DNA from: an uncultured Verrucomicrobiota bacterium | GTDB taxonomy: Bacteria; Verrucomicrobiota; Verrucomicrobiia; Palsa-1439 | Reading direction: 5' to 3' | Length of the DNA stretch: 30,862 bases | Assembly: GCA_964574605.1 (NCBI GenBank) | Contig: CAZNOK010000037.1 | Location: 1-30,862 of the forward strand | In this document: one piece after another, positions 1-30,862 of the stretch | How the letters are laid out: every line of letters starts with the position of its first letter | Numbering within the stretch: the first letter of the stretch is position 1 | Program-made: the position numbers and the translations under genes | Notes under the pieces: model-generated | Seen by the model: only the letters and a program-made list of their open reading frames with translations | Told to the model about the DNA's origin: nothing | Database searches by the model: none

Positions 1-56
1 ATCGGTTGGTTGGGAATGGCAGCGGCGGCAAACAGAGCAATGATGATTGTTTTCAT
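1..56 (-). CDS. Partial CDS (N-terminus only). ATG at 56-54 encodes MKTIIIALFAAAAIPNQP, which looks like a signal peptide. The gene continues past the window start.
   Basis: Reverse complement of 1-56 reads ATG AAA ACA ATC ATC ATT GCT CTG TTT GCC GCC GCT GCC ATT CCC AAC CAA CCG. The product has a hydrophobic, signal-peptide-like N-terminus. It is divergent from the gene at 132. Only 18 codons are visible. Confidence 0.25.
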   Translation of the reverse strand, partial: MKTIIIALFAAAAIPNQP

Positions 57-131
57 GGTGAATTGCGCCGCATGGTGGCGTTTTGTGAATGCAACGTCAA
101 GTGCGAGGTTTCTGTGATATGATTTGTGCCC

Positions 132-2891
132 ATGAAAGCTTTCATGGCGTTGATGTTGGCTGCGTCTGCGTGCGCGGTGGAACAGAGTTTCCTGTTGACC
201 GACAACAAGCCATCGCAGGATCTGAAGCTGCGCAATGCGGCCCGGATTGAAACAAAAGGCGCGTATCAACCCACGCCCACGTTTTCCGCCGTCGAGACCA
301 ATAAGACTCGCATCGCCTTTGCCGGCGGTGCGCTCACCGACGGCAACACCACCTACAACTACAAACACAGACCCATGCCATACGTTTATTGGCAAAACGT
401 TTCGCAGCCCGAATTGCTCGTGGACCTTGGCAAAGTCTTCTTCGTCGAGCGTGTGGCGGTTCATCTGCTCAACCCGGAAACCGGTCCGCACGGCACCAGC
501 GATGTGGACGTCTTCGTCACCGGCGATCCGTTGGAGCGGTCTGACATCCTCAAAGTGGGTCGCATCGCGCCGGCGCGAAACGGATGGAACGAACTGTCGG
601 TGAATCGCGCTGCTGATGGACTGCGGCTCGTGTTCCATCGCGCCGCAGGCAAGAGCTACGTCACGCTTTCCGAGATCGCTGTCTGGGGCCGTGAAGCAAC
701 GAAAGAACAAGCGGCGCAGGTGATTTCCATCCGCGCGACATCGCCGCGCCGCGAGCAAGACGGCATCACGTGGTGGGCGTTCGACTTCGGCCCGGCCAAC
801 TCGCCATCGTTCGCGCAGTTCCACGTCGCCGATGCGCGCTGCGTTTACTCGAAGGCGCAAGGCTTCGGCTGGATCAAGGGCGGGGCCAAACTGGAAGAGC
901 GCGAGCGCGTCGAGAAGACAAGACGCAAAGGATCAAGTTCCGTCAGCAATACGCTCTATCGCGACTTCGTGTCGTCGCAAGCGCGCCAGACATTCGCGCT
1001 TGACGTGCCTAATGGCGCATACCGCGTGATGACGTTTCACGGCGACACCGCTTACGGTCGTGCCGGCAAACAGCAGTTTCAGATCGAAGCGGAAAGCCGT
1101 GTCGCGGTTCCCGTAATTGTTTTCCCGCCGCCACTCATGACCAACATCGTTTTCGACGTGACGGTGGCAGACGGACAGTTGAACCTGACGTTCACGTCGG
1201 GGCCGTTCGTGCTCAACGGCCTCGTTGTCCTGCCGGCGGGAGTGTTTGCCGACAAACGCATCGCGATGATCCGCGCCGCCATCGAGCAGGAGAAGCAGTC
1301 ACTGTTCGCCACACAGTTCAAGGAGATGCCTTACATCGAGACCAACACGATGGTCACTGCCGCTGACCGCACACGCGGTTTCGTCGCGTGGACCCCGAAC
1401 TGGATGGAACTCATCTTCACCAACAGCGTGCCGACCGCCGCTGCCGTGGCGCGACCGTGCGCGACGTTCGCGACGCCCGGCGAATACGAGCCGGTGGCCG
1501 TGGCGTTGCGCGCGCTACTACCGTTGAAAGGCGTGCGAGTCGAGCCTGGCAACCTCACCGGTCCCGGCGGCGAAACGATTCCCGCCTCAGCGGTTGACGT
1601 CCGCACGGTCAAATGTTGGCCGCAACGTGTCGGTTCGTCGTGGAGTCACGATTGGCGCATTGTGCCGGAACTTCTCGAACAAGTTCCGGCCGTGGACGTG
1701 AACAGCGATTGCACACAGGAATTCTGGATCACCATCCACGTGCCGGACCGCGCGAAGCCGGGCGAGTATCGCGGCCCGTTGCGGGTCGTGACGGCTGACG
1801 GCCAGCGCTGGGAGACGACGCTGTGTCTGGAGGTGTTGCCGTTCGCGCTCGCGACGGCGGAGCGGGTTGTCGGAATGTATTGGCGCGACCAAAAAGGCGA
1901 GGCCGAATTGCTCGACCGGCAAGTGCGCGACATGGTCGAACACGGAATGCGCGCCGTCACCATCAGCCGTTCGCCGACAGTCAGCAACGTGGACGGCAAG
2001 CTCGTCGTGGATGCGAGCGAGTTGCTGGCGTCCTTGCAACGACTTCGCCGGCTCGGTCTCACCGGTCCGATTCCGTACAACAACAGTTTTGAGGGACTGC
2101 TCAAGCGCGCATTCCCGAAAGGCGATTTTGACAGTCTCTACGTCGGGTTGATCCGCGAGTTGGAAAAAGTTTCCAGCGATCCCACGGCGCTCAAGCTGCT
2201 CTACTATCCGGTGGACGAGATCGGCAACGCCGACGAGCGTGGCCGCAAGGCGCACGACCTCTGCGCGCTCATCGCGAAAGTGGCCGGCGCGACGAGCTAC
2301 ATCACGGTGAATAATTACAAGGCCGGCGAGAAATGGGGCGACACGTTCGACATTTGGTGTGGCAACATTGAGTACACTCTCGAACAGGAGCAGCGGTTGT
2401 TGGCGCGCGGCAAACGCTACATGCGTTACGGCTCGGCTTACCTGAACGACTGCCGAAAAGCGCGCAGCTCATGCGGCTTCGGTTTCTATCGCCGCCCCGC
2501 CGAGGCGATGTATTACTGGCATTACCAGGCTTTGACCGGCGATCCGTTCAACGACTTCGACGGCGACGCGCGCGACTGGTGCGCCGTCTATCCCGGCCCA
2601 AACGGCACGCTGATTCCGACCATGGATTGGGAGTCACTGCGCGAAGGCGTGGATGATCTGCGTTACATCGCGACGTTGAAACAACTGGCGGCGCGTGCCG
2701 AGAAGGGCAACGAAGCGCAAAAACGCGCGGCAGCGAAAGCGCGCGCCGAGCTTGTCGCCGTGCTCGCCAGCGACGTGGAAACCAACACCAAGCAATCCAC
2801 TTTCGCAGAGAACCTCAGCCACGACCACTACAACAATCTGCGCCGCCGTCTGGCGGATCGGATCGTGGAGTTGATAGAGATTTGCCGGTAG
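132..2891 (+). CDS. Secreted multidomain protein with an N-terminal F5/8 type C (discoidin)-like domain followed by a large glycoside-hydrolase-like region (DUF4091-like?).
   Basis: ORF 126..2891, 921 aa. Codon 126 is GTG and the first ATG is at 132 (MKAFMALMLAASACA, a signal peptide). The discoidin-like segment is VYWQNVSQPELLVDLGKVFFVERVAVH...LSEIAVWG. The C-terminal segment WESLREGVDDLRYIATL resembles GH-like DUF4091 proteins. The stop codon TAG at 2889-2891 lies inside REP-like hairpin A. Confidence 0.8.
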   Translation: MKAFMALMLAASACAVEQSFLLTDNKPSQDLKLRNAARIETKGAYQPTPTFSAVETNKTRIAFAGGALTDGNTTYNYKHRPMPYVYWQNVSQPELLVDLGKVFFVERVAVHLLNPETGPHGTSDVDVFVTGDPLERSDILKVGRIAPARNGWNELSVNRAADGLRLVFHRAAGKSYVTLSEIAVWGREATKEQAAQVISIRATSPRREQDGITWWAFDFGPANSPSFAQFHVADARCVYSKAQGFGWIKGGAKLEERERVEKTRRKGSSSVSNTLYRDFVSSQARQTFALDVPNGAYRVMTFHGDTAYGRAGKQQFQIEAESRVAVPVIVFPPPLMTNIVFDVTVADGQLNLTFTSGPFVLNGLVVLPAGVFADKRIAMIRAAIEQEKQSLFATQFKEMPYIETNTMVTAADRTRGFVAWTPNWMELIFTNSVPTAAAVARPCATFATPGEYEPVAVALRALLPLKGVRVEPGNLTGPGGETIPASAVDVRTVKCWPQRVGSSWSHDWRIVPELLEQVPAVDVNSDCTQEFWITIHVPDRAKPGEYRGPLRVVTADGQRWETTLCLEVLPFALATAERVVGMYWRDQKGEAELLDRQVRDMVEHGMRAVTISRSPTVSNVDGKLVVDASELLASLQRLRRLGLTGPIPYNNSFEGLLKRAFPKGDFDSLYVGLIRELEKVSSDPTALKLLYYPVDEIGNADERGRKAHDLCALIAKVAGATSYITVNNYKAGEKWGDTFDIWCGNIEYTLEQEQRLLARGKRYMRYGSAYLNDCRKARSSCGFGFYRRPAEAMYYWHYQALTGDPFNDFDGDARDWCAVYPGPNGTLIPTMDWESLREGVDDLRYIATLKQLAARAEKGNEAQKRAAAKARAELVAVLASDVETNTKQSTFAENLSHDHYNNLRRRLADRIVELIEICR

Positions 2892-2950
2892 GGGCGACCC
2901 GCCGGGTCGCCCGCAAAACCCAAAGGACGAGCCGGCGGCTCGTCCCTACC
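2888..2950. repeat. REP-like paired-hairpin element, copy A: gtagGGGCGACCCgccGGGTCGCCC, an 11-nt spacer, then GGACGAGCCggcGGCTCGTCCctacc.
   Basis: Two perfect GC-rich palindromes bounded by GTAGGG...CCCTACC. The element sits between the convergent genes 132..2891 (+) and 2952..3827 (-). It is the reverse complement of copies B and C2. Confidence 0.8.
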
Positions 2951-2951
2951 A

Positions 2952-3827
2952 TCAGAACGGGAAGAGCTTTCGCAATTCGTTCTTCGTTGGTTGCCGGCCA
3001 TACTCGCACAACTCGAAAGCCTCGGCGTGCTGAATCTTCGGACCGCGCTCGGAGCCGCACCATTCAATCAGCTCTTTGCGGAACCGGTCAGCGACCGCGC
3101 GAAACCGTTTGTCCTGACTGGAGCGAACCTGCTTGATTCGCTGTTCGCGTTGCGCCGCGTTGGCGGGCAGAAGCGATTCGTTGGCGAGGCAGCCGCCTTC
3201 GAGGAATTGCGATTCCATGAACGCCAACGCATCGAGTTTCTTTTCGATCACAGGGTCAATGTCCACCACGATGTCGGCCTTCGATGGGTTCGGTTTCTGA
3301 AACCGGTCGGTGTAGTAGAGGAAGACCGGATTCTTTCTCAGCGCCGGAACGTCAGGACAAAAAAACGGCACCGCGACCATGAACGCAGCGTCCTGCACGA
3401 GAATCGCCGTGTACCGGTGGTCAGGATGATAATCCCACGGACGCGGCCCCATCACGATGTCGGCGTTCCACTCGCGGATGAGACGGGTGATGGTGCGCCG
3501 GTTTTCCAGCGTCGGCATCAACTCGCCATCGTGGATGTCGAGCACCTCGGTGGCGACGCCAAGCACCTTGTGGGCCTTCTCCACTTCCGCCTTGCGCCGG
3601 CGCGCCAGTGGTCCGCCGGCCTCGCGCCAATGACCAATGTCGCCGTTGGTGGTTGCGACGAGTTTGACATGGTGGCCTTTGGCCGCCCAGAGTGCGGCGG
3701 AGCCGCCAGCTTGTAGTTCGCAGTCGTCGGGATGCGCGCCAAAACAAATGATGCGGAGTTTGCCGTCCTCGGCGGCGAAACAGGAGAATCCGAGTGTGAG
3801 AATCACGCAACACAATTTGATATTCAT
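2952..3827 (-). CDS. PIG-L/LmbE family N-acetylglucosaminyl deacetylase, secreted.
   Basis: 291 aa. Signal peptide MNIKLCCVILTLGFSCFAA. The motif FGAHPDDCELQAGG is the LmbE/PIG-L signature (AHPDDE). ATG at 3827 overlaps the upstream stop as ATGA. Confidence 0.85.
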   Translation of the reverse strand: MNIKLCCVILTLGFSCFAAEDGKLRIICFGAHPDDCELQAGGSAALWAAKGHHVKLVATTNGDIGHWREAGGPLARRRKAEVEKAHKVLGVATEVLDIHDGELMPTLENRRTITRLIREWNADIVMGPRPWDYHPDHRYTAILVQDAAFMVAVPFFCPDVPALRKNPVFLYYTDRFQKPNPSKADIVVDIDPVIEKKLDALAFMESQFLEGGCLANESLLPANAAQREQRIKQVRSSQDKRFRAVADRFRKELIEWCGSERGPKIQHAEAFELCEYGRQPTKNELRKLFPF

Positions 3828-5584
3828 GGTTTTCCTCCTTTGATGAATTCTTCCCGGCTCAGGAAGCCGTCTTTGTTCTTGTCGAACGACGGAAACCGTT
3901 TCGGGGCTTCGTCGGGGTCGGGTTGACCAGCGAGAAACTCTTCGAGGGTCAATTTACCGTCTTTGTTCTTGTCGCGCTTGTCGAACATCGCGCCGCGATC
4001 TTGTTTTGATTTGCTCGTCTTGGATTTCTTCGCCGGCTGGCCATCGGCGCGAACTTGTGGTTTCGCTTCGGGTTGCTTGGCGAGAATGGCGCGAAGTTCG
4101 GCGACGATGGCGGGCTTGTCGGCGGCGAGATTTTTCGTCTCGGCGGGGTCGGCTTCGTAGTCGTAAAGCTCGAATACAGCAGTGTCAGACGGAGCGCCGA
4201 TTTCCTTCCACTCGACCAACCGGTAACGGGCAGTGCGGACAGCACGGCCCAGCAGTTTGCCACGCGGATAAACGTGGAACACAGCTTCCTTCGTCGTGGC
4301 CGACGGACTTTTCAACGCCTTCACGAAACTCGCTCCGTCGAGACCTTGCGGCGCGGGCAGCCCGGCGAGTTCGCACAGCGATGGATAAATGTCCACGGTC
4401 TCGGCAAGCGCGCCGGTTTTCGCGCCGGGCTTGGCGACGCCGGGCGCGACGACGATAAACGGGATGCGGGCGGCTTGTTCGTAGTTGGTGTGTTTGCACC
4501 ACATCCCGTGGTCGCCGAGATGCCAGCCGTGGTCGCCCCAAAGAACGATGATGGTGTTCTTGGCAAAACCAAGTTGGTCGAGCGCATCGAGGACGCGGCC
4601 CACCTGCGCGTCCATGTAGCTGGTGGCGGCATGATAACCGTGGATGAGGAGGCGAATCTTCGCGTCATCGAGCGGGCCGACCTCAGGAATGTCGGTATAC
4701 TGGCGAAGTTCGCCCCAAGTGGTCGGCGCGAATTCCGGCGCACCGATGGGTGGCACCTTGAGCGTGGGGAGCGGAAACACGTCGCGCTTGTAGAGGTCCC
4801 AGTATTTTTTCGGCGCGACAAACGGCAGGTGTGGCTTGAGGAATCCGACGCCGATGAACCACGGCTCGCCGGGTTTTGCTTTCGCGGCACGCAGGCGGGC
4901 GATGGCTTCGTCAGCGATCAGTCCGTCAGGGTAAGTGTTATCCGGCACGTCAGCACATTCGGTGGCGGCGCCGCGCGGACCGCCGACTTTTGAAGGACGG
5001 GTGCTTGCGGTGCTTTCCTTGAGTTGGTATTGCGCTCCTCTGGGTTTCCAGTGCGGGACAGTCCACGAATCGGCATCTTCGTAGTTGCCGTGGCCGACGT
5101 GCATGATCTTGCCCATCGCCTCGGTACGGTAACCGTATTTCCGAAAATACTGCGCGACCGTGACGGCATCGGACACGGCCTTGCGGAAGTTCGTCGGCAA
5201 ATCGTAAATGCCGATGGACGATGAGCGCAGTCCGGTCATCAACGCGTTGCGGGACGGCGCGCAGACGGCCTGGTTGCAGAACGCGCGCTCGAAGAGTACG
5301 CCGCGCGTGGCGAGCCGGTCAATGTTCGGCGACTGGATGATGGGCGTGCCGTAGCAGCCGAGCAACGGTTTGAGGTCGTCCACGCAGATCAGGAGAACAT
5401 TTGGTTTGTCCGCAGCGCAAGCCGCCGCACACCAGAAGCTGACAGCCGCCCACAATAGCGCAGGTAGGGACGAGCCGCCGGCTCGTCCGCGTCGTTGGCA
5501 TTTCAACCCGCGGGCGACCCGGCGGGTCGCCCCTACCACAGCATTTTCAAGCAGAATTCCGGTCAGCATTGTTTTCATAATCAT
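3824..5584 (-). CDS. Formylglycine-dependent sulfatase with a C-terminal Lys-rich linker and paired EF-hand Ca-binding loops. The start is ambiguous.
   Basis: The motif CAPSRNALMTG (C-x-P-x-R) is present. The sulfatase core reads PNVLLICVDDLKP...GKIMHVGHGNYED. The C-terminus carries DKNKDGKLTLEEF and DKNKDGFLSREEF. ATG at 5584 overlaps the upstream TGA (ATGA), but that reading frame passes through REP-like copy B at 5464-5537. Alternative in-frame starts are GTG at 5539, TTG at 5506 and TTG at 5455. The TTG at 5506 would give MKCQRRGRAGGSSLPALLWAAVSFWCAAACAA|DKPN, a good signal peptide. The stop at 3824-3826 overlaps the PIG-L ATG. Confidence 0.85.
   Translation of the reverse strand: MIMKTMLTGILLENAVVGATRRVARGLKCQRRGRAGGSSLPALLWAAVSFWCAAACAADKPNVLLICVDDLKPLLGCYGTPIIQSPNIDRLATRGVLFERAFCNQAVCAPSRNALMTGLRSSSIGIYDLPTNFRKAVSDAVTVAQYFRKYGYRTEAMGKIMHVGHGNYEDADSWTVPHWKPRGAQYQLKESTASTRPSKVGGPRGAATECADVPDNTYPDGLIADEAIARLRAAKAKPGEPWFIGVGFLKPHLPFVAPKKYWDLYKRDVFPLPTLKVPPIGAPEFAPTTWGELRQYTDIPEVGPLDDAKIRLLIHGYHAATSYMDAQVGRVLDALDQLGFAKNTIIVLWGDHGWHLGDHGMWCKHTNYEQAARIPFIVVAPGVAKPGAKTGALAETVDIYPSLCELAGLPAPQGLDGASFVKALKSPSATTKEAVFHVYPRGKLLGRAVRTARYRLVEWKEIGAPSDTAVFELYDYEADPAETKNLAADKPAIVAELRAILAKQPEAKPQVRADGQPAKKSKTSKSKQDRGAMFDKRDKNKDGKLTLEEFLAGQPDPDEAPKRFPSFDKNKDGFLSREEFIKGGKP
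5464..5537. repeat. REP-like paired-hairpin element, copy B (reverse orientation of copy A).
   Basis: gtagGGACGAGCCgccGGCTCGTCCgc, a 21-nt spacer, then GGGCGACCCggcGGGTCGCCCctacc. This is the same unit as copies A and C2. It lies within the extended ORF of the sulfatase at 3824. Confidence 0.8.
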
Positions 5585-7227
5585 TTCCGCCCCATTGTAA
5601 CAAACTCCGCTTCGCTCAGCACGCCGTCCTTGTTCGCGTCGAACGTCGGATATCGCCGGCGGCCCTCGGTTTTGTCGGGGAACTTGGCGAGATATTCTTC
5701 GAGCGACATCTTGCCATCGTGGTTGGTGTCCCACGCCCTGAAGATGGCGGCGCGGTCAAGAGTGGGTTTGCCTTTCGCCTTGCCCTTGGCTGGCTGACGT
5801 TGCGATTCGAGCGGCTTGCCGGGGGCGACCAGCTCGCGCGCCTTGCTTGGCGGCAACGATTTCGCCCACGCCAGCGCCTTCGCGGTGAGCGTCTTTACAA
5901 CGTCCGGGTGTTCGGCGGCAATGTTGTGTTCCTCGGAGATGTCCTTCACGATGTCGTACAACTCGGCACCGGTCCCGTTGTGGTTGACGAACAGTCTCCA
6001 GTTGCCGTCGCGGATGGCCAGCATCGGCGGCGTGTATTCGTCGCCCCAGACGCGGAAGAGCCATTCCCAGTACAACGGTTTGCTGCGCGGACGCGATTTG
6101 CCAAGCCAGATGTCGCTCACATCTTCGCCGTCAGGCTGCACCGCTGCCGGCACGTTGACGCCAGTGAGTTTGCAGACAGTCGGCAACCAGTCCACGCCGC
6201 CAATCACACTCGTGTCGTCCACGCGACCTGCCGCAACGCGCCCCGGCCAGCGCAACAGGCCGAAGGTGCGGATGCCGCCTTCATACATGCTGCGTTTGCG
6301 GGCGCGCAACACCCCGGTCGAACCGACGCCGGCGTTGGCGGCGTTGCCGATCCGGTAATCTTCGGGGCCATTGTCGCTGGAGAAAAAGACAATAGTGTTA
6401 TCGGCGAGCTTCAGTTCGTCGAGTGCGTCGAGCAACCGGCCAATCTGCGTGTCGAGATCAGTCAACGATGCGCAGAAGATTTTCATCTGGATCTTCAAGT
6501 CTTTGGCTTGCGCGGCGTAGTTGCGCATCCATTTCGGAAACGCATCCGGCGATGGTTCCAGCTTTTCATAGACGGCGAGTTGTTCCGGTGTCGGGTTCAG
6601 CGGCGCGTGCGGCAAGAGCGTCCAGACGTTGGCGTAGAATGGCCGGTCCTTGTTGGCTTTGATGAACCGAATCGCCTCGTCCACGAACAGGCGCGTGGAC
6701 TTCGCCCAGAACGTCGTGGCCGGCTCTGTCCATGCGGGGTCGCGGCAAACCGTGGCACGCACGTCGTCAATGCCGTAGGCTTCGGGCATCGGTGCGTTAT
6801 CGCCGCCGCCGAGGTGCCACTTGCCGAAATGACCGGTGGCGTAGCCGGCTTGTTTCAGGAGCGACGTGATGGTCGGCGTCTTCGGGTCAAGCCAGTCGGG
6901 CATGTAACGCGCGACGTTCTGTTCGTGCGACGAGAAATGGCCGTGGATGTGATGCCGCGCCGGAAAATGCGAGGTCATGAACGCGCACCGGCTCGGCGAA
7001 CAAACCGTCGCCGCGACGTAAAACTGTTTGAACCACGTGCCCTGCTTGGCGAGCCGGTCGAGGTTCGGCGTCTTCACATACGGATGCCCGGCGAATTTCG
7101 CGTCGCCCCACCCTTGGTCATCAGTGAGGATGAAAATCACATTCGGCATCTTGGCCGTGGCGGAATAGCCGCAAAAAGACGCAAAGAGCGCAAGGAGGAC
7201 GGCAAATAATCTTCTCATGGCCGGCAT
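5581..7227 (-). CDS. Formylglycine-dependent sulfatase with a C-terminal paired EF-hand.
   Basis: The motif CSPSRCAFMTSHFP (C-x-P-x-R) is present. The N-terminal core reads PNVIFILTDDQGWGD. The C-terminus carries DTNHDGKMSLEEY and DANKDGVLSEAEF after a KGKAKGK linker. Codon 7242 is TTG. The ATGs at 7227 (MPAMRRLFAVLLALFASFCGYSATA) and 7218 are more plausible starts. The stop at 5581-5583 overlaps the ATG at 5584. Confidence 0.88.
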   Translation of the reverse strand: MPAMRRLFAVLLALFASFCGYSATAKMPNVIFILTDDQGWGDAKFAGHPYVKTPNLDRLAKQGTWFKQFYVAATVCSPSRCAFMTSHFPARHHIHGHFSSHEQNVARYMPDWLDPKTPTITSLLKQAGYATGHFGKWHLGGGDNAPMPEAYGIDDVRATVCRDPAWTEPATTFWAKSTRLFVDEAIRFIKANKDRPFYANVWTLLPHAPLNPTPEQLAVYEKLEPSPDAFPKWMRNYAAQAKDLKIQMKIFCASLTDLDTQIGRLLDALDELKLADNTIVFFSSDNGPEDYRIGNAANAGVGSTGVLRARKRSMYEGGIRTFGLLRWPGRVAAGRVDDTSVIGGVDWLPTVCKLTGVNVPAAVQPDGEDVSDIWLGKSRPRSKPLYWEWLFRVWGDEYTPPMLAIRDGNWRLFVNHNGTGAELYDIVKDISEEHNIAAEHPDVVKTLTAKALAWAKSLPPSKARELVAPGKPLESQRQPAKGKAKGKPTLDRAAIFRAWDTNHDGKMSLEEYLAKFPDKTEGRRRYPTFDANKDGVLSEAEFVTMGRK

Positions 7228-7287
7228 ACTTACCACAGTCAAACACCGTGGTGAAGCTCTGGTTGCAGGACGCGACCACCAGAGTCG

Positions 7288-7341
7288 TCATCACGCTCCG
7301 CGTGATGATTTTGAGGGCGATCCTCACGCGGAGCGTGAGGA
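7288..7341. repeat. Twin complementary hairpins, tcATCACGCtccGCGTGATga and tcCTCACGCggaGCGTGAGga, in the sulfatase-sulfatase intergenic gap.
   Basis: Hairpin 2 is the reverse complement of hairpin 1 (loop tcc versus gga) with one compensatory base-pair change (A:T to C:G). The spacer is ttttgagggcga. The pair sits in the 111-nt gap between the two sulfatase genes. Confidence 0.6.
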
Positions 7342-7353
7342 CTACTTCTCCGT

Positions 7354-8871
7354 TTATTCCTCGGCGGCAGTCTTCTTCTTACGGCCTTTCCCTTTGCCTT
7401 TCGCCTTGGCCGGGACGATCTCGCTGGGTGTGTTGGGGGTCGGCATTGGCGCGCCGATTTGTTTGCGCCAGGCAAGAAGTTTGTCGTGAAGTTCCTTGAG
7501 CTTGTCGGGCTGCGAGCCGGCGAGGTCGTGTTTCTCGCCGATGTCGTCTTTGAGGTTATAGAGTTCGCGTTTGCCGGTCTCGAAGAACTCCAAGAGTTTC
7601 CAGTCGCCGTCGCGGATGGTGCCGACCGGCGTGGTGCGCCAAGTATTTCCGCCGGAGCCGAGATAGCCGGGGAAATGCCAATAGAGCGCTTTGCGTTTCG
7701 CCTTGCTGCCGCCGGTCAGGAGATTGAGGTAACTGGTGCCGTCGAGCGTGTAAGCGGGGTCTGGTTTGCCTCCGGCGAGTTCGACCAGTGTCGGGTAGAG
7801 ATCAACACTGTTGATCGGTTCGTTGCAGACAGTGCCGGATTTGATCTTGCCCGGCCAGCGGAAGATATACGGGATGCGGACGCCGCCTTCGTAGAGCATT
7901 CCTTTGCCGCCGCGCAACGGCGCGTTGTCGGTGACGTCGCCGCCTTGGATGCCTTCGCGTTCGTAACCGCCGACGCCGCCGTTGTCGCTGGAGAAAACCA
8001 GCAGCGTGTTGTCGCTGAGTTTCAGTTCGTCGAGCAACGCCATGATGCGTCCGACGCTTTCATCCACACTGGCGATCATGCCGGCGTAGGTCGGGTTTTG
8101 ATGGCCGCCGACAGGCGATTTCGGTTTGAAGTGGTCAATCCAGTTCTGCTTGGCCTGAAGTGGCGTGTGGACGGCAAAGTGCGCCAGCACGAGGAAGAAC
8201 GGTTTTTCTTTGTGTCGTCGAATGAAATCAACTGATTTGTCGGCCAGCCAGTCGGCGAGATAAGTTCCTTTCGGGTAATCAACTTTCGGCTGCGTCTTAA
8301 AATCAAAGTGGACTCCCATTGAAGTAATCGCTTCGTCAAAACCGCGTTTGCCGGGATGATAATCGCCGTCTTGTCCGAGGTGCCATTTGCCGAAGTAGCC
8401 GGTGCTGTAGCCGGCTTTCTTGATGGCTTGGCCGATGGTGATTTTTTCGAGCGGCAGGTTCTGCACGTTGTCCACGGGCCGAAGTGTGCGGGTTTGCCAA
8501 GCGAACCGGTCAATGCCGCCGACGGTATAGACGCCGGTGCGCGGATTGTACTGGCCGCTCATCAATGCGGCGCGCGTCGGTTGGCAATTCGGACCGCAGG
8601 TGTAACCGCTGGCGAACTTCATTCCCTGCGCCGCCACGCGGTCAAGGTGCGGCGTCTCGTAGTACTTGCTTCCGTAGCAAGCGAGATCGGTGTAGCCAAG
8701 ATCATCAGCGAGAATGAAGACGATATTGGGTTTGGCGAGCGCTAACGGGGAAATTCCGGCGACGATTGCGATCAAGATGCATTGTAGGAGCGGCCTTCTG
8801 GCCGCGATTCGCCAACACAGTCGCGCCCAAAAGGGCGCTCCCACAGGACCTGCTATTCTTGATAGTTTCAT
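7354..8871 (-). CDS. Formylglycine-dependent sulfatase with a C-terminal Lys-rich tail and no EF-hand.
   Basis: The motif CGPNCQPTRAALMSG (CQPTR, C-x-P-x-R) is present. The N-terminal core reads PNIVFILADDLGYTD and the C-terminal tail reads AKAKGKGKGRKKK. ATG at 8871 overlaps the upstream TGA (ATGA). The alternative ATG at 8886 would overlap the upstream gene by 19 nt. Confidence 0.88.
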   Translation of the reverse strand: MKLSRIAGPVGAPFWARLCWRIAARRPLLQCILIAIVAGISPLALAKPNIVFILADDLGYTDLACYGSKYYETPHLDRVAAQGMKFASGYTCGPNCQPTRAALMSGQYNPRTGVYTVGGIDRFAWQTRTLRPVDNVQNLPLEKITIGQAIKKAGYSTGYFGKWHLGQDGDYHPGKRGFDEAITSMGVHFDFKTQPKVDYPKGTYLADWLADKSVDFIRRHKEKPFFLVLAHFAVHTPLQAKQNWIDHFKPKSPVGGHQNPTYAGMIASVDESVGRIMALLDELKLSDNTLLVFSSDNGGVGGYEREGIQGGDVTDNAPLRGGKGMLYEGGVRIPYIFRWPGKIKSGTVCNEPINSVDLYPTLVELAGGKPDPAYTLDGTSYLNLLTGGSKAKRKALYWHFPGYLGSGGNTWRTTPVGTIRDGDWKLLEFFETGKRELYNLKDDIGEKHDLAGSQPDKLKELHDKLLAWRKQIGAPMPTPNTPSEIVPAKAKGKGKGRKKKTAAEE

Positions 8872-10028
8872 AGTTTGTTCATCCATACAGTAGTTTCACG
8901 GTTGGCGGCAACAATATCCTGCAACACTTCTTCGTCGGGCCGCTCGGCGGCATCGAGCAACCCGCGTTTGCGACATTCATTTCGCAGATACGCCCCACAC
9001 AAGTGGGCGCCGACGCAGCCCGGCACTTTGCGGAGTCGTCGCGACATCTCCGCGTAACCCGCGCCGCTGTGACGCGGGGGACTATTCGTCCCTTTCACCG
9101 TCACAGCGTAATCGGCAAGCAACACCGGCTTGCCGGTTTTCTGGTGCCAGTGCGCCAGATTCTGCGCGACTGCTTCCGGTTTCGAGAAATGTTGGAAAGA
9201 GAACACGTCCACGAACGGTTTGGCGGCTTCCATGACTTCGTCGGCGATGGGACGGTTGGCCTCGTAGCGATCGCCAAGGATGAGATGGTGCTTGTCGTAT
9301 CGGCGAATCGCGTCGTGTGTGACCCGATAATATTGCGTCGCAAGCTCGAAAAGTTCCTTGCGTCCAGACTCGGTCTTGAGTTTCTCAGGGTTGAACAGCG
9401 GGCCTTTCCACTCGCATTCCGGGCGCGTGTGAATCCACGTCGGACAATCAATGTAGAAGTAACCAATCAGCTTCGGATCGTCCTTCATGCGCGCACAATG
9501 TTCGCGCGCGACGTAATCGCACCACTCGGCAAACTCCGGGCTGGCAAAGTTGGGATGCCGTGTCTCAGCCTCCCATTGGTGAAAATCGGCGAACGGCAAT
9601 TGATGACAATACGGCAAACCGAGCCATTGATATTCTTCAAACGTAAACGCGCGCGAGTGCCGGTGATTCGTTGGTCCGCGCGTGACGACTTCCTGTGTCC
9701 AACCAACGGTGTTGAATCCCCACGCGCGTAGGTCCGGCGCAACCGACTCTTTCAGCCATCGTTCCATCGAGTTGCCGTATTTGCGTTCCCAGAGGTCGCC
9801 GTTCGAGGTGAATCGCAACGGCGACGGGTCAATGTGGTTCAGGCCAATCGAGAAGAACGGTTTCCCTTCCGGCGTGATGAACCACCACCGACCGTTTCGC
9901 TGGGCAACGGAGAAAAATCGTCGCGGTGTCGTAGCCCCCGCGTTGAAAAACGTCCCCGCCAACGTCGCTATTCCGCCAGCAACAAGAAATTGCCGGCGGG
10001 ACAAAACGGAATGGGCGGTCGGCTTCAT
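8868..10028 (-). CDS. Tat-exported TIM-barrel glycoside hydrolase-like protein (GH-A clan, GH5-like).
   Basis: ATG at 10028 gives MKPTAHSVLSRRQFLVAGGIATLAG, with the twin-arginine motif SRRQFL. The segment NGRWWFITPEGKPFFSIGLNHI resembles the N-terminal strand of GH5-type hydrolases. Family assignment is tentative. Confidence 0.75.
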   Translation of the reverse strand: MKPTAHSVLSRRQFLVAGGIATLAGTFFNAGATTPRRFFSVAQRNGRWWFITPEGKPFFSIGLNHIDPSPLRFTSNGDLWERKYGNSMERWLKESVAPDLRAWGFNTVGWTQEVVTRGPTNHRHSRAFTFEEYQWLGLPYCHQLPFADFHQWEAETRHPNFASPEFAEWCDYVAREHCARMKDDPKLIGYFYIDCPTWIHTRPECEWKGPLFNPEKLKTESGRKELFELATQYYRVTHDAIRRYDKHHLILGDRYEANRPIADEVMEAAKPFVDVFSFQHFSKPEAVAQNLAHWHQKTGKPVLLADYAVTVKGTNSPPRHSGAGYAEMSRRLRKVPGCVGAHLCGAYLRNECRKRGLLDAAERPDEEVLQDIVAANRETTVWMNKL

Positions 10029-10039
10029 CAACGGCGGCA

Positions 10040-10069
10040 AGTATAAGCAAGACAGGCTGCGTTTGACAA
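10040..10069 (-). promoter_or_regulatory. Candidate sigma70-like promoter (TTGTCA-N18-TATACT) 13 nt upstream of the GH-like gene ATG.
   Basis: The minus strand reads tgtTTGTCAaacgcagcctgtcttgctTATACTtgccgccgttgATG. This would restart transcription of the GH, sulfatase and deacetylase genes downstream of the inserted island. Confidence 0.3.
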
Positions 10070-10099
10070 ACATTTGGATTTTGCGCTCGAAACCAGAAC

Positions 10100-10393
10100 T
10101 TACAACCTGTGTCTCCAGTAGCCGGGACGGCGACGCAGGTGGGCAACGGCAACGACCCAAATCTTGTCGGGCAAATCGAGATAGACTACCGCAAACGGAA
10201 ACCGGTGTACCAGATACGTGCGTGTCTCGTGGGTGCGGATTGACCAGCGTTGTGGGGCTACTTGGATAATGGCCAATGCGTCTTGCACCTCGGCGCGGTA
10301 GTCAAAGCCGAGTCCTTCCACGCATTGTTCGTAGTAATCCTGAGCCGCGAAGAACTCCGCTTGCGCTTCCGGATGGAAATCCACCGGCTTCAC
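10100..10393 (-). CDS. Type II toxin, RelE/ParE family.
   Basis: 97 aa. GTG start at 10393 overlaps the antitoxin stop (GTGA). The C-terminus YLVHRFPFAVVYLDLPDKIWVVAVAHLRRRPGYWRHRL matches the RelE/ParE C-terminal signature (AH.RR.PGYW). Confidence 0.75.
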   Translation of the reverse strand: MKPVDFHPEAQAEFFAAQDYYEQCVEGLGFDYRAEVQDALAIIQVAPQRWSIRTHETRTYLVHRFPFAVVYLDLPDKIWVVAVAHLRRRPGYWRHRL

Positions 10394-10617
10394 GCGGAGC
10401 GGCGCGGACGGCGCGCGAAAACCTTGCTGGCGGGAATGCCTTGGACGCGTCCCTTGCGAATATCCTCCACACGACGGGCAATCTCAGCGTCCCAGTGCCT
10501 CTCCACATCGGCATCGCTCTCGGTGTCCAGACTCTGAATCAACGCGTGCGCCAGCCGTGCCCGTCGTTCCACCGGCATCCGCAACGCCTGTTCGGTCAAA
10601 GCTGCTGCTGTCTTCAT
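10390..10617 (-). CDS. Antitoxin, putative addiction-module component (TIGR02574-like), paired with the RelE/ParE toxin.
   Basis: MKTAAALTEQALRMPVERRARLAHALIQSLDTESDADVERHWDAEIARRVEDIRKGRVQGIPASKVF has the family pattern (ER..LA..L..SLD...E.E..W..EI.RR..EI..G.V..IP...VF). It is 75 aa from ATG 10617; an alternative ATG is at 10629. Confidence 0.7.
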   Translation of the reverse strand: MKTAAALTEQALRMPVERRARLAHALIQSLDTESDADVERHWDAEIARRVEDIRKGRVQGIPASKVFARRPRRSA

Positions 10618-10775
10618 CGCCGCCAACATACCCGTTCCCACCAGCGTGCTCAAGCTTGTTTTCTCCACCACGCCGTTGCCAATGATTACGAAGCACGTTG
10701 ATCGGCGTGTTGGCGTTCACCTCCTCTCGAACTTTGCAGTTGAATCCTGAACATTCACAATCAATACTTGCTGGC

Positions 10776-11066
10776 ATGAACTGGTACTCAATCACAATCA
10801 CAAAGAAGATGCTCTTGCAAGGCGCCCTTCACACCTTCCAAGAAAAGTATATGCGGCTCCGCGATGCAGCCGATTTTCCCTCGGACATGGCACTCTTTGC
10901 TGGTAGGCAACCTGAATTACAGGACACCTACTACTTCCCACGGTCATCGTCACAGGCAGAACTTCCGTTGGTTTCAGAATACAAAGCAGTGGCCTGCGAA
11001 AGACCGCGGAAGGGCGAAATGATACTGTTAGTCGGCAACGACAAATCGGATCTTCTTTTGGGCTAG
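10776..11066 (+). CDS. Hypothetical small protein (97 aa) in the low-GC island, convergent with the T5orf172 gene.
   Basis: ATG at 10776 (MNWYSITITKKMLLQGALHTFQEKY...). Local GC content is lower than the surrounding core. No recognisable domain and no clear Shine-Dalgarno site. Confidence 0.3.
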   Translation: MNWYSITITKKMLLQGALHTFQEKYMRLRDAADFPSDMALFAGRQPELQDTYYFPRSSSQAELPLVSEYKAVACERPRKGEMILLVGNDKSDLLLG

Positions 11067-11111
11067 TTCAATCGGCAACTACAAACCTTGTTGGTCAGCA
11101 CGTTTGGCTTC

Positions 11112-12146
11112 TCACATAGGCTTTGCATTCCATTTGAGCCGCCTACAGGCGTTTCGCCGGTAATCCTTGATCAACCGATTGAATATTTTGGCCACCCACG
11201 CGGAATTCTCGGATGCTTCTTTGCCAACATATCCTTTCCCCGCTGGCCAAGACCGATAATGAAATTGAACATGCGACCAAAAGCCTAAGTCATAAGATCT
11301 CTCGCCAACAGGATACTGGCTCCTAAAGGAATTCACGCAGCGCCACACCCATTCGACCATGTCGCCTAAGAAGTCAATCCTCACTGCACCGCCATACGCC
11401 ACCCACAAAACGTGAGGCCCATTCAGATCATCGCAAGCCGCCAGCAAATCGCGAAGTTCCACCATTCTCGGCTTATCTTCGAGACTAAGCGAAAACTGTC
11501 GTTCAGCCCAAGCTTCTTCGGTGAATATCAAGTCGCAACACCCCAACGTCTTGGGGCGAATCACCATCTGATCCAGAAACTGACGAGCATTTTGGAACAT
11601 GCCTTTTTCGGGCGAGAAGAGATCCTTCCCATCACCATTCTTTGCAGTTAGTTTCAGACTGTTTTGCGTGAAGCGACCAGAGTGATCTATCTCTGTAATC
11701 TCCACCCACAGTGCGCTCTCCCGGCGTGACAGACGGATGGAAGCGATGCTCTGCTTCACTTCCGTCTTGTAGTACTCACGGATTTCGGGAAGAAGGTCAT
11801 AGATGTTCCTTCTTGCGACTTCATCCCTGAGACCTTTGATGGTGTCTTTCAAGGGCATCCAGAAACATTCCCGGTCTTGATGATAACGGTGCTTTGCGAA
11901 GCGTTCGTGCAACCGTTTCTCCACTTCGAAGCAGTCATCTACAAATTCTTCGTAGGCCACTCGCCAAGCTGTTGGGACTCCTGATCCGCGCGAGATCTCC
12001 GCTGCTCGTTCTTCGGACTTGTTGATTGTTCGTCCAATCTTCACGATGTCCTTCATCGCTGGGTTAATCAGCACATACACATAGCCAGCGCGTTTCTCTT
12101 CAGCTATGGCTGGTTTTTGCCGCTTCCGTTTCATTCTCCTTTTCAT
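11112..12146 (-). CDS. T5orf172 (GIY-YIG superfamily, MUG113-like) domain protein with an about 230-aa C-terminal domain of unknown function.
   Basis: The N-terminus GYVYVLINPAMKDIVKIGRTINKSEERAAEISRGSGVPTAWRVAYEEFVDDCFEVEKRLHERFAKHRYHQDRECFWMPL matches the T5orf172 domain pattern. An AAGGAGA Shine-Dalgarno site precedes the ATG at 12134; the ATG at 12146 is also possible. The gene lies in a low-GC region. Confidence 0.8.
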   Translation of the reverse strand: MKRRMKRKRQKPAIAEEKRAGYVYVLINPAMKDIVKIGRTINKSEERAAEISRGSGVPTAWRVAYEEFVDDCFEVEKRLHERFAKHRYHQDRECFWMPLKDTIKGLRDEVARRNIYDLLPEIREYYKTEVKQSIASIRLSRRESALWVEITEIDHSGRFTQNSLKLTAKNGDGKDLFSPEKGMFQNARQFLDQMVIRPKTLGCCDLIFTEEAWAERQFSLSLEDKPRMVELRDLLAACDDLNGPHVLWVAYGGAVRIDFLGDMVEWVWRCVNSFRSQYPVGERSYDLGFWSHVQFHYRSWPAGKGYVGKEASENSAWVAKIFNRLIKDYRRNACRRLKWNAKPM

Positions 12147-12320
12147 CAGCTAGGGAAGGAGGAGGGTGGTTTTCATCCCGGTGAGCAGTGTGCCCAACGC
12201 TTTCATGGCGGCAGGATAGGCACCGGCACAACGAAGGTCAAGACGTTGGTTGAGGGTGCGATTCCGGTCTGCTCCTATCCGCGTGTATCGGCGGTTCCAT
12301 TTCGCTGCACACGCGATTTC

Positions 12321-14243
12321 TCATTGGTTGAAATCCAAAACGAGTTTCTGGGTTCCTTTCTGAACGGTCACGACGCCTTTGCCAAAGTCAGCTTGGATGA
12401 AGGGGCTGTCATAGACGCGCGGCGGGGCGTAGTTCAGAGGTTGGCCGTCCACCAACGGCGGACGCGAGTAGTCGGCGAACAATGTGAGCGTGGTCTTGTT
12501 CAGGCGACTGGTGTAGTCGAGACGATTCTTCTCCCAACGCAGCGGGTTTGCGAGCGTTGCGCGCTGAAACTCGGCGAAGCTCGCACAGTCAGCCTTGCGC
12601 ACGACTTCGATGATGACCGGCGAGAATTCGTTGACGCATTTGAGCCACTCGCCGGTGTCGGTCGCGCCTTTCTTCTTTCGGTGTTGCTCGATGGTGTCCG
12701 GTTCCCATTCAGTGCCGCCGTGAACAACGCGCACGGCAGCGAACGCCTGCGGCGCTTCGGCGAACACCCAGCCGTTCGTCTCGGCCCGGCGCAACGCGGC
12801 GTCGAACCAGAGTCGCTGTCCTTTGGCGGACTTGTGCGTTTTCAGGCGTTGGATGATGAGGACGCCGCGTTTCTGAACCGACCAATGGGCGTTATAGACG
12901 CTGCCGCGTTTGGGTGTCAGCGGTTGAGTGAAGATGCGCGCGGTCGGATGCCCGGCGAAGATCACGCCTTCCCAACGGTTCTGGCTGCTGATCGCGGTCC
13001 AATCGTCCAATGGACGGGCTTCGACCATGCTCGTGCCGATCACGAAGTCCGGCGTGCAATACGTGTAGCGGAGCAATCCTCCGCCGTCAGGACGCAACGG
13101 GTAAATGCCTTGTGGGACATGAAACGGATGCTTGGGGTCACTCACGTAGTTTACCGGCGGCACATTGGCCTTGAGTCCGGGCCGGCGCGAGACGTACTCA
13201 TAAATGCCACGCCCGGCGACATCAAGTGCAAGCTCCGAAACAACCGGCGATGGCCGCCAAAAGGTCGTTGCGGCGCACATTGCTGATGGATGCTGGCTCT
13301 TTTCACGACCGAGGCCAAAATGAAACCACGCCACGCCGTCCATGCCGGAGCCGTCGGTCGAGTCCCTGCCGGGGTAGCAACGGTGACGGCTGCCGCCGCG
13401 AACGCCGTTGATCTGTTCGATGGCCCAATCGGCCCAAAACAGGTCGAGCAGCATCGCGTACCGCCGGCGCAACACGGGGTCGTCGGCGAAATCGGCGAGG
13501 TTATACCAGCCGCCGAGTGTGTATTTGTTGTAGCCGGAGTTGCACTCGACAAGCAGTCCTTTCGCGGCGCGTTCGCGGGCGTGACGCTTGAAGTATTCGT
13601 TGAACGCGGTCGCCATTTGTGCCGGTGTTGTGCCGTCGGCGTAGCGGCGATTCTTGTAGTCGGGATGTTTCGCAAAAATTTGTGCCGCGCCCCAGAAGCT
13701 CGACCACGCCTGTGCGTGATGGTTCTCGCTGCCCCATTTCCACCAATCGCGTTCCGGCAACGTCATCTCCAATCGGCACCGCGGCCCAGCCCATTGCCAG
13801 AGCATGTCGAGCAACGCCGCCTCGGCCTCGGCGCTCATGCGGCCGGGGAAATGTTTGCTCGCGCGGCTGAAAAGAAAATAGATGCGTTCCAGAATGTAGG
13901 CGTGCCAATGGAAGTTGCCGATCTTGAGAGACTCGGGAAACGCCTTTTGTCGCTCGGTGAGGATCGCCTGATCGCCCTTTGCTCGATCATCCAGCCAGTA
14001 AGCCGCCAACGCGAGATCCTCGTAATGCCAGCAGCCTTCCTCCGGATACGGGCGTTCCAATTGCGCGTGCATCACGGCGTCGCGTCGCACATCCTGTTCG
14101 TCGCGCGCCTCCGAGTTGTAGCCGCGAGCCTGCTCGCGGTGGGTGTTGGCGGTATTCGTTTCCCGAAGGCCGCAAGCAGGCTCGCGGCTACAGTCACTGG
14201 CGAGAGCGGCGACGAATGTTATCGCTGCAAGAATCGCGTTCAT
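12321..14243 (-). CDS. Secreted hypothetical protein of 640 aa, possibly an (alpha/alpha)-toroid polysaccharide lyase or hydrolase (heparinase II/III- or GH127-like?).
   Basis: ATG at 14243 (MNAILAAITFVAALASDCS, a signal peptide) overlaps the upstream stop (ATGA). The protein is large and Trp-rich, consistent with a carbohydrate-active fold. Family cannot be assigned from sequence alone. Confidence 0.75.
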   Translation of the reverse strand: MNAILAAITFVAALASDCSREPACGLRETNTANTHREQARGYNSEARDEQDVRRDAVMHAQLERPYPEEGCWHYEDLALAAYWLDDRAKGDQAILTERQKAFPESLKIGNFHWHAYILERIYFLFSRASKHFPGRMSAEAEAALLDMLWQWAGPRCRLEMTLPERDWWKWGSENHHAQAWSSFWGAAQIFAKHPDYKNRRYADGTTPAQMATAFNEYFKRHARERAAKGLLVECNSGYNKYTLGGWYNLADFADDPVLRRRYAMLLDLFWADWAIEQINGVRGGSRHRCYPGRDSTDGSGMDGVAWFHFGLGREKSQHPSAMCAATTFWRPSPVVSELALDVAGRGIYEYVSRRPGLKANVPPVNYVSDPKHPFHVPQGIYPLRPDGGGLLRYTYCTPDFVIGTSMVEARPLDDWTAISSQNRWEGVIFAGHPTARIFTQPLTPKRGSVYNAHWSVQKRGVLIIQRLKTHKSAKGQRLWFDAALRRAETNGWVFAEAPQAFAAVRVVHGGTEWEPDTIEQHRKKKGATDTGEWLKCVNEFSPVIIEVVRKADCASFAEFQRATLANPLRWEKNRLDYTSRLNKTTLTLFADYSRPPLVDGQPLNYAPPRVYDSPFIQADFGKGVVTVQKGTQKLVLDFNQ

Positions 14244-16570
14244 TTTTGCGGCGCGGTGATGCCGAGTCCGAGCAACGGCAGCAGGTCGCGGCTCTCGGTG
14301 ACGCCATAGTTGAAGATGGTGAAGCCGCGCGTCTTGTATTGGCGCGTGATCATGATCTGCTCGATCAAACGGTCCACGCCGAACTTCGAGTGCGACGCGC
14401 TGACGCCGATGCCGGGATAACATCGCGCGTGCCCGGCCCACTGGACCTGCTGGGCAATCCAGTTCTCGAAGTTACGGTTGATCGGCGTGTAGTCCATCGG
14501 ACAAACGAAATCAAGCCAGCCGTTGTCGCACCAGAGTTTCCAGTCCTGGCCGACGCCGTCGCGGTCGGTGTTCCACTGGCGGAACACCGCGGCGGAGATT
14601 CTGATCTTCGGTTTGATGGCGCGCGCCTGTTCGCTGACGGCCTGCACGACCGTCGAGATGTTGGTGCGGCGCCAATCGAGCCACTTCTGGCGTAACGGCC
14701 CCTCATCGAGAACCTCTTTCGGCCAGTTCGGCAACGGCACGCCCACCGACCGTTGGAACCGTTGCCGGCAACCGTCGCAGAAACAGTAGTTGCCACCCGG
14801 ATAGCGGATGTAATCGAAATGAATCCCCGCCACGTCGTACTTGCGCGCGACCTCCAACATCGCATCCACCTCCAACCTCTGATTGTCGGGATGCGACGGG
14901 CACAACCATTTCTCCTCTTTGCCGCGCGCGCTCATCTGGAGCCGTCCCGCCCTCCGCATTTTCTCCACGAACTCCGCCGGCGCGTGGTGTCCGAGGTTCC
15001 AGTTCACCTTCCAGACGTGGACTTGGATGCCGGACTTCTTGGCGGCGGCGACGCACTTCGCGATCTGGTCGCCCTTGTCCGCCGCGACGACCGGCAGCAC
15101 CTTGCTGTCATAAAACGCCGCGCCGCCCCAAAGCATGTTCGGCAGAATCGCCGTGAAACCGTTGTCCGCCAGCCGGCGAACCGCTTCGTCCCATTCCATC
15201 CCCTCGACGCCAAACGCGCTGTGACACCAGAACGCACGGAACTCGTTCGGCTCCGGGCGTTGCGCCCGACAGAACGCTTTCTGGGCCTCTTGTTGAGCGG
15301 CGGCGGCTTTGTCCATCGCCTCGGCGAACCGCCCGGCCGCCGCCAGCTTTAATGCCGCGTCACGCAACGCCCGCGCCGTATCGTCAGTCGGCATCCCGAC
15401 CCGCGCGATGCTCGCGTCCACCGCCTTGCGCCAGACATCCGGCACAAGATAGCCGACCATCGCCAGCAACATCCGCCGCTTGTTCGCCGCGTCGTCGGAC
15501 AACAACACGTGCGTCATCACCAGCCCGTTGGTCGAGCCGAGCACCGCGGCGTAACCCGTCGGTTGCCCGTTCGCGTCGAGCCACTCCGCAAACACCCGAC
15601 TCTCGCCGGCAACCGGTGCCATCGCATGGATGTTCCACGAGCGTTGCCCCACCATCGCCGGCGCGCCCGGCAAAGCGTTCGGCGCGAATCGCATCGTGGA
15701 GAAATTGCCTGTGTACTTCGGTCGCACATGTTCGCCGCCTTGAACATGCAACACGCCGCGCAGTTTGCTTGGCACCGAGTAGAACACCAGCAGTTTCCCG
15801 CCGGCGTTGGCGTACTTTGCCAGTTCATCCGCCACGTTTTCCGGCATCCATGGATTGTGCGGCAACACGACCAGCTTCGCCGACTTCAACCGTTCCGCCG
15901 TCACATCGAGGTCACTGACCACCGCGCAACCGATGTCCAGCGCCCGCAACTGCTCCGTGACCGCCTCGGTGAACTGCGCCACGCTCTGCGCTTCGTCGGG
16001 ACTCCGTTGCGCCACCGACTCGCCGCGGATGACGGCCACGGTCGCGTCGCCGCCAAGCGCGTCGGCCAACGTCATCTCGCCGAGCAACAGTTCCGTGTTC
16101 ACGTCCTTCCCGCGCCACGCCGACAACCGGATCGTCTTGATCTGTCCCCAGCCGGCGGGCTTGCCTTCCGTCTTTGTCGCCGCCTTGTCAATGGTGATGA
16201 CGTTCCAGGCGTTGGTCTGCTCCGGGAAAAACGACGCGCTATACCAGCCCGAGCCGCTCTCAAAATACAAACTGAAATGCCCCACCGGCGAAACGTCCCG
16301 GCACCAGAGCTTGAACTTGATTCCCCGGCACGCCGTCAAATCGAGCTTTACTTTCCGGTCCCACGACGCCCGTTCGATGGCCGTCCCCGCAAAGTTACAC
16401 GGCAACCGCAGCACGGTCTGCCCCGCCAGATTTGTTTTTGTCACCGGTGCCGTCCCCTTCATCGGGGACCAGTTCGCCTGCGCCGCCGCGTCATTCGCGT
16501 ACCGACAATCCTCAATCATCGCGACGTTCGACATCAACGCCGCTGCTGCCAAGATGGAAAAAAGATTCAT
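14240..16570 (-). CDS. Secreted GHL10-family (PF02638/DUF187-like) glycoside hydrolase with N-terminal accessory domains.
   Basis: ATG at 16570 (MNLFSILAAAALMSNVAM, a signal peptide). The C-terminal half contains FRAFWCHSAFGVEG... and DVAGIHFDYIRYPG, which matches the GHL10 motif GIH.DYIRYP. The stop at 14240-14242 overlaps the downstream ATG (ATGA). Confidence 0.8.
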   Translation of the reverse strand: MNLFSILAAAALMSNVAMIEDCRYANDAAAQANWSPMKGTAPVTKTNLAGQTVLRLPCNFAGTAIERASWDRKVKLDLTACRGIKFKLWCRDVSPVGHFSLYFESGSGWYSASFFPEQTNAWNVITIDKAATKTEGKPAGWGQIKTIRLSAWRGKDVNTELLLGEMTLADALGGDATVAVIRGESVAQRSPDEAQSVAQFTEAVTEQLRALDIGCAVVSDLDVTAERLKSAKLVVLPHNPWMPENVADELAKYANAGGKLLVFYSVPSKLRGVLHVQGGEHVRPKYTGNFSTMRFAPNALPGAPAMVGQRSWNIHAMAPVAGESRVFAEWLDANGQPTGYAAVLGSTNGLVMTHVLLSDDAANKRRMLLAMVGYLVPDVWRKAVDASIARVGMPTDDTARALRDAALKLAAAGRFAEAMDKAAAAQQEAQKAFCRAQRPEPNEFRAFWCHSAFGVEGMEWDEAVRRLADNGFTAILPNMLWGGAAFYDSKVLPVVAADKGDQIAKCVAAAKKSGIQVHVWKVNWNLGHHAPAEFVEKMRRAGRLQMSARGKEEKWLCPSHPDNQRLEVDAMLEVARKYDVAGIHFDYIRYPGGNYCFCDGCRQRFQRSVGVPLPNWPKEVLDEGPLRQKWLDWRRTNISTVVQAVSEQARAIKPKIRISAAVFRQWNTDRDGVGQDWKLWCDNGWLDFVCPMDYTPINRNFENWIAQQVQWAGHARCYPGIGVSASHSKFGVDRLIEQIMITRQYKTRGFTIFNYGVTESRDLLPLLGLGITAPQK

Positions 16571-16742
16571 TGCAAGCCCGACTCTAGCGACGCCATCAAG
16601 CGAGTCAAGCTGCATCCTCCCCCGGTTGTGCGCCGGTCTCCAGACCGCGCGCTTTGCTCGACCGAAGGTCTTCCGTCGCGGATGGCGATGAGGAGACCTT
16701 GCGGTCAAAGAAACGGCGCGGTCAGAGACCTGCGTCGAACAA

Positions 16743-16782
16743 GTGGTTGATATTGCAACCATTGTGGTTGAGATATCAACCA
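16743..16782. promoter_or_regulatory. Tandem palindromic operator-like sites TGGTTGATATTGCAACCA and GTGGTTGAgataTCAACCAC, about 175 nt upstream of the GHL10 gene.
   Basis: Two adjacent dyad-symmetric sites share half-site TGGTTGA/TCAACCA, each with an AT-rich centre. They sit in the 255-nt gap between the activase stop and the GHL10 start. The second site is a perfect 8+4+8 palindrome. Confidence 0.45.
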
Positions 16783-16825
16783 CCACGTTCCGGTATTGTG
16801 ACGGAGCCGTGCCTGCTGGTCGTCC

Positions 16826-17731
16826 TTATCCCACAACATGGACGCCGCGCTCGCGCAGGTGGTCGTTCCACGACTTCATCGTCTCGCGCGAGGGCGGTTT
16901 CACGGTGTCGGGCAGCGCGGTGGTCAAGCCGAAACGCTTGAGCTTGGCGCGCCAGAGATCGAAATACGGTAGCAGTTCGACGCCGACAAGCTTCGGCAGC
17001 TTGCGCGACAACGCCACGATGCCGTCGAGATGTTCGCGCCGGGCGTTGCACTGCGGAATCATCGGGCAGCGCAACAGAATCTTTGCGCCTGCGTCGTGCA
17101 ACTGGCGGAGACGTTCGACGATGGTTTCGAGTTCGCGGCCGGTGAACTTCGCGTGGAGGTTCGGATCGGTCTCCTTGTAGTCGAACAACCACAAGTCCAC
17201 GACCTTCTTCAATCGTTCAAACACGTCCCACGCGGCGTAGCCCGATGTCTCAATGCAACAGTGGATGCCGCGGTTCTTCGCGGCGTGTAACAGATCCTCG
17301 GCAAACTCCGGCTGCAACAGCGGTTCGCCGCCGGAGAGCGTCATGCCGCCACCCGATTGAGTGTAGTAGTCGTTGTCGCGCAACACGACTTCGAGCGCTG
17401 CGTCCACGGTGACATCGCGTCCGACCATCTCCAGCGCCTTCGGGTCGCAGACGGACGCGCAAGCGCCGCTGTTCGTGCAGCGGGCGCGGTTGACAACCGC
17501 TTTGCCATCGGTGTCTTTCGTGAGCGCGTTTGGTTTGCAGACCTTGAAACACTCGCCGCAGGCGATGCACTTGTCAGGCAGGTAGGAAAGCTGCGGTTTC
17601 GGGTCAATGCTTTCCGGGTTGCTGCACCAGATGCAACGGAGTGGACAGCCTTTGAAAAACACTGTCGTGCGAATCCCCGGTCCGTCGTGGATCGAGAACC
17701 GCTGGATGTCGAAGATGCGCCCGACGCTCAT
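16826..17731 (-). CDS. Glycyl-radical enzyme activating protein (radical SAM, PflA family with two ferredoxin-like inserts).
   Basis: ATG at 17731 gives MSVGRIFDIQRFSIHDGPGIRTTVFFKGCPLRCIWCSNPES, which matches the GRE-activase signature F..GC.LRC.WC.NPE. It also has CIACGECFKVC and CTNSGACASVC clusters. It is 300 aa, has no signal peptide, and its start overlaps the upstream TGA (ATGA). Confidence 0.88.
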   Translation of the reverse strand: MSVGRIFDIQRFSIHDGPGIRTTVFFKGCPLRCIWCSNPESIDPKPQLSYLPDKCIACGECFKVCKPNALTKDTDGKAVVNRARCTNSGACASVCDPKALEMVGRDVTVDAALEVVLRDNDYYTQSGGGMTLSGGEPLLQPEFAEDLLHAAKNRGIHCCIETSGYAAWDVFERLKKVVDLWLFDYKETDPNLHAKFTGRELETIVERLRQLHDAGAKILLRCPMIPQCNARREHLDGIVALSRKLPKLVGVELLPYFDLWRAKLKRFGLTTALPDTVKPPSRETMKSWNDHLRERGVHVVG

Positions 17732-20346
17732 GGGATTGAAGTCTCCGCGCTGGCCGCCCAGTCGAAACGGACAACCACCACTCGCCGATTGGCCATGTCC
17801 GACACGTAGAGTTTGCCGTCGGCCTCGGCAAAGTCGCAGGCCACGGGACCTGCAAACGCGATTTCGGGGCCGATGCTGTCGCCGTTGCCGTAGGAGCCGA
17901 TTCGCGCGATGCGGTTGCCGGCAGAATCGAGCATTTCCACGGAGAACAACGTGGCGCTTGGCGCGAATACGCGCCCCCACAGGTCGGCGTCCAAATGCGA
18001 CGGCATGCACCGGCAACCGGGGTCGGGGCTGGGACCGTCAAGGCTCGTGGGGATGTTACCAACACCGCCATAGCGCCACTGGGCGCCGGTGACTTTGACG
18101 GTCCTTTCGAGGTAAGCCGATTTGTAGGTCGTCACGTTAGCGGGAGACTTTTCCAACTCCGTGCCCGGCGATGTCATCGGCGCGCCTTGCCTGCTGACTT
18201 TTTGTTGTCCGTACACGACACCGCCTTCCGGGCCAAACTTGAACACCGATCCCATGTGAAAGAGATATGGGTTCATGTAGATGTAACCCCACGGCGCTTT
18301 CTCCACCTTCTTCCGCCACCATGTCCAGTTGGAAACCGGCACTTGCCCGGCGAACTCGACCGGAAATGGCCTCTCGACGGGACGGATGTTCATGCCAACA
18401 TACAGATTGCCGTCGGCATCCACGCCGAGACCGGAATCCCCACCGCCGACTCCGGCCACCAGCCCGGCTTTTTTCAGTTTGCCGTCCGGCCCGTATTGAT
18501 CGAGCGAGGCACCGACGGCGTGGTTGACCGAGCGGATCACATAGATATCACCATTCGGAGCGACCCGGTGGCCGCGCAATCCCATGTCGGGACCGTAAGA
18601 CCGGAACTTCACCGGGATCTTGTTCGAGCCGGTGGCGGCAAAGGGCAACGGTTTGCCGTCCGGACTGTAACGCGCCAAGTGCGTATTCTCGTAGCCGTCG
18701 GTGCAATAAATGTTGCCAAGACTGTCCAAGGTGATGTCGCTTCCGGATAGGTTCAGGTGCGTCATCTTTCCGCTGGAGAGAGAGATCGCGCGGAAAGGCC
18801 GCTGATTTCGGATGACCAGATGTTCCTTGACGATAACCCGGTCTCGCGCGGGATCCGCAGCCAAGAAACTCGGTCCGACCAAGCCGCCGGTGTTGATGAT
18901 TGGCTGGCCGAGTGCAAACCTGCTGCCGTCAAACGCGACCGGCACCAGACGTTGTGATGGGGTTCTGATTGTCACCCAAAGTCGAGTAGGCGAATCGAGC
19001 GCCATCAGTTTCAATCCCGGCACTTCCAACTCAGCGAGCTTGTGGCACTTGCCTTCTTTCCACGGCGAAAATGCCGACAGTTTACCGGTCGGCGCTCTCT
19101 TCTCTGCGATTCGGGAAAGCACGAATATCCGCGAAGTCGCTGCGTCCACGCTGATTTGTTCAGGAGTCTCGACGCCGAATTTGCCCAACAGTTTTCCGTC
19201 TGCCGCGTAGATCTTGATGCGATGATTTCCACGGTCACACACGTAGAGGCGACCTTCTCTATCCACGGCAATGCCCTGCGGATCGTTGAACTCGTTTTCG
19301 CCGGCGCCGGGTTTGTCTTTGCCGAGCCACAGTTCGCCAAGTTTTTCGTCCGACCACTTCAGCCGATAGATGCCGTGCTTCCATATCTTCGTCTCGAAAC
19401 GACGCGTGGCGAAATGATGACTGAAGTAGATGTAATGGCCATCGGGACTGACCGCGAGGCGGTCCAGACCAACCGCCTCGCGTTCGCCGCCGCCGCCCAT
19501 GAACCCGCGCGCCTCAAGAATCTTCGGGCCGACAAACGGCACGCCCTCCGGCGCGCCACCGTGCGGATGAAACGCAATGAGATGACGCGGCGGACCATGT
19601 TCGCGCGCAGTGCCGGTGGAACTGGCAGCAATCAGGTATCCCTTCGGATGCACCGCCATCGTTTGACCGCGAATGCCGCAGACCAACGGATACACAGAAA
19701 AACTATGACCGCTGAAAAGAATCGGTGTTCGCCTGCCGTCCACCGTCAAGTGACCGACCGACTCGGTGCGTTCCTTGGGCGTGTTGGCCGGGTACGGCAT
19801 GATGGTGCGTAGATACTTGCCGTTCTTGTCGAGCACGAGCAATTCAGCCCGGCCAAACTTGGCTCCTTCCCCGTTCAACACGTAAAGCTCGCCATCCCGA
19901 CCAACCGTAATGGCCTCGATGCTGCCGACAAACGTGAGCGGCTCACGGCCCAGATATTTTTCCAGTTTCGCCTGCGATCCTGATCGCACCCGGACTTTGC
20001 AACCCCCAACAGCCACGGAACGACCAGCGTCGTCGCAACCGTTCCAGAAGAGTGTTTGCCTGAGCGTTCCTTTTTCCAGCGGCTTCGGCGCGTTTGGCCC
20101 CAGCAAACCGGCGGCCAGATGGCGGACAACGTTTCCGCGCGCATCAACTATCGCCACCTCAACATCCGTCGGCGCGGAGAGAGCAAATGTGATTTTCACC
20201 TGCCGCCCATCTTGAATTGCTCTCGGCGGCTCGGTAAAACGCGCTTCCAGTGTCTTGCGAACATCGAGCGGCGCCTCGATAGTTGGCTCGGCCAGCACGC
20301 GGCTCACCGCGAGCAATCCGGCAAACAGGATCGGTACGCATCTCAT
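17728..20346 (-). CDS. Secreted NHL-repeat beta-propeller protein of 872 aa (possible lactonase- or lyase-like).
   Basis: Signal peptide MRCVPILFAGLLAVSRVLA. NHL-type repeats are present, for example GRLYVCDRGNHRIKIYAADGKLLGKFG. ATG at 20346 overlaps the upstream stop (ATGA). Confidence 0.8.
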   Translation of the reverse strand: MRCVPILFAGLLAVSRVLAEPTIEAPLDVRKTLEARFTEPPRAIQDGRQVKITFALSAPTDVEVAIVDARGNVVRHLAAGLLGPNAPKPLEKGTLRQTLFWNGCDDAGRSVAVGGCKVRVRSGSQAKLEKYLGREPLTFVGSIEAITVGRDGELYVLNGEGAKFGRAELLVLDKNGKYLRTIMPYPANTPKERTESVGHLTVDGRRTPILFSGHSFSVYPLVCGIRGQTMAVHPKGYLIAASSTGTAREHGPPRHLIAFHPHGGAPEGVPFVGPKILEARGFMGGGGEREAVGLDRLAVSPDGHYIYFSHHFATRRFETKIWKHGIYRLKWSDEKLGELWLGKDKPGAGENEFNDPQGIAVDREGRLYVCDRGNHRIKIYAADGKLLGKFGVETPEQISVDAATSRIFVLSRIAEKRAPTGKLSAFSPWKEGKCHKLAELEVPGLKLMALDSPTRLWVTIRTPSQRLVPVAFDGSRFALGQPIINTGGLVGPSFLAADPARDRVIVKEHLVIRNQRPFRAISLSSGKMTHLNLSGSDITLDSLGNIYCTDGYENTHLARYSPDGKPLPFAATGSNKIPVKFRSYGPDMGLRGHRVAPNGDIYVIRSVNHAVGASLDQYGPDGKLKKAGLVAGVGGGDSGLGVDADGNLYVGMNIRPVERPFPVEFAGQVPVSNWTWWRKKVEKAPWGYIYMNPYLFHMGSVFKFGPEGGVVYGQQKVSRQGAPMTSPGTELEKSPANVTTYKSAYLERTVKVTGAQWRYGGVGNIPTSLDGPSPDPGCRCMPSHLDADLWGRVFAPSATLFSVEMLDSAGNRIARIGSYGNGDSIGPEIAFAGPVACDFAEADGKLYVSDMANRRVVVVRFDWAASAETSIP

Positions 20347-21419
20347 GGCAATTTCGTCAGCAACGATTTCAAGGCGGCTGTCATGGCGGCTTGATACCGC
20401 TCGACATCGGTCACGCGCAGGATGAACCGGTTCTTCGACTTAGGGTCTTTCATCCACTCCGTCACGCCGGCGGCAGAGCATTTCACGCGGACGGGTTCAA
20501 AGACAAACACCGGCTCGCGCTTGGATTCGAGCAGCGCGATCTCGCCGCTCTTCGTGACAGTTAACCCGGTAGCATGGAAAAATCCCGCCGTGCACCACAT
20601 GTTCCGGTCGCGATTGCCTTGTGCAGCGAGGCCGGCGACATCGTCCGGGGCAGTCAGTTGCCGGAGCCAAAGGCCATCAGGGATTTTTCCCCTAGCATAC
20701 ATGAACATGAAGAAGTTCTGCACGCGGTCCGACAGAAACGGAAGGATCTCGCTCTGGCGGAAACGATAGAACGAGCCGTATTCCGCGACGCGGGATGAGG
20801 TGCTGACAGTCTCGAAACACGGCAACCAATAGACAGGACACGGCGCGTTGAACATGGCGGCGTAGCTGGCGGGATCGAGTTTCACGTTCCACTCCAACTG
20901 GCGCGCCTTTACCGGGTCGGGCGTGCCGGAACCGGCATCGAGATAGATGGCGGCACATTGCCGCGCAAAAAGAGATGGCTCAAGACGCATTGCCAACGCC
21001 ACGTCGCGGCACGAACCAATCACGTGGATGGTCACAGGCCGCGGCGAGCGGCGCATCATTTCCAGAAACGCCCGCACTCCGGCCAAGTCGGCCGCAGCCG
21101 CGTCTGTTCGCAGTTCGTTTTCCGCCGGCACGCGCGGTGAGCCGACAACCAGGGGCACTGCCTTGCCGGTGATGTGGTTCATCTGTGCCACGGCACAGAT
21201 GTCGGGCGCATTAGAGCGGCCGGGCTGCGGGTAGTCAATCATCACACCGCGCAAATCCACCTTGTCCTGCCACGCCAGCGCATATTGCGTCGCCAAATCC
21301 CAGTGATCGTCCGGATCATTGTGTGGCCGGAACAAATCGGTCACGTGAAGCGTGGGCACCGGTGTCGCCCCTTCAGCAACCAAACAGGCGAACAAGAGAA
21401 TCAGAAATCGAAGAAGCAT
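20343..21419 (-). CDS. Secreted hypothetical protein, nucleoside-hydrolase-like (DUF1593-like?).
   Basis: 358 aa. Signal peptide MLLRFLILLFACLVAEG. The N-terminal motif LHVTDLFRPHNDPDDHWDLA is reminiscent of DUF1593/IUNH-fold proteins found in polysaccharide loci. Confidence 0.7.
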   Translation of the reverse strand: MLLRFLILLFACLVAEGATPVPTLHVTDLFRPHNDPDDHWDLATQYALAWQDKVDLRGVMIDYPQPGRSNAPDICAVAQMNHITGKAVPLVVGSPRVPAENELRTDAAAADLAGVRAFLEMMRRSPRPVTIHVIGSCRDVALAMRLEPSLFARQCAAIYLDAGSGTPDPVKARQLEWNVKLDPASYAAMFNAPCPVYWLPCFETVSTSSRVAEYGSFYRFRQSEILPFLSDRVQNFFMFMYARGKIPDGLWLRQLTAPDDVAGLAAQGNRDRNMWCTAGFFHATGLTVTKSGEIALLESKREPVFVFEPVRVKCSAAGVTEWMKDPKSKNRFILRVTDVERYQAAMTAALKSLLTKLP

Positions 21420-22271
21420 TTACTTCCTCCGTATTTGAAGCGTTTCCAGATCAACGTCCACCCACGCCGCCGAATCGTGGTTGCCCTTCGGGATTTCGTG
21501 ATACACGAAATTCTTCTTCCCCTTCATTGCCACCGCGATTTTCCGCGTCTCTGCCACGGGAATCAGTGGATCGTCTTCGCCCATCGTCAAAATGACCGGC
21601 ATCGTCAACTTGTCGGCGTGCGCCAACACAGAGCGCGCCCGGTAAAGTTCCGGTTTCTCCTCCAGCGAGCCGCCATACGCGGCGAACACCGTCTGGACAA
21701 GTTTCTGAAGCACCGGTTGCTCACTTTTCCGCGCGAACTCCAGTCGCGCGACGATGTCGCACATCCCCATCGCAACAACTCCGTGAATCTTCTCCGGATG
21801 CAACACCGCGTATGCCATCGCGCTGGATGCGCCGCCTGAGCCTCCCAGCAACACAAACCGTTTGCATCCGAGTTTGTCCCGGCAATGATCGAGCAAGCCC
21901 GTCAGATCCGCCGTCGCTGCCGGGCTCATATACGTGGTGCCGCGCGTATTGACCGACAGCAACGAATGACCGCCTTCTTGAATCCTGCTCAGCCAGAACT
22001 TACGGACGTCTTTGCGAGTGAAAATCTGGTCAGCGTAGGAGAACGATCCGTGAAGATAGACGACTGTGTTCTTGCTCGGGTCGCCGGGTAGGAACAGCGC
22101 CCAGTCCTCCGCGCCGTCGAACGCGTTGGTGAACGTGATCCGCATCGTTCCTTCCGGATACTCGGCCCCGCGCATCGCTGTCACCGACGTGACGGTTATC
22201 GGTTTGGGCTTCATCGGTTCGGCAGACGCGCAAACGGAAACACAAAGGGCCAATGCGAGGTGTTCCTTCAT
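21420..22271 (-). CDS. Secreted alpha/beta-hydrolase (esterase or peptidase-like).
   Basis: 283 aa. Signal peptide MKEHLALALCVSVCASA. The nucleophile-elbow-like motif LLGGSGGASSAMAY is present, with a C-terminal HEIPKGNHD (a catalytic His candidate). Confidence 0.8.
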   Translation of the reverse strand: MKEHLALALCVSVCASAEPMKPKPITVTSVTAMRGAEYPEGTMRITFTNAFDGAEDWALFLPGDPSKNTVVYLHGSFSYADQIFTRKDVRKFWLSRIQEGGHSLLSVNTRGTTYMSPAATADLTGLLDHCRDKLGCKRFVLLGGSGGASSAMAYAVLHPEKIHGVVAMGMCDIVARLEFARKSEQPVLQKLVQTVFAAYGGSLEEKPELYRARSVLAHADKLTMPVILTMGEDDPLIPVAETRKIAVAMKGKKNFVYHEIPKGNHDSAAWVDVDLETLQIRRK

Positions 22272-22278
22272 GTCTCAG

Positions 22279-23253
22279 TTAGGGTTTCTTAGTGCGAAGT
22301 TCGGCGAGGGAAACCTCGGCACCGCCCCGTTCCTTGCTGAGTTGGGCGGCGGTCATGAATTCGACGATCTCAAGGGTCTCCAACGGGTCCACCGGCACAC
22401 GTCCCGTGTGGAAGAACTCGGCCATCACCCGCACCAAGCCTTCGTAGCTGCTGCGACCTTTCGTTTGGGCCGAACCTCCTTCGCCCCAAATGCTGATCAT
22501 CGGAACTGACTTCCCTTTGACCGCGCTGCGATAAATCCCGATTCGCCCGTCTTTCCATTTGCCGGTCGTCACATCGGCGTCGCCATCCATCTTCCGCGTG
22601 ACGCTGACACAACCGCGCCCCAACACCGCATAGACGACCTCGACGCCGTGAATGCCGTAAAAAAACAAGTCGGGGTGATCCTTGAGGACGTTCAGCGGCG
22701 AACTGCCTTGGACCTTCGTGATTTTGCCCAAGCCGGGCGTCGTCAGCAGTTGCGGCAATTCAGGATGAAAACGGGATGACGAACAACTAAAGAACAGCGT
22801 GCCGGTCTCCTTCGAGAGTTGCACGATCTTTCGGGCGTCCTCCAAGCTGGCCGTCACCGGCTTGTCAATGAACAGACGTTTGCCGGCCTTGAGCACGGGC
22901 GTGGCCTGCGCCAGATGCGGCCGGCCATCCACGCTTTGCAGCAACACCACGTCCACTCGCTTCAGCAACTCCTCGATGCTCGGCACAATCTCGACGTTGT
23001 ATTTTTCCTGTAGCGTGGCGGCGAATTTTTCGAGGCGATCGGCGCTGGCAGGAATATCGGGGCTGCCGCCCTTGAATGCCGCAACCACCTTGATCTTCCA
23101 TTCCGGGTGCGACTGAAACAATCCGGCAAACGCCGGCACGTGCGAGGTGTCGGTGCCGATGACGCCCGCGCGAAGATCGCGTTTCGCCCAGTCGGGCGCC
23201 GGTTCTGCCGCGAGCACTGAGGTCGCGGCCAACATGAGTATCCAGAATTTCAC
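22279..23253 (-). CDS. Gfo/Idh/MocA-family oxidoreductase, Sec-secreted.
   Basis: GTG start at 23253, preceded by AAAGGAAA. Signal peptide (M)KFWILMLAATSVLAA. The Rossmann N-terminus reads LRAGVIGTDTSHVPAFAGLF and the C-terminal region is typical of Gfo/Idh/MocA proteins. Confidence 0.8.
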   Translation of the reverse strand: MKFWILMLAATSVLAAEPAPDWAKRDLRAGVIGTDTSHVPAFAGLFQSHPEWKIKVVAAFKGGSPDIPASADRLEKFAATLQEKYNVEIVPSIEELLKRVDVVLLQSVDGRPHLAQATPVLKAGKRLFIDKPVTASLEDARKIVQLSKETGTLFFSCSSSRFHPELPQLLTTPGLGKITKVQGSSPLNVLKDHPDLFFYGIHGVEVVYAVLGRGCVSVTRKMDGDADVTTGKWKDGRIGIYRSAVKGKSVPMISIWGEGGSAQTKGRSSYEGLVRVMAEFFHTGRVPVDPLETLEIVEFMTAAQLSKERGGAEVSLAELRTKKP

Positions 23254-23271
23254 GAGGTTTTCCTTTCGTTA

Positions 23272-24585
23272 TCAGAGTGGCCAGCCGGAGCGGTAGGTTT
23301 CCTTGATGAACCGGTCCGCCGCCGGACAATCCGCAGCCTTCATTTTCACGTGGTTCCACCGCAGCTTCTTCCCAGCGCGATACGCCACGTTGCCTAACAA
23401 CACCATTTCCGTCAACGCCGCGCCGTACTCGAAATTGCACGTCGTCGGGCCGCCACTCTTGCAGGCGTCCACCCATTCCCGGTGATGACCGACCGATGCG
23501 GGAATCGTCGGCGTCGGCTGGAAATCGCGGAACTTTGATTCGGGCAGCAATTTCCAGTTGGACAGATCGGCCGCCAACATCCCTTTATCGCCGACGAACA
23601 ACACCGTCGGTTTCCATTTGGCCATCTTCCATTCCGGCAGATTCTTCTCGTCGAGCGCCGCCGGCGGTGTTGCGCTGTGGTAAAAGTGCAACGTCACCGG
23701 CGGCATCTTGCCGCGCGCGGCAAACTCGTAACGAACCGTCATGCTTGTTGGCGAGGTCTCGGCGTGAACCGGCGGGCCTTTCGCCTCGATGCTGATCGGA
23801 TGGTTCAGGTTGAGCGCCCAGAATGGAATGTCCAGCGTGTGAACGCCGTTGTTGCCGGTCTCGCCGGTGCCGAAGTCCCACCAAAACCGCCATTTGTAGG
23901 GAACGTAATCCGGATGATACGGACGATAGGGCGCTGGCCCGAGCCAGAGGTCCCATTGCAAATGCGCCGGCACGGGAGGCGTGTCCGTCGGACGCTCGCC
24001 GCCGCCGCGACTGCCGCCGATCATCGCGTGCGCATCGCGCACCGGGCCGATGACGCCCGATTGAATGATCTCGACAATGCGGCGATGCGATTCCTTGGCG
24101 TGATGGTGCGTGCCCAACTGCGTCACCAGTTTTTTCTCCGCCGCAACCTTCGCCATCAGGCGGCATTCGTGGACATTGTGAGCCAGCGGTTTCTCGCAGA
24201 AACAATGTTTGCCCATCCGCATCGCCATCACGCTCGGCGAAGCGTGCGTGTGGTCGGGCGTGCTGACCACCACCGCGTCAATCTGACGGTCCATCTCCTC
24301 CAGCATCCGGCGAAAATCATAATACTTCTTTGCCTTGGGGTAGTTGACGTAGGCTTTGCCGGCGCGCTCGTCATCCACGTCGCAGAGCGCGACGACGTTG
24401 TCACCATAGCTGGCAATGGTCTTGAGATTCGCCGCGCCGCGTCCACCGAGGCCGATGAAAGCGATATTCAGCTTCTCATTGGGCGACTTTGTTTGCGCAC
24501 CAACAGCATGGCGCGCCGCCCACATTCCCGCGACCGTCGCGGCCGACCGCCGCAACATTTCACGACGACTGATGATGATGTTCAT
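23272..24585 (-). CDS. Gfo/Idh/MocA-family oxidoreductase with a Tat signal (GFOR- or GH109-like).
   Basis: ATG at 24585 gives MNIIISRREMLRRSAATVAGMWAARHAVGA, a twin-arginine signal. The Rossmann segment reads NIAFIGLGGRGAANLKTIASYGDNVVALCDVDD. It is about 437 aa. Confidence 0.85.
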   Translation of the reverse strand: MNIIISRREMLRRSAATVAGMWAARHAVGAQTKSPNEKLNIAFIGLGGRGAANLKTIASYGDNVVALCDVDDERAGKAYVNYPKAKKYYDFRRMLEEMDRQIDAVVVSTPDHTHASPSVMAMRMGKHCFCEKPLAHNVHECRLMAKVAAEKKLVTQLGTHHHAKESHRRIVEIIQSGVIGPVRDAHAMIGGSRGGGERPTDTPPVPAHLQWDLWLGPAPYRPYHPDYVPYKWRFWWDFGTGETGNNGVHTLDIPFWALNLNHPISIEAKGPPVHAETSPTSMTVRYEFAARGKMPPVTLHFYHSATPPAALDEKNLPEWKMAKWKPTVLFVGDKGMLAADLSNWKLLPESKFRDFQPTPTIPASVGHHREWVDACKSGGPTTCNFEYGAALTEMVLLGNVAYRAGKKLRWNHVKMKAADCPAADRFIKETYRSGWPL

Positions 24586-24603
24586 GATTTGCCCCACTTG
24601 AAT

Positions 24604-24674
24604 GTAGGGGCGCACTGCGTGCGCCCCGCTGCGACGAAGGAAACAACGGCGGGCGCACGCAGTGCGCCCCTACC
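24604..24674. repeat. REP-like hairpin pair C1: gtaGGGGCGCACtgcGTGCGCCCC, a spacer, then GGGCGCACgcagTGCGCCCCtacc.
   Basis: The GTAGGG/CCCTACC termini match copies A, B and C2, but the palindromic core is different. The two hairpins are inverted relative to each other (loops complementary). Confidence 0.7.
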
Positions 24675-24703
24675 AAGCTCGCTAGCACCTAGCAAATCCG
24701 CGG

Positions 24704-24777
24704 GTAGGGACGAGCCGCCGGCTCGTCCGCTTCGTTGACACGGCGACCGGCGGGCGACCCGGCGGGTCGCCCCTACC
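24704..24777. repeat. REP-like paired-hairpin element, copy C2 (same orientation as copy B).
   Basis: gtagGGACGAGCCgccGGCTCGTCCgc, a 21-nt spacer, then GGGCGACCCggcGGGTCGCCCctacc. It is near-identical to copy B, including a similar spacer (tcgttg...). It lies in the intergenic gap between the GRE stop at 24818 and the oxidoreductase start at 24585. Confidence 0.8.
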
Positions 24778-24817
24778 TGAACGGTGTGGGCGGTGTCAGT
24801 GTTGTTAAGCAACGCAC

Positions 24818-27166
24818 TCACATGTGCTCTGTCCGGGCGATGATTTCTTCCTGCATGTCGGGCGTCAGGTTCACGAAGAACTCGCTGAAACCGGCGACGC
24901 GCACCACCAAGTCACGATATTGTTCGGGATTCTTCTGCGCGGCGCGCAACGTCGCGCTGTCCACGACGTTGATCTGCAATTCCTGCCCACCGTTCTGGAA
25001 ATAGACGTTCAACATCGCGCGCAGTTTCTCGCGCTGACCGGCGTCGGCGATCATGCCGGCGTGGAAACGGATGTTGACCTGATAGGCGCACTGCCAACTC
25101 TTCGCGGGGTTGAGCTTGCAGACGGAGTTCAACACCGCGGTCGGGCCGGTGCGCTCGCAACCGACCGAGGCCGCGACGGAACTCGCCAGCGGCGTGCCCG
25201 CGAGCCGTCCATCGGGTGTCGCCGACGTCACGCGGCCTTGTTTGACCGCGCCACTGCGGACGACGTGGCTGTTGCCGAACTTGCTTCCATCGCGCGGGTC
25301 GCGACAGATCGCCTTCACCGGCTCGTCGCGCAACTGCTCGACCAGCGTGATGATGTCATCCAATTGCGGATCGTCGTTGCCGTGCTTGCCCGCGGCGCGC
25401 AGCTTGGCGCGGAGACGCTCGTGTCCCTCGAAATTGACGGCGCAGGCTGTCGCCACTTCGTCGAGCGTGGCCAGTTTCTTTTGATAGACGATCTCGCGCA
25501 CCGCGGCGATGGAATCCACCGCGTTGGCGAACCCGATGCCGCCGCAGGAAAGGATGTTGTATTTCGTACCCTGCGCCATGTCGCGTCCGCGCTCGATGCA
25601 GCCGTGGAAGAAACACGAAGTCAACGGCGTCACGCCCCACTCCATCTGCGCCTTCAACACCTGCATCTCTCTGGCGTACGACTGTTCGATTTGACGCCAC
25701 ATGTAAGCGCCGATGGCGGAAGCAAAATGGTTGAACGTCTTCAACTCGTTCACCAGCGGCGCGACCTTGTTCCACTTCCATTGTTTCTTGTAGCCTTTGC
25801 CGTTGGTGAGCGTGGCCTCGATGGCGGCGAGGTAGGCGATGTTCGCGCCGGGGTTGTAATAGCACTGGCCGGGCACGGCGAGTTCGTTGCAACCGACGGG
25901 CACGTAGTTGAACGCGTCCTCGCGCGACACGCCGAGCGCCATCAACCCTTCCGGCACGACCTTGTCGTTCCACATCATCGGGAAACAAGTCGTCCGCGCC
26001 AGCCGCGTCAGGCAGAAATCGAAAAACTTCTGGTCAATCTTCGGATGCCAACGAATCCAGACCAACGGCTCCGGCAACGCCATGTTCGTCGCGCCTTCGA
26101 TCATCAACCAACTCAGCTTGTTCGTCAGGTCGCGGCCATCCGGCGTCGAGCCGCCCACGACGAAGCCCTGCGTCAAGTGATGCTCCGGTCCCCAGTATGT
26201 GTTGTCGAACATCTTCAACACGAAATTCTCGACAAGCCGCACGACCTCGGCGTCGTCGAGCTTGTCGGCCTTGTAGAACGGCAACAACAACTGATCGAGC
26301 CGGTCCGGCGTGCACGAGTAACCGTGCCCCTCGATGTGAATCGCTTGATGCGCGAGCCAGACCAGTTGCAACGCCTCGCGGAATGTTTCCGGCGGTTCCG
26401 ATGCGATCTTCGCGCAAATCCGCGCCATCTCGGGGTCCTTCACGAACTTGCTGTAACGTTTCGCCCACGCGGACAGCCCCGCGAGCGTGTGTTCCGCCGC
26501 CGTGAGGAACGCGAGCTTCTCGGCGTCGGTCTCGCCCTGGCGCCGCGCCGCCACTTTGCGCCGCAAGCCGCCAATGCCAACGCGCAGCAACTCGCTGTAG
26601 CTCGGACAGAGATGTCCTTGATTCGAGATGAACTTGTAGCCGGGGTTCTGCTTCAACTCATCGTGACTCTTGACCTGCTTTTGCCCGGCGATCTTTGTCC
26701 GGAACAAGCCCCACATGTTCCGGTTCGCCCAATACTCGCGGATGTCTTCCGGCACTTTGCCCTTGAGGTAATCAGCGCGGTCGGGGCGTTCGCCGGTGTA
26801 GATGTTGTTGTCCGCGATACCCAGCTCGACCAGCAACGGCATCGCGCCCGGCTTCTCGCTGATTGAACCGGCGATGCGGTCGTGCGGACGCAGGTAGAGC
26901 GGCACTGTCTCGAAGTATTCGCGCAATGCCATCGCCTTGCGGACAATCCACGGCTCGCTTTCGTGTTGCTGGAAAACTTTCGTGAAGACCCTCGCCCGGT
27001 GCAACGCCACGTCAACCGGCGAATCCATCATCGCCTTTCGCAATGCCGCCATGTCCGCATGAGGCGTCTGCATTGCCGCATCCGCCGAGCGGACCTTACC
27101 GAAAACAATCAGACCGCCAGCCGTCATCCCGGCGGCTGCCAGAAACTCACGCCGTGAAATGTTCAT
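24818..27166 (-). CDS. Glycyl radical enzyme of the 1,2-eliminase class (Cys-x-Glu active site) carrying an N-terminal twin-arginine (Tat) signal peptide.
   Basis: 782 aa. The C-terminal glycyl-radical motif is VRVAGFSEFFVNLTPDMQEEIIARTEH (compare PFL RVSGY...LT..QQ.VI.RT.H). The catalytic loop PVGCNELAVPG has a single Cys followed by Glu, which is eliminase type and not PFL type. The N-terminus MNISRREFLAAAGMTAGGLIVFGKVRSADA|AMQ has an SRREFL motif, an h-region and an AxA site. A standard GRE N-terminal domain begins at about residue 40. ATG at 27166. Confidence 0.88.
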   Translation of the reverse strand: MNISRREFLAAAGMTAGGLIVFGKVRSADAAMQTPHADMAALRKAMMDSPVDVALHRARVFTKVFQQHESEPWIVRKAMALREYFETVPLYLRPHDRIAGSISEKPGAMPLLVELGIADNNIYTGERPDRADYLKGKVPEDIREYWANRNMWGLFRTKIAGQKQVKSHDELKQNPGYKFISNQGHLCPSYSELLRVGIGGLRRKVAARRQGETDAEKLAFLTAAEHTLAGLSAWAKRYSKFVKDPEMARICAKIASEPPETFREALQLVWLAHQAIHIEGHGYSCTPDRLDQLLLPFYKADKLDDAEVVRLVENFVLKMFDNTYWGPEHHLTQGFVVGGSTPDGRDLTNKLSWLMIEGATNMALPEPLVWIRWHPKIDQKFFDFCLTRLARTTCFPMMWNDKVVPEGLMALGVSREDAFNYVPVGCNELAVPGQCYYNPGANIAYLAAIEATLTNGKGYKKQWKWNKVAPLVNELKTFNHFASAIGAYMWRQIEQSYAREMQVLKAQMEWGVTPLTSCFFHGCIERGRDMAQGTKYNILSCGGIGFANAVDSIAAVREIVYQKKLATLDEVATACAVNFEGHERLRAKLRAAGKHGNDDPQLDDIITLVEQLRDEPVKAICRDPRDGSKFGNSHVVRSGAVKQGRVTSATPDGRLAGTPLASSVAASVGCERTGPTAVLNSVCKLNPAKSWQCAYQVNIRFHAGMIADAGQREKLRAMLNVYFQNGGQELQINVVDSATLRAAQKNPEQYRDLVVRVAGFSEFFVNLTPDMQEEIIARTEHM

Positions 27167-27203
27167 GTCTATTCTTATAGCACAATTCCTTCTGCTAGAG
27201 TAG

Positions 27204-27224
27204 TCGTCTCGCTCTGCGAGACGA
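27204..27224. promoter_or_regulatory. Perfect 9-bp-stem hairpin TCGTCTCGCtctGCGAGACGA in the divergent intergenic region between the GRE and SPFH genes.
   Basis: Inverted repeat with a 3-nt loop, about 40 nt upstream of the GRE ATG (minus strand) and about 190 nt upstream of the SPFH ATG. Confidence 0.4.
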
Positions 27225-27416
27225 TGCTTGGCAAGCTCAGTTCCTGTAGCCGCACCCTATCCCGGTGCGCGGAAAACGCAGGCATGAAGCCCTGGTCGCC
27301 TACGACGCCGCCAAAGGCGGGTAAACCTGCGGCTACGAGCAGCGTCTTCACCAGCAATTCTGCGCTTGTCACGTCCATCCCGCCGGGCGTATTCTCCGCG
27401 CTGAAGGAGGCTAAGC

Positions 27417-28448
27417 ATGGCGATTATAGACCGCATCAAGTTCGACGCGCCCTCGGATGAATGGTTGGTGTGGAAATACCAAACCAATGAAGCAAACCGG
27501 GAAGAGGAAATTCGCATAGGCGCGCAACTCGTCGTGAATCAGACGCAAGAAGCACTGCTGGTCAAGGGCGGCCAAGCTCTTGATCTCTTTGGGCCGGGAA
27601 CTCACACTCTCGCCACCGGCAACATTCCGCTACTTCGGAAGCTCATCAATCTGCCATTCGGCGGGCAAACGCCTTTCACCGCCGAAGTTTGGTACATCAA
27701 CAAACACGCGAAGCGCAATCTACGCTGGGGCACAAGGACACCGATCCCCCTGATTGACCCGGTCTACAATTACCCGGTCAGCGTTCGCGCCTATGGGCAA
27801 TGGGGAATTCGCGTTGAAGATTCGCAACGGCTGATCACGCAACTTGTCGGCACGCTCCGCGAGCTTCGCAGCGATAAGATTAACGACTACTTCACTGGCG
27901 AGATTTTGCAGCGGTTGTCCGACGCGCTATCGAAGTACTTTGTCGAAAAAGGCGTATCCGTCTTTCAGGCCAACGCAAGACTGAACGAGTTTTCACAGTT
28001 CGCTGCGGATGCGATCCGCGCCGAGTTCAAACGGTTTGGCTTGGAGATCGTTAACTTCAACGTTGAGAGCATCAACATCCCAGACGAGGAAAAGAAGAAG
28101 TTCCAAGAAGTTCTCGGCAAGCGGATGGAGATCGAGCAGGTCAGCAAAGTGCAAGTCGGTCAGGCTTACACTACGGCGCGCACATTTGACGTGCTCGAAA
28201 AAGCTGCGAGCACGGAAGGTGGTGCCGCAGGAAATTTGTTGGCGGGCGGATTGGGATTGGGCATCGGCCTTGGCGCTGGCGTGCCGGTTGGCCAGCAGGT
28301 CGGGCAAGCCATGAACCCGCAACCAGCAAAATCCGACGGAGAAGACGCGATGACTAAACTGCAAAAGCTCAAACAAATGCTCGATGCCGGTCTGATTACA
28401 GAAGATGAGTTCAAGACTAAAAAGAAGCAAATCCTCGACGCCATGTAG
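27417..28448 (+). CDS. SPFH (band-7, COG4260/YdjI-like) domain protein with a Gly-rich linker and a C-terminal SHOCT domain.
   Basis: 343 aa. A strong Shine-Dalgarno site (AAGGAGG) lies 6 nt upstream. The N-terminus (W.W........LVVNQTQEALLVKGGQALDLFGPGTHTLATGNIPLL...AEVWYIN) fits the COG4260 SPFH family. The C-terminus MTKLQKLKQMLDAGLITEDEFKTKKKQIL is a SHOCT motif. GC content is lower than in the core. Confidence 0.8.
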   Translation: MAIIDRIKFDAPSDEWLVWKYQTNEANREEEIRIGAQLVVNQTQEALLVKGGQALDLFGPGTHTLATGNIPLLRKLINLPFGGQTPFTAEVWYINKHAKRNLRWGTRTPIPLIDPVYNYPVSVRAYGQWGIRVEDSQRLITQLVGTLRELRSDKINDYFTGEILQRLSDALSKYFVEKGVSVFQANARLNEFSQFAADAIRAEFKRFGLEIVNFNVESINIPDEEKKKFQEVLGKRMEIEQVSKVQVGQAYTTARTFDVLEKAASTEGGAAGNLLAGGLGLGIGLGAGVPVGQQVGQAMNPQPAKSDGEDAMTKLQKLKQMLDAGLITEDEFKTKKKQILDAM

Positions 28449-28484
28449 AAACTTGGAACCTAGATTAAGAGTCGAAGGAGAATT

Positions 28485-29348
28485 ATGCCCAAAGAGACGA
28501 TAAGTTGCCCCAATTGCGGGTCGCCAAAAGTTCAGGAGTTTAAGACGGACACATTCGTTTGCCAAAACTGCGATGGAACATTCAAATGGACTGACCCGAC
28601 CAAGCAAGTGGTCGAACACAAGGGGGAAGTGAGTCTCAAGTTGGAGTTACAGGATTGTGCTTTCTGCGCTGAGCAGGGAAGATTTCGACCAGCGACTCAA
28701 AAGTGTCCTGTCTGTGATCAAGCTTTTTGCTCGTCCCATAGAGCAAAGGAGCTATCCAAGGATTTGGTGGGAGATCATCTCAAGATTATGCGTGGCAGCC
28801 GGCTAGACGCACTCTTTGAACAAGTTGAAGATGACAGAGAGCTTCTGAGTATTCGTGGGCTAGAGGAAGAGGACTTTGACCAGTACATTGGGCCGATTTA
28901 TGAAGATGTTCAGAATAAACTCGGTGGTGCTGTCACTTGTGCACAATGTCTTGGCGAGGCCATTCGTCAATCAGCAGGTATGTATGGAAAGAAATGCCCG
29001 ATATGCGGTCACGGTTTCGATTACGAAGACGAAGCTAATTACGGAGACTCCAGCTTGCAGCGATGCACGGGTTGCCGAGCATGGCCGGTTCACAACGATT
29101 GTCTTGTTCCCGTCCATGATCTGAAAGGCAAAAACAAAGAATCTCACTCCCTTTGTCTGAAATGCCTTTCACCTGGAGAAGAAATTAAGACTTTGTTCGG
29201 TCGCAGTTACGATCCACCAAAATGGAAAACAGTGAACCGTACGTATGAGATAAGTGGGTCTGTGATAGGAACGGTGCGCATGTATTCCTACCTAGTAAGC
29301 CAAGGCCAGTCATCTCAGAGGTTCCAGATTCAACCAAAAGTATCGTGA
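28485..29348 (+). CDS. Protein with four zinc ribbons, no other recognisable domain, possibly YdjG-like.
   Basis: 287 aa. AAGGAG Shine-Dalgarno site 7 nt upstream. Four CxxC...CxxC pairs: CPNC/CQNC, CAFC/CPVC, CAQC/CPIC, and CTGC.../CLKC. The gene starts 36 nt after the SPFH gene, so it is probably co-transcribed. Confidence 0.75.
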   Translation: MPKETISCPNCGSPKVQEFKTDTFVCQNCDGTFKWTDPTKQVVEHKGEVSLKLELQDCAFCAEQGRFRPATQKCPVCDQAFCSSHRAKELSKDLVGDHLKIMRGSRLDALFEQVEDDRELLSIRGLEEEDFDQYIGPIYEDVQNKLGGAVTCAQCLGEAIRQSAGMYGKKCPICGHGFDYEDEANYGDSSLQRCTGCRAWPVHNDCLVPVHDLKGKNKESHSLCLKCLSPGEEIKTLFGRSYDPPKWKTVNRTYEISGSVIGTVRMYSYLVSQGQSSQRFQIQPKVS

Positions 29349-29378
29349 CCATTTCGCCTTGGAAAAATATTGCGTGGA

Positions 29379-30047
29379 ATGAACACTGAACTAATGTCGT
29401 TGTGCCGATCAGTCGCCTCCCGCCTCTGTCAACTGCCTTCTGAGAAGTTGTCGCCTTTTCCGGACGGCACAACGCTTTTGTTTCCTACACGCAGGACTTC
29501 CAAGAAAGCATCCGATTACCGGGCAAGCGAAGCCGAGGCCAGAATCCTCTTCTGCCTCGAACTTGCGAGCCGTGGCTTTCCTTTTGCCGTCGAAGTTCCT
29601 ACTCGTAAGACGTACAAGTTCAGAGGTGCGACGGAGATGAGTGCGCGAACGGATGTTGTTGTATTCTCTCGAAGTGGAGGCCGAGAATTAGCAGTTGAAT
29701 TCAAAGCTCGCCCTGCCGAGGACCGATCCATTACGAAAGACATTGAGAAGTTGGTCAGGGAGGGATACGACGGTCTCTGGTTTCATCTGTTACAGAATGT
29801 GAACTCTCGCACCTTGCGATCCTTGTTTTCCAAGTTCACCAGTGCATTCACCGAAACAAGCGAAAAACACCCCAGCCGTCGCCATAATCTCACGTTCGTA
29901 TTCGTTGTCAGGAAGAAGAGGTTCTGGCTTCGTAAGACGATTTCCCCGAACGATAATCCTTCTTTGGCGTTCGACTTCGAATACAAACTTCGCCCCGGCA
30001 AGATTGAGGTAACGAACGCTCATGGCTGGGAATACGAGCCTCTCTGA
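29379..30047 (+). CDS. Hypothetical protein with a PD-(D/E)xK nuclease-like core motif.
   Basis: ATG at 29379 (TTG at 29370 is also in frame). The segment EAEARILFCLELASRGFPFAVEVPTRK...ARTDVVVFSRSGGRELAVEFKA fits the restriction-endonuclease-like order of a helix Glu, then a beta-strand Asp (TDVVVF), then E-x-K (EFK). It starts 31 nt after the Zn-ribbon gene. Confidence 0.6.
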   Translation: MNTELMSLCRSVASRLCQLPSEKLSPFPDGTTLLFPTRRTSKKASDYRASEAEARILFCLELASRGFPFAVEVPTRKTYKFRGATEMSARTDVVVFSRSGGRELAVEFKARPAEDRSITKDIEKLVREGYDGLWFHLLQNVNSRTLRSLFSKFTSAFTETSEKHPSRRHNLTFVFVVRKKRFWLRKTISPNDNPSLAFDFEYKLRPGKIEVTNAHGWEYEPL

Positions 30048-30081
30048 AGTTGTCAACTCCTGACTCTGGACAAATCTCTCA

Positions 30082-30202
30082 GAGCGTGTTTGGAAACTCG
30101 CTGCTGGTGTAGCGGCGTTTGTGTCAAACGCCGAATTCCGTGGCCAATTAACAAATCGGCGCTTCGCAGAAGCGCCGCTACACCACTTTTCAAACACGCC
30201 TC
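30082..30202. repeat. Nested palindromic element. Outer imperfect inverted repeat is GCGTGTTTGGAAA...GGTGTAGCGGCG / CGCCGCTACACC...TTTTCAAACACGC. Two inner hairpins are CGGCGTTTGtgtCAAACGCCG and CGGCGCTTCgcaGAAGCGCCG.
   Basis: The structure can be seen directly in the sequence. The core between GGTGTAG and CTACACC is about 79 nt (tRNA-sized), but it does not fit tRNA anticodon or T-arm geometry. It lies between the island's third gene and the DUF2281-like gene. Confidence 0.5.
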
Positions 30203-30435
30203 GGTTAACCTTGCGGCGCGTTTTTGCTGATGCTAGCAGTGCTAGGCATCGGCGTTGTGTTTGCTGCCATTACCCCTCAGCGTCTCGTCGGACTCGGCTT
30301 CTCCTCCGCTAAAGCTACGGCGGACAAGTCCGGCTGGAAGACGTTGAGCCACTTGGCAGGATCGGCTGTGTCCGTATTTATGGTGGCATTCGGTCGGGCA
30401 AGGTGGTAATTTTCCACGAGAAAGGAGGAGAACAG

Positions 30436-30645
30436 ATGAGTGTCGCCGAGAAAATTGTCGAGCATGTGAAAGTGCTGCCGGAGTCGGTCCAGACGCAGGT
30501 GCTGGAGTTCGTCGAGTTTCTGGAGGCGAAGAACCTCAAGGACGATGCCGACTGGTCTCGCTCATCCCTCGACAGCGCGATGCGCGGTCTCGAAGGTGAA
30601 TCGTCGCCGTACTCCGAAGCCGACCTCAAGGAAGTATTCTCGTGA
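30436..30645 (+). CDS. DUF2281-like antitoxin.
   Basis: ATG at 30436 is preceded by AAAGGAGGAG. MSVAEKIVEHVKVLPESVQTQVLEFVEFLEAK matches the DUF2281 pattern (LP...Q.EVL.FVEFL). The stop overlaps the next ORF's GTG (GTGA). Confidence 0.65.
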   Translation: MSVAEKIVEHVKVLPESVQTQVLEFVEFLEAKNLKDDADWSRSSLDSAMRGLEGESSPYSEADLKEVFS

Positions 30646-30809
30646 TTCGGGCAGGACAGGTTGTCCTGTTCCGTTTTCCCCAAGCTGACCAAGCCGCTGG
30701 CAAACTGCGGCCAGCTCTCGTGCTGCGCCAAGCACCGGGCCGGCACAACGACTGGCTAGTCTGCATGATCTCGCTGCAACTCGACGCCGAAATCTTCGTC
30801 GGCGTATAA
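30642..30809 (+). pseudogene. MazF/PemK-like toxin N-terminal ORF. It is 55 aa and ends at TAA 30807, so it is probably truncated, although a short functional variant cannot be excluded this close to the window edge.
   Basis: VIRAGQVVLFRFPQADQAAGKLRPALVLRQAPGRHNDWLVCMISLQ resembles the MazF/PemK N-terminus (G.VV.V.FP......K.RPALVL......D.....ITS). Full-length family members are about 110 aa. The window ends 53 nt downstream, so a frameshifted continuation cannot be assessed. Confidence 0.35.
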
Positions 30810-30862
30810 GATGCTGGCGTGGGCGATAAGCACTTGGGCGAAGTCGGCGTAGATTTGCCACG

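Follow-up and report, generated by a model that had tools for sequence, protein, structure and literature searches.

The window analysed here, a 30,862-nt stretch of DNA from an uncultured Verrucomicrobiota bacterium (GCA_964574605.1 CAZNOK010000037.1:1-30862), encodes a glycyl radical enzyme (GRE) precursor of 782 aa at 24818..27166 on the minus strand, on which all features described below also lie. The precursor comprises a Tat leader, a PFL-like barrel, and a Gly-radical domain: Pfam places the PFL-like domain (PF02901) at residues 42-609 (E 6e-108) and the Gly_radical domain (PF01228) at residues 662-765 (E 1e-24), the latter containing the glycyl radical motif RVAGFS (R756-V-A-G759-F-S, residues 756-761; 24884..24901). 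The Cys loop GCNE (G425-C426-N427-E428; 25883..25894), unchanged throughout our alignment A1, is a CXE motif, which in GREs supplies the thiyl-radical Cys and the general-base Glu (PMC13450708). Alignment to glycerol dehydratase (GDH; 1R8W) pairs C426, E428, H185, and G759 with GDH C433, E435, H164, and G763, and the four residues are invariant across the 48 sequences, outgroups included, of our alignment A1. His185 (26612..26614) is the counterpart of GDH His164, which has been proposed to protonate the leaving hydroxyl. The ten-stranded PFL-like barrel of the GRE superfamily is present, judging from PF02901 and Foldseek TM-scores of 0.82-0.87 to GRE structures, and the AF2 model (pLDDT 87.6) shares the fold of 1R8W, CutC, and YbiW with a TM-score of 0.85. 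With an RVxG-type C-terminal domain, a Cys-loop cysteine, and a radical SAM activase bearing CxxxCxxC, the locus carries the hallmarks of the superfamily, and these sequence signatures show the predicted protein to be a complete GRE of the CXE type (1,2-eliminase/isomerase). An earlier sequence-only reading of this DNA had proposed both the glycyl-radical C-terminus and the eliminase-type Cys-x-Glu loop, and the protein aligns with GDH at both.

None of the NCBIfam equivalog thresholds was reached by the GRE. Its best solved-structure match was the 1R8W glycerol dehydratase (328 bits, TM 0.85); identity as a glycerol/propanediol dehydratase (GD, PD) was rejected, TIGR01774 giving 419 bits against a cut-off of 678 and GDH pocket residues N156, H281, and D447 being replaced by Y, Y, and P, with H164 and S282 retained. 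CutC and HypD identities were likewise rejected (TIGR04394, 280 vs 1050; NF043068, 266 vs 1100), as was that of a C-S lyase/sulfonate GRE such as HpsG, HpfG, or IslA (NF048011, 318; NF048009, 295; cut-off 1000 each). IslA structures matched with 213-225 bits, and the cleavage of sulfo-sugar C-S bonds, which had been suggested for this enzyme, finds no support in models or structures that all score far under threshold.

Downstream of the GRE, a 232-nt spacer (24586..24817) contains four REP-like GC-rich palindromes, one of which, with its T-rich tail (24651-24669), is terminator-like; such sites are no more numerous in this region than expected from shuffling. With this palindrome-filled spacer between them, the GRE is not translationally coupled to the downstream array. 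Five genes follow: a Tat-signal GFO/IDH/MocA oxidoreductase (MNIIISRREML...; 23272..24585; Pfam GFO_IDH_MocA and C2 domains), related to the BT_2158 glycoside 3-dehydrogenase family but below its cut-off (NF058561, 359 vs 750 bits); a Sec-signal GFO/IDH/MocA-type oxidoreductase (22279..23253); a Sec-signal alpha/beta hydrolase (21420..22271), whose orthologue lies directly 3' of the GRE in 5 other loci; a Sec-signal nucleoside-hydrolase-like protein (20343..21419; PF01156, 2e-10), whose orthologue adjoins the activase in one related locus (L025); and a Sec-signal NHL-repeat beta-propeller protein (17728..20346), whose stop codon overlaps the activase start by 4 nt. All five (5/5) begin with Sec- or Tat-type signals, as the sequence-only reading had claimed. 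Three signal-bearing S1 sulfatases (3824-5584, 5581-7227, and 7354-8886, spanning 3824..8886; Pfam Sulfatase and SGSH_C) belong to the same strand array.

The GRE-activating radical SAM enzyme (16826..17731; 301 aa, with a ferredoxin-like insert) scored 332 bits against the TIGR02494 cut-off of 174 and carries the motif CPLRCIWC (17624..17647). Its N-terminus fits the activase profile from residue 6 and gave no Tat match, in keeping with the earlier view that it lacks a signal peptide. In 17/27 related loci the activase adjoins the GRE, and in most relatives it lies directly downstream. Judging from gene order, the 7-kb separation is a local rearrangement particular to the window, and the ancestral order is GRE-activase. 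The activase had been placed at the far end of a coupled array shared with the GRE; the 7-kb distance stands, but the GRE is uncoupled and the separation is window-specific.

The GRE leader (residues 1-30, MNISRREFLAAAGMTAGGLIVFGKVRSADA; 27077..27166) matches the Tat signal model TIGR01409 over residues 3-29 with 20.4 bits, above the curated cut-off of 16.7. Among four other Tat-clade members, P0020 and P0041 pass, while P0069 (12.3 bits) and P0121 (11.7 bits) fall below. The twin-arginine motif S4-R5-R6-E7-F8-L9 (SRREFL; 27140..27157) is followed, by eye, by a moderately hydrophobic h-region (AAAGMTAGGLIVFG), by K24 and R26, and by A28-D29-A30, with the predicted signal-peptidase site between ADA and A; a Gly/Ala-rich h-region, basic c-region, and AxA-type site also occur in many homologues, including the closest relatives of the window. 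The motif [ST]RRxFL is present in 112/120 of the closest homologues (66-100% identity), and this conservation excludes a chance origin of the twin arginines. Across 45 aligned Tat-clade members, RR is conserved at 100%, F at 96%, and L at 89%, the h-region varies in sequence and length, and mean conservation is 0.50 in the leader versus 0.82 in the mature part. A canonical twin-arginine signal had been read from the window alone, with its retention by orthologues set as a test, and these counts agree with it. In the AF2 model, the leader lies outside the fold (pLDDT <50 for residues 1-28). Such a variable, low-confidence segment is as found in signal peptides.

Neighbor-joining recovers the Tat-GREs as a monophyletic clade, with a leaderless clade as its sister; three further outgroups also have no leader, and the leaderless outgroups keep GCNE and the glycyl motif. 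The sister-clade N-terminus reads MRFEFPxNHD..., with in-frame stops just upstream. The tree shows that the Tat signal on this GRE had a single origin and was then retained. Since the sister clade has the same cytoplasmic partners and no leader, the leader was added to a pathway enzyme that already existed in the cytoplasm. It is kept down to ~60% identity in MAGs of Verrucomicrobia, Lentisphaerae, Planctomycetes, and Bryobacteraceae. Among ~145 representatives of other GRE families, RR leaders occurred only in the P0221 family, besides fragments of the window GRE's own family, and some members of a second, unrelated GRE family carry Tat leaders above the HMM cut-off. According to their record titles, the relatives come from groundwater, sediment, an anaerobic bioreactor, and the deep water of stratified lakes, habitats that we read as largely anoxic.

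The secreted enzymes of the window are not the partners conserved across relatives, which are a Sec-exported sulfatase and a cytoplasmic GntR/GFO/TIM-barrel/ROK/DeoC module. In several Verrucomicrobia and Lentisphaerae loci, the gene for a Sec-exported sulfatase borders directly on the GRE start or overlaps it. Signal peptides were found on 27/27 sulfatases in Tat-GRE loci and on 0/3 in confirmed leaderless-GRE loci (L033, L040, and L048); the two sulfatases of L061 and L063 also have none, and these are likely sister-clade loci, with GRE fragments 90-92% identical to the leaderless P0125 and their own N-termini missing. Sulfatase localization thus correlates with the GRE leader, in counts that ignore shared ancestry and comprise three confirmed and two probable loci on the leaderless side. 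Linkage of the GRE to GFO_c5, TIM_c4, ROK, and DeoC is shared by the Tat clade and the leaderless sister clade, and DeoC exceeds its equivalog cut-off (186 vs 117 bits). The DeoC link points to C-O cleavage yielding a deoxy sugar as the putative GRE chemistry.

Taken together, we consider it reasonably probable that the window encodes a catalytically competent CXE-type GRE that acquired a functional Tat signal, is armed in the cytoplasm, exported folded, and active in the periplasm. The precursor would fold in the cytoplasm, where the radical SAM activase, itself lacking a signal, would draw on SAM and a reductant of that compartment to install the radical on Gly759; activation would probably precede export. 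Tat would then export the folded, radical-bearing enzyme, signal peptidase would presumably cleave after Ala30, and the GRE, which we infer to be actually exported, would turn over in an anoxic periplasm without re-activation. Its substrate may be a small sugar-derived molecule freed by the Sec-exported sulfatases and glycosidases, and its chemistry most likely a radical C-O cleavage/dehydration adjacent to a hydroxyl, of the kind known from glycerol dehydratase, giving a deoxy-carbonyl sugar; the identity of the substrate and of a 2-deoxy-sugar product is speculative. With the remaining conserved enzymes of the pathway cytoplasmic and the sister clade evidently running all of it in the cytoplasm, export requires that the GRE step come first and that its product be imported. 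The cytoplasmic GFO oxidoreductase, TIM-barrel enzyme, ROK kinase, and deoxyribose-phosphate aldolase could then convert the product to acetaldehyde and triose phosphate. Several observations count against export: a GRE quenched in the periplasm could not be re-activated, no conserved transporter adjoins the Tat-clade genes in the compared loci, some clade members (P0069 and P0121) fall short of the Tat HMM cut-off, and we know of no case in which Tat has carried a protein radical.

Were the true start downstream and the leader untranslated 5' sequence, the eight database homologues annotated as leaderless would be accounted for; all eight, however, start downstream of the leader, which fits truncated gene calls or cut contigs, and for two of them, L013 and L009, the DNA upstream of the annotated start encodes the leader or has Ns hiding it. 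The leader frame with its invariant RR is maintained in >100 sequences, to 60% identity, and was translated from DNA at at least 40 loci, whereas in relatives that really lack a leader, stop codons lie immediately 5' of the start. ATG 27166, the start assumed in the sequence-only reading, is the first start codon after the in-frame upstream stop, and Met32 is not conserved. An annotation artefact is therefore scarcely credible, and by these comparisons the leader is a genuine, conserved Tat signal. Met32 might instead serve as a second start, or export might be inefficient, so that a cytoplasmic GRE pool performs the catalysis while the rest is exported; Met32 lies one residue past the predicted cleavage site, so translation begun at this codon would yield an ordinary GRE with no leader, and the conserved partner enzymes are cytoplasmic. 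But most homologues have A, V, L, or P at position 32, so that an internal start cannot be a solution shared by the family; nothing resembling a Shine-Dalgarno sequence was seen ahead of Met32, and selection on the leader would be left unexplained. We regard such dual localization as quite improbable.

A translated and conserved RR leader need not direct export: it could act as a membrane-face or cytoplasmic targeting or chaperone-binding peptide, holding the GRE at the membrane or coordinating its activation, comparably to the vestigial Tat motif known from NarG/NarJ. This would suit the cytoplasmic location of DeoC, ROK, GFO, and TIM-barrel partners, some co-transcribed with the Tat-GRE (L012, L015, and L050), the sister clade working in the cytoplasm, and a cysteine content that is not lowered (16 vs 13 per protein), all of which count against export. 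We nevertheless consider it unlikely, because the entire tripartite signal is retained beyond the RR (h-region, basic c-region, and, in the window and many other members, AxA), the curated Tat model is passed, sulfatase localization shifts along with the GRE leader, and all window neighbors are exported. Export without the radical, for a non-radical periplasmic role such as binding or scaffolding, would sidestep both radical passage through Tat and re-activation; the invariance of G759, C426, E428, and H185, the high conservation of the mature part, and the dedicated activase beside the GRE gene in most of the loci compared make it very doubtful.

An exported GRE would be new, as had been claimed: no exported GRE was found in the searchable literature, and a June 2026 GRE review makes no mention of a periplasmic GRE, its compartment section covering microcompartments only. 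Tat-borne export is thus not previously described for this class. To our knowledge, the oxygen-sensitive GREs are viewed as strictly confined to the cytoplasm or to microcompartments, since they depend on SAM, a reductant, and an activase of the radical SAM type. A conserved Tat-GRE clade would imply that the glycyl radical withstands passage across the membrane and sustains many turnovers unrepaired and, if true, would widen both the range of Tat cargo and the sites open to radical chemistry. More broadly, and with confidence and doubt in equal measure, Tat may carry a cytoplasmically installed glycyl radical to the periplasm, an arrangement that would have emerged at least twice, in two unrelated GRE families of anaerobic polysaccharide degraders, as a membrane-bounded alternative to microcompartments; for the window GRE it would open an undescribed route on which a desulfated sugar or polyol undergoes radical dehydration to a 2-deoxy sugar for cleavage by DeoC. 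The findings also point to an uncharacterized anaerobic sugar pathway comprising the GRE, GFO, a TIM-barrel enzyme, ROK, and DeoC, tied to sulfatases in MAGs of Verrucomicrobia and Planctomycetes that are widespread and, by record title, come from groundwater, sediments, and deep lake water. The defined leader, the matched leaderless sister enzyme as a natural control, and the dedicated activase make this system directly testable.

Among characterized enzymes, the window GRE resembles the Clostridium butyricum B12-independent glycerol dehydratase (1R8W/1R9D) and other C-O-cleaving GRE 1,2-eliminases in its CXE loop, His164 equivalent, and Gly-radical domain, and shares with glycerol dehydratase a dedicated activase with a ferredoxin-like insert. 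It is, however, just ~27-30% identical to that enzyme, has an N-terminal Tat signal and a Y, Y, P pocket, and belongs to a clade partnered by a sulfatase and the DeoC/ROK/GFO/TIM module, whereas glycerol dehydratase is accompanied by 1,3-propanediol genes or a microcompartment. Second among solved structures (284-290 bits) come YbiW/PflD (8ID7, 8ID0), 'isomerases' of the anhydro-hexitol-6-phosphate pathway, which are likewise CXE-type GREs with a sugar derivative as substrate; their product, a deoxy-keto sugar phosphate, is then split by an aldolase (PMC13450708). Unlike the window GRE, YbiW/PflD use phosphorylated and hence cytoplasmic substrates, have FSA rather than DeoC as the aldolase, and lack a signal peptide. 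The leaderless sister clade (L033, L038-L048) is 50-60% identical to the window GRE, with the same GFO, TIM-barrel, ROK, and DeoC neighbors and the catalytic motifs kept (GCNE in P0125), but with neither a leader nor signal peptides on its sulfatases and with the activase rarely adjacent.

Tat-exported cofactor enzymes (Zymomonas glucose-fructose oxidoreductase, periplasmic hydrogenases, and TorA/DmsA) mature in the cytoplasm and are exported folded, some of them being oxygen-sensitive. By analogy, the window GRE would need cytoplasmic maturation and hence folded Tat export, although the part of the "cofactor" would be played by a glycyl radical on the backbone, put in place by a radical SAM enzyme, and not by a metal centre or nucleotide; we know of no described Tat cargo of this kind. 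The only GRE-eliminase compartmentalization described so far is that of glycyl radical enzyme microcompartments (GRMs), believed to keep aldehyde products contained and perhaps to restrict oxygen (PMC13450708). Whereas GRMs are cytoplasmic protein shells that also enclose the activase, the compartment of the window GRE would be the periplasm, with the activase left behind.

The open reading frame at 24818..27166 on the minus strand encodes a 782-aa glycyl radical enzyme (GRE), with Pfam PFL-like at residues 42-609 (E 6e-108) and Gly_radical at residues 662-765. Its nearest solved structure is the B12-independent glycerol dehydratase (GDH; PDB 1R8W, 328 bits), followed by YbiW, propanediol dehydratase, PflD and CutC, and in alignment to 1R8W its C426, E428, H185 and G759 correspond to GDH C433, E435, H164 and G763. 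An AlphaFold model built with 48 homologues (mean pLDDT 87.6, pTM 0.88) superposed on GDH, CutC and YbiW with TM 0.84-0.87. The domains, aligned catalytic residues and fold therefore describe a complete CXE-type GRE. It belongs to the GRE superfamily and, within this, to the CXE group, and falls short of the thresholds for all characterised GRE functions: the top NCBIfam model was TIGR01774 (PFL2/glycerol-dehydratase subfamily; 419 bits vs a cut-off of 678), and all equivalogs for characterised GREs scored far under threshold (CutC 280/1050, HypD 266/1100). With no NCBIfam equivalog threshold reached and PDB relatives at or below ~30% identity, assignment to a known function was rejected. The C-S cleavage of a sulfo-sugar floated as speculation in the sequence-only reading likewise finds no support, since sulfo-lyase equivalog scores were well short of their cut-offs (e.g., HpsG 318/1000). 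A cluster look-up of the window proteins returned neither names nor accessions.

Residues 1-30 of this GRE (MNISRREFLAAAGMTAGGLIVFGKVRSADA) form a twin-arginine (Tat) leader. The curated Tat-signal model TIGR01409 matched residues 3-29 (20.4 bits vs a cut-off of 16.7) and had no match in the window activase or in one leaderless relative. The ORF, GRE domains and leader noticed in the sequence-only reading were all confirmed. Residues 1-28 have pLDDT <50 in the structure model, with the confidently modelled fold starting near residue 31. A signal peptidase site is predicted between ADA and A, with a mature start at A31 (AMQTPHADM...); the predicted semi-tryptic peptide of the processed N-terminus is AMQTPHADMAALR. 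A search of 5.8 billion proteins gave 880 matches, and among the best 120 (66-100% identity; MAGs labelled Verrucomicrobia, Planctomycetes and Pirellulaceae) the motif [ST]RRxFL is present in 112, which argues against the universal absence of the leader from orthologues that would have undermined the original observation. The remaining eight all start downstream of the leader, fitting truncated gene calls or cut contigs; when two were traced to DNA, one had the leader upstream (L013) and the other had it masked by Ns (L009). Across 45 aligned clade members, RR is conserved in 100%, F in 96% and L in 89%, while the leader outside the motif differs among members in both sequence and length (mean top-residue frequency 0.50 vs 0.82 in the mature protein), as would be expected for a functional signal peptide. 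The ATG at 27166 is the first start codon past the upstream stop, and at Met32, whose use as a start would remove the leader, most relatives have A, V, L or P, leaving no conserved alternative start. A start-codon artefact is ruled out by the homologue leaders, the DNA checks and the upstream stops in leaderless relatives.

The Tat-GRE family is compact: in a profile-free scan of 1.84 billion cluster representatives it formed essentially one 50%-identity cluster, and its nearest outside relatives (48%, 43% and 37% identity) all lack the leader. When P0125, the closest leaderless relative (54% identity to the window GRE), was used to seed a metagenome scan, about a dozen loci of a sister clade were recovered. 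GRE N-termini in these loci were located by a BLAST-anchored method; sister-clade proteins start MRFEFPxNHD..., 17-18 residues ahead of the first conserved motif, and in several loci stop codons directly upstream leave no space for a signal. The 3' part of P0125 is frameshifted in a noisy assembly; its N-terminus was checked on DNA and confirmed in cleaner loci. In a neighbour-joining tree without support values, Tat-bearing sequences form one clade, sister to the leaderless clade, with leaderless outgroups. The simplest reading is that the leader was acquired once and then retained through divergence to ~60% identity, across MAGs labelled Verrucomicrobia, Lentisphaerae, Planctomycetes (Pirellulaceae, Thermoguttaceae) and Bryobacteraceae. 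The habitats given in record titles of relatives are groundwater, deep stratified lakes, sediment and an anaerobic bioreactor. One Bryobacteraceae chromosome (OY764903.1, 1156-12343; locus L018) carries two Tat-leader GRE paralogues (776 and 804 aa) within 11 kb, accompanied by at least five sulfatases, most with RR-type leaders.

Sulfatase signal peptides track the GRE leader. For every sulfatase ORF in the fetched loci, we inspected the region from the upstream stop to the start of the mature protein, marked by the conserved PNIIxIxxDD. Hydrophobic leaders of Sec or Tat type were present in 27/27 sulfatases of Tat-GRE loci and in 0/3 of confirmed leaderless-GRE loci, namely L033 (1238-2764), L040 (about 9050, with a stop codon four codons before the mature sequence) and L048 (about 14940). 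Two more signal-less sulfatases, in L061 and L063, accompany GRE fragments 90-92% identical to P0125, whose N-termini are missing and whose clade is inferred. Such signal-less sulfatases would be cytoplasmic formylglycine-type enzymes, which are uncommon. Although these counts ignore shared ancestry and are small on the leaderless side, GRE leader and partner sulfatase signal change together, as expected if the leader sets the compartment. In several Verrucomicrobia and Lentisphaerae loci, the gene for a Sec-exported sulfatase directly adjoins the GRE start or runs into it. Two of the three window sulfatases (3824-5584 and 5581-7227) end in C-terminal EF-hand pairs (Pfam EF-hand_1, EF-hand_7).

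In both clades the GRE is linked to four signal-less enzymes: a GFO/IDH/MocA oxidoreductase (top model levoglucosan dehydrogenase, 192 bits, under cut-off), an AP_endonuc_2 TIM barrel, a ROK sugar kinase and a deoxyribose-phosphate aldolase (DeoC; TIGR00126, 186 bits vs a cut-off of 117), often beside a GntR or DeoR regulator. Among 27 Tat-clade loci we counted GFO in 14, DeoC, TIM and sulfatase in 13 each, GntR in 10 and ROK in five; among nine leaderless loci, GFO, DeoC and TIM each occurred in six and ROK in three. These partners, shared by both clades, place the GRE in an old cytoplasmic sugar pathway ending in DeoC-type cleavage; export signals on the enzyme and on the accompanying sulfatase were gained in one lineage. 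In the 48%-identical leaderless relative, an ABC sugar importer accompanies the partner genes; next to Tat-clade genes we saw no conserved transporter, and the GFO/TIM/ROK/DeoC module is absent from the window itself. In one leaderless-clade locus (L033:5157-7070), the TIM barrel and ROK kinase were called as one 637-aa fusion, an uncertain call given assembly indels.

The minus strand of the window from ~27.2 kb down to 2.9 kb is a gene array for exported glycan-degrading proteins. The activase (16826..17731, minus strand; TIGR02494, 332 bits vs 174), with its CPLRCIWC motif and ferredoxin-like insert, begins straight at the conserved activase N-terminus, and its start overlaps the stop of a Sec-exported NHL-propeller gene. 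It lies ~7 kb from the GRE, as the sequence-only reading described, yet this distance is not the rule: an activase adjoins the GRE in 17/27 non-redundant Tat-clade loci, usually immediately downstream, and the gap is therefore a local rearrangement. Within it lie genes for two oxidoreductases, one a Tat GFO enzyme and the other a Sec GFO-type enzyme, for an alpha/beta hydrolase that is also encoded 3' of the GRE in five more loci, for a nucleoside-hydrolase-like protein and for the NHL propeller, all five exported. The GRE stop is separated from the start of the Tat-GFO gene by a 232-nt spacer (24586-24817), which holds four GC-rich palindromes flanked by GGTAGGGGCG and CGCCCCTACC, including a perfect 23-nt inverted repeat (24604-24626 / 24651-24673) and a 28-nt, 86% repeat (24703-24730 / 24750-24777); they look like REP-type elements, with a T-rich tail after one. 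The GRE is therefore not translationally coupled to the downstream array, contrary to the single coupled array with the activase proposed earlier. Counts of intrinsic terminators and promoters, considered as operon evidence, were no higher than shuffled expectation, and Rfam gave no riboswitch or other RNA element across the whole window.

Other features of the window and related loci were also recorded. A T5orf172/MUG113-domain protein (11112-12146, minus strand) and two small plus-strand ORFs break the secreted-enzyme array at 10276-12146 and may be a mobile insertion. Two large minus-strand ORFs (8868-10160 and 12321-14441) have no Pfam or NCBIfam match, the former with a Tat-type leader (SRRQFLVAGGIATLAG; TIGR01409, 18.7 bits). 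Divergent from the GRE, plus-strand genes at 27417-30047 encode an SPFH Band_7_1 protein with a SHOCT tail, a zinc-ribbon protein and one ORF of no assigned family, and seem unrelated to the glycan genes. In two Verrucomicrobia/Lentisphaerae loci, a small Sec-signal rhodanese-domain protein lies 3' of the activase (L001:13450-13836; L008, about 13411-13788).

Tat leaders also occur in an unrelated GRE family, typified by P0221 (32% identical to the window GRE), many members of which have RR leaders and others not. The MAG labels of RR-leader members are Planctomycetes, Verrucomicrobia and Kiritimatiellales, and two leaders passed TIGR01409 (P0284, 20.3 bits; P0294, 19.0). In the four loci L036, L037, L066 and L067, the genes either lie directly 3' of one for a TonB-like outer-membrane protein or, within a GH106 operon, overlap one encoding a rhamnogalacturonan-lyase-like protein, with no adjacent activase. 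The pairing of a GRE with a Tat leader therefore seems to recur among anaerobic polysaccharide degraders. In L067 (1-4054), a Tat-GRE gene of this second family is enclosed by class I aminoacyl-tRNA synthetase gene fragments (tRNA-synt_1, Anticodon_1, GRE, Anticodon_1), either an insertion or an assembly chimera.

The conserved leader and co-varying sulfatase signals support export, the main interpretation of the sequence-only reading, and we consider true periplasmic localisation moderately probable. Several observations count against it: we know of no precedent for exporting a glycyl radical protein; re-activation in the periplasm is impossible; partner enzymes are cytoplasmic and in three loci (L012, L015, L050) share a transcription unit with the Tat-GRE; and two of five tested clade N-termini score below the TIGR01409 cut-off. 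Cysteine content of the GRE is not lowered (16 vs 13 Cys per protein) and is uninformative on location. As the main alternative, the leader could be retained without exporting the enzyme, as in NarG; we rate this improbable because the clade keeps a complete tripartite signal and sulfatase signals co-vary with the leader.

If exported, the window GRE would fold and receive its radical in the cytoplasm, because activase, SAM and reductant are located there. Tat, a route for proteins needing maturation before export and to our knowledge the only one compatible with a pre-installed radical, would then move the folded enzyme across the membrane; signal peptidase would cut the precursor between ADA and A, and the buried radical might sustain many turnovers in an anoxic periplasm. 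Dehydrating a terminal diol as GDH does yields a 2-deoxy-aldehyde, which, once phosphorylated, is the kind of molecule DeoC splits. Conversion of a polyol to a 2-deoxy-aldose would fit the link to ROK and DeoC, a speculation based on GDH similarity and the DeoC link only. A periplasmic GRE would have to act first, on an unphosphorylated substrate, with its product imported.

No relevant paper turned up when the literature was searched for glycyl radical enzymes together with twin-arginine, Tat signal, periplasm, signal peptide or deoxyribose aldolase. In GDH, CXE and His164 serve deprotonation of the radical-carbon hydroxyl and protonation of the leaving group, according to a comprehensive June 2026 GRE review (PMC13450708). 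Retention of CXE and the His164 equivalent in the window GRE suggests C-O cleavage next to a hydroxyl. At the positions of GDH pocket residues N156, H281 and D447, the window enzyme has Y, Y and P. The words periplasm, twin-arginine, signal peptide and secreted are all absent from that review, whose section on GRE compartments covers bacterial microcompartments only (PMC13450708); the Tat leader is a new feature on a known kind of enzyme.

Follow-up and report, generated by a model that had tools for sequence, protein, structure and literature searches.

Three co-oriented genes, here termed g1, g2 and g3, in a 30,862-nt contig of an uncultured Verrucomicrobiota bacterium (the window, meaning the whole stretch of DNA analyzed) probably constitute two units that are neighbors only in this lineage: a candidate scaffold/adaptor pair, formed by an SPFH-SHOCT protein (g1) and a zinc-ribbon protein (g2), and a solitary nuclease-like gene (g3). 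We put the probability of this reading at roughly 70%. Our best reading of the sequence comparisons is that the stretch does not hold a new three-gene defense system, with chance apparently having brought the g1–g2 pair next to g3, a mobile and solitary endonuclease-like gene.

Layout and flanks of the three-gene stretch

The three ORFs (Table 1) share one orientation and are separated by gaps of 36 nt (g1–g2) and 30 nt (g2–g3; 21 nt with the TTG start of g3). Their GC content of 50.8%, compared with 59.7% for the adjoining DNA, agrees with the initial description of closely spaced genes in a lower-GC stretch. The GC3 values of 65% (g1), 46% (g2) and 57% (g3) differ between the genes, consistent with separate histories. 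No terminator-like site was found between g1 and g2 or between g2 and g3, and based on this observation together with the short g2–g3 spacing the three genes are probably co-transcribed in this lineage. Strong Shine–Dalgarno sites had been predicted for all three genes; this proved right for g1 and g2 but not for g3. The promoter match in the divergent intergenic region upstream of g1 is a consensus match only, with three sites found against 1.9 expected in shuffled sequences, which is not significant.

The palindromic element and the toxin–antitoxin pair that had been noted beyond g3 were both recovered, the pair as an antitoxin gene followed by a truncated toxin ORF. The palindrome is single-copy in the window and is possibly a bidirectional terminator or a REP/MITE-like element; no Rfam family was assigned to it or elsewhere in the region 27000–30862. 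The contig ends within ~50 nt of the truncated toxin ORF, as does L051, a near-identical copy of the window sequence obtained from another sample.

Table 1 Coordinates of the features discussed in the text
Feature	Position	Strand	Remarks
Sigma-70-like promoter match, weak	27366..27395	+	TTGTCA-18-TATTCT; upstream of g1, divergent intergenic region
g1, SPFH (Band_7_1) protein ending in SHOCT	27417..28448	+	343 aa; no Cys; Shine–Dalgarno AAGGAGG
Band_7_1 SPFH domain	27498..28109	+	aa 28–231; PF13421, 1.4e-48
Gly-rich, marginally hydrophobic linker of g1	28236..28292	+	aa 274–292, within GGAAGNLLAGGLGLGIGLGAGVPVG; Kyte–Doolittle peak 1.62
SHOCT domain	28356..28436	+	aa 314–340; PF09851, 1.2e-9
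g2, soluble Cys-rich protein	28485..29348	+	287 aa; four CxxC...CxxC sites; Shine–Dalgarno AAGGAG; 36 nt after g1
Conserved N-terminal double Zn-ribbon module of g2	28485..28754	+	aa 1–90; common to 126 cluster representatives
g3, solitary PD-(D/E)xK-fold protein	29379..30047	+	222 aa; alternative TTG start 29370; no strong Shine–Dalgarno; 30 nt after g2
Nested imperfect palindrome after g3	30084..30199	.	116 nt; −61 kcal/mol, z −6.65
DUF2281-type antitoxin gene	30436..30645	+	PF10047, 1e-5, exactly at gathering score; flanking, outside the module
Truncated PemK/MazF-like toxin ORF	30642..30809	+	55 aa; profile positions 2–48 of 109

The SPFH-SHOCT protein and its zinc-ribbon partner

The assignment of g1 as an SPFH protein with a terminal SHOCT motif was confirmed by Pfam. 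PF13421 scored 165.8 bits against a gathering cut-off of 24 and covered profile positions 7–205 of 211, and PF09851 scored 38.1 bits against a cut-off of 27 for the C-terminal 28-residue two-helix motif. The protein is of the soluble Band_7_1 type without a clear transmembrane helix, its sole marginal segment being the Gly-rich linker, which peaks at a Kyte–Doolittle value of 1.62, barely over the threshold of 1.6, and is possibly a membrane-associating or low-complexity segment. At the domain level g1 is identical to the commonest SHOCT architecture described, as SHOCT is most often partnered with Band_7_1 (PMC3581485). No experimental study of the function of this architecture was found in the literature searched; members of the 90% cluster of g1 carry the JGI annotation 'membrane protease subunit (stomatin/prohibitin family)'.

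For g2, exactly four CxxC...CxxC pairs were counted, as predicted, and no hydrophobic or transmembrane segment was detected (maximum Kyte–Doolittle value 0.61). The N-terminal module follows the pattern MPxExxxCPxCGS...CxxC..FKW, then CxxC..CxxC..C..H, and the 126 cluster representatives match it mostly over residues 1–50 or 1–90. AF2 pLDDT values in this module were 80–97, except for the 41–50 linker block at 70. The match of the g2 N-terminus to Pfam Zn_Ribbon_TF was weak, its 19.4 bits (7.5e-4) falling short of the cut-off of 29; the same family was matched by 24 of the 126 relatives of the module. Searches of Pfam, NCBIfam, PADLOC and PHROGs with g2 yielded nothing beyond such weak zinc-ribbon matches.

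Full-length relatives of g2 (P0019–P0022) were then compared by their upstream genes. Wherever the upstream sequence of such a full-length relative could be read, the gene is preceded, in the same orientation, by one encoding Band_7_1+SHOCT (L014/L015 for P0020, L016–L018 for P0021 and L019/L020 for P0022); in all, there are only four independent g2-type contexts. Since all of these relatives follow a g1-type gene, g1 and g2 are, as judged by gene linkage, a conserved pair, and the functional link proposed for them is upheld by the conserved linkage in these three sets of loci.

Judged by gene content, the pair represents a pared-down form of a widespread, cross-phylum operon comprising a near-identical SPFH-SHOCT protein, a protein with about four transmembrane segments (~4-TM) and a protein with an N-terminal zinc ribbon. 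The wider operon begins with SPFH-SHOCT and continues with a protein of ~252 aa that has about four hydrophobic segments; a ZnR-TPR or DZR protein, whose zinc ribbon forms the extreme N-terminus, comes third and a TM protein last. This order was found in L021 (Acidobacteria MAG), L022 (Lentisphaerae MAG), L023 (Bacteroidetes MAG), L024 and L048. The ~4-TM partner, which has no Pfam match, is encoded in L014–L018, L021–L024 and L048 and is absent from the window; in L012, a 30-aa upstream fragment aligns to its C-terminus, as in L015. The ZnR-TPR and DZR partners in L021–L024 were not detected by the g2 HMMs (A2, A4), and the recurrent zinc-ribbon partner may be a convergent theme across the operons, that of YdjG included.

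The only experimentally studied analogue is YdjGHI (SamGHI) of Bacillus, whose soluble SPFH protein YdjI depends for its recruitment on two membrane proteins, YdjH and the TF_Zn_Ribbon (Pfam) protein YdjG (PMC8581546; PMC9239133; bioRxiv 10.64898/2026.02.06.704340). The resemblance of the window to the pspA-ydjGHI arrangement, as originally put forward, is supported. As in g1–g2, an untethered Band_7-type SPFH protein adjoins a protein with an extreme N-terminal zinc ribbon, putatively of the TFIIB type in g2 (the first 10 residues of YdjG, to the extent given by a primer in PMC8581546, are MIISYKCPNC), and in the loci related to g1–g2 a multi-pass membrane protein lies between or beside the two. 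However, the Bacillus genes are pspA-linked, whereas neither the scanned window ORFs nor the genes called in the related loci contained a PspA domain. YdjI has a C-terminal zinc finger (PMC8581546) where g1 instead ends in SHOCT, YdjG is membrane-integral (PMC8581546) whereas g2 is not, the membrane partner of YdjGHI has no counterpart in the window, and the SPFH gene comes last in Bacillus but first in the window. Because g2 lacks a TM segment and the ~4-TM partner is missing here, membrane recruitment in the manner of YdjG/H is not directly transferable.

In the most likely mechanism, which is borrowed by analogy from B. subtilis YdjI/YdjG/YdjH and the SPFH family, g1 would form oligomeric SPFH assemblies on the cytoplasmic face of the membrane, and g2 would bind g1 as an adaptor or sensor, coupling the scaffold to a client or a stress signal. 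The physical g1–g2 interaction and the membrane location are both drawn from this analogy. As no membrane partner is encoded in the window, attachment would need the Gly-rich segment of g1 or a protein encoded elsewhere.

The two members of the pair differ markedly in conservation. The g1 protein shares 93% amino-acid identity with both its L014 and its L048 copy and 89% with that in L021, whereas the g2 homologue adjacent to the L014 copy shares 38% identity and L048 carries a different partner set, so that 93%-identical g1 copies have quite different genes downstream. Nucleotide homology to these three copies begins at ~27397–27407 and stops exactly at the g1 stop codon, and the copies of 89–93% identity reside on contigs with unrelated flanks, one of them assigned to an Acidobacteria MAG. 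The contrast between a conserved scaffold and a diverged or replaced partner hints that the partner sets specificity.

This asymmetry, the sharp homology boundary and the unrelated flanks, together with the low GC of the island and the toxin–antitoxin genes nearby in both the window and L022, would also fit a conflict or defense module in which g1–g2, with or without the membrane partner, combines a conserved SPFH scaffold with a fast-diverging or swappable zinc-ribbon sensor, g3 being unrelated. We regard this explanation as unlikely. No PADLOC model matches the pair, the viral-contig scan contained no relatives of g2, and no effector domain was found in g1 or g2. Moreover, the canonical operon in L048 and L049 lies amid ordinary metabolic genes, and YdjGHI/SamGHI itself functions in envelope stress and development, not defense (PMC8581546; bioRxiv 10.64898/2026.02.06.704340).

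The PD-(D/E)xK-like protein g3

The restriction-endonuclease-like layout proposed for g3 is reproduced by its structure model, which shows the alpha-beta-beta-beta-alpha-beta core of the PD-(D/E)xK fold. The model further contains a helix at the N-terminus, a linker that is disordered and a beta-rich extension at the C-terminus. Residues E51, E72, D92, E107, K109, K124, W134, H136 and K152 are invariant, and the catalytic-type set among them, comprising E51 (helix), E72, D92 (strand 86–96) and E107-F-K109 (strand 102–109), shows no variation in sets of 17 and of 31 family members. The protein thus has the core fold and the invariant E...D...ExK constellation of the PD-(D/E)xK superfamily, but is unlike the solved chains in sequence and has no linked methyltransferase or CBASS/CRISPR genes. 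Its family comprises 216 Pfam-less protein clusters. Searches at the sequence level in Pfam, NCBIfam, PADLOC and PHROGs returned no relation, sequence and profile searches against PDB chains gave nothing meaningful, and no relatives were present in the viral-contig scan. Foldseek matches to the PDB were weak (best E 2.4e-3), the closest solved folds being DUF820/Ava_3926 (3ot2), OkrAI (3odh), BstYI, BglII, BamHI and NucC.

The genomic contexts of g3 relatives are diverse. Their neighbors are a mixture of housekeeping genes, toxin–antitoxin genes and a few defense candidates, and each neighbor family occurred in at most 3 of the 48 dereplicated groups. Some relatives lie in defense-island-like surroundings, such as the one in L005 with WYL, ARPP-1, an SNF2 helicase and a DUF1156 methyltransferase. 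Not one of 47 independent contexts had an SPFH or g2-type gene beside the g3 relative, where 37 of the 47 offered at least 900 nt of upstream sequence and 24 at least 2 kb. Likewise, g3 was never found downstream of relatives of g2, and among 80 metagenome loci with g3 relatives both g1 and g2 occurred only in L051.

In this behavior g3 resembles the solitary type IV-like modification-dependent restriction endonucleases, which are likewise single PD-(D/E)xK genes, patchy across phyla, in variable neighborhoods and sometimes in defense-island surroundings. The likeness is confined to genomic behavior, as g3 is not homologous to Mrr, McrBC or the like and has no recognizable modified-base reader domain. 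The most likely role predicted for g3 is that of a metal-dependent DNA endonuclease working on its own, e.g., as a selfish nuclease or as a solitary restriction-type enzyme that depends on DNA modification, and the gene appears to move singly between genomes.

The best structural matches, which include OkrAI, BstYI, BglII, BamHI and NucC, could instead point to a type II restriction–modification endonuclease or a cyclic-nucleotide-activated NucC-like effector. As a member of such a system with linked partners g3 was ruled out, because none were found among the dereplicated contexts. There is no methyltransferase near g3 in the window or among the 25 most frequent neighbor Pfam families, the commonest of which matches 3 of 149 neighbors. 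We give only a slim chance to the variant in which the partner is encoded elsewhere, and retain the solitary nuclease as the preferred reading of g3.

The proposed joint defense role and implications

The original prediction joined the three genes into a single abortive-infection or defense system, with g1 as scaffold, g2 as zinc-ribbon sensor and g3 as nuclease effector. Several features speak for such a unit, namely the common orientation, the short gaps and the missing terminator-like sites, the low GC and the adjoining toxin–antitoxin pair, the nuclease fold of g3 with its intact catalytic-type residues, and the defense-island-like surroundings of some g3 relatives such as L005. Nevertheless, the only recurrences of the trio were in L013 and L051, whose sequences are 99.6–100% identical to the window and represent copies of it. 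With no trio in any of the unrelated contexts compared, the three-gene hypothesis fails by the refutation criterion that came with the prediction itself. The contexts point the same way, as neither g1 nor g2 accompanies g3 in any of the independent contexts, the g2-relative loci lack g3, and near-identical g1 copies precede quite different genes. The HMMs of PADLOC-DB v2 gave no matches to g2 and g3 at E up to 1 and one chance-level match to g1 (0.029). Since no PADLOC model matches any of the three proteins, a defense role has no direct support, although g3 may still have one, and we judge the single-system explanation quite improbable.

A lineage-specific functional coupling of g1, g2 and g3 may nonetheless exist. 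In its most far-reaching form, which we consider very improbable, the SPFH-SHOCT protein and its swappable or fast-diverging zinc-ribbon partner would be an unrecognized membrane-based anti-phage module that captured g3 as a co-transcribed effector, with scaffold assembly or disassembly gating DNA cleavage.

The reading as two units, a g1–g2 pair and a solitary g3, does away with an attractive but unsupported three-gene defense candidate. It leaves an undescribed PD-(D/E)xK family whose members move singly from phylum to phylum; these could be solitary restriction-type nucleases. It also reveals the pairing of the very common, unstudied Band_7_1-SHOCT proteins with zinc-ribbon partners, usually together with a ~4-TM protein, which carries the logic of YdjI/YdjG/YdjH well past the Firmicutes and does so without PspA.

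Composition of the island and its flanks

The island (27417-30047) consists of three genes encoding an SPFH-SHOCT protein (g1), a protein with four CxxC...CxxC zinc ribbons (g2) and a PD-(D/E)xK-like protein (g3). The ORF table and GC counts agree with the original prediction of closely spaced, co-oriented genes in a lower-GC stretch, with gaps of 36 nt (g1-g2) and 21-30 nt (g2-g3) and a GC content of 50.8% versus 59.7% in the remainder of the window. GC/GC3 values were 54/65% for g1, 48/46% for g2 and 51/57% for g3, compared with 57-63/66-82% in the metabolic genes beside the island; elsewhere the window carries genes for sulfatases, glycoside hydrolases, oxidoreductases and a glycyl-radical enzyme. 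Strong Shine-Dalgarno sequences, previously assigned to all three genes, precede g1 and g2 but not g3.

The anticipated structured palindrome and toxin-antitoxin pair are both present 3' of the island. The nested, imperfect palindrome, a single copy in the window, folds as RNA at -61 kcal/mol (z -6.65) and had no counterpart in Rfam; it may act as a bidirectional terminator or represent a REP/MITE-like element. The truncated toxin ORF is 55 aa long and covers profile positions 2-48 of 109. Sequence runs out about 50 nt or less beyond it both in this contig and in the independently assembled L051, suggesting that a repeat or IS element interrupts the toxin gene.

The PFL-like glycyl-radical enzyme begins with MNISRREFLAAAGMTAGGLIVFGKVRSADA, its Pfam match starting only at residue 42, and this N-terminus looks like a twin-arginine export signal. 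Export of a glycyl-radical enzyme would be unusual. The T5orf172/MUG113 ORF, located within a second low-GC patch, is probably another acquired gene.

Table. Positions of features in the window and in related loci
Feature	Position	Strand	Description
Second low-GC patch	10500-12500		about 50% GC
T5orf172/MUG113 ORF	11112-12146	-	GIY-YIG-like domain protein
PFL-like glycyl-radical enzyme	24818-27166	-	PFL-like 6e-108; Gly_radical
g1	27417-28448	+	343 aa (ORF table)
g2	28485-29348	+	287 aa (ORF table)
g3	29370/29379-30047	+	225/222 aa by start used (ORF table)
Palindrome	30084-30199		116 nt; arms 30105-30137/30153-30185 inside 30084-30096/30187-30199
DUF2281 antitoxin, PemK/MazF-like toxin	30436-30809		domain matches
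Fourth operon gene	L021 2571-3488; L022 2422-3189; L048 6621-7340		two N-terminal TM segments
Inverted SPFH-gene fragment	L014 3011-3078; L015 2998-3065	-	68 nt; 82% to window 27738-27805

Conservation of the SPFH and zinc-ribbon genes

Pfam confirmed g1 as an SPFH protein with a terminal SHOCT motif, the matches to Band_7_1 (1.4e-48) and SHOCT (1.2e-9) both being well over the gathering scores; Band_7_1 is the commonest domain partner of SHOCT (PMC3581485). A genome scan with g1 yielded close relatives in MAGs; by MAG assignment, aa identity is 89% for Acidobacteria, 69% for Lentisphaerae, 66% for Bacteroidetes and 64% for an unclassified bacterium. Relatives at 28-32% occur throughout Flavobacterium. 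A 93%-identical copy (P0149) is found in loci L048-L050. Nucleotide homology to L048 (86%), L021 (83%) and L014 (82%) begins 10-20 nt 5' of the g1 start codon and ends at the stop codon. This matching segment (27397-28451, 82-86%) holds the SPFH gene and its Shine-Dalgarno sequence only, both flanks being unrelated. Compared with L014, g1 shows 93% identity and the neighbouring g2 homologue only 38%, and across loci the partners of the 93%-identical SPFH protein are 38% identical or altogether different. The restricted homology and this disparity mark the scaffold gene as a sharply bounded, highly conserved block, whose partners, as read from these alignments, diverge or get exchanged.

Counting motifs in g2 bore out four zinc ribbons and nothing else: its 18 Cys include eight CxxC motifs, paired at residues 8/26, 58/74, 152/171 and 194/224, and neither a hydrophobic segment nor an additional domain was found by sequence scan and Pfam. 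The predicted model (pLDDT 74), in which the N-terminal ribbons are confident and the middle is helical, adds more small Zn-binding beta elements and contains no enzyme fold. The protein is rare; an indexed search gave only its own copy and P0019, and exhaustive phmmer gave 126 cluster representatives, with P0019-P0022 as the only full-length relatives, all Zn-binding Cys/His positions being common to them and g2. What the remaining relatives have in common with g2 is limited to the N-terminal module, in which MPxExxxCPxCGS...CxxC..FKW precedes a second ribbon. About 11 of the 125 module proteins (P0028, P0031, P0033 and eight others) have a TM-like segment, often C-terminal, and five proteins of the family carry HEAT repeats, so that the module is an N-terminal 'head' on varied bodies.

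The proposed functional link between g1 and g2 is upheld by their kept adjacency. A Band_7_1+SHOCT gene lies directly upstream, on the same strand, of P0020 (L014/L015), P0021 (L016-L018) and P0022 (L019/L020), each a g1 homologue by phmmer (E 1e-138 to 1e-214). For P0019, a short upstream fragment aligns to the C-terminus of the about 4-TM partner encoded beside g1-type genes in related loci. Judged by gene neighbourhood, g1 and g2 are a conserved pair.

In loci with g1-type genes, SPFH-SHOCT is usually followed by a protein of about 252 aa that has about four hydrophobic segments and matches nothing in Pfam, then by a protein of about 200 aa combining TPR with a Zn ribbon at its N-terminus (double-zinc-ribbon proteins instead in L023), and last by a TM protein, sometimes likewise SHOCT-terminated. 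A g2-type protein replaces the ZnR-TPR protein in L014/15, beside the about 4-TM partner, and in L016, beside a short version of it; in L019 and the window it stands alone with g1. The fourth-gene product of L021 terminates in a SHOCT domain closely resembling that of the SPFH protein, which suggests SHOCT-mediated contacts inside the module. Just 3' of the g2 homologue in L014 and L015 lies an inverted SPFH-gene fragment, by its sequence a sign of past rearrangement.

Solitary distribution of g3

No match to g3 was found in Pfam, NCBIfam, PADLOC, PHROGs or PDB sequences. A word-indexed search gave 17 relatives and a profile search 216 protein clusters, every one annotated as hypothetical and devoid of Pfam domains, from Atribacteria, Thermodesulfobacteriota, Proteobacteria, a cultured Aneurinibacillus and others. 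E51, E72, D92, E107 and K109 show no variation across 17 close members or across 31 diverse ones, and they sit on a helix and strands 1, 2 and 3, matching the expected catalytic constellation. This placement supports the predicted PD-(D/E)xK fold at superfamily level but not any specific family; on the structural model, g3 is a new superfamily member.

The idea of one scaffold/sensor/effector system was not sustained. Six g3 homologues, examined singly, lie beside unrelated genes: one for an unknown protein of 306 aa, not g2-like on comparison, with DUF2283; HU and GIY-YIG genes; a WYL/ARPP-1/SNF2/DUF1156 island; MazE-PIN; a RAMA-domain protein; and further unknowns. Among 80 additional loci from a metagenome scan, g1 and g2 accompany g3 in L051 only, which is 99.6% identical to window 26437-30854; L013 is an identical copy too, and the trio was thus seen only in copies of the same sequence. 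Dereplication at 85% identity left 47 independent non-self contexts (48 groups in all), with upstream sequence of at least 900 nt in 37 and at least 2 kb in 24. A g1-, g2- or about 4-TM-type gene lies near g3 in 0 of the 47 (37 with at least 900 nt upstream), and g3 is absent from the P0020/P0021/P0022 loci (L014-L020) and from beside P0019. Neighbour families recur in 3 of the 48 groups at most, and the 149 neighbours surveyed with Pfam and PADLOC were a mixture of housekeeping enzymes, PIN/nucleotidyltransferase TA genes and a few defence-candidate matches. These contexts characterize g3 as a solitary gene, mobile on its own.

Because only 30 nt and no terminator separate them, g3 is probably co-transcribed with g2. 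Its place at the 3' side of g2 suggests nothing beyond insertion beside the pair, and a conflict system in which an SPFH module with a variable Zn-ribbon partner captured g3 as effector is highly improbable. The fold, invariant residues and solitary, patchy distribution of g3 make a stand-alone metal-dependent endonuclease most likely, possibly a selfish one or one of the modification-dependent restriction type.

Relation to YdjGHI and proposed mechanism

In B. subtilis, the membrane proteins YdjG (Pfam TF_Zn_Ribbon) and YdjH recruit the soluble SPFH protein YdjI (SamI) to the membrane, and YdjI in turn recruits PspA (PMC8581546; PMC9239133; bioRxiv 10.64898/2026.02.06.704340). The predicted likeness holds for the pairing of an SPFH protein with a partner bearing a Zn ribbon at its extreme N-terminus, and loci related to g1-g2 likewise encode a multi-pass membrane protein. 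It fails in that g2 is soluble, unlike the membrane protein YdjG, that no membrane partner is encoded in the window, and that no pspA is linked to g1-g2 in the window or the related loci examined. Homology of the g2 ribbon to ZnR-TPR partners or YdjG was not demonstrable by profile comparison. With shared logic but several defining features missing, g1-g2 would work like YdjGHI without being a member.

Following established SPFH-family knowledge, g1 would build oligomers on the inner face of the membrane. Conserved adjacency and the YdjG/H/I precedent suggest that g2 binds g1, as adaptor or sensor. In the two-gene version, membrane contact would have to be made via the Gly-rich segment of g1 (aa 274-292) or a partner encoded elsewhere. 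On the sequence evidence, the g1-g2 pair represents a new variation on the known SPFH and Zn-ribbon arrangement.
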